A stretch of DNA of 64,000 nucleotides. Origin: Flaccisagitta enflata (Eukaryota). Both the position numbers and the translations under genes were made by a program. Positions 1 through 64,000 of this stretch are shown here, in pieces; position 1 is the first letter of the stretch, and each line of letters opens with the position of its first letter. The stretch lies in NCBI GenBank assembly GCA_965153355.1, contig OZ231126.1:42098001-42162000 (forward strand), given 5' to 3'. The notes beneath the pieces were generated by a model. That model saw nothing but the letters and a program-made list of their open reading frames with translations. It searched no databases and was not told where the DNA came from.

Positions 1-23
1 ACAACGACAACGACAACAATAAT

Positions 24-115
<92 letters not shown>
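1..115. repeat. (CAA)n microsatellite
   Basis: Direct reading of the sequence. Confidence 0.95.
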
Positions 116-116
<1 letters not shown>

Positions 117-980
117 CCTTCATCGCTCGTTTGTATATTTTGGTGCAAACTTACCTTGCAGGCGGGGACCTCATCTGGCACGCTTGTCCTTTCGGCGTCA
201 AAAGAGGGAAACATTTTCGACGACGATGACGACGACGATTCCATATCGTCGAGGAGGAATTGTGCTTAACTACGCGATGAAGGCATATCTATCCATGAAG
301 TCGGGTCACAAAACGACGACGTTACTTTCTCCTCCGACGTCGCTAACAATGACGGAAACTCTTCTCAATGACGATGGGAAAGACTCCGATGGAGATGTTG
401 TAGGGAACCCTTTTATGCAATGCCAATGGCGATGCAATGTAATCCAATGGCGATATTGAAAGGAGCTAACTCATTCAATGGCGAAAATGCAGGAAACGTG
501 GGAATAAGGCAGCATATGTCGGCGATGTTGATTGCTTCATAGGCAACTTTGATGATGATGATGAAAAAAATGATGATGCTTTGGTAAAATCCTCAACTTC
601 ATTCAGGGGCGATATTTCGGTTTCAAATCCGTTTTATGAAACGGTATCACATGATCATCATTCCACAAATGATTTGACGTTCATGAAGGGCGAAGCTGAA
701 TGCACTGACGACACAGTTGGAGCCGCAGAATGCGCTGGCGATGCGAAGCACGTGTCGACGACGACGCTGTAAGAGCCGACGGCGCAAAAGTCACTGAAGG
801 AGGCGCTGACGTCGCAGGAGCAAACGGTCATGTCGCCGAAGGAAGCGCTGGCGTTAGAGACGGCGCTAATTCCGATTTGATGGTGTCAGCCTTTGCGATT
901 TCCGGTGGGCGCAAAGGCGAAGCCGAGCCACGACCACGACTCCGATCGATTCCTGTGATACAAGAAGAGATTCATATTCA

Positions 981-1204
981 GTGGCGGACACGGAACTCTA
1001 TAAGAGACTGTGTCCGTCCGTCCGTCCGTCCGTCCATCCGTCCGTCCGTAACGCACGAGTCCAAAAGCGGAAAAACGAGCATTTAAGATGTTTTTTGGGT
1101 AGGTGTGTTGGTAGGGAGGCATGGGGAGTGGATGGGGGTTGGAAAACCGTTGGATGCCCCTGCCCACTCGTCCGCAACGATATTGTGACCCCGCGTCACT
1201 TGTT
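981..1204 (-). mobile_element. Dispersed HINE/DINE-1-like non-autonomous repeat, family B (aacaagtgacgcggggtcacaatatcgttgcggacgggtgggcagggg...)
   Basis: The same ~200-bp sequence recurs near 6335-6556, 44220-44390, 47837-48033, 50165-50375 and 60002-60232. It has an internal (GTCC/GGAC)n microsatellite and a terminal hairpin (gttgcg...cgcaac) next to an A/T run. This architecture matches Helentron-associated interspersed elements; the class assignment is inference. Confidence 0.65.
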
Positions 1205-2144
1205 ATTTTACGGTATGATCTATTTGTTTATCTGTTTTATGCCTATATTTGTTTGTCTGTCAGTTCGTGTCTATCTGGCTGTCTTTCCTTGTCCGAAAAT
1301 GGGTCTTTATGTCTTCCTTTACGCTGCACTCTTTTTTGTAATACTTCTTATTGTAGTGTTCAAATTGAGAAAAAAAAATAAGGCCGGATACACGGCTACC
1401 CAAATCGCGAGCGAATGGACAGAGGCAGTGATAAAAATTATCAATAAAACATTTCGGCAAAAGCCAGTGATGCAAAAACTGCCCGTAAACGGCTAAAAAG
1501 CAAAATGTTATATTACCGACCGACCAATAGTAACCAACCAACAACTAACCAACCAAACCATCGACTGACCGACCATCCAACCGCAGGACCAGTCGACCGA
1601 CGTGGCGGGTTATGGATTCACGCGCACGCCACAAATAAAAAAAAAACAAAAGGCGCAAACCGGAATTGTGACAACGGAAAGCGCTGATATCCTTTCACCT
1701 TCTCCACTCGCGTGAACAAAGTTAATAACAAAAGCCTAACGCGTAAATCATTCATTTCTTTCCAAAGACGCGTTAATTTTAAGGATATGTTCAGCCGTTG
1801 GCGATAGATCCACTTGGCTCGTCGGTCCGTTGTAACACAAGCTTAAGAGTACATTTTTGAAAGCCCCTACCCAGTAGCAGTTCATAGCAGTACTTGAATT
1901 TTTGCGAGTGAATTTTCGCGAGCTGATATTGTACTTCCAAAGTGAAGCTGTGCTTCAAAAAAAATCATTTTGGCTTTTTTATCTTAATTTGTCATGAATA
2001 ATTATGCTCGTGTCCGGGCCGAATGTCCCGCCTAACAGACCAACGGACGGTGCTGCGGTGGGAACGTGTGCAAAATTAAGTATCAGTTTCCTCAGTTTCG
2101 ATTAGTAACACAAGCCGTACTTGAATATGTATCACATTGTTCGA

Positions 2145-2343
2145 ACAAGGCCGGATACATGGCTACCCCAGTCGCTTGTGGGTGGGCAGGAGCAGTGATA
2201 GAGGTCACTTGGGCATTTGGGCTGGAGCAGTGAGCTTTAAAAGCTCAAAAACGCCAAAAAAGGAAAAGGGGACCGACCGACCAACCGACCGACCGACCGA
2301 CCGACTAAGCGGGGTGTAGAGTCGCGTAGCACGTGACAAAAAA
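2145..2343 (+). mobile_element. Dispersed HINE/DINE-1-like repeat, family A (aacaaggccggatacacggctaccccagtcgc...)
   Basis: Copies near 1378-1640, 7095-7217(-), 43990-44160, 44641-44834(-), 46040-46165, 60340-60433(-) and 61385-61582, plus a decayed copy at 28568-28720 inside an intron of the viral element. Full copies have a (GACC)n tract and the 3' hairpin gtcgcgt..acgcgac followed by taaaa. Confidence 0.65.
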
Positions 2344-3289
2344 TATTCCGTTAACGCCATATTTTCAAACAAGCAACAATTATTTTTTCTACAGTTGCGA
2401 TGATCTTGGCCTTGACTTTTTAGTGAACATGTCGGTGATGTCGTTAGCTAATTCAGGCGTGTGATGGTGAGAGTTGGTTTCAATGGTCAGTTGAGGGTTT
2501 AAAAAAAAGGCAAATTCAAAGTCAGTTCGGTTAAACTTTTTTTTTCAGAGCCAGACCAGATGAAAGTTTTCTTTTTTTTCATTCTCTCTCTCCTCCGTGT
2601 CGAAATCGTGATATATTACCATCCAAAGACAAAGCATTAGAGATTGTACGACTCTCAGGGCCAGGGCGTGTTTCCACTAATTCTTCATCCCATTTGCCTT
2701 GATTTATCACATCACTATCTCATTCTCATTTACACCGTCCCTTGAGGGAGTGTGCGAGCGAGTGAACTGAATGAACGTAGTGACATGCAGATTCGGGGAG
2801 TGAGTGAACGTAGTGAGCAGTGCGAATGAATGAGCGGACTGAGCGGTACGAGTGAACGAACGTAAATACCGACTGAAAGGCCCGTTAAAAACGGGGTTGT
2901 CAGTAGGTAGAAACACACCCTCTCTCTTGACCTAGTTACAATCACAAGCTGGCTATGAATAAATTCTGAAAAAGACAGACACGGTGAATTTGATCCTTTA
3001 ACGTTGATTGTTATCGAAAGATCGCTCATTGCAACTATTCCTTTTTTCTTTTTCTCTCTTTTTTTTTTCTCTTTCTATAATTCATTTGTTCGCTCTCTTT
3101 ACTTGTCTCATGTTCTTTGTTTCTCTTATTCCTTTTTTTTCTGTCTCCTTCTGTCTCCAATTGTCTTCTTTTCTTTCTCTTCTGGACTCTGTTGCTCCTG
3201 GTCTTTCTCCAACCCCTTGTTCTTCTGCGCTTTCTGTGTCTTCTGTTCCTTTGCACTGGCTCTGTCCGACTCTGTCTCTATCTCGGTAG

Positions 3290-3441
<152 letters not shown>

Positions 3442-5441
3442 GCTCACCTTGCTGTCCGGCTGGAAGCATGGATGGAGGCAGCAAGGAAAAGTCGGCGGCC
3501 GATTTGAGAAGTGAGATCTTGAACGAGAACGAGATCTTTTGAAGCGTATATCATCATCATCGTGTTGACTTTTTTAGATGTGCCTATTTCAGGATTTTTT
3601 GGAAAATTTTTCTTTCTCTTCAATATATATATCAACCGTAGATGCGCTTATATTTCAGGAAATAGTCTTTTTTTTCTTCTTCTTATCATTGTATCAACCG
3701 TACATTGATCTGATGATTTCAGGAAATAAGTTTTGATATATATATATTCCGAAAATACGAGGGCGAATGAAAAAAAAGGTAAATCTGACGGTTTTTTCTC
3801 GCGATTGTGATCTGTGAAAAAAAAAAAGAAATAAACAAAAGAGTGAGCGAGAATTCAGTGAAACGTGAAACGATTAAAAAAAAAACCGGGAGTGAGAAGC
3901 CGGATATACAAGCCTGTCATATTTGCATGCGGGTGGGCGAGCGCACCGGCAGTTCGATGATGATTAAAGTTGAAACCCAATCGGGCATCATTTGGGGCGG
4001 GGACAAGTGTGGTATGCAAACAAGGCCAAAAGAAGTCGCATATGCGATAGGATTGAGGCCAAGACTGAATATATAATAGGGCATCCCAGAAAGGCTGGTT
4101 CTGAAGGGTACTTCAAAAAGTTATCAAAAGAGGTATTCCTTTGGGCCTATCGACACCCTCTAGGACCAAAATGATTGTTGTTTTATGATTTTTTTGAAAA
4201 ATGTGCAACGGGTGCCCTCTAATAGATGGCTTACTAAGGAGGCGAAAAACACAAAAAAACGCCAAAATTAGCTACTTTCACCTTGTCTTTATCTCAATTA
4301 CCCCAGTCCTTTTGCAGTCCTCCTAGTTGGTACAGCTTCTATAACATATCAACTTGGAAGAGCAACAAGAATTTTTGTTCTGTGCATCAGGTACACTGGA
4401 TTACATAACTATTGGTGAAGTGAAAAAAACGCGAAAAACCCAAAAATAACGAAAATCGCAAAAATACACTTATTAAATTTCTTCTTTCTCCTATCCTCAA
4501 CAATGCTACTCACTAAGGCATTGGGGGTGTTTCTATTTGCAATGTTATTTGTTTTGGGGCATGGAATCCAACTAAAGTGAAGGATAGTCTTAGATCTTTG
4601 TTATATTTTGGCACTGCTTCGCATGATTGTGATTGCAAGCGAGAGTAAAAAGAGCAACGGTCTCATTGCCTCTGATCTTTTGAAAAGGGATCAAACTGGA
4701 TCAGTATTTCTCACAGAAATAGAAAATCCTTCAAAGCAATGCTTTACAACCCTGCAGACCTACATATCTTAAGCGGCTAAGCTGACTGCAGATTTAGATT
4801 CCCCACTCTGAAACCCTCATGGAATCACCCCTTCACCCTCAAACAAACTTTTTGGGCAGCAGCTGCAGAATATTTTTATCAGTTTATTCATGAGGCCATC
4901 TGCTTATTTGTCTGCCCCTTCCCTCAGATGTCAAATTAGCCTCAGGCTCTCAATGTACCCACTTGCACGTATCATCAGCAATTTGGCATCTAATCAGCCC
5001 ATTCAGGCCTCAAATCAGCTATTTTAGTTTAGTTAGCTTTATCAGCCTTAAGAGGAGTCACAGCAATTTTCAGCTTTATACAAGCCCTCAGATACCTCAT
5101 ATAGGCCCTCAAAGGTCCATATCAGCCCTCTTAATCCTTGAATTTACCCTTTCAGGACTGCATGAGCGTTGCGAGTCTTAGATTCAATTTCCCAGACCCT
5201 AACTAAGCCTGTAAGGCCTTGAATCAGATCTCTAGCCTAATGCTAGTATGGACACATCATGGTCTTCTTAGTTCTCACCAGTTTAAACAGGTCTCAATCA
5301 TTTGCCTTCTCACTTCTCAGTTCTCACCATTTTAAACGGGTCTCAATCATCTGCATTAAGCTGAACATGTTCAATCAGAATTCTTCCTTGGGTCAATAGG
5401 ACTTCATCCACTTGGGGACTGCTGCCCTGCATACTCTCACT

Positions 5442-6268
5442 TAGGGCTGAGTCGAGGATTTCATATTTTTCCTCGATGATAAATTGCCTGAAATCTTATT
5501 CCTCGAGGAATCCTCCAGCATTTTCGAGGATTTTCTATCAGCATTTTATAATTGATTACAAATAACTTTTCTACCCCTTAGTTCTAACAAGGCCAAGTAG
5601 GCCAATAAGGTGCGATGTGTGGATCGTCGAACGAATGCGTTACCGACCAACCAACCGACAGACCAACCGATGGACACAGCCAGTTATAGAGGTGCTTTGT
5701 CGCACCTAAAAAGAAAGAACTGGTAACGCAATGGGACTTGTTTTTCTTTCAAACTTTATAGACTAACATGTTTCAAAGCAGGCCACAAACAAATCTAATC
5801 TTTTTTCAGTTTTATAGCCAAAAAGAAGTAACATCATTTGTCTCAGAGGATCATGAGTTCTTCTTTTAGACTGGATCGTAATTTAGTCACAAACATCCCA
5901 GCTGCAATGTAGAGATCGCATGCTTTCTTGAGCAATTCATTTTTTGTTGGATAATCAAGAGACGCCTCAACCGGTGAAGATGACGAGAAAAGACGAAGGA
6001 GACCGGAAATGCTGGAATTTCTTCTTTCCAACAATCGAATATTCAAGATTTCGCCATTTTTCATGCAAACGGCGACATGCTTTCCTCAACAGATTTAGCT
6101 ATAAATTCAATGACCGAGTCGGGATTAAGCAGATTGACGTCAATCTTTGACATTTCAAGAGATTAAAGTTTGATGGTTCCCTCCGAGGATTTTTGCTTTC
6201 CTCGAGCAAGCAATGCAAAATTTTTCCTCGATTAATCATCGAGCAATTAATTGCTCGACTCAGCCCTA
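5442..6268. mobile_element. hAT-like non-autonomous element nested in the 4077-7875 element
   Basis: TIRs tagggctgagtcgag / ctcgactcagcccta. The flanking 8-mers ctctcact (5434-5441) and ctctcaca (6269-6276) match 7/8, consistent with an 8-bp hAT TSD. Confidence 0.7.
5586..5712 (+). mobile_element. Dispersed HINE-like repeat, family C (aacaaggccaagtaggccaata...ttatagaggtgctttgtcgcacctaaaa)
   Basis: Recognisable copies at 29768-29895 (inside an intron of the viral element) and 57473-57597 (-). Confidence 0.7.
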
Positions 6269-6739
6269 CTCTCACATTCACAATCATCCATGCATGATCA
6301 AGGCCTAAAATATGACATGGATCTAATACTATTTTTATTTGCGGACACGCAACTCTCAGAGGCTTTGTCCAACAGTCCGTCAGTCTGTCCATCTGTCAGT
6401 CTGTCCATTGGTCCATAATGATTGAGTAGGAAAGTGGGAAAATGCGCATTCTAGAGACTTTTTGTGCATGTTTGTGAGAGAGGGTTGGGGTGCGGATGGG
6501 GGTAGGATGCCCCTGCCTACCCGTCCGCAATGATATGTGACCCCGCATCACTTGTTTAAGATTTGAATACTTTGCTTCAAATCAAGTAAAATTGCAAATG
6601 GATACACCACTACCACCTCAGTGGGTAGCATTTTTAGACACCCCACTTTGTCTATCCATCTCTAATTCCATCAGTAAGCCAATTGGTTGGTTCATCCAAC
6701 CCCTTTGAAGTTCATATTCTAGCCATATAGCTCATATCT

Positions 6740-6965
6740 CAGCCTTGAGGCCCATATTCTAGGCTCAAGGATCAAATCCCAACCTAAAGACTAAAATCCC
6801 AGCCTTGAGACTCAAATCCTAGCCTCAAGGCTCAAATCACAACCTCAAGGCTCAAATCTCAGCCTCAAGGCTCAAATCCCAACCTCAAGCTTCACATCCC
6901 AGCATCAAGGCTCAAATCCCAGCATATTGGCTCAAATCCCATTATTGATGCTCAAATTCAAGCCT
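6740..6965. repeat. 21-bp minisatellite (ggctcaaatcccagcctcaa-type)
   Basis: About 10 degenerate tandem units; a related array in reverse orientation lies at ~58645-58890. Confidence 0.8.
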
Positions 6966-8082
6966 AGTGCTGCAAAACCTACCAAGCATATGTCATTGGC
7001 CCCTTCAGGGCCACTGCCCCTCTCTCCATTACGCATTCACATACACTCACATAGGGGCAATGGGTACTGATGGCCATCCAACACTTTTGCTACTATTTTT
7101 TTGGCGTTTTTGAGCGTTTAGAACCCACTGCTCCTGCCCAAATGCCCAAGTGACCTCCTATATCAGTGCCCCTGCCCACCCACACAAGACTAGGGTAGCC
7201 GTGTATCCGACCTTGTTGAGTCAAAAACAGATCAACAAGTAACACTGGGTTACAATACTGTAGCAGATGGGTAGGCAGGGGCGTCCAACCTCCACATCCC
7301 ATGCCACCCTCCCTTAGACATAAGCCAAAAGCTTCTAAAGCACTGAAATTTTTATTTCTAGACTTTTTTCTAAGGACTCAGGGATTCATGGATAGACAAA
7401 GCTAATGGTGACTCAAGGTCATAAAGCTGTTGCAGCTCACATAATGGTCAAATGAATGGGGTGAGTGAGGATAAGTTGATTGATATGGTCAAGAAGGAAT
7501 TTTAGTAATTTTCTTTATTTTTGCGTGTTTTGACTGTACGAATAGTGATGTAATCAAGGGTATTTGATGATCTGAACCAAAATTTTTGTTTTCCATAAAA
7601 GTTCATCTATTAAAGAAGCTGTACCAGCTAGGATAACTGCTATAGGACTGGGGTAATTAAGATTAAGAAAAGATTTAAACAGCTAATATATGCGTTTTTT
7701 TGCAATTTTCGCGATTTTTGCGTCCTTAGCAAGCGATTTATCAGAGGGCACCCGTTGCACATTTTTCAAAAAAAGCATAAAACAACAATCATTTTGGTCC
7801 TAGAGGATGTCGATGGTCAGTTTAAGAAACCTCTTTTATACTTTCATGATAATGCATTCTGTCTGGGATGTCCTATATATAAGTGTTTTGTCCGCTCATA
7901 GACTGAAGGGGCAAGGCCAGGGATCAACTGACGGTTTTGCACGATAATCAAAATTCACTGATAAGTGAAAGCTTCATCGACCGACCGACCGATTGGGGCC
8001 GACTGCCGAGTGCAAAAACAATCAAGAGGCTCATCACCATACGAATATATATCTTCAATTGACCTTGTTGCGGAATCCATGT

Positions 8083-8326
8083 AGTAGTATAGCCAGGTGT
8101 CTTGTGAATCAGCAGCGGTCAGCGCTCAAATCGCAAATTTCAGCTCGGATCAGCAGTAAATACCCGGTACATGCTAGGGCAGCGGCCAGGAATCGCCTAG
8201 CAATCTATGTGGAATGAATGAAGATTAGTACTGAATATATATATTTACTATGTTATGATTTTTTTTGTTTAAATAAACATTTTTTGTGGCCTCCGGACAA
8301 TATTTATTTAGCGGTCAGCATTTATT
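8083..8326 (+). repeat. Left terminal inverted repeat (244 bp)
   Basis: agtagtatagccaggtgtc...gcggtcagcatttatt is the reverse complement of 43478-43721. No mismatch seen by eye, including homopolymer lengths. Confidence 0.97.
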
Positions 8327-9640
8327 TATTGTTGTATGTAATATATTGTGTTGTATTACAATGTATGTTGCACTGATTACATGTATTTGTACTTTTTTGT
8401 TTGCCCCTTTTCTTTACTTGTGATTTTTAGCCGAGGCGAAATCATTTTTAGATTGAAAAGCATTTGAAATAGTCAATACCGAGTACAAGAATGAAAAAGG
8501 AAAAGGGAAAGAAAAAAAAAAACCGAAATGAACTTTGGATTAACCGATACACAGTACAGCTGCGGAGAGTGAGAATGACAAACGCCCGCAGATCTAAAGT
8601 GGATCTACCAGATACATAATACAGTTAAGAGAGGAACGGTAGAGAAGAGTGTGTAGTAGAGAGTAATGGATGCTGACATGGTACCTCGTGCGATTTTTAG
8701 TGGCGGAGAATTTGATTATAGAAGTTGAAGTGTAGATGGTCGGTAGGAATGACGAGTGGTTTCCAGGGTACTGCTTCTATCCAGTCGTGTTGCGAATAGA
8801 TCACCGCGTACTCGGCCTCGTGCGTTATGTAGTACGTTAGTGTAGTGTGTTGCCTTGGTACCGTTGCATACGTTGATTGCGGCGAATAGAGGACTGCGGA
8901 GGGAGGGCGAGAAAGACAAAAAGAGGTAATCGGATTCGAGTTTGGGTTACCGACTACGTGACAGGGCGAATGGGGATACATGAACGGAGAGTAGGTATGG
9001 GGTAGTACAGATATAGGGGATGCGACGTGGCTAGAGTGATGTTATGTAACATGTAGCATGTAGACATGTAGTGTATGTGCATGTTATTTTGATTTGTTTG
9101 GCTGATTTGTGAATTTTTCGGGTTCATATTGGAATTTTTGAGTTGATTTTAAGTTTTTGTGGTTCCTATTTGAATTTGTGAGTAGAGAATGTATTTTTTT
9201 TAGGTTGATTTGAAATGTGCAGAGGTGAGTTTTTAATGTTTTTTGGTGAGTTTTTAAATGTTTTTTTTCGTGGTGAATGTGGTAAATGAAATTTTTAGGT
9301 TTTGTAGGAAATACTGAAAGTCAGAATGGTAAAATTGGTAATGTAAAAGATTGTAGGATTGTACAGGAGTGGGGAAAAGAGTGCATATGGGATAATGTGA
9401 ACAGGGTGGGCTATGGGTGATGGGTGGAAGGTACGATTGGTGAGTGAAGTGGGAAGATTGTGGGTGGGGGGAAGAGGAAGAGGGGGGGGGGGAAGAGGAA
9501 GAGGATATGAGGAAGATGAAAAGGGGAAGAGCAATTTTTTTTTTTATATAGAAAAATATATGGAGAAGGAAGAGCAGGATGAGCAAAATAAAAATGAATT
9601 TGTATATATGCATTTGCATTTTGAAAATTTGATCATAATC

Positions 9641-11056
9641 ATGGCTGGAGAAAAAAGCAAAATTTATTCTGCAAAAACTCATCAATTTTTTCCGGGAAAT
9701 TTTGCGTGCGTTTTTGGTCAATCGTCTTCTGGTAGTTATTAGTCACAAAAAAATAATACTAGGTAATTTTTTTTTTAGATAAAAGTTAATAGGCATTAAG
9801 TGGAAATGTTTGGGATTTTGGGTGAATTTTTATTTGATTTGGAGCTTGATTAGGGGATACCAGTTACTTGAAAAATAATTGGATTTTTTACAAGTTTTTT
9901 TTTATTCTGAGCTTGAATAGGGGATACCTATTACTTAAAAATATGAGAAGGAAAAATTTAGAAGAAAAAAAATTTGATTTGAGGCTTGAATAGGGGATAC
10001 CATTTACATGAAAATTTGACAAGGTAAAAATTTAAAGAAAAAAAAATGATTTTAGGCTTGAATAGGGGATACCAGTTACTTGAAAAGATTGGATTTTTGG
10101 CAATTTTTTTTTTATTTGGGGTTTGAATAGGGGATACCAGTTACCTGAAAATTTGAAAATGCAGAATTTAGAAAGAAAAAAATTTATTTGGGGCTTGAAT
10201 AGGTGATACTGGTTACCTGAAAAGATTGGATTTTTGGCAAGTTTTTTCTTTTATTTGAGGTTTGAATAGGGGATACCAGTTACATGAAAATTTGAAAAGA
10301 TAAAATTTAGAAAAAAAAATTCAATTGAGGCTTGAATAGGGGATACCAATTACTTGAAAATTTGAATGTTGTGAGTGTATATTTTTTTGTGACCAAGTTA
10401 ACAAAACAAGGCAAAACGACATTCATTACCAATTTGGTGATTGAACATAAGTACCATTTTCGACAAAAAATTAAGAAGGTCGTGTATTTTTACAAAGAGA
10501 GTTGTGAAAGCATAGATCGGCTAAAGTCGCACCTGTCAAAGGAGCCCGGTGTGGAGGCGGTGTTTTCGAAAAAATTCCCCGATGGAAACTTTTTGGATTT
10601 TTGCAAGCCAGAGCAAGATGCGACAATTTTGGTGATAGACGACTTTTTTTTGATGCTACCACTGATGAAAAGATAAGAAAGGATTTGATTTCTTGCTCGA
10701 CTATCTGGACTCATCATTACGGTATTTCGAGTTTTCTGTGTCTACACAGCTACGACATATTTTTAAAGGCATCGAAACTGAATGTAATACTTATGAACTC
10801 AAGTCATCTCGTGTTTTTCAAGAGTTCACACGACGCGCGTGCCGCCAAGCGGCACATGAACCAGTACATGTTAAATTTGAAGGGGGGACAGACCCTCTTC
10901 GATGTCTACAAGCGTCACGTTCTCGAGAAAAATTTTAACTACGTCATAGCAGCTATTTCGCCTATGTGCACAAAGCCTACCTTGTGGGGACAGATTTTAT
11001 TGGCGGAGAATTTGCCGATGTTAGGGTTCCATGAGAGTAGCGACGAGGACGAGTGA
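9641..11056 (+). CDS. A32/FtsK-like genome-packaging ATPase; exons 9641-9731 and 10411-11056; apparent frameshift in the T8 run at 10644-10651
   Basis: Splicing GTAGTT(9732)...AAG(10410) creates Walker A CVFGQSSS|GKTTF. Walker B is ILVIDD. Downstream HHYGISSFLCLH and NSSHLVFFKSSHD match the Maverick ATPase pattern HHxNxS...NxxYLVLFKNPRD. About 245 aa if one T is added. Confidence 0.88.
9841..10365. repeat. Array of 8 copies of a ~30-bp core (g[c/t]ttgaataggggataccagttacttgaaaa) at ~65-72-bp spacing inside the ATPase intron
   Basis: Cores near 9841, 9909, 9981, 10053, 10118, 10191, 10257 and 10328. The spacers fall into two related AT-rich types. Confidence 0.9.
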
Positions 11057-11400
11057 CTGGTATACCGATGGCCTGCAGATCGTCGGAAAGATTAAAGGCC
11101 TTGATTAACGTCTGTGTGGATGACAAGTTATTTGACAAAAAATTAAAAACTAGTGTGTTTGAATGCGTCGTTGAAATTGTTAAAAATGCATCAAAACGGA
11201 AATTGGCCGCTAATTGTTTTTCTGAGAAAACAAAGAAGAAGATGAGAAAGAGCAAGCGGCTTCTTTCTTTCTTGAAAAACGGTAAAATTTCGTTGAAAAA
11301 AGGAAAAAGAAAGTTTTTGAAGCTGAAAAAGAATGAGCGGAAACTGTTTAACTCTTACATCATCGCTGATTTCATGAAAAACTGTGTACATCATGAGTAG
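11053..11400 (+). CDS. Small basic Maverick-type conserved protein following the ATPase
   Basis: VFECVVEIVKNASK...KKKMRKSKRLL resembles the small conserved Maverick ORF (ICECALNVLKG...KKLKRHK). It overlaps the ATPase stop; first ATG at 11068. Confidence 0.65.
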   Translation: MTGIPMACRSSERLKALINVCVDDKLFDKKLKTSVFECVVEIVKNASKRKLAANCFSEKTKKKMRKSKRLLSFLKNGKISLKKGKRKFLKLKKNERKLFNSYIIADFMKNCVHHE

Positions 11401-12481
11401 TGAGAACCAATCCCAATATTTAAAAACTCCTCATGTCTTAAAAATCATAAATAAAGACGGTATTGCCTGTGAAGAAAAGTTGGACGAATTGAGAAACTTG
11501 ATAGGTGGAAAAGGGTTAAAAGTTTTGCCATCTGGAGAGGAATTGCCAGAGAAAACTCCCGAGGTACCCGTGGTATCTAACTCGTTACCCGCCCCAACCG
11601 CAACCCAGTTGGCAATTGAAAAAATTGTAAGTGAAATAAGCGGTGTGAAAGAAAAGCAGCTGGCGAGAAGTTTGTTGAATGAGATTGATAGGAGCGACTA
11701 TATAAGTTTTGACCCGGATAATTTGGAAATCATTGTGGACGGGGAGAATATAAAGTTTTCTAACATAAAAAACTTGGTGCAATACTGTATATCGGCAAAC
11801 CCAAGTCATCTTCCCTTGGCAATTGCGCTATTTTTGCAGTGTATGATAAGAATAAAAATTCCAAGCGAACTTTTGAGACATGGTGATGCTTTGGGGATTC
11901 GCGAATCACTACTCAAAATAGAAGAACTGAAGAGTAGAGGTTTGTCCAGGGGAGAAAATACACCGCATAGTGAGACTGTTTTGGAAGGTGATCGTGCGGC
12001 GAACGGCGAAGGTGTGGATGGAGTAGGTGAGCAAGGTGAGCGTGGAAAAAAGAGGGATAGGGAAGAGGACGACGAAGACGACGGTGGCGCTTCTGTGTTA
12101 AACCCGGCAAAAAAATCTTATGGGATTTCCCAGGGGTCGTTGGACAAGATTCGCACGGCGCCGAAATTACGTGAACAGATTTCTTCGACATGGCGAGATG
12201 CCATGGGTGGGGGTAATTCGAGGAAGAGGAAGGCGACATTAGAATACCCAGACGCGGAAGAAGAGAAATATAGTGAGTGGAATAACGCGGCTGAACCTGC
12301 GTCGAGATCAAAGAGGAAGAGGGTGACATTAGAATATCCAGGAGCAGAGGAAGAGACATATAATGAGTGGAATAACGCGGCTGAACCTGCGTCGAGATCA
12401 AAGAGGAAGCGAGTGACAGTTGACTTTGTGCCGGAGGAAGAGGAGGAATTTGGAAGAGGGAAGCGGAAACGAACGGGATAG
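11393..12481 (+). CDS. Conserved Maverick protein upstream of the integrase, with a basic/acidic repeated C-terminus
   Basis: KQLARSLLNEI...ISFD...EIIVDGENIKFSNIKNLV resembles the Maverick motif KAxxLL...ISWxxxGElxxxGxxIxGSNIxDL. The C-terminus has a tandem repeat (KRKRVTLEYPGAEEETYNEWNNAAEPASRS) with NLS-like clusters. Confidence 0.7.
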   Translation: MSSENQSQYLKTPHVLKIINKDGIACEEKLDELRNLIGGKGLKVLPSGEELPEKTPEVPVVSNSLPAPTATQLAIEKIVSEISGVKEKQLARSLLNEIDRSDYISFDPDNLEIIVDGENIKFSNIKNLVQYCISANPSHLPLAIALFLQCMIRIKIPSELLRHGDALGIRESLLKIEELKSRGLSRGENTPHSETVLEGDRAANGEGVDGVGEQGERGKKRDREEDDEDDGGASVLNPAKKSYGISQGSLDKIRTAPKLREQISSTWRDAMGGGNSRKRKATLEYPDAEEEKYSEWNNAAEPASRSKRKRVTLEYPGAEEETYNEWNNAAEPASRSKRKRVTVDFVPEEEEEFGRGKRKRTG

Positions 12482-12559
12482 AATCTGCATAGAGTGGACG
12501 GGAGGTGACAAGTGAGTGATAGGGGTGGTGAATGAGTGGAAGGAGTGACATTGAAAAAA

Positions 12560-13735
12560 ATGCGAATTGAGTCAAGGAAAGTGTTGAAAAGGGCCGTTAG
12601 TGGAAAGGGCTCTCCGTTATTCCTGTCTAAAAATGCTTACGAAATCGGAAAATATTTAAAGAGGAAAGGATTTGATGTGGAGCAGAGTGAAATACGGGAG
12701 TACCTAGCAGAGCAAAAAAGCAGTGACATAGTAATAAAAAACAACAGCGAGAAAAAAATAAGTGAAGTGTCTCGACCAGTAATTCTCCCTCCCAACTACT
12801 TTGAATGGTTGAACGTTGATTTGTGTTATTTGAGCAGAGATCGTGGCTATGGAAGCTCAAGTACTAGATACATTTTGGTCCTAATGTGCGGATTATCATT
12901 GTACACGTACTATGCGCCTTGTTCTGGGACTCGGAGTTCATTTGTTATAAAGAGTTTTCAGAGTATTTTCGACAGGTCCCCGTTTGTCCCAGAGCGATCA
13001 AAGAAGGTGTGGGGGGATTTAGGAATTGAATGGAGGTCGGTTGAAATTTCTCAATTTTTCAAAAAAAATGGCCTAAAATTCTACGGCATTCTTCCACGTC
13101 GGCTTGAGCGGAAGGGGCGTGGCAATGTATACGCCGAGCAAAGCATAAAACTTTTAAGACAATTTTTAGAGTCGTATCAAAGGGACGTTGGGAATGATGT
13201 GCCCTTTGCCCAAAAACTGTTGGAAATCGAAACAGCGGTTAATTCAAAGCCAAGGTCGAGTTTGAATGGAATGTCAAGCCGAGATGCTCTAAATGAAGAC
13301 CCACTTCATATACGGAATATAAAGGCGAGTAACCGCTTTCGGCGACGGAAAAGTTTGAGAAAGAATGTGATTAGCCCAGCAAAGTTACCCTTGTTTGCAA
13401 TTGTGCGTGTAAGAAAATTTGCAAAAAAAGATGGCCTAGGTGCAAAGGAGTCTCATGGGTCAATTTCAAGGAACTACTACTGCGTTATAGACGTTGAAAA
13501 TTATGACCATGTGGATTACCATTTGCTGGCAAGCGTGTTTAACTTGAAAAAAGTGAGTGATTCTAAGTTTAGTTATGCAGAATTGAAATTCTACCCCGAA
13601 ATGACTGTACCCAAAGCCCGATATTACAATGTTTTGAACAATTCTGAAATTGTTAAGCGTGACAATAATTATGTATATATGAAGCCCGATTATTGTGATG
13701 AAACGTTTTACGCTGCTAAAGATGCTTTGAAATAA
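12560..13735 (+). CDS. Retroviral-like DDE integrase (Maverick c-integrase), intronless
   Basis: WLNVDLCYL...YILVLMCGLSLYTY (D1), VWGDLGIEW (D2) and VYAEQSIKLLR (E, 39 residues between D2 and E). VNSKPRSSLNGMS matches YNxxxHSSIGMxP, and AIVRVRK matches GDxVRI. Confidence 0.9.
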   Translation: MRIESRKVLKRAVSGKGSPLFLSKNAYEIGKYLKRKGFDVEQSEIREYLAEQKSSDIVIKNNSEKKISEVSRPVILPPNYFEWLNVDLCYLSRDRGYGSSSTRYILVLMCGLSLYTYYAPCSGTRSSFVIKSFQSIFDRSPFVPERSKKVWGDLGIEWRSVEISQFFKKNGLKFYGILPRRLERKGRGNVYAEQSIKLLRQFLESYQRDVGNDVPFAQKLLEIETAVNSKPRSSLNGMSSRDALNEDPLHIRNIKASNRFRRRKSLRKNVISPAKLPLFAIVRVRKFAKKDGLGAKESHGSISRNYYCVIDVENYDHVDYHLLASVFNLKKVSDSKFSYAELKFYPEMTVPKARYYNVLNNSEIVKRDNNYVYMKPDYCDETFYAAKDALK

Positions 13736-13821
13736 CGCTGTATATAATGTGCTGTGGATTTTAGGTGATTGAGAGAAGATTGAAAATCGAATTGTGATTG
13801 GAAAAAAAAACTAGAAACATA

Positions 13822-14307
13822 ATGCTGATAAACGCGGTACCTCTTTGGAATTCAAGTTTGGTCGATTTGGTTGTACCAAATGGAACTGTTGGCGATTGGA
13901 TAAACAAGACGGATTGGAGTGATGATTTCTCGGCGAATGGTGTGGCAAATTGGACGACTACACAGTCATACGGTGGTAGTGACGGCTACGACGGTGTAGG
14001 TGGTGGTGACAGCGGAAGTAGTGGTTTTTGGTGGGAGCAGGAAGGCGGAGGTGAAGATCCTCCAGTCGTGAAGTTTGGGCCGGATATTGGCCTATTGCAA
14101 GCCGTTGGTGTTTACGTGAACTTTTTGTTGTTTGCGGCTGCGTTGGTGTTGGTGGTGGCGGTCGTGTGTAGGTGTGTGACGGCGAAGGTCCGGCTTAGTT
14201 TGAATCGTCGAAGTGGTCCCGAGATTGCATTCCAGTTTGGTGCCGACAGACGACGCGGTGACGAGAATGGAGACCGTGCAGGAGATCCAAATCGACTCGC
14301 GATCTAA
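13822..14307 (+). CDS. Small single-pass membrane glycoprotein
   Basis: Four N-X-S/T sequons (NSS, NGT, NKT, NWT), a hydrophobic stretch VGVYVNFLLFAAALVLVVAVV, then CRC and basic KVRLSLNRR. Confidence 0.7.
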   Translation: MLINAVPLWNSSLVDLVVPNGTVGDWINKTDWSDDFSANGVANWTTTQSYGGSDGYDGVGGGDSGSSGFWWEQEGGGEDPPVVKFGPDIGLLQAVGVYVNFLLFAAALVLVVAVVCRCVTAKVRLSLNRRSGPEIAFQFGADRRRGDENGDRAGDPNRLAI

Positions 14308-15136
14308 CGGGTGTTATCTGAAAGAAACGAGTGGTTTTCATATGAATCTCCCTGGATTATATCCTGATTCTGGAGGTAAAAAGGACTTGTATGTGAATGT
14401 GACTGATTTTAGACTCCCGACTATCGAAAAGAGGCTTACTTTTTCAATGTATTATGGTTTTGATACGACTGAAATACAGGTGGAATCTGTAAAGGAGTAC
14501 AGTTTTGTGTTTAGTAGTTTTAATGAATTTGCTCAGCAATTGAGATGTGCCGTTTTTAATGATTTTTTGTACAAGAGTAAATGTGTTAGAAATAAAGAAG
14601 ACGAGCCGGAGAGTCGTGATAAAGGAAGGAAAGATGAAGTAGAGACTGTATTTTCGTTGCGTTTTGTAGATGGTGCATTTGAACTAATGTTGGATGAGTA
14701 TTGTGTACTTTTTGCCTCTGTTAACTTGTTTGAATTTATGGGATTTAAAGCGGAAGTATCTGATGGTAAAAGTGGAAAGAATGGAGACAAGGTTTTGGTA
14801 CCCAGCAGTGGTGCTGATACGATGAAAATATGCAAACGTTTGACCTGTGGTACTCCAGTGCACTTTTTAAATGAATCGGATAGGGTGTGTCATTTAGTAA
14901 TTGACAGATGCGTAGAACCTGCTGTATATTTCAATGGTGGTAGATATGGAGTTGTATGTAGTTATGATTTGATGGAGCGGAAGCTTATGTCAAATTATAA
15001 GCGTTTTAGTTACGCTGGAATGCGCAGTATTAGCTTTTCTGTGTTAAATAATGATTTTAAGGCTTTTGATTTTGGCTGTTGTTTAAAGTCTCAGTCTTTG
15101 AGGTTTGTATTGAATATTGTTAAAAAAATTGATTAG
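14267..15136 (+). CDS. Minor capsid protein (penton, single jelly-roll; PX-like), intronless
   Basis: The N-terminus IQIDSRSN...SGFHMNLP...LYVNVTDFRLP and C-terminus VCHLVIDRCVEP...NYKRF...RSISFSVLNNDFKAFDF...LRFVLNIVK follow the Maverick penton pattern (xTLPSNSS...NFxxxLP...WEVALxEIxYP; YVYxDIVEP...YVPV...TIEIxIxDxxG...VxLHFRR). Confidence 0.8.
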   Translation: METVQEIQIDSRSNGCYLKETSGFHMNLPGLYPDSGGKKDLYVNVTDFRLPTIEKRLTFSMYYGFDTTEIQVESVKEYSFVFSSFNEFAQQLRCAVFNDFLYKSKCVRNKEDEPESRDKGRKDEVETVFSLRFVDGAFELMLDEYCVLFASVNLFEFMGFKAEVSDGKSGKNGDKVLVPSSGADTMKICKRLTCGTPVHFLNESDRVCHLVIDRCVEPAVYFNGGRYGVVCSYDLMERKLMSNYKRFSYAGMRSISFSVLNNDFKAFDFGCCLKSQSLRFVLNIVKKID

Positions 15137-15185
15137 ATCTGAATTTGTATTGATGCTATTGATTATTGTGAAAAAAAAACTTCAG

Positions 15186-15627
15186 ATGGCAATTTCTACT
15201 GATGCGCTACAAGCCATTGCTGTTAAAATGCGTGGAAATTTGCAAGAGGGAATAAAGTCGACTACAACAGAAACTAGTGATGCTTTGGAGACTTATAGGG
15301 AAGATATGAAAACTATGGAGAAAAATGAAAAGAAAGAAAGAAAAAAAAAACCCAGTCGGTGGAGTGAAAAAAAAGGATTTGAAGAAACCGAAAAAAAAGG
15401 AAACTGTGAAAAAAAAGGCAGCAAAGAAGGGAACTATGGCAAAGAAGTCTGGTTCGAAAGCTGGGAGTAAACGGAAGAAGAAAACTAAGAAAGAGAAGTC
15501 GACAAAGAAGATGAAGGTGGATGAGGTGTCTGACGCTTCAAGTAGCAGCTCTGATTCGTCGTCAAGCTCTTCGTCTTCTAGTTCTAGTAGTGAGAGCGGG
15601 TCCAGTGACAGTAGTGACTCCGAGTAA
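15186..15627 (+). CDS. Lys-rich, Ser-tailed basic protein (H1-tail/core-protein-like); apparent frameshift in the A10 run at 15341-15350
   Basis: ORFs 15117-15470 and 15325-15627 join into one frame if one A is removed. It contains KKPKKKETVKKKAAKKG and a poly-Ser/acidic tail. The ATG sits immediately after a ttcag acceptor. Confidence 0.6.
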
Positions 15628-15749
15628 AATTTGTTGTGATTGATGTAAAAATGACAATGTATTGATTAAGTTTGTTAGTCGTGTTATTTGTGAATGTATA
15701 TAAATATTGTATATACTATATATGCAGGTTTACCCACCAATAAAAGAGA

Positions 15750-17120
15750 ATGTTTGCCGGTTTGCCTACCACTCACGTGCACGCGTCAATGTGCAAAAAA
15801 AATTTCTGGTTTTGTATTCTGTTGGAGGCGTGGGCAAGGGGGAAATACCCCGGGAAGGAGTATGTTCTTCAGATGATCGACGAAGTGGAGCAATTCATCA
15901 ACGGGCTGAACAACAATTGCATAGAACATTACAGGCTGATATGTGTACCGCTGAAGGACGGCGCCGATGGCAAGGAAGGCGAGGATCGCAAAAAGCCACC
16001 GAGAATCGCATTGGATGATTACGGTGGTGCCGTGTGGAGATACGAGAAGACAGACTCTGAAAACTCACTTGCGCTGACACGTGGTCCACTATCGTCATTG
16101 GAGGACCCGAATGCATCCGGTGTTGCGGCGCCCGAGGGGACGTCGTACTCATTGACGAAGATGGCGGCCTACGTGAAGGGGGTGATGGCGGTTGGTTCGA
16201 AGGTGTACAGTGAGTGCGTCCGTGTTGCGGGTAGGAAGAGGAGGATTGACAAGGAGTGGGAGTTGAAGTCGGCGGAGTTTGAAGTAGAGGGCCAGGTGAT
16301 GAACGCGAGCGACGAGCCCGAAAGGTTCAAACGGAGGAGGATTGATCAGCAGTGGCATGGGCGCATGGATGAATGGCAGCGCGAAAAGCGGCAATGCCAG
16401 AGGCTTTTTGAGAAGTGGAGGTCGGTGAAGGCCTGTGGTAGTGGTGCGATTGGCGGTGTAGGCAACATCGACAACGGCGACGACGACGATGTCGACGATG
16501 ATGGCGACGTTGTCGGCGATGTCAGTGACAACAATAACGACGCCATCGACGTCGATGATGAAGATGTCGACGACAACGACGACGGTGTCAATGACGCCGA
16601 CGTGGGTGACGTGGATGTCGACGATGGCGTCAACGACGCCGGTGGTGAAGATGGCAACGACGGCGTCAACGGCGCCGACGTCAGTGGCGACAATGACGAC
16701 GACGGCGTTAACGGTGCCAGTGGCGACGATGGCAATGACGCTGTCGATGGCGTTGACGCCGGTGGTGAGAATCGCGACAAAGAATACGGTGAAAGATTAA
16801 TGGAGAAGGCGCTGGCATATGTCAACGATGGCAATGAGGTATGGGTGGCGATGTCGGCGGAAACATGGGAGATGGCGATGAATCTGGTGGTCCCTAGCAA
16901 CGTCGACAACGTCGGTGGCGATGGTGGTGGCGTTAACAACGACAACGCCGACGCTGGTGGTGAAAATGTCTACGTCTACAACCGCGACGTTGACAACGAC
17001 AATGCCGATGCTGGTGGTGAAAATGTTTACGATGGCAACCGCGACGTAGACAACGACAACGCCGATGTTGGTGGTGAAAATGTCTACGTCTACACCCGCG
17101 AAGATTTGTTGCGGGAGTGA
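15750..17120 (+). CDS. Hypothetical protein with long Asp/Asn/Gly-rich repeats
   Basis: 456-aa open frame with a globular N-terminal part, NLS-like RKRR/KRRR, and acidic repeats (DNDNADAGGENVYxxNR x3). Confidence 0.7.
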   Translation: MFAGLPTTHVHASMCKKNFWFCILLEAWARGKYPGKEYVLQMIDEVEQFINGLNNNCIEHYRLICVPLKDGADGKEGEDRKKPPRIALDDYGGAVWRYEKTDSENSLALTRGPLSSLEDPNASGVAAPEGTSYSLTKMAAYVKGVMAVGSKVYSECVRVAGRKRRIDKEWELKSAEFEVEGQVMNASDEPERFKRRRIDQQWHGRMDEWQREKRQCQRLFEKWRSVKACGSGAIGGVGNIDNGDDDDVDDDGDVVGDVSDNNNDAIDVDDEDVDDNDDGVNDADVGDVDVDDGVNDAGGEDGNDGVNGADVSGDNDDDGVNGASGDDGNDAVDGVDAGGENRDKEYGERLMEKALAYVNDGNEVWVAMSAETWEMAMNLVVPSNVDNVGGDGGGVNNDNADAGGENVYVYNRDVDNDNADAGGENVYDGNRDVDNDNADVGGENVYVYTREDLLRE

Positions 17121-17505
17121 TAAAATGAATGGGAGAAAGCATGTAACAATTGATTTTGATTGAGTAATTATAAACTTTGCATTTGTACAGCCGAAATGGT
17201 TAAAAATTGGTGGCTTATCTTCTCAGGTCAGAAGGTTCAACTAATTTAAACCCCTCGTTCAGACATGAGTAGAGCCTCATTGATTTTGATTTTATACTTT
17301 TTGTGTATTGGATTGTATTGACTAATTACCGTTATGGTTTATGGTTTCAAATGTTACGCTTACAAATGTGGTGTTAAAAATGTCTATTTTTAATATGCAA
17401 ATATCATTAGATTGACGAGAAATTGTGTGGAAATTGACATTGGTTATTAACGTTACTGCATTAAACACTGTGGACTGTATTTTTGGAAAGAGAACGCGGT
17501 GGAAA

Positions 17506-18360
17506 ATGGGAAGCAACATATGTGATGGTGTAGAGAGTTTGGCACACATGAAGGTGGGTGGTGTGGTGGTGGGTGTGGGAGGCGAGACAGATGGTGATGC
17601 AAAGGTGAGGTGCGACCAGGACGATGTGAACAAATTTGCATCTGGTGGGCTTTGGTGTGAAGGTTACGAGGGATTGGAGGAATGGGTGTCGCGACTAACA
17701 ATGGATGAAGAAAAGTTGGAGGGTACCGAGGTGGTGATGGTGGATGACGGTGCGTGTGAACCGAACCAAGTGAAACCCGATAGCGCAGTGGGAGGGCAAG
17801 TTGAACCAGACTTGTCAAATTCGGTCCACGTCGTTACCGCATGCTGTACCTGTACGGATTTCTGCTTCTGTGCAACATCGCACACTTCTGCGTCGACTCC
17901 CTCTTCATCTTCTGCTGCTACTTCGTCCGACCAAGGACACGCAAAAGACGGGGCGTGCGCGATGGATGACGTGGAAAGCGACGCGGAGACGGATACGATG
18001 GTGTTGTTGGATACACCAGTGACGACTGGAGGTCCAATTCACGAGTGGGCGGAGATGACCCGTAGATTCGCTGCGTCGGCGTCGTCCGAGTACGTACCCC
18101 TAACTCCGAGGAGACCGACAAAGGCCGAAATACTCGATTTTTTCGCCCATCATCATTGTCGATGTGCAGCTGCGAATTACGAAGAGTTGGACGGAACATG
18201 TGGTTATTGTACCAGTGGGCTGCGCAGACGAGTGAGGGACGAGTTGTGGCGAATGGCCTACGCAAAGAAGGAGGAAACCAAATGGATTAGTGCACGAAAG
18301 ACTCTATTTGATGACAGTGTTGGCGAAGATGATGAAGGGTGGCCCAAACCGATGGCATAA
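17506..18360 (+). CDS. Hypothetical protein with Cys/His clusters
   Basis: Open frame of 311 aa from 17425 (first ATG 17506). Contains CCTCTDFCFC and HHHCRC...CGYC, a possible Zn-binding site. Confidence 0.6.
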   Translation: MGSNICDGVESLAHMKVGGVVVGVGGETDGDAKVRCDQDDVNKFASGGLWCEGYEGLEEWVSRLTMDEEKLEGTEVVMVDDGACEPNQVKPDSAVGGQVEPDLSNSVHVVTACCTCTDFCFCATSHTSASTPSSSSAATSSDQGHAKDGACAMDDVESDAETDTMVLLDTPVTTGGPIHEWAEMTRRFAASASSEYVPLTPRRPTKAEILDFFAHHHCRCAAANYEELDGTCGYCTSGLRRRVRDELWRMAYAKKEETKWISARKTLFDDSVGEDDEGWPKPMA

Positions 18361-18591
18361 TTTCATTTACGTGACAATGGATGTATTTTTGTGGCCTTGT
18401 CTTTAAAGAGATGAAAAACTATGTAGATATGTATTTGTGTTATAAAATGAGATTATGAACATGGAATTTCTTTTTTTTTTCAGATTGAGCTTATATGCAA
18501 GAGATTGATTTGAATTGCTTCTTGGACATTCTCGGCCTGAAATAGAGACTACTTGTTACCTGAAAATTGACTGGCGTGATAAGGGGACAAT

Positions 18592-19188
18592 ATGGCTGGA
18601 CTGAAAGACGCAGATGATGGATTTGCCGTCAACAATCTGGACGCAGACGACTTTGGTGGCACTCAAGACGCCGATGCGCCACTGTCATGTGGGACATTGC
18701 CAATTGACGACGACGTTGGTGCGGATGTCGACGACGCCGGAATGACTAGCGACACCGACGACAGTGGAGCGTGTGGCGATGAGAAGGATATGCGTAATTT
18801 GACGAACGCGCAGTTGCAGTATGTGCCCTTGGAGGATAGAGTTGCGTGGTTGGAGAACGAGGTGGTGGTGATGAGGAGCGATGTGGAAAAAATGAAGTCG
18901 CGCATGGCCGACTTGATTGAAGTCACGAATGGGATGACGGCCCAGCCTGGAAATGAAGGGAGATCTGTGGTTACTGCGGCTGCTTTTGAGAAGATGGTGG
19001 ACGGTGCCTTGAAATCTGGGATGAAGTATGGGGTTAGTCGCAGTTACATCACACGTTTCGTTTGCGCAGAATTTGGGCAAATCAATAATCGTTATCTACA
19101 GAAGAAACTCGGCTTGCTTCTGAAGAAAAAGTTAACGACCAAGGAATATGTGTTAAACGATGCGCTGTACAGCATTAATGAGAAGTGA
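18592..19188 (+). CDS. Acidic N-terminus, coiled coil and C-terminal linker-histone H1/H5-like winged-helix domain
   Basis: FEKMVDGALKSGMKYGVSRSYITRFVCAEF...LQKKLGLLLKKKL...LYSI parallels the H15 pattern YxEMIxxAIxxLKERxGSSRxAIxKYIxxxY...IKxALKxLV...SFKL. Heptads in LEDRVAWLENEVVVMRSDVEKMKSRMADL. Confidence 0.65.
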   Translation: MAGLKDADDGFAVNNLDADDFGGTQDADAPLSCGTLPIDDDVGADVDDAGMTSDTDDSGACGDEKDMRNLTNAQLQYVPLEDRVAWLENEVVVMRSDVEKMKSRMADLIEVTNGMTAQPGNEGRSVVTAAAFEKMVDGALKSGMKYGVSRSYITRFVCAEFGQINNRYLQKKLGLLLKKKLTTKEYVLNDALYSINEK

Positions 19189-19310
19189 ACTGTTTGCTAC
19201 TGAAAAGATATGTTGTTGTGGTTTTTTCAAATAACATTTTAACGTTACAGAGAAAAAAAAGGCGATTGTTGGATGACACGAAGTAAAGTATAAGTAACAT
19301 TAGAACAAAG

Positions 19311-22163
<2,853 letters not shown>

Positions 22164-22319
22164 AAGCAGTTGGGCTTCGATGTAGAGATATTTTTGATTT
22201 GTATTGTGTAGAATACCAATGAAAATGTGTTATTGTTTTGAATTGCATACGAGTTGGGATTACTTGCATTTTTGTTAACTGTTTTTTTTTTTTTTTTTTA
22301 TGTTAGACAGTAATCGGCA

Positions 22320-22688
22320 ATGGCAAAAGTTAAACGGGACGCAAAGGGACGATATGTTTCCTGTGTAAAAAAACATTTGCGTGGGGTACGGAAGCGAGGG
22401 AGGAGGCGACGGAAGAAAGGGAAGAGGAGGCGGAGGCGGAGGAGGAGGGGTGGAAAGCGAACAAGAGGAAGAACGCGGAGAAAGCGACGAAATAAATACT
22501 CACTGCCTAGACCATCGGTCGTTGCAAAACACGGGTGTGTGATCTCAAATGGAGTGACAGTTACAGTGACACGAAAACGACAAAGTGGTGATTAAAATTA
22601 CATGTGTTCCAGGTTGGATAATTTGACGGACGATGAGGTGGCGTACCTCAGGCGTAAGGCGAATCGTGCATTCGAATCTCACATATGA
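22320..22688 (+). CDS. Arg-rich protamine-like core protein; probable exons 22320-22534 and 22613-22688
   Basis: RKRGRRRRKKGKRRRRRRRRGGKRTRGRTRRKRR. A phase-2 intron GTGTGT...TTCCAG joins to an open exon LDNLTDDEVAYLRRKANRAFESHI*; the unspliced ORF ends at 22595. Confidence 0.7.
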
Positions 22689-23002
22689 AGAAACAAAAAC
22701 TATGTGGGAGTTGCTACACTGGTGACACGTTAAGTGTGGTGCGATTCGGCCAATAATTGGACTATTTGTGGACCAACGAAGTGGAGTGACAAGTTGACAT
22801 GTGTGTCCTCATGTGACTCTCTACGTAATTGTGATAGTCGAGTGTATGTGACGCGTTGACATTGTTATATATTTTGATAAATGGCAAGTTTAATGGTGCA
22901 TTTTATGTGGTACTAGTGGCATGTACTGGGATAATGTTATGTTAAAAAGAATTTGTATGTCATTTAATTTCAGATTGAACATGAGAATTATTCGATTAGA
23001 AA

Positions 23003-26000
23003 ATGACATTTTCTCAAGGAGAGATAAACGCTATTATGCGTGATGAAAACGATATGAACACTGTGCTGTCTCGTGACTACTGTTCCACGATTCACCCAAC
23101 GTTAAGAAACAATTACCACAACGTAAAGAGTGCCCTTGTTTTCGCCCCTGGGAGATACACTTCAGAATTTGCAGTGAGAATTGCAAATCTGAGACCGGCA
23201 GAATTTGCCTTACGAAAGGACTTTTGGCCATCCAATTTTGAAACACACACAAACTTTCTCCGACTCGTGAAATCAATATTAATAACGCAGTTTGCCAATA
23301 CGAGAACATGTGTGGATATAAACTTCAGTATCTCACTGATAATTCTGGACGACGAGGACCCGTTTAATCCAGCTGGGACGTTCCTTTGGTCTAGTAGAAG
23401 TAACAATTCGTGCTTGGATCAGGCCTTCTTGATAGAAAGCCTGACCAGTCTAAACTACTTTGTTGACAACGTCGTGTCTCAGTTCTCAGTGGAAAACTAT
23501 TTACTAAAAAGCCTCGAAAGTCTAGAAAATAAGTATAATGGAGTCATTGTGCCCATAACGACTAATTTTTATATCACACTCAATACGGCAACAGTGTTTG
23601 GGGCCTCGGAAAGATGTGTAACAAGGTCTCTGAGTGACAATAACTGTGCTAACTCTGGAAAGTGTGACAAGGGGAACAATTGTGTGTGGCGGGCCCTTAG
23701 TGCGTTGATGACTTTGGACAAAGAACAATGGCCGGTACTCAGAAATAGTGCTAGAAAACGGACCAACCAAAAAATTGCAAGGAGGTTAAAGGCGCGATTC
23801 CTACAGTGGTATCGACACAACTATGGAAATGATAACTTTGTTGACCCAGTGAGTAGCCTAGGGTATGACTCTCGACTTCTACACGTGTTGGAAAAGTTCC
23901 TTGGAGTGGGGATAGTACTGGTGGAGCAAGTTAAACTGATAAAAAAAAAGGTCAGTTTTTATGGACTAGTTGACACTACGAAGGTGGCAAGATGCCTAAA
24001 AGTAAAATTTGCATCTAGAAAGAGATGCCCAAATACTATATTTTTGGCCTCTGATGGTCAATGTCACATACGCTCAGTGACAAATCTGCCTACTTTTGCA
24101 TACAAATACGTATGTAAAACATGCTCAAAGAGCTACAGATATGACCACGAGTTAAAGAAGCACAGGTGCAAAGATGTGAAATTTAGAGGGAGTGTAGTGC
24201 ACAAGTGGAATTGTTCGCTTTCAGTTGCTATTGAAAGGGCATTTGGCATGGAAAATGTGTTAAAAAGTGACACAAAATTTATGCATGTACTGATAAACGG
24301 GCTGGAAAGCGGAGGTGATGTTTCTGTAACGATGTGTTTTTCGTTACTAGGGGGTGATTACATGACCAAAACTGTGTCTGTCCCGGATTTGCGCTGTGCG
24401 TCGCAAGTAGTGACAACTAACTGCACAAAGGCGGCTTTGTTGGTGTTGGGTGAGAGATTGAAAAACAATTATTCGTTGTTGAAAAGGGTTGAAAACGATT
24501 ATCAGTCAGTGAGTATCAAATCTGACCCAGTGAAGGTTGAAAATTTGATAAAAGTTAAAAAGGGGCTTGTGGCCTTTCTGTCATCGTTTGCGTGCTACAT
24601 ACAAGTGGGGTGTAACGCCAATTTGACGACTAATGATGTAATGCACTCGTTTTTGGCAACGTTAAGCGACAACTACGATTGTGGTTCATTTGGCGTGAGA
24701 TTTGGAAAAAATGTGATACAAGGATTGGCAGTAAAAGGTAGCCCTGTGAAGTATGTGTCTCTAGCCGAATTTTCAACACAGTTTCGTGAATCTGAGGCCA
24801 GATACAGTCATGTAACAGAATGGGCCAACACGATTGAGAAATTTGAACAACATTTTGGACTGAATATAACAGGATTGAGTTTGGGCCAAATGGGCCATGA
24901 GTTGCTGGCAAACTGTTTGACAAATGTTGAACAAAGGATGTTTTTAACATCGCCTGTCGCCTTTCAGAAAAAAACTTATGATGTGAATGTACGATATGGC
25001 CTTCTATGTTCTGAGGGACCCAGTGTACTTACTCCAGAAACTGACTTTAAATCAGTGGCATCTTTAGACTTTTCACGTTTTTATTTTCATATTTTATGTA
25101 ACCCAGAAGAGAAAATAAGCGTCGGTTTGCCCATTCACTACAAGCAGGATGAAAGAGACAAAGTGTTTGTTGCGGAAAGAAATAGAAGGCGGAAAACGGT
25201 CGCTAATGTTTTCTTAAAGGTAATTGAAGTAGTTCTAGACACAACGGTGGTTTCTATGCACAACTCTCGTGAGGTGCGGTTTGATGGCAGGCCTGTAGAT
25301 GGCTATTTTTCACTCGGAGATGATGCGTTCATAGTCGAGATACAGGGCTGCGCAATTCACGGGTTAAAAAGTGGTGATAGTGATGACGATGATGACATGA
25401 GCATGCACAATGGAATATGTCACTTACCAAAAAACGTGATAGACGCGGAACATCCCGGACACATGCAGTCGTGTGACGTGTGTATTGCAAATAGTTCCGG
25501 AGAGTACAGCTATGTGCGGCCCAAGCTGTGGCGTCTGCGTGCACACGAAACAGTCGATTCAGTGCACTTTTACGACAAAAAACGAACCTATGGCGACATT
25601 TATGAATCAACGAGACAAAAGATCAAGAGCATTAAAGATGCAGGCTTTAAAGTTATTGATGTATGGGAATGTGACATCCTGAAGTTTTGGACCCGTCCTG
25701 TAGAGGATTTTTTTGCACGATGGAAACTATTAGTGAATGAGGCGTACAAGAATGTGCCCCTGGGGAAACTTATGGCAGAAATTTGCACACAAACGTTCCC
25801 GCTTTCTCTGCATCCCTACTTAACCGAAAGTCAAGTTCTGAAATATATAAAAGATGGCACGTTAAATGGTTATGCAACAGTGTCCTGTAAATTTGGGCCT
25901 ATGTCTCAAGCATTGCTAGGGAATGTTAAGCCATTTTTCATGAGAGGCAAAAATGGCGATGCCTACCAGACATTTGATATAGACGAGAAGTGCATCCCTG

Positions 26001-26908
26001 TGTCCCTTTTGAGTGAATTACTGAACAATGCCTCCTTTAAAGATTTTCAAGTGACTAGGGTTTATGATTTTTTTGAGTATGCTATTGCTAGAAAAAATCC
26101 CTTTGCACGACTCATGGGACCCGTGTTGGGCGCGTTGAACACAGACGGTAGTTCTTTGTTTTCAAAAGTATTGAAAATAAGCCTAAATGGTCAAATTGGC
26201 TGCTGGAATTATAATCCATTACGGCATAAAAAAAGTTTGCTGATAAATGAGACCGACATTGCCCACTTAAATTCAAGAGCAAACTTGAGTCACTGTACGC
26301 GTGTGAATGAGGATAAAGTTTTGATGCACGTAAAAAATGACAATCCCGTCTCCAATTTGTCACATCTTCACCTCAATATTTTGGGAATTGGAGTTGCTCA
26401 GATGCTACGGCTTATTACCGGGATGATAAACTATTATGGGTGTGCAGTAAGTAGAATAAATACCGATGGAGTTATTGTGAAATTCGAGGAGCAGCATCCA
26501 TTGAAATCTTTGTGTGAATTAAAAAAATATTCACTCATTTTTGACTCCTTTTTGGTGCGAACTGACTCTGGTGTTCAATTTCTAAAAAACTATCTAGACT
26601 GGAAAAAATGCTATTTTAAGCATTTGGGAGTTTGCCCCTCACATGAACAATTCTACCTAGAATGCTTGGCAAGCCAGAATGTGTCATTTTCTCCCAGTGA
26701 TTGTTGTAAAAGCTACATTAACACAAGTGCAAAGTATCCTTTATTGGTCGAATTTGTTGGAAACATTGGTATCTTTAAGTCAATTAATAGTCTGATACTC
26801 GCTAATACGATGGATAAATGCGTGTTTGTGAAAGGTTCTGGTTTAAGGCATTTGTCTATTGACGATCTTACTAACAAAAGTGTCGAAGATTTAACATTGT
26901 TGTTGTAA
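23003..26908 (+). CDS. Protein-primed family B DNA polymerase (pPolB) with Zn finger and Vsr-like nuclease insertion; divergent motifs; intronless
   Basis: 1301 aa. Motif A SLDFSRFY, motif B KISLNGQIG, motif C INTDG and C-terminal VKGSG. Zn finger CKTCSKSY...HRC. The insertion VDGY...VEIQGCAIHG...YESTRQKIKSIKDAGFKVIDVWECD is typical of group-2 Polinton polymerases. Confidence 0.9.
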   Translation: MTFSQGEINAIMRDENDMNTVLSRDYCSTIHPTLRNNYHNVKSALVFAPGRYTSEFAVRIANLRPAEFALRKDFWPSNFETHTNFLRLVKSILITQFANTRTCVDINFSISLIILDDEDPFNPAGTFLWSSRSNNSCLDQAFLIESLTSLNYFVDNVVSQFSVENYLLKSLESLENKYNGVIVPITTNFYITLNTATVFGASERCVTRSLSDNNCANSGKCDKGNNCVWRALSALMTLDKEQWPVLRNSARKRTNQKIARRLKARFLQWYRHNYGNDNFVDPVSSLGYDSRLLHVLEKFLGVGIVLVEQVKLIKKKVSFYGLVDTTKVARCLKVKFASRKRCPNTIFLASDGQCHIRSVTNLPTFAYKYVCKTCSKSYRYDHELKKHRCKDVKFRGSVVHKWNCSLSVAIERAFGMENVLKSDTKFMHVLINGLESGGDVSVTMCFSLLGGDYMTKTVSVPDLRCASQVVTTNCTKAALLVLGERLKNNYSLLKRVENDYQSVSIKSDPVKVENLIKVKKGLVAFLSSFACYIQVGCNANLTTNDVMHSFLATLSDNYDCGSFGVRFGKNVIQGLAVKGSPVKYVSLAEFSTQFRESEARYSHVTEWANTIEKFEQHFGLNITGLSLGQMGHELLANCLTNVEQRMFLTSPVAFQKKTYDVNVRYGLLCSEGPSVLTPETDFKSVASLDFSRFYFHILCNPEEKISVGLPIHYKQDERDKVFVAERNRRRKTVANVFLKVIEVVLDTTVVSMHNSREVRFDGRPVDGYFSLGDDAFIVEIQGCAIHGLKSGDSDDDDDMSMHNGICHLPKNVIDAEHPGHMQSCDVCIANSSGEYSYVRPKLWRLRAHETVDSVHFYDKKRTYGDIYESTRQKIKSIKDAGFKVIDVWECDILKFWTRPVEDFFARWKLLVNEAYKNVPLGKLMAEICTQTFPLSLHPYLTESQVLKYIKDGTLNGYATVSCKFGPMSQALLGNVKPFFMRGKNGDAYQTFDIDEKCIPVSLLSELLNNASFKDFQVTRVYDFFEYAIARKNPFARLMGPVLGALNTDGSSLFSKVLKISLNGQIGCWNYNPLRHKKSLLINETDIAHLNSRANLSHCTRVNEDKVLMHVKNDNPVSNLSHLHLNILGIGVAQMLRLITGMINYYGCAVSRINTDGVIVKFEEQHPLKSLCELKKYSLIFDSFLVRTDSGVQFLKNYLDWKKCYFKHLGVCPSHEQFYLECLASQNVSFSPSDCCKSYINTSAKYPLLVEFVGNIGIFKSINSLILANTMDKCVFVKGSGLRHLSIDDLTNKSVEDLTLLL

Positions 26909-27381
26909 TTGAGGTATGCTAATGTATTTATTTATGTTATTTGTTATTTAATTAGGTGAAAAATAAAAAAAAAAAGAACACTCGACGAGGAAAAAAACTA
27001 GAACTTTTGTTTGATAAAGCGGAAGTTTTGGCCTTTCGGGAGTTATTGGGCATACCACAGACGATGACAATAGACAAATTCATATGAAATGTGTGAAGAT
27101 GAATAAAAAAGACACACTCTTTTGGCGTGTGGTCAGCGATACCTATTACTCTGCTCCGTGTAATCGAAAAATTGCAGTGGGAGGAAGGGGCAGCGGCCCA
27201 AAAGAGATAAAAATTTCAAGGGAAGACATGACCAACCGACCGACGAACTCTGGCGACAACACATTGTTCATTGAGATTGTTTATTGTTCATATCACACAC
27301 GACACGACACGACGTTTCCGACACTGTTTTTAGCGTAACTTTGGGGTATGAGATATTGCCCATGTTGTCCAGGCATGGGGT

Positions 27382-27690
27382 TCACTCACTTTCTTCTTCA
27401 TCGTCAGATGGAACGTCCACGAGGATTTGTCGACGCCGTCTCTTCTCTTTATTCTTGGCCTTTTTCTCCCTGGAATAGGCCATCGTGTTGAAAAAGGGAG
27501 GGACGACGGGTTGGATGGAATCCGGTTCGGGCAAATCGGGAAACGTCTCCAGCGAGCCAAAAAGCGTGATGTAGAGCACAAGAATCGCCATCCCTTGAAG
27601 GTAGATAAGTGGTAACACATTTAGTAAGAAACGCACGAGAGTACCAACGCGTATGTACAAAAATATATGAGTGAGCGAATGTGTGTATGA

Positions 27691-27775
<85 letters not shown>

Positions 27776-28086
27776 TGGGTGTGTGTATGGGTGAGTGCGT
27801 GTGTATGTGTGTGTGTGTGTGAGTGTATGTGTGTGTAAGTGTGTATGTGCAAGTGCGTGTGTGTGTGTGTGTGTGTGTGTGAGTGTGTGTAAGTGTGTAT
27901 GTGAGCGTGTGTGTGAGTGTGTGTCTGTGTGCGTGAGTGTGTGTGTGTGAGTGAGTGTGTGTGTGAGTGTGTGTGTGAGTGAGTTTGTGTGTGAGTGTGT
28001 GTGCGAGTGAGTGTGTGTAAATGGATGTGTGTGAATGAGTATGTGTGTATGTGTGTGAGTGTGAGTAAGAGTGTGGGTGTGTGCGT

Positions 28087-28149
<63 letters not shown>

Positions 28150-31100
28150 CGTGAGTGTGAGTATGTGTGTGAGTGTGAACGTGAGTGTGTGTGTGTATGT
28201 GTGTGTGTGTATGTGTGCGAGTGAGTATGTGCGAGTGAGTGTGTGTGAGTGAGTGTATGTGTGTGTGTGTGTGAGTGTGAGTGTGAGTGTGAATGAGAGT
28301 GTATGTATGAGTATGTGCAAGCATGAATATGAATGTGCATGTATGAGCGTGTGCGTGTGTGTAAGCATGAATATGAGTGTGTATATGTGAGTGTGCGCGT
28401 GTGTGTAAGTGTGAATATGAGTGTATGTGTGTGGGTGTGTGAGTATGTGAAGCAAATTACCCGTTATGGTGCTTGGGGGGCCATTGACAAACACTTGACT
28501 TCTTTGATCGGGAGACCGCCAGAATTCGTCCTCCTCTGATATAGATTAGACATTAATTTACATTAAAAAAGGTCGGATACATGGCTACCATAGTTGCGTG
28601 TGAGTGGGTGGGGTTGTATTTGGGGTAATTTATTGATTTGGATAGGAGTAAGACTGATCATGGCAAAAGCCAAAAAAAAATGTGACATATGGATGGACGG
28701 ACGGATCAATACACGGCGTGCGAATGAGAATTCTTACCCGTTATGTTGTACTGGCGGCGCAACGAGTTTTTCTCGTTGTCGTCGAGGTCTTCCCATCTTT
28801 GCTCCGGCTTTAAAATTGGACATTGAATCCTGATTACGTACAGGCGATTCAGAAGACATTCCAACTCACTGGGTGAATTTGGCGCAAACTCGGAGATGTC
28901 GCAGTTAGACGAAACGACCACTGGCATATCTACGAGGAAGAGTGAACAATGGATAGTACGTGGATAAATAAAGAGAAACATGACAACAGACAGCGGCATG
29001 TGAAATGCTACATGTAAAAAGATGGTGAACTGAGAGTGGGAATTTACCGTGTTTGATGGCTCTTGATTCCGCGTGCTTGACGTTAATCGATCCGCGAATT
29101 CCCTCTAGAAATGGAAGAATAAATGACATATGAGTTGCCATGTATGCACTGTTTTTTGTGTGACACACTTGGTAATAACCAATGAATGTATATTTTCAGT
29201 GTGTGCAAAATGTTAATGTGTCTATGTCATGGAACAATAAAACTGAACAGTTATAATTTGTTTATTGATGCGTTGAAATAAACATACCAAAAAGTAGTTT
29301 GAGGTCGGCTTGGCGGAGGCCACACGATGGCTCAAGCTCGTCGGTGTAAACAACGTCTAAAAATAGAGAGAAAATTAAAAATACGGTTTGTTAAAAGACG
29401 ATAATTACTTCCTAATTATGCGAAAGTGAGGAGATTGGGTGAAGGAATGTGGTTGGGCAGGGACAGTGATGCAAAACCCTTTCAAATTTTGAGATTATTG
29501 TGAGATGTGTGGTAAGATCATTGTAGCAACTATACTGCATATAGGCAGAAATGTCAAAGTTGGTAGTTATCATATGTAGCTTACCAGTGGTAAAATAGAC
29601 GTTGTTCAAGTAAAACGCCGACGAGCTGAGGTTTAGTAAGGACGACTGCAGAGGTTGTACCAAAAGTGAGACAAAAAGGGTCTTCCCCTGTGTATAGATA
29701 ATAGATAGCAGATGGTTATACACATAAGTGGTACACAAATTGACAAACGAGAGTGTTGAGCTAACAAACAAGGCCAAGTAGATCAATAGGCGCGACGGTG
29801 TGGATTGTGAAATGAATGCTTTGCCAACAGACCAGTAGACCGACCAGCCAACCAACGGACACAACCAGTTATAGAGGTGCTTTGTCGCACCTGAAAGGGT
29901 GACATACATAACCATGCACTTGTACTTACCGTGTTAGAAGGTCCGCACAGAAAGAAACCGCAACGCTTCTGCGTCTTTGTGTCGCGCTCTTTGTCTTTTT
30001 TGGCCTGCTCGGCGCGACTGGCTTCAAACTCCCTCTTGTTTTTCAGGGCCATCAGTTGGGATAGAAGGTCGAAACCAGTTGACGATGTGGCGTGATCACC
30101 GGTGGCGAGTGGCGCAGTGACGTGACCGTTGGCGCCATTTGGCGCAGTGGCGTGACCATTGGCGCCATTTGGTGCGGCGGCGTGACCATTGGCGCCAGTC
30201 GGTGCAGTGGCGTGACCATTGGCGCCTTTGCCGCCTTTGCCTTTGCCTTTATTCTCTTTGGTTGGCACGGGGACAGGGTCCGGGGCAGGGGCGGCGGCCA
30301 GATTAGGATCTTGGGCGTCATCGTCGTTGAGGTATTGAGGATCTATTGGCGCCGAGTTTGTCTTGACCTCCTTTTTGTTGAGCGAGTGAGTGAACAAGTC
30401 GTTAACAAGTGCCAGGGTAGGTCGTGGCACAAGCGCGTTGCATACGAAGAAATCGTGCAGCTGGCAAAAAAAAAAAAAGAGAATGAATTGATAAGATATC
30501 ATTGTTGATCTAAAGAATAGACACCCCCCCCCCATCCATATTCATGTTATGTATGGGCATATGTCTGCTATAAATGTGTATTTTGGTGAGAAATGCATAC
30601 CCATTCAGCTTGACGATCGTAGATGTTGGGGGTTCTCTGGTATTCGCCGAAAAATTGGAGGATTTGTGTGTCCGTTGCACCCAGGTCTTTCGCCTTTTGG
30701 ATCATCTTATTCCAATTTTCTTCATCTTCGTTGTTCATTGCGGTGTATTCGTCGAGTTCGGCTTTGTAGCTGAATTAAGGGAAGTTTATTTGAAATGTAA
30801 GAATTAGCTGCAATTGGGCAAATGATTGGAAAGCCATGCCTCCGCCCCCCCCCCCCCCCATCTTATCAACTTACAATTCTGCTAGGCGAAGAATGTAGGA
30901 CTTTTTTCTTTTCCTTGACTGCTTGTCTTGGTTGAAGGTCTTGAACATTTCGCGTTGCAGCGCCTCACTGAGGTATTTAGAATGAAAACACATGAAAAAA
31001 AAATATGGTAATATTGAATATAAGCAACATGGGTAATTGGGTAGTGGCAGTAAAGCAAATGTAGATGAAACTCACCTTGATCCTTTCAAGAGCACTGCCA

Positions 31101-31856
31101 AGTTCACGTGCATTTCGAGTGATAGTTGTTGCGTCCACTCTTCAAACGAGGACGGGTCGAGCTTCTTCATAATCTATGAGGAAATGGGCAGTGATTATTG
31201 GAGTGGCTTAAAGCAAATGGGAGTGGTTAAAAATGACAAAGTGAAATAAACTGAATTAAAAATAAATTGGAATGGGTGAGTTTAGTTTAGAATGGCCCAA
31301 AATAACACAATGACTTGGAATGGGCAAATTTGGATTAGAATGATTAATTTAGGACCATTTAAATTGGCGCAGAATATGTTATATGTCGCACCTCGAGTAG
31401 TAGTGTTCTGTGGTTGTAGTCCGTCGTCATGGACTCATTCATTTCTGATTTCGCGACTCCTGAATAAATTGGAAGAAATAAAAAAGAAACCAGTTTAAAT
31501 GATGCATATGGAAAAAAAAAGAAACCGGGATAAGGGGGGGGGGTTAATATGCATAATTTGGTTAGTTGATTTACCGAAAAAATCTAGTTCTTTGGGAGCG
31601 GCAATTTCTGGGTTAGAGAACTGCAGCGTTGGTTTTCCTTTGCTGCCTTTTCCCAAAATCGCGGGTGGCAGATCCAAGTTGAACGTTGGCTTCTGTGGCT
31701 TGAGGAAGGTCTGGAAACACGATTCTTCGTCTATACCCTCGGCAGGCGATGTAGCAACCTATATGGAATGGGGAGGGGGTAAAATGCAATTTTGTATTTG
31801 TATTTTACTTTTTTATTGATTTTCTTGCTCTCACTCTCACTCTCACTCTCACTTTT

Positions 31857-31933
<77 letters not shown>

Positions 31934-32016
31934 TCTCTCTTTATTTTTGTTTTTCGCTCTCACTCTCTCGCTCTCACTCTCACGCTCTCACTCTCACACT
32001 CTCACTCTCACTCTCA

Positions 32017-32049
<33 letters not shown>

Positions 32050-32250
32050 ACTCTCTCACTCTCACTCTCACACTCTCACTCTCACACTCTCACTCTCACA
32101 CTCACTCTCACACTCACTCTCACTCTCACACTCACTCTCTCACTCTCACTCTCACACTCACTCTCACACTCACTCTCACACTCACTCTCACACTCACTCT
32201 CACATTCACACACTCTCACTCTCACTCTCGCTCTCGCTCTCGCTCTCGCT

Positions 32251-32285
<35 letters not shown>

Positions 32286-34130
32286 TCTTGCTTTCTCTCG
32301 CTTTCTCACCCTCTTGCTCCCCACTTTCTCATTGTCACCTTTTCTCTGTATTTTTAGCTTTTTTTTTTTTGTACGGCGAAAGCCGCCTTTACTAACCTGC
32401 TGTATGAATTCAAGAAGAGGCGGGCCGCAGCGTGCACTACCCCTTTTTGGTACGGCGTTGTCGATGTCAACGCAAAAACGCATCCGTTCCAAATGAATGT
32501 CGCCCGTGGATTGACAGCATCTTGACTGTAAATAAAGATGCATCCACGTTTAAACTTTATATAACGAGTACAGCAACAACAAAATTGAACACATGATTCA
32601 AGTAGAACAGTATTATACTTTGAAATTCTATAGGACGAATCACAAACCTCATAATCTACTGGAGAAACAAGTGCCGTAGCAACTTGTAAAAGCGACGCGT
32701 TATTTGCGGTGATAAGTCCAGATCTTCTTAGGATCGCATCTCGCGTCGGTATCATGCCCGCGTCCAGCTCGGATTTCTGCTTCACATTGGCGATACGTTT
32801 CACGAAGTTCGTTAAATCATCATTCCATTTGTGGCCTGAAAATGAAAATGATTATGAAAATGAAAAGGTTCAAACAACACCCTCAGGCACTAAAGCACTC
32901 CAAATGGAAATACAGTTGTAAATATGCACGATTAAGTAAACAAACCTTGACTGACGAACCAAATGCAGTGAAAATGCTCCTTATCTTCGTCGTGCAAGCC
33001 AACCATGTCGTACCTACAACAGATACGCGTGTATGACATAAAATTAGAATGAACGAGTAAATATGGCCAACCGACCGACGGACCGACATAGTGGGTGCAG
33101 AGCCGCTTATCACATGACTAGAAATTGGCTAAAAATTGACTAAAAATGACCAATCGATCGACACAGTGGATGTAGAGTCGCTTATTATATGACTAAAAAT
33201 TGCAATACATAAATATAAGAACAATGATTTACCTGAAGTGATGTGTATACCAGGAACGTTCAGATGGCCTTTTTTCCAGGAATTTGGTTTTGAACTCATC
33301 AGTCGTTAGTGTAGGCGCGAGAATTCTGAGGTCCCTATGAAAGTAGAGTGAAATAAATGAAATAGGGGAAAGATATAAATGGGTCGAAACAGTCATAAGT
33401 GAATTAAAATGAGTTTATATGTTTTTAACTGGAATAACATGGACACAAGCAATATCAACACTGTTTAGGATCACCTGTTGAATATGATGCAGTGGACGAA
33501 ATTTGGCGCCTTCGTTCCCTCGGCTTTGTGCTCCTCGCGCCTTTTAGCTATGAGTCCTTGGCGATGTTCCCACCCAGGAATGGGGGGAGGAGCGTTTGGG
33601 GGGATGGGTAGGTCATCTGGTAGAGGAATGGGGATGTCATCCGGAGAGTTGGGCCCGGAAGTTGGACCGAGAGGTTGGACTTGTAAGGCGGATTCGGACT
33701 CGGATGTGGCAGCGTTTACGTCGCCTTCTTCTCTTTCCATCTGAAGTGGCACTACGGCGGCACACGGCAGTACGGCAGTGATATTGCCTTTCGGAGTCGG
33801 TGGGTTGTCGACGAATTCACCGTCGTCGTCCGAAGCCACTGTGTTTGACGCGACGCTGCTACCACTTGGAGAGGCCGACCGACATTCTGAACGCGGCGAC
33901 GAAGGCGGTGGCGATACCAGCGATACCAGCGGTGGTGACGGGTCATCGACGTGAGTCGGGCCGATGACGTCATCGGCATCGCTCTCTGATTCGTCCGTCT
34001 CAGAATCAGTTTCGACATGCTCTGCCGATTTGTATTCTCGCTTTGGTTTGTGTCTTTTGAGTTTATTTTGCTTTTTTTTGCTCATAGGAGAGTTTTCATT
34101 ACCAGACATGTGTCTCTTTTTACCATTCAT
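27382..34130 (-). CDS. NS1/Rep-like protein: HUH-like motif plus SF3 helicase, 17 exons: 34130-33475, 33334-33233, 33013-32946, 32835-32648, 32525-32397, 31758-31575, 31459-31392, 31173-31076, 30967-30875, 30769-30601, 30460-29930, 29687-29585, 29356-29288, 29104-29048, 28929-28738, 28535-28461, 27593-27382 (~997 aa)
   Basis: All introns are GT-AG and phase-consistent (2994-nt CDS). Walker [14 protein letters not shown], Walker B VVYTDEL, B' [15 protein letters not shown], motif C MPVVVSSN and Arg finger CLLNRLYVI. Upstream [14 protein letters not shown]. The last acceptor (27594) is the least certain. Confidence 0.85.
27665..28450. repeat. Degenerate (TG/TGAG)n microsatellite filling the last intron of the helicase gene
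   Basis: Direct reading. It explains the THTH ORFs. Similar tracts lie in MCP introns 1 and 5 ((GA)n at ~19575-19894 and ~20770-20957) and in helicase intron 5 (~31828-32290). Confidence 0.9.
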
Positions 34131-34499
34131 GATGTCAATTGATATGTAGTGTACGCGATAATAAGAATCTATGGAAAATTTGATTGTATAAATGAATGTG
34201 TGATTTGAGCTAACAATGAGCAGAGATATAAAACAGATGATTTAAAAGTCCAGTTGTGAGGGGATGGAGCCCGGGACTGCGGCTAAACCAGTCAGCGCCG
34301 ATAAACAATAACAACAATAGATTCAGAAAAAGAACGATAAATCCACGAAGCAAATGTCCATAAAAAAAACGCACATCGAATACATCGTAGCAGTGTCCAT
34401 TATGCGACTGACGCTTACTCTGTAAAGGTAGGAATTGTGTGTGCAAGCAGAGATGGTAGAAGGGATGAGGGTAGGGGTAGGGCAGGGGGTGTGGGAAAA

Positions 34500-37400
34500 T
34501 TAGCTCTTTTCTTTCGCATGGGTGAGTAGCAGGGCAGTAAGTAGGTAATTGAAGTGATGGTGAGAGTCGAGTAAGAATTTGCTGAAAACTGATGCGTTTT
34601 TGTCTTTAACCAAATGAATGGATTCAAGATGGCGATAAAATGGAATGACTGACTTGAACTGTACCTTACATTTCACACATCTTACCCCTTCTGAAAAATA
34701 GTTTAAAATCTCTGATGAGATATGCGAGAAAATGTCCGAGAACAAATGTGACTCACCACAGATGTGACAGAGGCAGCTGTGATTTTCATCTTTAAAATGG
34801 CAGATTATGTCCTCATACATGCCTTTATGATAGGTAAATTCTTTGGGACAATTTTTGCATTTTTTGTTAACGCCAACTTCTAATAAATTCTTTTTGACAA
34901 AATCGCATGCCCCTGTTGTCACGTGCTGTCGAGCAGTCAAATTTTTGCCGCGACTAGGAAATAAACAAAAACAGTATTGGCAGCATTTACTAGGAATCAA
35001 AGTCTTACTTTTTTTCGCTATCCCATCCTTGCGCACAACTGGAAGATCTCCCGACTGCCTTGACGCCCCAATACTTGTATTAGGACGCTTTGGTGGCCTA
35101 AATCCCGATGGCATGGCAGATGGCGCCTTTCTCTTGATTGACGCTTGGTTGACAGTCGACGATGGCGAAACGTGCTGAGTCGACTGACTGACGGAAGGCT
35201 GGTGCGACTGTGTGGACGGATGAAGAGGTTCACACTTGGGCATATTTGCATCCGAGGGTGAATCGGCGACATCCATATGTTTGGATGAAGAGGATGGTTG
35301 ATGGCGATTGGATGCAGATGGATTTGACGGGCGCATTGAGGACGATTTGGCGCTGTTCATCGCGTCTGACGAGGAAGATGGCTCTTGGCGTGGAGGCACG
35401 GTTTGGCGACGAGAGGCTGGATTGGCGACATTCTGATCATTTGATGAAGAAGGTTGTTGTGTGTGGCGGGGATTATCTTCGCGTCGAGGGGCAGGGTTGG
35501 CGACGTTCTGCTGGTTTGATGAAGACGGTTGTTGTATGTGGCGAGGTTTGTCTTCGCGCCGAGGGGCAGGGTCGGCGACGCCTTGCTCATTTGATGAGGA
35601 AGGTTGCTGTTGGCGTTGTGACGCTGTATGGCCCTGGGACGTCGAATCTGGCGCAGATGGCGTGCTTTGATGTCGAGGAGCGGGATTTACCGCCTGTCGC
35701 GCAATTGGTTGACTCATATGGTCCGTAATTACGGACTGTTTTTTTCCTTGAGTGTCCTTCATGAGCGGATTTTCCTTAGTGTAGGCATCCTGACGAATTT
35801 TCGCGGCGAAGGCGGCGGAATCACGATCGTGAAACCCAGCTTGTGCGGTGACCAACGTAGTAAGAGGGTATCGATCAGAAACAACGCCATTTTTAGGCGC
35901 CAGTCTCAAAGAAGCAGCACCTCGAGACAACTGGACATTGCCGTCGTCGGCGAAAGATTGGTAGGCCGCTGGTAGATCACTCGTTGTTGTTGGGAGGTCA
36001 AATTCCTGCATAGCTTGTGCTAGCATATCTGCTGCCGCGTTGCCCTCATTTGCCATTTGCTCGTCTCCCTCTCCGACCTCCACGTCTTCATCCTCCTCAT
36101 CATTTCCACTTCTCCCCTCGCCCACGTTTCCCTCTTCATTCCCATTGCCACGTTGTTCCTCATCCCCACTCTCACCTCCATCCCCATCCCCATCTTCCTC
36201 GTCGCTTATATCTTCGTAATAGGAGCCATTTTCATCTTTACATGGCGTATTTCGACCACTGTTGATGAGACGGTATGCAGAATCCTCGCTTATCTGACTG
36301 CTTACCTCCCCTTCTTGACTCTGAGTCGCGTCACCTCCTTGGCCATCACCCGCCTCACCTCTCGGGCTTTCACCTTCAACATCCCCGTGGTCGCGCTGCT
36401 TATCTCTTTGTGTCAGTTCTGACACAGCGTCCATCGGTATTTCGTCGTCACTGTCGCCGAACATTTCGTCGATTGTTGGGCTTACTACCTCTGGTCTGGG
36501 CGCTGAGTTGTTGGCTTCAAAAGTAGCTGGTTCATGGCCATTTCCGGTTGGGGGAATAGACGCAGACGGAAATGCATTTGAAGATGTTGATGGCGTCTTT
36601 TTTTCGACACGCGTGGTAGAGCAGTCTATGACGACGCCTCCTGACGAATTTGGTGCTGCCATGATTCTGTTGTTGTGTTCCACAGCGACGACTGGTACTC
36701 TCGATGACGATGACGATGACGCCAAATCCACCAGCTCGTCGACGGGAGCGCGTTCGGCGTCGACGTGAACTTTTGTCGTCGTCGTGATGGATGGGTTAAC
36801 ACCAGAATTGACGTCAGAATTGGCGCCAGAATTGACGCCAGTTGACGAGGCACTCGACGTGAGATTTGCATCAGAATTGACGTCAGAATTGGCGCCAGAA
36901 TTGACGCCAGTTGACGAGGCACTCGACGTGAGATTTGCATCAGAATTGACGTTAGAATTGGTGCCAGAATTGACGCCAGAGGGCGAAGCATTCGAGGTGG
37001 GATTCGCATCAGAGTTGACGTCAGAATTGGCGCCAGAATTGACGCCAGTGGACGAGGCAGTTGACGCCGAATTCACATCAGAGTTGACGTCAGAATTGGC
37101 GACAGGATTGACGCTAATGGACGAGGCGTTTGACACATCAGAGACGTCGATGGGCTGGGAGCCAGAGGCCTGAGGGTTGACCACATGAGACGACGTATTG
37201 GCAGAAGAACTGGTCGCGGAAGAGGTTGCAGTCGTACGGAGATTAATCGTATCGGGGTACGAGCGTGATCTTGCAGTCTCTTCCAATTGTGCGACCTTCG
37301 CTTCCATGTCCTTCAATGGAAAAATAAAGGTAGAATGTATCAGCAGACCAAAATATAACTCAAGTACCTGCAATGCACAGTAATAACATGGGCAATGTTG

Positions 37401-38482
37401 ATCAACATTTCAATAACAAAAGAAATAAACTTTAACACAATGAAATGGGTTACCTCCACTAATTCGGGCTCGATTTCCCGCACCGACGGTGGGACTTGAA
37501 AATATGACTCTTCTGGATCACCGGTGAGGACATTTGATGAGTTGTCGATTACCAATTGCGCGAGTCGCTCATATCGTTCAATGGATCCAACATTTAGTTC
37601 TTCTTTTCCCGTCATTAGGCGCTGCCGTAATTCCGCCATCTGAGTGGATGTTTATGTTTTGAGTTGCATACATGTGGCTATATATGTTTTGTCCATACGT
37701 TAGACAGTTAACCACACTTTACTTTGTTTTTTTTTCTTTGTAATTCTAAAGAAAATAAATAGATGTGCACATTCAAGGTTAACTACCTCATTGGCTTCTT
37801 CTTGATTTAGGCCTTCGTCCTCGGCCTTTCTGTTGAACGTGTCCACCAACTGACGGTAACTTGACATATAGCCGTCACGCTGCGCCCTTCTTTGGTCCAA
37901 GGCAAGCTCCAGACTCTCTTTGGCACTAGCATGATTACTAGAAACCACGTTGAGTTGATCCTAAGTTGCATACACAATTTGCAGAATGAAGTTCGTTATA
38001 GCTGTCTCTCATTAGGTAATGTGGGTGGTAGTAGTATGGAAGGGAGAGAGGAACATCACAACAAGCATTAATTAATACAAATGCCTACATGACTGGTAGA
38101 AGCAACAATAAATTTAAATAAAACATTAATTTATATAAAAAAAACAAATAACAAATAATAATCCCACCCCATACACACCCCACCTGAGCCATCTATACTT
38201 ACTTCCAACCATCTAACTTAAATGCTATTTAACATTGCTGAATGTATACTAACCTGTGCTTCGGTGATTTGTCCATTGATGTCTGCCAACTTCTGTTCGG
38301 CGGCGGTCTTTTCCTTCCCCAACTTGTCAAGCTGGTCGGTCCACGCTTGTACTGCCGCTTCGTGGGTCTTTGCTTGGTCGGTGAGTTGCTTGTTGAGGCC
38401 ACTGATGGATTTTTCCGTCTTTTCGGCCTTTCTCTTCATCTTTCCACACGCGTGCCAATCGCCGTACAACTCATCACTTATC
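34500..38482 (-). CDS. Large (~1100 aa) protein: N-terminal coiled coil, long disordered repeats, C-terminal multi-zinc-finger region; exons 38482-38254, 37960-37787, 37639-37454, 37310-34500 (5' end uncertain)
   Basis: Phase-0 GT-AG introns join the ORF-track fragments. The C-terminus has CQYC..H..C, CKNC..H, CHIC..H and CVKC..H..H, and there are internal repeats (SSTGVNSGANSDVNSDANLT; QQPSSSN..VANPA). Confidence 0.75.
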
Positions 38483-39542
38483 CTTAACAGTAGACAAATC
38501 ATATTAACACCACAATTTGTATTTAGTGTGAATTGCTGCCCCTTCGCTAGCATTACTGCCCTTCCACCTTCTACAACTACCTAATGGTCATGTAACAGTC
38601 CTCGTCCTTCAGTCGGGGTATTTTAATGAGATTTAAAATCAATTTTTTATCGAATGTGATGCCCTTCCGACCAACCAACAGACATAGTCAACTCACAGAG
38701 ATGATGATGTAACACATAAAATTACCTTGGTAATTCATGGGACCAATTTTGCAATACTGAATTGAGATAATGACACATCAGTGTCAAGTGGCGATGTTTT
38801 TTATTAAACGCTAATAAACGATTCATTTTTGACTTTTTGATTTTCAATTTTTGAATAAAATCAGAATAAAACCACGGAATTTAAAAGCGTAAGTTGTGCG
38901 ACTTGAATGAGGGACAATTGTCATTGTGCTCAGCTTATAAATGAATTTTTCTATAAGAGATAGGAAGAGCAATTCTCTTTTTTAATTTTTTTCAAAGCAG
39001 ACGGCTCTTTATTTCTTTACGTATCACATTAAGAATAAAACACGTATCTTTCCAACAATGAAATCGCGCGGGCAAAAAGTTGACATCGTGCCAATTTTCA
39101 AGGCGGAGCTTGGATATGCAGGTGTTGACCTTTAGTGCATTTATTATCTCTCTGTACCTTCTGTACTTTCTATTGTCTAACTAATGTTGTCTTCATGTTC
39201 TGTATCTCTGCGTATACAACGAGGGCAATTATGACATAGTATGCAGCTTATTGTATGCGAAAATCTTGTTCGTCGCACCATATTTGTACTTTTGTTTTCA
39301 ATGCCAGTTGTTTCTATTTCTGCCAACAGAGGCGCTTTAACCGACAATGAAAACAAAAGTACACACCATGTAACACGATGTACCGAGGGTAGTACAGTAC
39401 AATACAATACTCTTAAATATGCTAGGTATTCTTTTGAGAAGTATAGTCAGTCCATCTTTTAAAAAAAAGATGGACCTTTCTTGATGAGGGACGGTCCGGG
39501 TCTGAGATGCAATGACGAAATCGCCACTGATCATCCGATCGA

Positions 39543-39917
39543 TCATAGATCGATCAAATCTGCCTGCGGCCTCGGGTGACGCCTCCAAATTTCGCGCATT
39601 TGCGCAAAAAAAGGGACAACACCCGCGAGGACAACTTCGATTCGATCGCCCCTTTTTACGCCGTAATACACGGCAAGGACAACAATCAAAAACGAAAAAG
39701 TCCCACCCACTATTTCAAACCCAAGTTTGACTTTTTCTATTGTAGTCAAAAATGAGCCTGACTTAATGGGCTCCGGAGACAAACTCTTTGGTGGATCAGT
39801 GCCGGTAACGTTCAGCACCAGGCATCGGTCCGGGTCTTCTGGGTCGGCCTTCAGACAGTTGAGGCCGCTGCCCGAGGCGACCACGGCGGCGATGATGAGC
39901 CATTGGTACGGCCGCAT
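39543..39917 (-). CDS. Small type-I membrane protein
   Basis: Signal-like MRPYQWLIIAAVVASGSG, a Cys pair and an NVT sequon, TM segment IVGGTFSFLIVVLAVYYGV followed by KRG. Confidence 0.65.
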   Translation of the reverse strand: MRPYQWLIIAAVVASGSGLNCLKADPEDPDRCLVLNVTGTDPPKSLSPEPIKSGSFLTTIEKVKLGFEIVGGTFSFLIVVLAVYYGVKRGDRIEVVLAGVVPFFAQMREIWRRHPRPQADLIDL

Positions 39918-40542
39918 CTTGAAATCTTGATGGCGGCGACGGCTTCGGCTTCTTTCTTGAGAGACGATGAGAAATCTTGAAATATCTTCGGTGATCTTGA
40001 GGGTACGCCAGACAATAACCAAGTGAACCTCTCACTCTACTACCTAGGTTTATAAACGATTTCCCTAGTCTGATGCAAACAGAGCGGGTAGGGCCAAAGG
40101 ACCACTCACAAAAGTAACTGACCAAATGGACAATTTTCATTGGCCAGTGACCGGCTTCCTCACCTCACCACTTCCCTTACCCAATCCACTCATTCCCGGC
40201 AGGATAAGGACCATTACAACTACACGAGATTAAATTGCATTGGATTTTCTATCTAAAGCCGGTTTAAAATAAGGGCTGGTACAACACCAATAGTGAAGCA
40301 TTAAATGTCCATTGATTTACTATTCGAGTTGAAAAAAAGGAAGTTATCAGAAAACAAAAGACAGAATTTGTACAAATATTTGGTCATTTATTAATAAAAT
40401 ATGCACAAATATTAACTGATTACCAAAAACACATTTTCCCATGATTCTCAATCACATTCACAATTACGTATAATTGTCTCTTTCTTTTTTCGCGTCATTT
40501 ATTCTCTCTCCCCCCCCCCCCACTCCACGCACATTATACAAT

Positions 40543-41529
40543 CTACATTCTTGTACTGGCGAATGAATTGTTGATGGGCAAAGAACACGGCCCTCTGACG
40601 CTTCTCACGCTCCCAAACGTTATCAATTCCCCCACGCTTCTGCGCGACTGCGTTCTTCCAAGAAACGATGCCCTATCTGCCTCGCCCAAATTGAAGGCCG
40701 AAGCCGACGGTTCATTATCCTCGAGTGGATGCATTAAGGGCGGAGCCGCGGCGAGACGCTCCGCCGATGTGGAATTTTGGTAGATCCGATTGATAAGTTC
40801 ACGGCTCGTACCTAGCTCGCGTCGGATTTGAGCCAAAAGCCGCCCTTGGTTCTCCAATTCGTCCACTGAGGCATTGATGCCAACCACGATGCCACCTTTA
40901 ATATGAAACATGGCCAATTTAATCCTAAATTATACTTAGTAACCCACATACAACTATAGACAAACCAAAACTAAACGAAAGGGATGTGGGGTGGGGGGGG
41001 GTAGACATCTGCGTACCGAGTGTGTTGCGGATTTTGATCCAGCCAATGAAGATGATGATTGCGAAAACCACCAGGATCGTGGCAATTGCACATGCAAGTG
41101 CCACTTCCGCCCAAAAGCGCGCATCGGAGACACCCGTGGTACCTAAGCATCAATTTAAAATCATTTTTAAATTTTAAATAATTTTTGAATTCAGGAGAGA
41201 CTTAATTAGGGGATACCAAATACTTTAAAATGAATTGCCATTTATTTTCAAGCAATCCTTTTCTTATAATAAACTACTAATTGTTTGTAGTACAACTCAC
41301 CTTCTCCAGTTTTGTTATCCCAGTCGACGATTGGCGCCAAACTATTGACCTCTGAGCTGGACTCGGTCGTGGCATCACCAAAATCGAATTTCGAGGGCAA
41401 CACGCCACGGTTGGTAGGTGACGCAATTGGCGCCACACTCGGCGTACTTGTTGCTTCTGGAAATAGAGATGTAGGTTCAACGTCACTGTCTTCATCGTCG
41501 TAGTAAAGTAGTGGAATTGGCTCATCCAT
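40543..41529 (-). CDS. Single-pass membrane protein; exons 41529-41301, 41142-41017, 40895-40543 (235 aa)
   Basis: Phase-1 GT-AG introns. Ser/Thr/Pro-rich N-terminus, TM VALACAIATILVVFAIIIFIGWI followed by KIR, and a short coiled coil after the TM. Confidence 0.65.
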
Positions 41530-41620
41530 TTTTTTTTAGTGGATGAGCCAATTTAGATATGTACTTAAATTTGCTGTGTGATTTATTGCTTGACTGGAAT
41601 TGACACACAGAAGCTTCTGA

Positions 41621-41680
<60 letters not shown>

Positions 41681-42805
41681 GAGTCAATCTTATTCTGAAC
41701 TTTGAGCCGCCGCTAACGGAGAAACCTCAGATTCGCGCTATTTTAGAAACCACGAGTTGTAACTTTTGACTTTCCATACATGAAAAAAAAAGTCACAATT
41801 TACACGAGGTATCATATACTTTGGCGGGAAAAGGCGGTCTTTGAGGTTTTGGCAATTACAATGACAAAGGAAGATCGCGGGAAAATGAGCCGGCATGCGC
41901 GCCAACCAAAACGTATATAATCAGACAGACAATTGGATAGACAGAAATTTATAGACAGTCATTTAGACGTCAATGTATGATGTAGTGTGTATTCAATGCC
42001 TTTTTGATTTTGTTTTCTTCCAGTTCGTCTGTATGAACCGAACAAATCCCACACAAATTCCATGTATAGTGTATTATGTAATCATATCTTTGAATTAAAA
42101 ATCTAAACTGACACTCACAGAAACGTACGGACAGGCAAATATAGTACCTCGATTCCAGGCCGTATCATTGACGCGTAATCACGCCGAGAATTGCGTCTTC
42201 AATGCGCCAATGAATGTCACCAAAACGCCTAAAAGGACGAAAAAGAGGAAAGCATGTAGTACATTGTCAACGGAATTGGGTACTAGGGAGCCTCGTCACA
42301 TATTCGTGGTAGGAATAGAGTTGAGAGCAGAGTCGACTCAACAGTGGAAGAGTCGACAGAGAAGAGGTAGCAATGGGAAATTAAACGGGAAACTAGACGA
42401 CAAGAGTACCCACAAACGAGACATGGTAGGAGAATGAGTAGGAAAGGGGAATTTTGGTACAGGGTAGGCGAGTACAGAGGGGGAATTCGAAGGAGGAGGA
42501 GGAAGGGATGAAGTACAAAGTCGAAGTTTTGGCATGGAGAGCCAAAAATTCGAGAAAGATTCAGAGGCAACTTATCTACATATTGTAGTAAGTTACGATT
42601 TAAAGCATCTCATACGTATCTAAAAATTGGTAATGGATGGCCGTTACTACCAATAGCCCATATATAGATAACTGGTAGTTAATGTTTTTTTTTCGTGGTA
42701 TTAAAATGTGCTCACATGGCTACATAGATTTATGTATTACAATATCTAAAAAAAAAGCCAGATAAAACTTGAATTTTATAAAATCTATAAACACATAGAC
42801 ATACA

Positions 42806-43010
42806 GAATTGGTCGATGAAGCTGAACAGCAAAGACAGAATCATATCAATGATATTTATATGTGGCCCATTAAGGATATAACTACCTTACACAATTTGGG
42901 CCACAAGCAAACCCTTAAAAAGTGAATATAACCCGACCGGGCCAATTAGGTCACGTATAAATATGTTTGATATGATTTTATCGTTGCTGTTCAGCTTCAT
43001 CGACCAATTC
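42806..43010. repeat. Inverted-repeat pair (~45-bp arms), MITE-like, inside the viral element
   Basis: gaattggtcgatgaagctgaacagcaa...aatcatatcaa versus ttgatatgatt...ttgctgttcagcttcatcgaccaattc. Confidence 0.8.
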
Positions 43011-43066
43011 GGTTGTCAAGCTGTCACCTCTTTGCACTCCCCACTAAGTGGGGATTAAATAAAGTA

Positions 43067-43135
43067 GGTATTCGGGCTGGACCAAGGACGAGCCTTGGTC
43101 CAGCCAAGGCTGGACCTTAGTCCAGCCCGAATACC
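43067..43135. other. Perfect T/Y-shaped (rabbit-ear) palindrome, 69 nt
   Basis: Stem ggtattcg/cgaatacc; arm 1 ggctggaccaagg-acgag-ccttggtccagcc; aa linker; arm 2 ggctggac-ctta-gtccagcc. Confidence 0.9.
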
Positions 43136-43477
43136 CGGCTTTCGCCAGTTCTGTACTATTGTTTCGTATTTGCTAAAAACAGTTGACAAAGAGAGTTTTT
43201 TCTCAGGGGTAGTCAATTCGTCTAAATCATCTTATGTTACGACATTCTCAATCAAAATACGGTTTCTTTTTAATATGCAAACTGTTTGTAGTACACGAAC
43301 CCATTTACCGATGCACGATAACACACAGATAGACATCACATTTTACTTTCTAAGATTGTTCGTCATGTTCGTATGTAATCATTCGGGTAATTAATAGCTC
43401 TGCAATATGCAAATGAGATCCAGGTGTGTAGACGGGACTGGGTAAATCAGATGCAATTTGAATGAAATCAAAGATTT

Positions 43478-43721
43478 AATAAATGCTGACCGCTAAATAA
43501 ATATTGTCCGGAGGCCACAAAAAATGTTTATTTAAACAAAAAAAATCATAACATAGTAAATATATATATTCAGTACTAATCTTCATTCATTCCACATAGA
43601 TTGCTAGGCGATTCCTGGCCGCTGCCCTAGCATGTACCGGGTATTTACTGCTGATCCGAGCTGAAATTTGCGATTTGAGCGCTGACCGCTGCTGATTCAC
43701 AAGACACCTGGCTATACTACT
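43478..43721 (-). repeat. Right terminal inverted repeat (244 bp)
   Basis: Reverse complement of 8083-8326, ending ...ggctatactact and followed by CATGT. Confidence 0.97.
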
Positions 43722-45001
43722 CATGTAGCGAAAAAACTTCCGGGCGACAAGGAGTCCTGACCGGGTACCACGACTAGGAGTAATTGCCTAATTGTTTTTT
43801 TGTGTGTATAAACTATAAAGGCGTCAACACTTAAGTGTACAAAGGAATTTGACAGGAAGTATTCTCATGAAAGGAGGGCCTCATATACTAACTGACTCAC
43901 CATCGGACAAACAAACTCACTTTTATAATTTTAGTGTGGACGCGGTTAGAAAGGCGTTATTGCGCAAAGACAAGAAGATCTTGAACCACCCATCATGAAC
44001 AAAAGCAAGGCCGAATACGTGACTACTCAAGTCGCGTGCAAATGGGCAGGGTCAGTTAGAAGACTAATCAGGCATTTGAGCAGGGGCAAAGATGCTAAGA
44101 GGTCCACAACACATAAAAACCAAACGACCGACTGACCAAAAGACAGCGAAGAGAGTCGTGTTGTACACATTCCCATACTTCCATCGCCAAGCGCTTCATT
44201 TCTTGGGAAAATCTTTATAGTTGCGGTCGCGCAACTCTAAAAGTGTAAGAGGCTTTGAACAACCATCAGTCCGTCCGTCGTTCCGTCTGTGATGATCGAG
44301 TCAAAAAGTGGAAAAACGAGCGGTGTGTATGGGGTTATATGCCCCTGCCCACCCGTCTGCAACGATATTATGACCCCGCGTCACTTGTTTTTCCGTCCAT
44401 CTCGCTTTTTCTGTCGTAAATATTCAGGTAAATTTAGCCCCATTTTTGAAGTCAATTTTTTTCCTCTTTAGCTTGTATTTTGTAACAGGAATGTAGTAAA
44501 TGTCTTAGTATTAATTTGCGCAACTACTTATACTTTTCTTAAGGCTTGGGAAGCTTAGTCTTTGATGACTGACAAAGATTAAGCCTTGTAACTGGGTAAC
44601 ACTTCTTTGTTATTGTCGTTTCCGAGAATTCACGACAGTTTTTAGTCGCGTGCTTCGCGACTCTGCACCCCGCTTTGTCGGTCCGTCTGTCCGTCGGCCC
44701 GTCCGTTACACTTTACTTTTCTTGGGTTTTTGCAGTCTATGGCCTTACTGCTCCTGCCCAAGTGATCAAGTGACCTCAAATACGGCCCCTGCCCAACCGC
44801 ACGCGACTGGGGTAGCCGTGTATCCGGCGTTGTTCTCTGATGCCATACAAGCGTGTTTGTAAAGTGATGGAGAGTTGGGTTTTTGTTCCTCGTCGGTTAA
44901 AACTTGGGTATGTAAATATATCGTGCAAAAACACCATTCCGACCAGTCATACGTATTACATGTCAGTATAACGTTTTAGCTTCAAAGACGAAAGAGAAAG
45001 C

Positions 45002-45661
<660 letters not shown>

Positions 45662-46291
45662 TCTCAACTTCATCGCCAAGTTCAAAAGAAGTTTGAACAA
45701 TCATGACAATTCCTTCCTTTAAAGTTTATTCATGCGAACCGACCGAGGTGCTGTACCGCAGCGCAGTGAGAAGATCAAGGGATTTTCAATTCAATTCTGG
45801 GAATATGCTTTTGTTTATTTGTGTGGTTTTTTTTTTGTTTTTTTTTTTGGGGGGGGGGGGAAGATGGGGTGTGAAAACTTGATTAAATGTAGTCGATTTC
45901 ATTTTCCTTCGACTACCCCGCCATTATTTTTCGGTGTTTTCATTAGAGCTATGGATGTTTGACTAGGGTATCCGAACAAATGATAAGCAAAGTTCGCGTC
46001 ACTGCTTTCGTTTCTACGTTGAATAAGATTTCCCATTTAACCAGGCCGGATACACGGCTACCCCAGTCGCGTGCGGGTGGGCAGGGGCCATATTTGAGGT
46101 CAGTGGAGTATTTGGGCAGGAGCGGTGTAGCCAAAAACCCCATAAACGCCGAAAAAGTAAAGTCGCTAAGTTGATGCGATAGAATCGTGTGTTAGTGTTC
46201 GACTCCTCTTCTCCCTGAAGTCATTTCGTTTTGAAGCGTCTGGACGATTTCTAATCAAGTCTAAAACGGCGGAAGTAAACAAATTTCAAAG

Positions 46292-47053
46292 ATGAAATTC
46301 ATCCTGCTGTCTTTAGTCCTAGCAATATCCATCGGGTCATTTGCGTGGTGAGCCAGACAATGTCATGTTGCTAAAATTACATCTTTGTTGTCAGTTTGAT
46401 TTCTATTTCTATTTTTGGTGGTGGTGATGGTGGTGGTGGTGGTGGTGGTGGTGGTGGTGGTGGTGGTGGTGGAGGTGGTGGTGGTGGTGGTGGTGGTGGT
46501 GGTGGTGTGTTTGTTACAATTGTTACGGTTAATATCACTATCATTGCTACTGTTGCGGTAGTTATTGTCGTCGTTTTTACATCGTGATTTCGTCTAGACA
46601 TTCAAGGGGAACTAGTCGTGTTGTTGATTAGGCATTTTAAAAATCAATGAATTTTTCAGGCAGTCGAACCAAACGAACCAAACAAACGCGGACACGGTAC
46701 CTCAATACGACGATATAGAAGAAGTCGGTGTGGAACAAGAAGAAGAAGCAGAAGAAGAAAAAGAAGAAGAAGAAGTAGAAGAAACAGAAGTGCAAGACGA
46801 CGACGACGACGACGACAACGACGACGACCCCGCCTCTGCCCCCGCCGCCTCCCCCGCCGCCGCCCCCGCCGCCGCCCCCGCCGCCGCCCCCGCCGCCGCC
46901 GACGACCAACAACAAGAAGAAGTCGCCATGATTGTGGCCAAAAAAGGGTGCAGAGGCCACGATCGAATCTGCACAAACAACAACGACTGCTGCTCGGGTT
47001 GCTGCAATTACATTCACTCAGACAGCCGGCATTGCTGCTTCTTATGCTGTTAG
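46292..47053 (+). CDS. Host secreted 10-Cys knottin/toxin-like peptide precursor 2; exons 46292-46347 and 46660-47053 (149 aa)
   Basis: Signal peptide MKFILLSLVLAISIGSFAW, phase-2 intron, acidic pro-region, KK site, then GCRGHDRICTNNNDCCSGCCNYIHSDSRHCCFLCC*. Confidence 0.85.
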
Positions 47054-47060
47054 CTACAAC

Positions 47061-47168
<108 letters not shown>

Positions 47169-48359
47169 CGACAACGACAACGACAACAACAGTAATCAAG
47201 ATGTTGCAGTAACAGTCATTTGGGGAGACCGTATGCTTTTCAACTCAGTTTCAAAAGGTCGCCTAATCCGGATCAGATGAAGATGTCAAACGTCGCAGCC
47301 TCTTCAAACGATTTTATGATGAACGAGAAAGAGACCGCGATATTTCATTCATTGGTGAATTTTCTTAAGTAGAACGGTGTAATTCAAAATTCAAACGGTT
47401 TTTCAGTTTGTTTTTTTGCTTCATCGAATGAGTTTTCACTTTGCTTTCTCGTTTCCTACGTTACTGATTAACTGAAAGTAGTTGAATATTCATGGTACGT
47501 ACTGAACATTTTTTGGAACTGTTTATTTTCTTGAGGCTTAATTTTCTGTTTTGCTTTGATTTTTACAAGCCGGGTAGCGAAGTCATCAAACATTGATAAT
47601 TTATGAGTCAATGTGATATTTCACTCATTGGGCTTTTTTCACGACCATTGATTTGTTATGTTGAATGTGAGCCAGACAAAGCATTAACTCTCATCGTCGC
47701 TGCGTTCTTTGTTCTTATTTTAGTAATGTTAAAGTACGAATAACGAAGCGGACAGGCATGATCTTGCGTAAAACGTAAATACTTGTATGAATAAGTCTGT
47801 AATTCGAGGGGCGTTCGACCACACACTAACAAGAAAAACAAGTGACGCGGGGTCACAATATCGTTGCGGACGGGTGGGCCGGGGTGTCCAACCCCCATCC
47901 CTACCTCTCACTACTAACAAACATACACAAAAAGTTCCATTCTTCGACTTGATGACCTCGGACAGACCCCGGACAGACCCCGGACAGACGAACGGACAAA
48001 GCCTCCTATAGAGTTGCGTTTCCGCAACTAAAAACGACAGATGGTCGGAACGATTTCATGTACAGGTTAAAGTGGAGTTGGAGTAACGAAGTCCGAAGAT
48101 GAAGGAAGATCGCACATCACCACATGGCCAGGGCGCATCCGTTTTAAAACTTATTTCTTTCACAAAGCTTTGAATTTGGGATATTTTGCAGCGGCACGCG
48201 CACGACGCGGTCACACGATACTGTCGTCTTCCTCGGTCGCTCTCCATTTTAATTTCATGAAAAATTCCTTTGTGTTGAGCGAAAAGCAAATTTGACGCCA
48301 GAAGAGAGAAAAGTAAACCAGATCCCAAAATGCAAAGAGAAGAGAGTCGCACTGAAATG

Positions 48360-48465
<106 letters not shown>

Positions 48466-49078
48466 GGACAAACGCGCTTTAAACGGGCACAAAAAAAAAC
48501 ATAACTCGAAAGTATACAAATTGACAATATAAGGTGGACGAATATGGGATCCCGTACTCCCGTGCAGGCTTCATTTAACATGGTAAAAGTAAACTTTCCT
48601 GGAAGAAATCTCCCACTAAGGTTGGGGGATCGGTGATTCACCGCCGAAAAAAACGGTGGAGTGATTGACAATTTTCACTGATTCAGTGATTTGGATATTC
48701 GGTTTTTCACCAATTTTCCCATCCATCCCCAAGCTGCTCTTTTCATCGCCGTCATGCAGAGGGAAATGCGCACAGGCTGGGACAATATTTCCGATTTTCA
48801 AAAAAAAACAAAAAAAAAAAACAAAAAAAAAAAAAAAAACAAAAAAAAAAACATATAAATCCCTGATTCAGTGGTTACTTTAGTAACATGAAACTGTACC
48901 TCATCCCAGTTTCACTCAGGCGTCTTTTTTGTTGCCTGTCTGGAATGCTAAAATCTAGATGATGCAAAATTGAGCAGAAAAGCGATTTTCAGCATTACTG
49001 CCCCTGCCATGCCACAATACAGCCCCTGTCCACTCCTGCCCATCTACATTACTGCCCCTGCCCACCTGCAAGCGACTA

Positions 49079-49714
49079 CAGAAGGAACCATTATGAGAGT
49101 TGTGGAGAGACCAAATGTTTTAGCACCCCCCCTCAAAGCCCATGCTATTGCTTCTTTTCCTCTAATCTGGGCAGCAGTTTATATCTTAGGTGAAGAAAAT
49201 TTTTTTCATCCAGGCTTTTATTGAGACTTCCTCTAGAATTTCCATAATTGACCTTTTTACACCAAAATTTAGGGTTTTTAGTCGCGTGCTATGGGACTTT
49301 ATAAGCCACTTTTTGGTTGGTCGGTCCGTCAGTCAGTTGGTTGGTCCGTCCATCACAAAACTGTTTTAAAGGCGTTTTAAAGCATTTTTTATGTCTTTGT
49401 GGAGTAAAGAACCATGTCAAATGGTTTTTTAAAGAAAAAAAAATTGTCTGTCTGTCCACCTGCCTTTTTTTGAAAGTGCCAACGCATGCAACTTAGGTCT
49501 AATGACCTTGTTTTTTAAAAGCTCTAGAAATAGGCAAAATTAAAAATTTGGAAAGGTTTTTAGTGGAATTTCAAAAATCACCTTGGTAAAAGAATTTGTA
49601 TTCATTTAAGGTATAAACCACTACCCAAAATAAAGAAATATAAGCAGTACTGTGAACTGTAAGGGGGGTGCTTCAATTTTAGTCCCACCACACCTCTTGT
49701 AATGGTTCCTTCTG
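49079..49714. mobile_element. Tc1/mariner-type MITE
   Basis: TA|cagaaggaaccatta...gcacccccc and ggggggtgc...taatggttccttctg|TA give ~55-bp imperfect TIRs and a TA duplication. Confidence 0.75.
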
Positions 49715-51879
49715 TACTTACAGGCCATGTATCTGGAATAATGCCAACACCGTTCAAAGTTTATGAGGCATGCATAGTTCTTATTCATTTTTATCATTTC
49801 TACTGTTTCTATTTGTCGTGCACTTCCATTCTATCAATTCCGTTATCTTCAATGGGAAAAAAAAGAAGGTAACAGATTGAAGACTGAAGAGGAGAAAGAA
49901 AAAGAAAAGAATAAAGAAGAAAACAAAGAAGAAAGAGAGAGTGGGGGGAAGGGGGAGAGGGAGAGAGAGCGAGAGAGAGAGGTAGACTGACATCAAGAAA
50001 CAGTTCAAGAGACATACAGTGTATACACTAAGACAATAATGAATTTTTCTTTTCTTTTCTATAGACCATGGTGTCAGAGTGAGTGGAAACAGGCTAAAGG
50101 ATTGTGCACAACATACACTTTGTTGATCAGTTTTAGCTAGCAATTGATGGGGGATGCTGCAGTACAACAAGTGATGCAGGGTCACTATATCGTTGTGGAT
50201 GGGTGGGCAGGGGCATGCAACCCTCATTCATACCCTCTCCCACCCCATGCTTACTCACACACACTAACATTCACAGCTGTATCATCGTAAATGCACATTT
50301 TCACATTTTTAACACAAGTGTGACCAACGGACTAATGGACTGACAAAGCCTCTTATAGAAGTGCGTGTCCACTACTATAAATCACTGAAAAAAACGGAAA
50401 AAACGGTGGTGGAAAGGAAAAATCGCCAAAAATTGGTGGTGATTGAAAACCCGAGTCACTCCCAACCTTATCTCCCACCTGGTATTACACGTTTACCGCC
50501 GTTGGGACTCATTAATCTTTTATTATGCATTTTTATAAGTTAACATAGTGAGAAAAAAATTAAAAACACCATCAGACTCACAAGAAACAGCTTATCTTTA
50601 AATACGGCAATGTTGCATGGTGATGAAAAAATCAGAATAAGCATGAGACAGAGTTAAAAGTGCATTTTAGTTAAAAAGGGCTTTTTCCCTTACATAATTA
50701 GCTAATTTCAAATTTGCGCTGTGTTTTCGATCTTGATATTTACAAAAATTTGTCGCTAAAAATGAGAATGGAAATATCTGAGGATTCATAGACCAAAATT
50801 TTGTTTTTTTCCTATATGTACAAAATATTATCAAAAATAAGCAAAATATTAAAACATTCATTAGGCCACTTTCGACTTCCAGAAAATCGCTGGAAATAAA
50901 TATATATGTTCACATGATATAACTTTACATAACACCAAACGCTCAGCCCACTCCGAGCTGTCGCATAGCGTCGCAAGCCTGTCAAATGCAACACTATCAC
51001 TCAATTAATGCGACATTGAACAATACGCTGATGTTTCAAAGTGAAAAAGAGTTTCCATCCTGTTACCATCGATAAGAAAAATGGCGGTAAAATTTTCGAG
51101 GGTAGGACTTATGATAAGGAGTGAGATTTTCAATCTCGGTTTTGCCAAAAAGTCACAGTTTTAACCTCTTCCAACCAATTTTCGACGAGGAATCCAAAAT
51201 AGGCACAGATATGTAAAGAACCACATGGGGGAAATTCCGTACAAACGTTTGAAGGCATTTTTCCCATCCTTAGAACATATATTTTGAGAAAAACAACTAT
51301 TACCCAAAGATTTTTAAGGTAATTTTAGGATGTTCATACTTAAAAAAAAACGCGAAAATTGCATATCTTTGATTGAGGAAAAAACATAATGTGGTCAAGT
51401 TACATTCATATCTATGTTATTTTTTTTTATAAGGTTAATAGAAATGATTGTATTACATTGAATTTACATAGCACTTCACCACGGATGGATGGACGGACCA
51501 ACGGACGGACCAACCAACGGACTGACAAAGCGGGGTGTAGTCGCGTAGCACTTGACTAAACAAAAGATTTTCAAAAACAAGTGACGCTGGGTCACAGCAT
51601 TGTTGCAGATGGGTGATATGAGCAAAAGCATCCAACCCCTTGTGATTGATCCATCTTTTATTCTGTGTGTTCATGCAGCACATTTCCAAATTACCCTATG
51701 TGGTACGCTGGCTTAACACTGGTCTTTATTTCATCTGGCCAAAATATCAACACTCAAATCATATGTTGATGTCCTTATATACTGATTGTCAGTGCTTCAG
51801 ATTTTGGGTTTCAACACTCTAAATCAAACATTGACACCCATACACCCCAATTCTTGATTTTCAGTTTTTGGATTAAGGA

Positions 51880-53665
51880 AAGTTTCAGTCTTGATCATCA
51901 GCTTCATCAGAATCTTCTTCTGCCATATCCACTGTACTTCCATTTGTACATGAAGTGCCTTGACAATGACCACAGGCAAGTGTGCATTTCAGACCATTTT
52001 TGTGGCAAGTACATCTTGCAGAAGTGCAATCTGTGGTGCAATCACATCAAATGACTTCAAGCAGTTCAGGCGGGGCAGGTGGAAGATCTGTTAATACAGG
52101 GGAGTATCCTGAATCTGTGAGCTTCCAACCCCATGATTCTTCCTTCAAATTGCAATGAGGATTTTTCCATTGATAAATTTGTAGATACACTCTGTAACTG
52201 TGAAATTTTGAAGCCGCTGTGGTAGGGGGAAGGCTTTTTCCCTTGACTCTGAAGACTTTTAGCAACCTTTTCACAGTTTTTCCTATTTCTCAGCGCATTC
52301 AGAGACTCATTCTTTTTCTCATTATACATTTCCACCAATGCCTTTTCACCTGCTACAGCAATTTCCTCAGGTGCGGCTGACTCATCATCAAAAACTTTTG
52401 CTGATTGCTGCAAAACAGTGTTTGTCTTAAACTTTTTCAATAAAGCAGCCTTGCCGATGCCAAAAAGCCTTGAAGTGGTATCACAGCCAAGAAGTACATG
52501 TAGAAAAAGAATATGTTTGCAGACACATGGCCCAATGTCCCTCTTTGCTTGCTTTTGGTCCCAAACCCGTTGTTTTGCATTCTTCTTTGGTTCAGGGGCA
52601 AAAGAGAGGCCTATTCCAGTTGGATTTGAGTGATACAACAAGAGGACAATCAGGTCTGTGTCATCTCCAACCAATACAGTATCTTGTGCACTACCTGATT
52701 CAATCGTTTTTTGGGCAATCAAAACATCAGCATCTGATGATGCATAGAAAATTTAGCAACCTGTAGCCTGTAGATGATCATCAAGCTGTTTAACAAAGTT
52801 CAGCTCGTTTATGGGATTGCTGAGGAAAATATCTTTTGCAACAGTTAAACACATTTCTTTGGTAAACGACACTGTAGGACTGTTGAAGCAGAACAATATC
52901 CATCAAAAACAACAACTGCTTTGCCATACCTATTGCAAACATACCCAGTGTAACGTTTCAGGATATGATCAAAGGTTTCTCCACATGTCCATGGTATGCG
53001 ATGCAAGAGAGCTCCACCATCTATTACATATTGTGCTGGCTTTAGAATTTCAACATCTTTGTTTGGGATGTTAGCCCAAATTGCATATGCAAAATTGGCT
53101 TTCTGAGGTTCATGCAGCAAGTGAGATTCAGCTAAGGCTGCTAAGGCTGGTGGAAATACGCTGAGTTCATAGTCAAAAGCATCATCAATATGTCCATGTC
53201 CTGCCAATGCTAACCTTTGAAAGAGGACTTGAGGATTGAATTGGACTCCTGCACCATTTATCATTACAGAGGATTTTGATGCAGGTGTGACTGCTTGCTC
53301 TTTTTTCCAGAAGGATATTCCATCCACCTTCTCAACGACCATTCGAGAAATGATATTGTTGCCTACAATTTCTGCATCATCGACATTGACAGTTGCTTGG
53401 GCATGAACTCCATTAGCTATATTACACAATACTGATCCATATTCAAAGGGGTTTCTTTCTTGAAAGAAACCTCAAACAATGTTTGTATCCTTCCAATCAC
53501 ATGCAACTCTGGAAGGACCAAAATCTTTGTTCTGCTCTCCAGTTCTCAATCTAGTTGCTGTCAACTCTTGGACTGCATTGTGTACCTCAGCACAGACAGG
53601 CCTTGATAGGGTCCATTGATTTGTCTGTGTTTTAGTCATTCCACTCCCATGGGTCAGACCCCCAG
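51880..53665 (-). pseudogene. Decayed Academ-like transposon ORF (XPG/FEN1-type nuclease plus Cys-rich CXC tail)
   Basis: Fragments VIDGGALLH, VVVFDGY, VLVGDDTDLIVLLL, LGCDTTSRLFGIGK, LPPTTAASKFHSYRVYLQ..W..WGW and a Cys-rich C-terminus, broken by frameshifts and stops across ORFs 52047-53759. Confidence 0.75.
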
Positions 53666-53745
53666 AGGAGGAGGAGGAGGAGGAGGAGGAGGAGGAGAAG
53701 GAGGTGAAGAAGAACAAGTCATCCAAGGATCGCACATGGTCAGCG

Positions 53746-54587
53746 CACAGTGCGGCCAAAACCTAACGCCCGCAGATAAATGCCCTATCTCCACTCCGAC
53801 CACCCTAATCACCCCCGCCAGCCTACACAGTGCGGCCAAAACCTAACGCCCGCAGATAAATGCCCTATCTCCACTCCGACCACCCTAATCACCCCCGCCA
53901 GCCTACACAGTGCGGCCAAAACCTAACGCCCGCAGATAAATGCCCTATCTCCACTCCGACCACCCTAATCACCCCCGCCAGCCTACACAGTGCGGCCAAA
54001 ACCTAACGCCCGCAGATAAATGCCCTATCTCCACTCCGACCACCCTAATCACCCCTGCCAGCCTACACAGTGCGGCCAAAACCTAACGCCCGCAGATAAA
54101 TGCCCTATCTCCACTCCGACCACCCTAATCACCCCTGCCAGCCTACACAGTGCGGCCAAAACCTAACGCCCGCAGATAAATGCCCTATCTCCACTCCGAC
54201 CACCCTAATCACCCCTGCCAGCCTACACAGTGCGGCCAAAACCTAACGCCCGCAGATAAATGCCCTATCTCCACTCCGACCACCCTAATCACCCCTGCCA
54301 GCCTACACAGTGCGGCCAAAACCTAACGCCCGCAGATAAATGCCCTATCTCCACTCCGACCACCCTAATCACCCCTGCCAGCCTACACAGTGCGGCCAAA
54401 ACCTAACGCCCGCAGATAAATGCCCTATCTCCACTCCGACCACCCTAATCACCCCCGCCAGCCTACACAGTGCGGCCAAAACCTAACGCCCGCAGATAAA
54501 TGCCCTATCTCCACTCCGACCACCCTAATCACCCCCGCCAGCCTACACAGTGCGGCCAAAACCTAACGCCCGCAGATAAATGCCCTA
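53746..54587. repeat. 80-bp tandem repeat, ~10.5 near-identical copies
   Basis: Unit cacagtgcggccaaaacctaacgcccgcagataaatgccctatctccactccgaccaccctaatcacccc[c/t]gccagccta. Confidence 0.95.
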
Positions 54588-55152
54588 TTGCTTCTAGTCT
54601 TTGCCCCCATCCCTCCCACCTCCAAAATTCAATTTTTTTCAAATCAAAATTTTTGAATCCTTTCCTTACACTTGAGTGTTCATCTGCTATCTAAATGTAT
54701 TTGCTCTCATATTTCCTAATCAGTTATATCCAGGAAAATGTCCATTTTGCAAAGTACAGCCTTATATGGGGGAGAGGGTTCTTTGCATCATAACAGTTTA
54801 AATATATAATCTATGTTTGCAAGTTCAAAACGGCAATATGCAGAATACATTATGGCAGTTTGATTCAGTCACGTCCTTTCACAAAATTCGCCTTGCATAG
54901 AACTCAGCAGAGGGCACATGTATTTCTGTTTTTTTTTCTTTTGATCATTCTTTTTTTCATTCCAGCTGTTCATCACAAAGATTCATTTTTGAAAGCTGTT
55001 TTGCAAATCAATTCTAGTCTATTCACGCAACAGTACACTTCTTTTGAGGATGATAATAAGGGAGAAAAGGATAAAAAGAATTGAAAAGCTGCTGGTTAGA
55101 GACAAGGCCGGATACACGGGCCAAGACGGTGCGACGGGCGTTAATTATTCTT

Positions 55153-55312
55153 AGACCTATCCCTAGCTCCATCAGACCTATCCCTAGCTCTATCAGACTT
55201 ATCCCTAGCTCTATCAGACCTACCCCAAGCTCTATCATGCCTATCCCGAGCTCTATCAGACCTATCCCCAGCTCTACCAGACCTAACCCGAGCTCTATCA
55301 GACCTATCCCCA
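55153..55312. repeat. 21-bp minisatellite (agacctatccctagctctatc)
   Basis: About 7-8 tandem units following a family-A-like head. Confidence 0.85.
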
Positions 55313-55994
55313 CAACCAGACCTCTTGATTATGATTTTCTTCCGGGCAGCAGGAATTGTATTCTAAGATCCTCCGACAGACCATTTTGACTAACACTTAA
55401 CAAAAAGTTACTATAAAACGGGGTTTCAGCTATTAAAAGCACACTTAAATTCACCCTTGATTCTTCTTAAATGGGTTTGATGATACTTGGATCGTTGATA
55501 CACTTTTCGTCACATACACGTGACTCTACATGTTGCTTTGTCAGTCCGTCCATTTGTCCCTCCATCCGTCAGTCCATCAACCTGTCACATTATTAATTTT
55601 TTGACTTTTTTGGGTTTTTCAAGGTAGAATAGGTTGTTTCTAGGGCTAAATTTGTTATTATCAATCTCTTGGTCAGTTGGTTGAAAGGAAGGACGGAAGG
55701 AAGGAATGAACGAAGAAAGGAAGAGAGGATGTAAGGAAGGTAGGAAGGAAGGAATGGAAGGAAGGGAGGGAGGAAGGAAGGAATGGAAAGAGCTAAGGAG
55801 GAAGGAAAGAATGGAGGAAGGAGTTTTATGTATGTGGTTGTGTGTGTAATTGTGAAACAGACCATGTGACTGTTGGCCTAAGGAGCATGTTTTTTTTTTT
55901 CAAAACGCAATTTTGAAAATTTGAAACTCAATTTGATTTTTCTTCCTTTTCTTCCTCTTAAAGAGATGAAAAGACGCATATATAAAGGAGAGGG

Positions 55995-56176
<182 letters not shown>

Positions 56177-56239
56177 ATGCAAACAGAAAAAAAAATGCAC
56201 CCAAAAATACCCAAAAATACTCAAAAATACCCAAAAATG

Positions 56240-56997
56240 CACCGCTTTCAGATCGAAATGTCGCGAAAAGAAGATATATTACTCCTAAAATGCTTAAGAC
56301 AACTACTTGATTCTTTTTTGCTGTGGTAGATAATTCGATTAAGTTTTGTTACAAAAAAAGAATTAAAGCCCCAGTGTTGATATATTTGCTCTGAATTTCA
56401 TGACAAAAATTAGTCAATTTCAGCCAAAAATGGCCTTTTTTTCATGGAAAAAATGAGGTTAGGTAACAGCAGTGCTTCTTTTTTTCAACAAAAGTGGTCA
56501 AACAGTGTTGTTTATGAGAAATTAATGAAGTTTTGTTTTAAATTCTAAAAGATTTGACTTAAATGTGATGCAGTAATGATTGATTTTGACCCCAAAACAC
56601 TGCAAAAACCTCAAGATTTAGGAAAATTTTTAAAAATTGTCTGCAAATTGTTCAAAATTGATATCAGTGAAAAACAATTTTTCCTTACAACATAATCTAC
56701 ATTAAATTCTCTTGAATTCTAGACTAATCCCAGCAATTCAGCTCAATTTGTGTAGAAATGACAACTATGAAATAAAGTAAAGAAAAAGTTGTTGGGAAAA
56801 AAATCCTTCAATGTGAAACACGCAATATTCATTTATTGTGAGTAGGAGGCTTGAATTTTTTAGTTGGTGGGATATTCTTTGCTTGTAGCAAAACTTAATC
56901 AAATTATCTACCAGGGGAAAAAAGAAAAAACTAATTACTATGAATAGTTTTGGAGTAATATATCTTCTTTTCGCGACATTTCGATCTGAAAGCGGTG
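56240..56997. mobile_element. MITE with CAC...GTG termini and ~120-bp imperfect TIRs
   Basis: caccgctttcagatcgaaatgtcgcgaaaagaagatatattactcc versus ggagtaatatatcttcttttcgcgacatttcgatctgaaagcggtg. No clear TSD. Confidence 0.75.
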
Positions 56998-57207
56998 TAA
57001 GCAAAAATACTCAAAAAAACTGAAAAATACCCAAAAGTACCCAACTTGTTAAACCTTAAAAACTCATGATTTTAAAAATGTGATTGATCAACGGACCTAC
57101 CGACCTACCGACCAACACGGCAAGGTGTAGAGTTGTGTGCACGCGACTAAAAAAAGATAACATGACCATTGACCAACTAACTTTATCAGTTATCAATTTT
57201 TTTTTAT

Positions 57208-57353
<146 letters not shown>

Positions 57354-57698
57354 CGGCTTCTGGCTCCTCGCTTCGCCTCGGTATTCGAAGCATTACATTG
57401 CGTCTGCGATTCTCCTAGATTGTGAAGCGGGAAAACTTGAATTGCAACTTTTGTCTCCCGTTTTCAGTAATGTTTTTAGGTGCGACAAAGCACCTCTATA
57501 ACTGGCTGTGTCCGTTGGTTGGTCGGTTGGTCTGTTGGTCGGTAACGCATTCGTTCGACGATCCACACGTCGCACCTATTGGCCTACTTGGCCTTGTTGT
57601 TACTATAGTCGACCTGGATAATCTTTCTTCCCCTCACTCTCTCCCTCTCTCTCTCTTCCTTCCTTTCTTTCTCTCTTTCCTTCTTCCTTTCTTTCTTC

Positions 57699-57815
<117 letters not shown>

Positions 57816-58488
57816 CGCGCTCTCGCTCTCGCTCTCTCTGTTTGGCTGTCATTGTAAGGTTTCAATGAGGGTCATCATTGTCGTCGGTTGTTTGTTTTCT
57901 GTTTCCAACCCGAATGATATTTACGTGCATACGCAAGTACTTATTTTCAATCAAAAACAAAATAAGGAAGAAAAAAAATTACACAAAATTTCCTCGAAAT
58001 TCGTTTCGAATTCGGTAAGGCCAAACAGTTTTGAAGAAAAAGCGCATGGATGAAGCAATTTTACTGGACTTGGTTTCAGTTGCAGTGACTCATACGCGCA
58101 TTAAGATAATGAAATTAGTTTTTCGCTCATATCTCGCCTTAAACGAAAAAGCGCATGGAAGCGCATCACAGGTATGTGTGTGGGAGTGGACTGGAGGTAG
58201 TCTGCCAGTCATTGTAAAGATAAAGTTGAATCGCTGCGAATCGCAGCAGATAAACTAATCGCTAGTTATTTCTTTGTTAGAGAGAGGGTGTTCACACATC
58301 AATTCTGAGCGATCTAATGATAATAGAAACTTGTAAATATGCATAAGTGTACTTTGATGCATTCTGTCTTGATCGAAATCATCGAAAAATATTTTCTCCG
58401 ACATGACTTTATTCTTGGGCCGCCACACTGTGCAGCGGTACCCGATGCCCTGCTTGGAAAGATAAGCTGAAGAAGTGGAGTGGGAGCA

Positions 58489-58989
58489 GGGCAGCGGCCC
58501 CAAAGAGCCGATGTCCTGTAGGACACAGGGGTGAATTTCCATTTGTCCTGAGAGGGCATATTTGGGGTAATTTTCCGTGATATTCATTGAGAATTTTGCA
58601 TTTTTTCAATTTTTTGTCAATTTGCCATGTTATTCAATGGGAATTTGAGGCCTGAGAGGCTGGATTTGAGGCCCAAGAGGCTGGATTTGAGGCCCAAAAG
58701 GCTGAATTTGAAGCCTGAAAGGCTGGATTTGAGGCTCTAGAGGCTGGATTTGAGGCCTGAGAGGCTGGATTTGAGGCCTGAGAGGCTGGATCTAAGGTCT
58801 AAGAGGCCAGATTTGAGGTCTGAGAGGCCAAATTTGAGGCCTAAGAGGCCAGATTTGAAGCCTAAGAGGCTGGATTTGAGGCCTAAGAGGCTTGAGAAGC
58901 TTTGGAGGGGGGGACATACATATTGTCAGACGGACGTAACGGTTCACCCCTGTGTCCTACAGTACATCGGCCCTTTGGGGCCGCTGCCC
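58489..58989. mobile_element. Foldback/MITE-like repeat with internal 21-bp minisatellite
   Basis: gggcagcggccccaaagagccgatgtcctgtaggacacaggggtgaa versus ttcacccctgtgtcctacagtacatcggccctttggggccgctgccc. Confidence 0.7.
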
Positions 58990-61900
58990 AAAAAGGCAGA
59001 TAGAGTTGATAGGGGGAGGGAGAGGAAGTGGGAGAGACACCACATGATCTTTTTTATCGATCTATTTTGATTGATCTTTATGGAAAATCAAGTTTTTCAA
59101 TGAAAAACAAAGGCCTTTGCGATCGATTTTTTATGACGTCAGAATATGAAAAAAATGACAAAATCCTTTGGGTAATAGTTGATAATCTGTTTGTACACAT
59201 GATGAAGAGTAGAATTCTTCCAATAAACCTTTGTACGGAATTTCCCCCTTGTCAAAGTATTGATGTCTGTATATGTCTCCGCCTAAAAATCGCAGCCTCG
59301 AGGGCCTCAGAGAACGTATTAAAGATCTTTTAGGAAAGCTTAGTAAAAGGGGGGCCGATTAGGAGATAATAAAGCTAATCAACAACGACAAACAAGATCG
59401 CGATCGCCGAAGAAAAGGACAGACAACTCTCAGATATATCACAGTTCTCATTCAGGGGGAAATTCAATTAAAGGGTTTGGAGGTGAGGAAAAAAATCAAA
59501 AGCTGGAAAGAAAAACAGAATTTGAAAAAGTTTCACACTATTGGCAGTTCCAAAAACTAGTATGCAATTACTTCAACACAGTTTTACGCAATTTTGACCA
59601 TACTCATATCATATCCAAAGTCCAAAAGGATTTTATACACCCCTGTAATCTCATTGGAACAAAAGGACTTACACATTATTGTCTATGGCGTTCGAGGAAG
59701 GCGTTAAACTCATCTTTTTTGAAAATCAGAACGGCATTTTTGCTCTCTATAGGAAAAAATAGACTCAATCTCTCTCTAAAAAAAAGACCTATTTGGATAA
59801 GAGAGGAGGGAAAAGGAAAGAGTAGACAAGCACTAAGAGAGAGGAAGAGCTCAGAGCATGGAAGACAAGAGTAAATAACGGAATATCGAGAAAGAGGAAA
59901 TTGAAAGGGAAAGAAAAGAAGGAACGAAAAAGAAAAAGAATCAAAAAGAATGGAATCAAGAATTAAGGAGGAAGCGTCGAGTCATCAAGAAAACAAAAGA
60001 AAACAAGTGACGCGGGGTCACAATATCGTTGCTGACGGGTGGGCAGGGGCATCCAACCCCCAACCACACCCGAACCTCCACCTCATATTCCCCTACACAC
60101 CAACATACACAAACACTTTTTAAAACGTTTGTTTTTCCACTTTACAACTCGATCATCGCTGACGGACCGATGGACCGATGGACCGACGGACGGACAAAAC
60201 CTCTTATGGAGTTGTGCGTCCGCAACTAAAAACGAAGTTTAATATTGGGAGTCGGCGACAAAACTTTGTTCTATACAGACGCCCCACTGAGAATTCGTAC
60301 TCAGAAATTCTTTGGGAAATTTGCACACGAAATTTCGAACCGCCTGCACATTTTTTGCCCAAATGCTCTGGTTACTCATATACTGCCCCTGCCCTCCCGC
60401 ACGCGACTTGGGTAGCGTTGTATCCGGCCTTGTTTTTGCTGATTATTACCTTTATTCATAATGAATTTTTAAGATATTTTCAGAAAATATTATTTTGTTA
60501 TAAGCTCAATTTAAAAAAAAAGGGACGCTAATTAGAGGCGGGCGGGAGGCGATAAGTACAGGAAATACGGCATTTGCATTCATCTAAGGGCCATTAGGAC
60601 TAAATTTTAGTAAACTGCGAAGGTCGGAGATGTGAAATGTTGGCTGACGAAATAAAATCAGATGGGGATGAGCTGTGCAGCAGATATAAACAGTGGATAA
60701 AACATCATCAGAAGTGGCGCCGAAATGGTATTTGGTCGATAACAAAAGAAGGATAAATGATTCGAGACAAAATCAATCGAAAGAAGGAAGATCGAGCTAT
60801 AAACAAACAAAAAAGCGAAGGGGCCGCACCGAGCCGTTATCACGTTTTGAGTTGGATTGTTTGCCCTTGGTCAAGACGAAAAGAAAACATGGTCAGATTG
60901 CCCAGATACGCGGACTAAGATGGTGAGCCTCGCCACGCGTTTCATTTCCACCTCGAGCATGATTGACCGACCGACCGTCCGTCCGTTACGCCTCCTAAAA
61001 AGATTGCATTTCTCAAAAATTTGGCCCTGGTGAGATCATACACCAAATAAAAGCAATCTGTCTGTCTGTTAATCCATTTTTTTCTCCCTGCATCGCCCAC
61101 AATCAGCGCGAAATTCACTTCACAGTCACAGTGTCATGGTGTAGCAGTGTCCCAGTGTCACAATCAGGACGCATCATTGCCGGATCGGGCTTGTTGTTGA
61201 CAGTATCGCAGACGGCGAAAGCTTGAAAGGATAAGTTGACGTGTTGAGCACATCAACCAAAACAATTTTACTTGTTAGCAAATGAACTTTTTGTTCAATA
61301 TTCATGAACCAAAAATACGTTTCACCCGTTTCATGCATCAATGGAAACGTCGTATTAATCACAAAGAGGCCAACGACTGACCAAAAAAGGCCGGATACAC
61401 GGCTAGCGAAGTCGCGTGTGGGTGGGCTGGGGCAGTAATGGAAAAGGCCGCCGTGGGTATTTGGGCAGGAGCAGATATGCAAAAGACGCCTGAGAATGCT
61501 GAAAAATAAACGGTGACCGATGGAAGGATGGATGGACCGACAGATATAGCGGGTTATAGAGTTGCGTGCACGCGACTAAAAGCGATTCTCGAATTTCCAA
61601 TGGAAAGAAAGTGTCGCGATTTATGGAGGCGGGACCAAATTCTCTCTCTTACTCGGTCCAGGCTTCTTAGTTCTTGCGCGTAACGACCGGTGAGACATAT
61701 ATGGGGGAAGGACGAACGAAGAATAAGAAGAAGAAGGAGAAGGAGAAGGAGAAGGAGAAGGAGAAGGAGAAGAAGAAGAAGAAGAAGAAGAAGAAGAAGA
61801 AGAAGAAGATAGAGAGGAAGATTGAAAGGTTGACAAAAAGACAGTTTCCGGTTTTCTGGTCAACAACTGACGGAAGCGAGAGCACATTTCTCATTCTGTC

Positions 61901-62737
61901 TTTCGCAGGAAGAGAAATAAGAAGTAGAATGGAGGCGAGAGAGCAAAACATTCTGCCAGGATGACATCGTCGTGGGAAGTAGGGACGGCTGGTCACAAGT
62001 CTACTCTTGTGTGTGTGGGCGTCTGTGGTGTTTTCTTCCCGAATGGGGTGATTAGTTCTTCTTGTTAGATCCGTTTACGTGACCTAATATGTCGCTGTTT
62101 CGGTCCGTCTATCCATCAATTTGTTAGTTCGTCAATCGGTTACATTTTTCATTTGCGATCATTTTTTTCGTCGCAGATTCTGCCCAACTATACATGTCAT
62201 CTAGGGCATGGCTTTTCGTGTTTTTGGTTGTACGTCGTTTTTCCTCTGTCCTTGTTTTTGGTTGTTCTTCTGTCCTTGTTCTTGGTTGTTGTTCTTATTC
62301 ATTACAAACGTTGCATTTTTTTTTGTCCTTTGCTGAGGTTATCGTCGTTGTTGTTGTCGTTGTCGTTATTGACTTTCTTTACTTTGTTGAAATTTATCTT
62401 TTATAATTGTAGACGCTTTCGGCATTATGCTATTTCTTAAATATAGTTTTTTTTTGTCGCGGACAAGTGACGCTACAAGCCACCTTTTGGTTGGTCGGGC
62501 GTTTCGTTTCAATTTTTTTTTCTGTGCGTGTTTTCCAAAACGATACAACTTGTTATTTGGTTGAGTTTTTTTTTTTCGTTCATGGGCATGGCTGTTTTTC
62601 TGGGTCACTATTTTCTCGGTCTTTCTGTCTGCTTTTGCTTCGCAACGAGTGCAATTGAGTGCGGTTAGGGACTGAGGAGGTGAGGAACTTATCCGACAGA
62701 TTTCCCACGTGGATTTTGGCGTCGTTAACATCGACGG

Positions 62738-62739
62738 CG

Positions 62740-62832
<93 letters not shown>
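62738..62832. repeat. (GTT)n microsatellite
   Basis: Direct reading. Other simple repeats at 45266-45385 (GT), 46417-46507 (GGT), 47057-47190 (CAA), 48365-48463 and 56000-56174 (GA), and 57210-57348 (CA). Confidence 0.95.
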
Positions 62833-62834
<2 letters not shown>

Positions 62835-64000
62835 CTTGTTGTCGTTGTTGTTGTTTTTATTGTTGTTATTGTTGTTATTTTTATTGTTGTTGTTTTATTG
62901 TTATGGTTGTCCAACTCTTCTAGTTGTCGTTGTTTTATTGCTGTAGCTGTTGTCGCTGTTGTTGTTGACTTTCAACGTAATTGCGAAAACGAATAGATAA
63001 GCGTACATCTTGCAACTTAGAATCACATGAGAACAGAGGTCCAGGAAGGTTTACACAAAATGGCCCCTTGAGGTAGGCCACTGACTATGGGATAAATGTC
63101 ATTTCTCCGTTGTACCATTCTCAAGTACTTTCCATGAGCTTCAATGCTACATGTTTGTTTTGTCAAAAAATGTTCGGGAAGTGTAAGTCCAAGGGGTCAA
63201 AGAGTCAGTATGATCTACAGAGTCAAAATTTCAAAGTTTAGAATTAAATCTGATTGCAGATTTGGATTCCTCTCAAAAAAGTAGCATAAGAAAGTACTCT
63301 TCTTTTTTTTCATTTCTCATTTTAAGTGGGTCAAAATTGGGGTCAAAGGTCACAAGTGACCCCAATCTGACCTCACGTGAGGTCAAAATGAAAACGCGAT
63401 AATCAAAATTTGGGACCAGTTTAAATCCCCTGGCAACAATGAGTTGGATATGCTACATTGTTTGATTTCTCAGATTTCTTCCCAGAAAATGTCTGTGAAA
63501 AAAATATTAACCTATAGAGCTAATTTGAGGTCAGGGGGTGTGAGGACCATCTTGAGGGCCAAGAGGGTTAGTTGGAGGCCTGAAAGGCTTGATTAGAGCT
63601 CAAGGGGGGGGGGGGAATACAACTACAGACAAATGAACAAACAAACAAAATTCCCCGTATTCAACAGGACTTCGTCCCCCTGCCCAAAAGCTTAATTTGA
63701 CTTTACAGGATGATCAAAAGTCAGAAAGGCCATATCTATATTAAATATATATGCTTAGGAGCTATGTTCTTTTTAAGTAGATTCAGAATACATAGCGAGT
63801 CTAGATTTCTGTTAGGACCCTGCTGTGCATCATGACAAATATTGTTATTTTTGACAGACATTTTCTGAGAAAACTTGAAAATGACAGTAATAACTATCAA
63901 CTAATTCATTCACAAAAAATTCCGCCGCTTGGATTTGACCCAAGGAACTTCCTCTACTCGGATTCGTTAGCAGTAACTGCCCATAGAATGCAGAATTCTG

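What the first reader, a model, noticed from the sequence alone, without database searches (positions are those of the whole stretch)
8078..8326. Identical TIRs and clean TSD despite host repeats accumulated in the introns
Seen: the 244-bp TIRs show no visible mismatch and CATGT is duplicated, while introns carry diverged host HINE-like copies (29768-29895, 28568-28720) and long degenerate microsatellites, with no such insertion in any core-gene exon. Inference: the element transposed recently while already carrying older host insertions. The intron-bearing form would then be the replicating form, with introns acting as safe havens for insertions.
Basis: partly seen in the sequence, partly recalled or inferred. 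Interest (0 to 1): 0.7.

Follow-up and report, generated by a model that had tools for sequence, protein, structure and literature searches.

The report
Intron-rich Polinton copying host repeats
A virus-like jumping element in an animal genome has genes cut by ordinary host-style introns, and old host repeats lodged in those introns were copied along with it to other chromosomes, which is unusual because such elements are normally described as intron-free.

Summary
Observation confirmed. 8083-43721 is a 35.6-kb Polinton/Maverick with 244/244 identical TIRs and a 5-bp CATGT duplication. It has at least 31 predicted GT-AG introns (capsid 8, packaging ATPase 1, a HUH/SF3-helicase-like gene 16); integrase and polymerase are uninterrupted. 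Both intronic pieces are high-copy host repeats, 29765-29896 with full HINE anatomy. They are 11-23% diverged from host copies but 94-99% identical at the same place in both sister copies that span them. Three further families in the genome keep many intron positions and carry their own shared host repeats. Shared pieces avoid coding sequence (0-1 of 19); private insertions do not (4 of 9). So the intron-bearing form is the one that is copied, and domestication is refuted. Corrections: the microsatellites grew in place; 'safe haven' is a selection filter; this copy has two frame breaks. In family 2 a young host MITE inside capsid exon 1 looks converted into a GC-AG intron and was then copied. 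Splicing is inferred (no RNA joints), and no empty site was found.

The parts
8078..8082 (+). left copy of 5-bp target-site duplication CATGT
8083..8326 (+). left terminal inverted repeat, 244 bp, begins AGTAGT
   Evidence: 244/244 identical to right arm
9641..11056 (+). packaging-ATPase-like gene, 2 exons (9641-9731, 10411-11056); the 679-nt intron splits the Walker A motif and holds a 72/137-bp tandem array; frame broken near 10645 in this copy
   Evidence: intron at same position and phase in 9 of 9 copies of 4 families; break only in window and copy D; label rests on motifs, no Pfam hit
12560..13735 (+). rve-type integrase, no intron
   Evidence: Atlas feature hits 0.95-0.96 to PF00665 clusters; no Pfam hit; dN/dS 0.04 vs copy B
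14258..15136 (+). conserved single-exon ORF, possibly the minor capsid (penton); label recalled from gene order, not tested
   Evidence: 57-67% identical in families 2-4; no Pfam hit
15187..15627 (+). Lys-rich ORF, open for 94 aa here and 146 aa in copies B and C
19311..22163 (+). major capsid protein gene, 9 exons, 8 GT-AG introns; introns 1 and 5 hold AG/GA microsatellites
   Evidence: 0 stops; aligns end to end to uninterrupted 513-aa P0044, E 2e-43, whose model matches double jelly-roll capsids
23003..26908 (+). protein-primed PolB-like gene, no intron; VSR-like insert by recalled motif
   Evidence: Atlas 0.95 to a PF03175 cluster; dN/dS 0.14-0.21 vs B, C; motifs listed
27382..34130 (-). 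gene R1, 17 exons, 16 GT-AG introns, about 997 aa; HUH-like motif in exon 3 and SF3-helicase-like motifs in exons 11-15
   Evidence: all phases compatible, 0 stops; random-phase control 0 of 5000; PF00910 E 0.0018, below cut-off, on the family-3 Walker A exon
28565..28716 (.). older HINE-like host repeat filling most of R1 intron 15 (28536-28737), an intron position found only in family 1
   Evidence: 77-80% to 9 host copies; 95.4% and 99.3% to copies B and C; intron map
29765..29896 (.). 132-bp host repeat with HINE anatomy in R1 intron 11 (29688-29929), which splits the Walker A motif
   Evidence: 88-89% to 9 host copies that are 97.8% alike among themselves; 98.5% and 93.8% to B and C; same intron is 123-126 nt without the repeat in family 2
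33065..33127 (.). decayed host-repeat remnant in R1 intron 2
   Evidence: present in B, C and G
34500..38756 (-). large gene with at least 4 introns and a Cys/His-rich C-terminus; start exon not located
   Evidence: stop-free chain of 5 exons; conserved in families 2-4
39543..39905 (-). small ORF with hydrophobic N-terminal and internal stretches
   Evidence: no Pfam hit
40543..41529 (-). 3-exon gene with a predicted membrane segment; intron 2 shared by all four families
42798..43143 (.). two strong hairpins in non-coding DNA near the right end
   Evidence: fold z -16.7; 73% conserved in family 2; no Rfam match at gathering score
43478..43721 (-). right terminal inverted repeat
43722..43726 (+). 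right copy of CATGT

Best explanation
This is a young insertion of an old, intron-rich Polinton/Maverick lineage that lives in the host nucleus and is copied DNA-to-DNA from integrated copies. Shown: several insertions with their own 5-bp duplications; shared intron positions across four families; host repeats shared by sister copies; purifying selection on exons. Inferred: capsid, ATPase and R1 transcripts are spliced by the host spliceosome. While a copy sits in a chromosome, host elements land in it anywhere. Copies hit in exons stop giving offspring; copies hit in introns or spacers are copied again by the element's polymerase and integrated by its integrase, with no RNA step that would strip introns. 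Introns therefore act as a filter and collect host repeats that age inside the element, and now and then an exon insertion survives because it can be spliced out, adding an intron.
For: TIR 244/244 and 5-bp TSD. Six copies with both TIRs all show a 5-bp duplication, one of them ambiguous inside an ACA repeat; two further matching flank pairs are B/G and E/F. Repeats shared by 2 of 2 spanning sisters and present in contigs of marine metagenome run X3 at about 97.6% (pieces 18 and 19). Window differs from copies D, E, B by 6/4490, 17/4491 and 56/4495 substitutions, against 11-12% and 20-23% between the intronic repeats and host copies. Capsid introns 1, 2, 6, 8 and R1 introns 1, 2, 4, 5, 9, 12 share position and phase in all four families. 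Walker A is whole in one exon in families 3 and 4 and split in 1 and 2. Capsid exons are collinear with an uninterrupted relative. Shared host pieces in coding sequence 0 of 19 (1 of 19 if the family-2 MITE is counted) against 4 of 9 private extras, Fisher p 0.006 or 0.026. dN/dS 0.04-0.28 for integrase, PolB, capsid and R1 against the best-aligned sisters.
Against: No spliced read: 1 read laid from about 6% of one polyA run, no joint. No empty site: the right flank is unique in the assembly and the one metagenome match was chance. The window copy has two frame breaks, so it may not be self-sufficient, or these are homopolymer assembly errors. Copies are mosaic (copy B 98-99% on the left, 91-95% on the right), so recombination can also spread intronic repeats. 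In the window alone only 3 pieces, p about 0.07. R1 dN/dS is 0.73 and 0.79 against C and G (decayed or partly misaligned), and the penton-like ORF gives 1.2 and 0.74 on 4-6 changes. HINEs prefer T-rich targets (PMC4067079, passages), which alone favours introns. The host library was only 0.2-0.3 Mb. No protease motif found.
Confidence: 0.8

Rival explanations
1. Intronic repeats entered single integrated copies and spread to sisters by recombination or gene conversion, not by transposition of the carrier.
For: Mosaic identity along copy B; a 236-aa segment 92% identical between families 1 and 2 amid about 65%; matching duplications on split halves B/G (different contigs) and E/F point to ectopic recombination or misassembly.
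Against: Every spanning sister has the repeats, in each of four families with different repeats; no sister with an empty intron was seen; repeats are about as diverged between sisters as neighbouring element DNA and far less than from host copies.
Confidence: 0.1
2. The intron-bearing copies are defective passengers, mobilised in trans by an intronless helper; capsid and ATPase genes are no longer used.
For: The ATPase break is shared by the window and copy D; most sisters are truncated or disrupted; uninterrupted capsid relatives exist in metagenomes; no transcript seen.
Against: Capsid dN/dS is 0.22 against three sisters and its frame stays open across 8 introns; all families found by DNA search have the introns; the intronless relatives are only about 24% identical. 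A distant helper was not searched for by protein.
Confidence: 0.07
3. The element is a domesticated, fixed host locus that gained introns like a host gene.
For: Intron density and splice signals look like host genes; purifying selection.
Against: At least 7 separate insertions of this family and 11 copies or fragments of three more families fetched, with distinct flanks at the TIR edge; identical TIRs in two copies.
Confidence: 0.02

Closest known systems
Polintons/Mavericks of animals (vertebrates, PMC8097293; nematodes, PMC10748475 and bioRxiv 10.1101/2022.07.12.499685; passages read)
   Same: TIRs with AGTAGT ends, short TSD, rve integrase, protein-primed PolB, packaging ATPase, double jelly-roll capsid.
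   Different: About 35 kb against 13-25 kb; 5-bp against 6-bp TSD in vertebrates; introns in capsid and ATPase genes, whereas those papers report intronless core genes (introns only in nematode cargo); no protease found; carries a HUH/SF3-helicase-like gene.
Introner-bearing polinton-like elements of dinoflagellates (PMC11957031 and PMC12166617, passages)
   Same: Host intron-forming transposons inside full-length integrated elements.
   Different: There about 90% fit insertion after integration, and the passages read do not show copying of the carrier afterwards; here introns are old and conserved and the host pieces are shared by later copies.
Intron-rich mirusviruses (PMC12768974, passages)
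   Same: Spliceosomal introns enriched in virion-assembly genes, variable intron positions in the capsid gene, read as a sign of nuclear replication.
   Different: Unrelated virus group of protists, far larger, host donors of the introns unknown; here the host donor repeat is in the same genome.
HINE/DINE-1 non-autonomous Helentrons (PMC4067079, passages)
   Same: Subterminal inverted repeats, terminal hairpin, short microsatellite, T-rich ends in the 132-bp repeat.
   Different: Autonomous partner and lack of target change were not tested here.
Bidnaviruses (PMC4061559, start of abstract in a listing; PMC11071296, passages)
   Same: Pair a Polinton-type PolB with a parvovirus-type SF3 helicase.
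   Different: Those are small ssDNA viruses with parvovirus capsids and no integrase; the SF3/HUH reading of R1 rests on motifs and one sub-threshold Pfam hit.

Membership tests
Polinton/Maverick | Terminal inverted repeats of 100-1500 bp with AG-rich ends | tested here: met
   244 bp, AGTAGT...ACTACT; range from PMC10748475
Polinton/Maverick | 5- to 8-bp target-site duplication | tested here: met
   5 bp in 6 of 6 copies with both TIRs, one ambiguous
Polinton/Maverick | Retroviral-type (rve) integrase | tested here: met
   Atlas 0.95-0.96 to PF00665 clusters, 10 of 10 best family hits agree; direct Pfam scan blank
Polinton/Maverick | Protein-primed family B polymerase | tested here: met
   Atlas 0.95 to a cluster 96% PF03175; Pfam scan blank and motifs divergent; activity not tested
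Polinton/Maverick | Double jelly-roll major capsid protein | tested here: met
   through relative P0044: alignment E 2e-43, model pLDDT 81, Foldseek E about 1e-15 to iridovirus, Sputnik, mavirus, PBCV-1 capsids
Polinton/Maverick | FtsK-like packaging ATPase | tested here: inconclusive
   Walker A across the intron and Walker B-like motif, conserved in four families; no Pfam hit
Polinton/Maverick | Adenovirus-like maturation protease (typical, not universal) | tested here: inconclusive
   no match to two recalled motif patterns in six frames; short exons could hide it
Polinton/Maverick | Intronless core genes and 13-25 kb size (usual, not defining) | tested here: not met
   31 predicted introns; spans 34.7-35.6 kb in four copies without large inserts
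HINE (non-autonomous Helentron), 29765-29896 | Subterminal inverted repeats, terminal hairpin, microsatellite, T-rich ends | tested here: met
   visible in 8 host copies
HINE (non-autonomous Helentron), 29765-29896 | Shared ends with an autonomous Helentron; no target modification at empty sites | not tested
   no search made
Introner family (family-2 capsid MITE) | Many copies that each form an intron | tested here: not met
   0 of 12 host copies have a YAG acceptor after the duplication; fits a single TE-born intron, not an introner family; sample small
Parvovirus NS1 / CRESS Rep-like protein (R1) | HUH nuclease plus SF3 helicase | tested here: inconclusive
   EHFH and GPSNTGK[ST] kept in four families; PF00910 19.2 bits, cut-off 21.5; PDB and protein searches blank; catalytic tyrosine not located

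The most novel reading that the evidence does not exclude
An animal Polinton lineage that still forms particles while gaining introns from its host's transposons: a young host MITE with an 8-bp duplication inside capsid exon 1 became a GC-AG intron and was copied to two chromosomes, family-1 R1 intron 15 may have arisen from a HINE, and the element carries a spliced parvovirus/CRESS-like HUH-SF3 replication gene beside PolB and integrase. It would be a vehicle that moves host repeats and new introns between genomes, with all four families held near 35 kb by a packaging limit.
Probability: 0.35. Interest if true: 0.82.

Novelty: new variant of a known kind. Interest (0 to 1): 0.64.

Why it matters
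Whether Polintons multiply from chromosomal copies or only re-enter as outside viruses is an open question. Host repeats that aged inside the element and then appear in several later insertions show that integrated copies are templates for new ones, at least in this lineage. Conserved introns in capsid and ATPase genes tie late-gene expression to the host spliceosome. The family-2 capsid intron offers a dated case of intron birth from a transposon with donor family, empty relatives and filled copies in one genome. ORF-based pipelines would miss such elements: Pfam gave no hit above its cut-off for any ORF tested.

Tried and rejected
Pfam scans of window ORFs and exons gave no hit above cut-off; relatives of the capsid also had none. 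PDB sequence searches blank. No relative in viral contigs or JGI metagenomes by capsid exon; longer-protein searches blank. RNA: no RNA holder listed in the index; one same-study polyA run laid gave 1 read and no joint, which I count as no evidence either way. Summed contig depths were not used as copy numbers. Empty site: flank unique in the assembly; the single metagenome match was chance. Rejected ideas: a protease at 32354-33340 (these are R1 exons); a conserved programmed frameshift in the ATPase (7 of 9 copies are in frame); 6-bp TSD; microsatellites as insertions (lengths 77-324 nt at one site); general TE origin of family-specific introns (no duplication at junctions in the GT-AG introns listed); staggered exon alignment for a helicase profile misaligned and was not used. 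My spliced aligner knows only GT-AG and is unreliable in variable regions (capsid positions 160-220, low-complexity R1 stretches); such calls were not counted as shared or gained. Dropped before the shared/private count: two microsatellite rows and one family-2 row whose sister lacks the region. Rfam gave only sub-threshold miRNA-like hits. Supplements of the papers were not read and may list intron-bearing Mavericks.

Full report
The observation. The arms 8083-8326 and 43478-43721 are identical at 244 of 244 positions, and CATGT flanks both ends as a 5-bp duplication. The element is 35,639 bp. The genome is 794 Mb in 9 contigs. Host copies of the second show subterminal inverted repeats, a terminal hairpin, a GGTY microsatellite and T-rich ends, the HINE anatomy described in PMC4067079 (passages).

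What the element is. The 391-aa ORF at 12560 resembles rve integrases and the 1301-aa ORF at 23003 resembles PF03175 polymerases; direct Pfam scans were blank. Nine exons at 19311-22163, read with X at each junction, align over 1-502 to an uninterrupted 513-aa metagenome protein (E 2e-43), and exons 2 and 5-9 map in order on a profile of such relatives. The model of that protein (pLDDT 81) matches iridovirus, Sputnik, mavirus and PBCV-1 capsids. With TIRs and TSD this is a Polinton/Maverick. The ATPase and penton labels rest on motifs and recalled gene order, and no protease motif was found.

The introns. I predict 31 introns (6,823 bp; coding 59%). The capsid gene has 8 and the minus-strand gene R1 has 16, all GT-AG, with no internal stop; random donor phases gave stop-free chains in 2 and 0 of 5000 trials. 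Three more distant families exist in the genome (66-76% DNA identity). Capsid introns 1, 2, 6, 8, the ATPase intron and R1 introns 1, 2, 4, 5, 9, 12 are at the same position and phase in all four families; family 2 shares 10 of 16 R1 introns and families 3 and 4 share 8 each, and each family has introns of its own. R1 intron 11 splits a Walker A motif that lies whole in one exon in families 3 and 4. Integrase, polymerase and the penton-like ORF have none. Splicing itself is not shown: one polyA run, about 6% read, gave 1 read and no joint.

Copies. Family 1 has eight other loci (B-I), all partial in this assembly; D ends at an assembly gap. B and G, and E and F, carry matching 5-bp flanks and look like split halves, which leaves at least 7 insertions. 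Six copies across the four families have both TIRs; all show a 5-bp duplication (one ambiguous), and a family-3 copy also has identical arms, 266 of 266. Four of these span 34.7-35.6 kb; the other two carry large private inserts. The window differs from D, E and B by 6/4490, 17/4491 and 56/4495 substitutions in the left coding block. Zero differences in 244 bp bound arm divergence at 1.2%, so 'recent' is relative and undated.

Only B and C span the two repeats, and both have them: 95.4% and 99.3% for the first, 98.5% and 93.8% for the second, against 77-80% and 88-89% to nine host copies each. Host copies of the second are 97.8% alike (median of 36 pairs), so the element's copy is the aged one. 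Family 2 has intron 11 at 123-126 nt without the repeat, family 1 at 242 nt with it: the repeat entered an existing intron. Contigs of marine metagenome run X3 bridge both repeats with element DNA at about 97.6%. Families 2-4 carry their own host pieces shared by sisters. Counting the window's 3, shared pieces number 19; none lies under a coding match, though one is the capsid MITE below. Of 9 private extras of 200 bp or more, 4 interrupt ORFs; Fisher p 0.006, or 0.026 if the MITE counts as coding. dN/dS is 0.04 for integrase, 0.14-0.21 for PolB, 0.22 for capsid and 0.28 for R1 against B, but 0.73-0.79 for R1 against C and G. Microsatellites sit at the same sites in sisters with lengths such as 77, 147, 166 and 324 nt, so they are slippage products.

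How it most likely works. Insertions hit integrated copies anywhere; only copies with working exons leave offspring; DNA-to-DNA copying keeps introns and whatever lies in them. This is a filter, not targeting, and the T-rich preference of HINEs may add to it. The copying step by PolB and integrase is inferred from family knowledge. The window copy itself has a frame break in the ATPase near 10645, shared with D only (2 of 9 copies), and a shortened Lys-rich ORF; these may be mutations or homopolymer errors. Mosaic identities show that recombination also acts.

Beyond the finding. Both family-2 copies, on different chromosomes, hold the same host MITE inside capsid exon 1 with an 8-bp duplication. 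The MITE family is young and abundant: 4863 candidates, scored host copies 95-99% identical. Its end offers a GC donor and the target offers a YAG acceptor just after the duplication, so that splicing would leave the codon count seen in families 1 and 3. None of 12 host copies has YAG at that place or the family-2 base at donor position 3. I read this as a TE-born intron that was then copied; the rival is a dead capsid gene copied passively. R1 keeps an EHFH motif and SF3-type Walker motifs in four families, with a sub-threshold PF00910 hit, which suggests an NS1/Rep-like protein; this is a lead.

Comparison and novelty. Intact vertebrate Mavericks and nematode Maverick core genes are reported intronless (PMC8097293; bioRxiv 10.1101/2022.07.12.499685; passages). 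Dinoflagellate elements carry introners mostly gained after integration (PMC11957031, PMC12166617; passages). Mirusviruses have introns in assembly genes (PMC12768974; passages). Passages of PMC10748475, PMC8502044, PMC11071296, PMC12220804 and PMC12130899 gave ranges and context. Seven literature searches listed no paper on an animal Polinton with conserved spliceosomal introns in capsid genes or with host repeats shared between copies; the library lacks most subscription papers and supplements were not read. The scan's own notes report intron-rich Polintons in other genomes (untested), and none for shared host transposons or a HUH/SF3 gene. Verdict: real, interpretation supported, new variant of a known kind, interest 0.64.

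Noticed in passing
L051:958-1254 (G000 C7) and L101 (G000 C1): Young 330-bp host MITE with 8-bp duplication inside capsid exon 1 of both family-2 copies, shaped like a GC-AG intron.
   Followed up: yes
window 27382-34130 (-): R1 looks like a HUH nuclease plus SF3 helicase, unusual beside PolB and integrase.
   Followed up: partly
window 28536-28737: R1 intron 15 is found only in family 1, and the HINE-like repeat fills all but about 40-50 nt of it, less than the shortest other intron (82 nt); it may be TE-born.
   Followed up: partly
L004/L016 and L012/L014: Copies B (C3) and G (C4) share a 5-bp flank, as do E and F (290 kb apart, opposite strands): split halves from ectopic recombination or misassembly.
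   Followed up: partly
window 15744-16451 and 17098-17355: Segment 92% identical between families 1 and 2 amid about 65%, a sign of exchange; family 2 also has a 206-bp internal inverted repeat around its capsid-PolB block.
   Followed up: no
window 42544-43143: Non-coding hairpin region (z -16.7), kept at 73% but at another position in family 2; possible origin or structured RNA.
   Followed up: partly
window 9911-10365: 72/137-bp tandem array inside the ATPase intron; the intron ends in an AAG acceptor in three of four families.
   Followed up: no
P0020-P0081: Many capsid relatives in metagenomes are 200-350 aa C-terminal pieces, as last exons of intron-bearing genes would be; three are uninterrupted at 508-513 aa.
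   Followed up: no
window 18592-19188 and 22320-22592: An ORF whose C-terminus recalls a linker-histone globular domain (from memory; Pfam blank) and an Arg-rich ORF, possible DNA-condensing proteins.
   Followed up: no
window 53746-54588: Host 80-bp tandem array, 10.5 copies, 99% matches, outside the element.
   Followed up: no

Follow-up and report, generated by a model that had tools for sequence, protein, structure and literature searches.

Our analysis of a 64,000-nucleotide stretch of the Flaccisagitta enflata genome (contig OZ231126.1; the window, to which all positions refer) is best explained by a Polinton/Maverick-like element of 35.6 kb, integrated in a eukaryotic genome, whose minus strand carries a genuine protein-coding gene (34130–27382) that comprises about 17 exons and specifies a Rep-class SF3 helicase. 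The helicase would represent a separate lineage, its distance from each Rep group being roughly that between NS1 and E1. We put the probability of this explanation, taken as a whole, at roughly two in three. A many-intron gene for a Rep-class helicase inside a Polinton-like element is an unusual mix, and we propose the following model for its function. Transcribed and spliced in the nucleus, the gene would yield a Rep protein that forms a ring helicase; the ring may open and unwind DNA of the element, either within the terminal repeats or close to them, and the unwound DNA could then serve the protein-primed PolB that the element itself encodes. The N-terminal domain, which is conserved, may act as an origin-binding, possibly HUH-type nicking, module, and the gene would be a stable component of the element family and no one-off passenger.

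Boundaries and other genes of the element

The element (8083–43721; 35,639 bp) is bounded by inverted repeats of 260 nt each, the left at 8083–8342 on the plus strand, starting AGTAGTATAGCC, and its partner at 43462–43721 on the minus strand. The two are 97% complementary, with identity beginning exactly at 8083, and a 5-bp target-site duplication, CATGT, was read directly in both flanks (8078–8082 and 43722–43726). Together with PolB-like and rve-like ORFs, these features bear out the preliminary description in placing the gene inside a Polinton-like element, the type being read from motifs and look-alike ORFs.

The intronless PolB-like ORF (23003–26908, plus strand, 1301 aa) contains the motifs DFSRFYF, KISLNGQIG and INTDG as well as an OTU-like GNNCVWRAL, and all 30 of its named look-alike clusters in the Atlas are DNA_pol_B_2 (27) or DNA_pol_B (3). 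Phi29 polymerase occupied ranks 1–6 of a Foldseek search, at non-significant E values of 0.086–0.28 and with a model pLDDT of 54.7; searches of Pfam and the PDB gave no sequence match. The rve-type integrase-like ORF, likewise intronless (12536–13735, plus strand, 399 aa from stop to stop), has a D..D..E spacing by eye, and PF00665 rve accounts for 29 of its 30 named Atlas look-alike clusters (scores 0.94–0.96), with no Pfam match even at E 10. The basis of both names consists of motifs, language-model look-alikes and this non-significant fold search. Packaging-ATPase-like exons (..QGKTTF.., ..ILVIDDFF..; 10329–11056, plus strand) were picked out by eye only and had no Pfam match. The element had also been said to keep a double jelly-roll capsid, a claim that found no Pfam or PHROG match among the ORFs scanned.

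A gene in about 17 exons

A simple exon-chain search of our own, constrained by the demonstrated junctions, led from an ATG at 34130 to a stop at 27384–27382 through 17 exons, all on the minus strand. The exon number and both ends agree with the preliminary description, but its product of 997 aa does not, our model encoding 987 aa. Exon 1 (33475–34130) comprises a basic, acidic and proline-rich stretch, ends in ..NFVHCIIFN and is followed by a donor GT at 33474; exon 2 (33233–33334) is flanked by AG and GT sites, and its stretch is also present in a relative, P0022. Exon 3 (32946–33013) encodes the HUH-like motif HFHCIW. The 3' end of exon 4 (32619–32835) is taken tentatively from the exon-chain search, with an alternative donor at 32647. 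That search is the whole basis for predicted exons 5 (32397–32525), 6 (32310–32343), 7 (31575–31758), 8 (31392–31459), 9 (31076–31173), 10 (30601–30769) and 17 (27382–27593), and it also supplies the 3' end of exon 16 (28461–28535; EDEFWRSP..).

The helicase motifs sit in exons 11–15. Exon 11 (29930–30460, 5' end predicted) ends in ..CGPSNT, the first half of Walker A, and exon 12 (29585–29687) opens with the second half, GKTLF... Exon 13 (29288–29356) carries Walker B, VVYTDE, and ..LKLLF; exon 14 (29048–29104) motif B', G.RGSINVKH..; and exon 15 (28738–28929) motif C, MPVVVSSN, with the arginine finger LLNRL. The five SF3 motifs thus lie, as first described, in the right order and at the right spacing across short minus-strand exons separated by GT..AG introns. 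Five introns split the helicase core, all of them GT..AG with compatible phases, as are all eight introns checked in the gene.

Homology gave base-exact boundaries at three junctions, each with GT..AG. At the exon 11|12 junction GPSNT|GKT joins into a complete Walker A, GPSNTGKT, across the intron 29929–29688 (GTAAGT..CAG, 242 nt, phase 0), as the preliminary description had proposed; this intron also carries a copy of a dispersed repeat of about 135 bp. Relatives read straight through the other two: P0014 has no intron at the exon 15|16 junction NIT|EEDEFW, and P0022 reads EHYHCIWYLSRGHKWNED across the exon 3|4 junction VSQ|GHKW. A 97% copy, P0023, shares the exon 11 donor.

Does the gene serve the element, or has an endogenised Rep gene taken up host introns and repeats and become a silent relic or passenger, perhaps unexpressed? 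Dispersed repeats of the host, also present outside the element, do occur in its introns, and its roughly 16 introns, set against the intronless PolB and integrase, fit a different history. RNA support is likewise absent: polyA RNA of the labelled organism (about 6/100 of one run read) yielded only two partly fitting reads on 28450–31850, no joints and no visible transcript. The demonstrated exons, however, have canonical splice sites and no in-frame stops; the catalytic motifs they encode are intact, and relatives as distant as 50% identity show them unchanged. Among ORF fragments from other assemblies, exon 4 has four relatives (61–98% identity, 36 invariant columns) and exon 15 another four (50–96%), with LLNRLYV.R invariant. 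The 12 relatives of the PolB-like ORF cover a similar range of divergence (47–99% identity), which fits a shared history of PolB and Rep exons, and near-identical copies (96–99%) of PolB and three Rep exons elsewhere, together with terminal repeats 97% alike, fit a recently active family carrying the Rep gene with its introns. We therefore consider a relic quite improbable and prefer a gene that belongs to the element.

Class of the helicase

In the core, which a script assembled with X wherever a codon is split, the motifs start at residues 51 (Walker A), 91 (Walker B), 119 (INVKH), 135 (motif C) and 157 (LLNRL). No exon, nor a three-exon read-through with stops as X, matched Pfam or the PDB in sequence searches, so the class assignment rests on the script-joined exons and on small profiles of our own, built from Pfam-labelled IMG/VR references chosen via Walker A patterns: NS1 (n = 49), E1 (n = 67), CRESS Rep (n = 12), all Rep-class (n = 128) and a small, phage-derived D5-like set (n = 14). 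Over the full domain the core scored 35.5, 36.4, 40.8, 59.6 and 26.3 bits, respectively, and behind Walker A alone 15.6, 14.2, 21.2, 30.1 and 2.2 bits. With Walker A held fixed, none of 3000 shuffles attained any Rep-class score. A single 131-residue alignment to the Rep-class profile (57.9 bits) ran from Walker A through Walker B, B' and motif C to the arginine finger. Among the 819 stop-to-stop ORFs of at least 40 aa in the window, the best Rep-class profile score was 11.4 bits, against 59.6 for the joined core, and the top two single ORFs on the full-domain profile were two of the helicase exons.

Cross-validation showed that the profile test separates Rep-class from D5-like helicases. When one subfamily at a time was left out, Rep-class subfamilies had medians of 12.4–22.9 bits on the profile of the other Rep subfamilies, with D5 scores no higher than 7.2; the six D5 subfamilies, treated alike, peaked at 11.9 bits on the Rep profile, and two of them were recognised by neither profile. 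In the same run the core of the Rep gene scored 30.4 bits on Rep and 3.2 on D5. Given this separation and the 30.1 against 2.2 bits behind Walker A, the profiles assign the helicase to the Rep class of SF3 (AAA+) proteins, that of NS1, E1 and CRESS Rep, and not to the D5-like helicases, in keeping with the motif style first noted.

A D5-like primase-helicase or stand-alone SF3 helicase, as is usual in Polinton-like viruses and virophages, would nevertheless find some footing in the maximum-likelihood tree, which sets the helicase on the branch that separates the D5-like from the Rep-class group, joined to the D5-like clade by an unstarred branch of 0.026 (support 90/80). Its full-domain D5 score was reached by only 1 of 3000 shuffles, and one preprint reports stand-alone SF3 helicases in elements that bear PolB (10.64898/2026.10.13.758929). 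Against this, shuffles attained the D5 score behind Walker A in 9 of 3000 and 5 of 2000 cases, the D5 alignment spans Walker A only, the part upstream of the helicase scored –1.2 bits on the D5-N profile, and the 30.4 bits of the core on the Rep profile lie above every held-out D5 subfamily. We regard a D5-like origin as highly improbable and retain the Rep-class assignment.

Within that class the scores bring the helicase no nearer to NS1 than to either E1 or CRESS Rep; NS1 and E1 themselves score 17.3 and 21.0 bits on each other's profiles behind Walker A. This bears on the earlier proposal that a Polinton captured specifically a parvovirus NS1, in parallel to or as an intermediate in the origin of bidnaviruses. 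Several observations point that way. HFHCIW fits the HUHUUU pattern and is retained in a relative at 61% identity, and conserved tyrosines follow it 71 and 77 residues on, within the HUH-to-YxxxK spacing of 42 Parvovirinae NS1 references (59–98) and outside that of 10 CRESS Reps (38–45), but the residue completing YxxxK depends on a predicted splice. Two NS1-labelled contigs (L006 and L059) also have GPSNTGKT and K-L-[IL]-F-E-G, and approximately unbiased (AU) tests rejected neither an NS1 sister position (p = 0.255) nor an E1 one. Krupovic and Koonin proposed that parvoviral genes moved into a polintovirus scaffold (PMC4061559). Yet the NS1 score is no better than that of E1 and falls below that of CRESS Rep, the starred NS1 clade (96/89) leaves the helicase outside, and the scan of the ORFs showed no VP-like gene. 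The N-terminal 154 residues showed no profile similarity to NS1-N, E1 DNA-binding, CRESS nuclease or D5-N domains, the NS1 N-terminal profile giving no score at all; an AF2 model of P0022 (pLDDT 37) was unusable. Capture from a parvovirus thus appears unlikely, a bidnavirus-like intermediate being a permitted reading, and we favour a separate Rep-class lineage. Of the checks suggested beforehand, the HMM comparison upheld the Rep class and not NS1 specifically, and the phylogeny settled neither a D5-like nor an NS1 placement.

Relation to known replication systems

With the Rep-class SF3 helicases of the Shotokuvirae (Parvo_NS1, PPV_E1_C, CRESS Rep) the predicted protein shares a GPxNTGK[ST] Walker A, a Walker B some 40 residues further along, a B' block that closes with ..INVKH, a motif C ..VVSSN, an arginine finger and an N-terminal domain ahead of the helicase. 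Unlike these proteins, it appears to belong to none of the three groups (14–21 bits on each behind Walker A), has no nuclease or origin-binding domain recognisable by profile search, and is encoded by a gene that about 16 spliceosomal introns interrupt, within a 35.6-kb element that also has PolB and integrase.

The Bidnaviridae or 'bidnaparvoviruses' likewise carry, on a single replicon that has inverted terminal repeats, both a PolB of the protein-primed type and a Rep-class SF3 helicase, a combination that Krupovic and Koonin derive from a parvovirus genome inserted in a polintovirus (PMC4061559; PMC8502044). The scaffold described here differs in being large, integrated, flanked by a target duplication and equipped with an rve-like integrase, with no parvovirus capsid gene seen, and parvoviral descent of its helicase is only a candidate.

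Terminal inverted repeats, a 5-bp duplication, a 5'-AG terminus and an rve-like integrase are shared with Polintons/Mavericks and adintoviruses, and PolB has the OTU-like N-terminal motif that a Buck laboratory preprint calls typical of adintovirus PolB (10.1101/2024.03.25.586562). At 35.6 kb the element is about twice the 15–20 kb given as usual for Polintons (PMC5718144). It further differs from them in its extra Rep-class helicase gene and in a divergence that puts all of its genes beyond the reach of Pfam, with capsid, protease and ATPase only putative.

Frequent swapping of replicase modules, finally, links it to Polinton-like viruses, virophages and mriyavirus-like elements. Two preprints (10.64898/2026.10.13.758929; 10.64898/2026.06.19.733378) describe circovirus Rep-like nickases in one virophage family, 'Zora'-type elements with HUH endonucleases and rve integrases, and stand-alone SF3 helicases beside PolB. 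In those accounts a Rep or HUH gene mostly replaces PolB, whereas both are present here.

The class and lineage of the helicase

On sequence comparison, the many-exon gene on the minus strand of the window (34130-27382, hereafter the Rep gene) is an SF3 helicase of the Rep class, which comprises the parvovirus NS1, papillomavirus E1 and CRESS Rep helicases. Exons 11-15 were joined by coordinates, split codons being written as X. In this joined core, Walker A, Walker B, B', motif C and the Arg finger start at residues 51, 91, 119, 135 and 157, in the order and spacing of SF3 helicases, and all five align to SF3 profiles in one stretch. Reference proteins were collected by scanning IMG/VR with back-translated Walker A patterns and labelling the resulting ORFs with Pfam: Parvo_NS1, PPV_E1_C, Polyoma_lg_T_C, Viral_Rep or Gemini_AL1 together with RNA_helicase (CRESS Rep), RNA_helicase (2C), and D5_N, DUF5906, Pox_D5, VapE or DUF927 (D5-like primase-helicases). 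Searching with the labelled seeds (phmmer, E 1e-15) extended the classes to 49 NS1, 67 E1, 12 CRESS and 14 D5-like sequences with no overlaps.

Since the references were picked by Walker A, the score behind this motif is the fair comparison. The joined core scored 30.1 bits behind Walker A on the profile of all Rep-class sequences together (59.6 bits over the full domain) versus 2.2 bits (26.3 bits) on the D5-like profile; the Rep-class alignment runs as a single 131-residue stretch through all five motifs, and the D5 alignment consists of Walker A alone. None of 3000 shuffles reached any Rep-class score, and 9 of 3000 reached the D5 score behind Walker A. When subfamilies were held out, those of the Rep class had median scores of 12.4-22.9 bits against the Rep profile rebuilt without them and never exceeded 7.2 against D5. 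Those of the D5-like class scored 11.0, -0.3, 18.1, 13.5, 1.4 and 24.5 bits against the correspondingly reduced D5 profile and no more than 11.9 against Rep; the window's core gave 30.4 (Rep) versus 3.2 (D5) bits. The preference for a Rep-class over a D5-like helicase, already stated in the preliminary description, is upheld by these scores, the shuffles and the separation in the held-out test, and a D5-like primase-helicase, whose D5-N profile gives -1.2 bits on the upstream part, was rejected. LT and picorna-like 2C profiles scored -1.5 and 0.7 bits on the core. Among 819 ORFs of the window none exceeded 11.4 bits, the top two on the full-domain profile being two Rep exons.

Single exons and a three-exon read-through did not reach the Pfam gathering score for Parvo_NS1, PPV_E1_C or RNA_helicase, with no match at E up to 10, and searches of Pfam, PHROGs and PDB sequences with single exons, large ORFs, two profiles (A1 and A2), and exons 12-14 read through with X in place of stops returned chance-level matches only. 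Because no single exon matches Pfam, ordinary ORF-based virus mining would miss the Rep gene.

To which lineage within the Rep class does the protein belong? Behind Walker A, the core scores 15.6 bits on NS1, 14.2 on E1 and 21.2 on CRESS Rep (full domain, 35.5, 36.4 and 40.8 bits). Scored in the same way, NS1 and E1 members give 17.3 and 21.0 bits against the profile of the other group and only 9.0 and 4.6 against CRESS Rep. In a maximum-likelihood tree of 37 rows and 139 columns, the starred NS1 (96/89) and E1 (99/96) clades both form without the window's protein, which is attached by a long branch (1.9) at the node separating D5-like from Rep-class helicases. As to the parvovirus NS1-like character proposed earlier, the core lies outside the starred NS1 clade, and AU tests reject neither a sister position to NS1 (p 0.255) nor one to E1 (p 0.25). 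The tree therefore decides neither for nor against the profile results, and the gene is best regarded as a putative separate lineage of the Rep class.

Exons, introns and the N-terminal half

The window, a stretch of eukaryotic DNA, contains microsatellites and introns of the GT..AG type. Three-frame translation together with reading of the DNA identified six short exons on the minus strand at about 30.1-28.4 kb. Exon 11, carrying the first half of Walker A, has its last base at 29930, next to GTAAGT; the Walker A intron (29929-29688) ends in CAG, and exon 12 (29687-29585) starts with GGG AAG ACC (GKT), a phase-0 junction that yields GPSNTGKT. Exon 13 (29356-29288) encodes VVYTDE and then LKLLF, exon 14 (29104-29048) G.RGSINVKH, exon 15 (28929-28738) a 13-residue motif stretch (letters withheld), and exon 16, from 28535 on, EDEFWRSP. 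All core introns are GT..AG, the four after the Walker A intron are all phase 1, and the phases fit. Translation and DNA thus place the helicase exons and motifs exactly where the preliminary description had them, including the junction of GPSNT to GKT.

The N-terminal exons lie further upstream on the same strand: exon 1 from the ATG at 34130 to 33475, exon 2 at 33334-33233 (also present in P0022, a relative covering the N-terminal exons), exon 3 at 33013-32946, and exon 4 from 32835. The remainder of the gene was modeled by a crude exon-chain search, with codon frequencies learned from the long ORFs of the element and splice matrices derived from eight introns. Run freely, it extended from the ATG at 34130 to a stop at 27384-27382; this chain contained two spurious exons in microsatellites and a mis-set exon 2 and was replaced by a run guided by relatives and masked for microsatellites, which yielded a 987-aa protein encoded by 17 exons, the helicase motifs falling in exons 11-15. 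A 17-exon gene at 34130-27382 had been described before, and exon number, ends and numbering agree, the length being 987 aa in place of 997 aa. Because such a search nearly always finds some open chain, exons 5-10 and 17 count as predicted. Two Rep introns contain long microsatellites of the (TG)n and (CT/CTCTCA)n types (27680-28424 and 31855-32287), whose long open frames, THTH.. and SLSL.., mislead ORF lists and the free exon search.

An exhaustive HMMER search with exon 15 returned four true relatives (96, 71, 69 and 50% identity), each a short piece of an ORF from the assembly of a metagenome or a run; a fifth match, P0017, was discarded as repetitive and false. One relative, P0014, reads uninterrupted over 12 residues across the exon 15|16 boundary without an intron, the join falling exactly at the GT..AG position of the window, and another, P0016, has an additional in-frame insert within exon 15. 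With the largest N-terminal ORF as query, four relatives of 98-61% identity were recovered, and P0022 reads across the exon 3|4 junction as ..HYHCIWYLSRGHKWNED.., exactly as GT..AG predicts. At three junctions (Walker A, 15|16 and 3|4), then, homology fixes the boundaries and canonical splice sites are found at each, an agreement that chance does not produce. The case for the introns, resting as it does on sequence, is strong. P0023, a 97% copy, has an identical Walker A donor, and therefore the element appears to multiply with its introns in place; a search for an intron-free Walker A junction found only this copy with the same intron. RNA reads were compared with the downstream half of the gene, stretches with long microsatellites being excluded. 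Of these data, a marine metatranscriptome run (X1, 5% of words shared) touches only a low-complexity intron piece at 29837-29896, and a polyA run (X2, about 6 in 100 of its letters read) gave 2 partial reads on 28450-31850 and no joints. IMG/VR and JGI metagenomes, queried with PolB and exon-4 alignments, contained no relatives with DNA context.

A dispersed repeat of about 135 bp (80-84% identity) has one copy inside the Walker A intron (29762-29896), one more within the element (21762-21896) and two outside it (5586-5711 and 57474-57602), and the introns 33232-33014 and 28737-28536 hold smaller repeat pieces that are likewise found elsewhere than in the element. Since the introns hold dispersed repeats and their presence varies between relatives, intron gain through insertion of host repeats is worth testing. 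The Rep gene clearly exemplifies a virus-type gene that carries numerous spliceosomal introns, present in some relatives and absent from others.

Does the N-terminal half derive from an HUH domain? Exon 3 encodes HFHCIW, a HUHUUU-type motif that reads HYHCIW in the 61% relative (P0022), and exon 4 a strongly conserved block with 36 invariant columns among four relatives. In the Pfam-labelled reference set, 42 Parvovirinae NS1 have YxxxK at +59 to +98 behind HUH, two divergent NS1 have YxxK at +42 and +57, and 10 CRESS Reps have YxxK at +38 to +45; the conserved Tyr residues of the Rep gene, at +71 and +77, lie inside the Parvovirinae NS1 range and outside the CRESS range, and whether a Lys follows hinges on a predicted splice. 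The joined 154-residue N-terminal part gave no score above shuffles on NS1-N, E1 DBD, CRESS nuclease or D5-N profiles and no match to any fetched reference ORF; for a Rep_N/NS1-N nuclease domain, the profile without a score was built from 49 NS1 N-termini, nearly all of Parvovirinae. An AF2 model of P0022 was unusable (pLDDT 37). We consider an HUH-derived N-terminal domain possible, at slightly less than even odds.

The element that carries the gene

Inverted repeats of 260 nt, 97% complementary, bound the interval 8083-43721; the terminal repeat begins AGTAGTATAGCC exactly at 8083, and CATGT occurs on both flanks. The terminal inverted repeats and CATGT, a short target-site duplication, mark the interval as an inserted mobile element, of which the window holds no other copy. 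In its intronless PolB-like ORF (23003-26908, 1301 aa), which adjoins the Rep gene tail to tail, inspection by eye showed motifs resembling those of PolB together with an OTU-like GNNCVWRAL; 12 relatives of this ORF are available. All 30 of its named look-alike clusters in the Atlas are PolB families, 27 of them DNA_pol_B_2, and searches of Pfam and PDB sequences gave no match, even as a profile. In a Foldseek search with an AF2 model of the C-terminal 743 aa (pLDDT 54.7), phi29 polymerase occupied ranks 1-6 at E 0.086 or worse, and no match reached E 0.001. The 399-aa ORF at 12536-13735 has rve (retrovirus-type integrase) in 29 of 30 Atlas look-alike clusters and no Pfam match at E 10. Motifs resembling those of a packaging ATPase were read by eye, and Pfam and PHROGs gave no match for a double jelly-roll major capsid protein, penton, adenain-type protease or packaging ATPase on the ORFs scanned. 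The Atlas and repeat leads agree with a Polinton/Maverick or adintovirus-like element, none being proven by Pfam's standard.

Several further features of the element were noted. Motif C of the PolB-like ORF is NTDG, versus the usual DTDS, with N, T, D and G invariant in all 12 aligned sequences. Between motifs A and B, residues ~700-1040 (~25100-26110) form an insert with VDGYF..E.QGCA.HG and invariant Cys and His, the sole part with an AF2 pLDDT of 70-89. Just upstream of the Rep gene, on the minus strand, a repetitive, Ser/Asn/Pro-rich open frame of 969 aa (34500-37409) with a Cys/His-rich C-terminal part has no Pfam match. Over 8000-32000, the GC skew takes strongly positive values (0.2-0.42) along plus-strand genes of the element and drops to about zero or below along its minus-strand genes.

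Relation to known replication systems

To our knowledge, PolB-type self-replicating elements and Rep-type small DNA viruses have been regarded as belonging to two distinct worlds of replication. Bidnaviruses have so far been their only meeting point, and the origin of bidnaviruses was deduced, not observed. One integrated element holding PolB-like and integrase-like ORFs and a Rep-class helicase, with relatives at 47-99% identity, makes the proposed mixing step testable. A far-reaching reading, which we hold to be unlikely (roughly one chance in seven), is that this element family would be a living form of the chimera at the origin of bidnaviruses: a Polinton scaffold with PolB and integrase that carries and uses a full Rep gene (an HUH-derived domain plus an SF3 helicase), with a helicase whose lineage branches deeply alongside those of NS1, E1 and CRESS Rep. 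On this reading, Polinton-like elements would serve as a reservoir, or even a source, of small DNA virus replicases, kept in a host nucleus long enough to gain about 16 introns. The element also raises the questions of whether both replication proteins cooperate, whether the N-terminal domain binds or nicks the terminal repeats, and where the helicase branches among NS1, E1, LT and CRESS Rep.

In the literature searched, no Polinton or Maverick was reported to carry a helicase of the NS1, E1 or CRESS type, and preprint supplements may hold closer cases. Starrett et al. describe a D5-like S3H in MELD viruses and 'bidnaparvoviruses' combining PolB with NS1 (PMC8502044). According to two 2026 preprints (10.64898/2026.10.13.758929, 10.64898/2026.06.19.733378), replicases are swapped often, one virophage family has nickases resembling Circovirus Rep, and 'Zora'-type elements combine HUH with rve; the first of the two also reports stand-alone SF3 helicases beside PolB. 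An OTU-like domain on PolB is adintovirus-typical according to a Buck laboratory preprint (10.1101/2024.03.25.586562), and the element's PolB-like ORF shares the OTU-like motif with adintoviruses.

We propose the following mechanism as the probable one. The element would be transcribed in the nucleus and the Rep pre-mRNA spliced; the Rep protein would assemble into an SF3 ring, open the terminal repeats and unwind the DNA in front of a protein-primed PolB, and its N-terminal domain may serve in origin recognition, with or without nicking. Such an arrangement matches the division of labour proposed for bidnaviruses (PMC4061559), in which a parvovirus-type SF3 helicase is retained beside a Polinton-type PolB.
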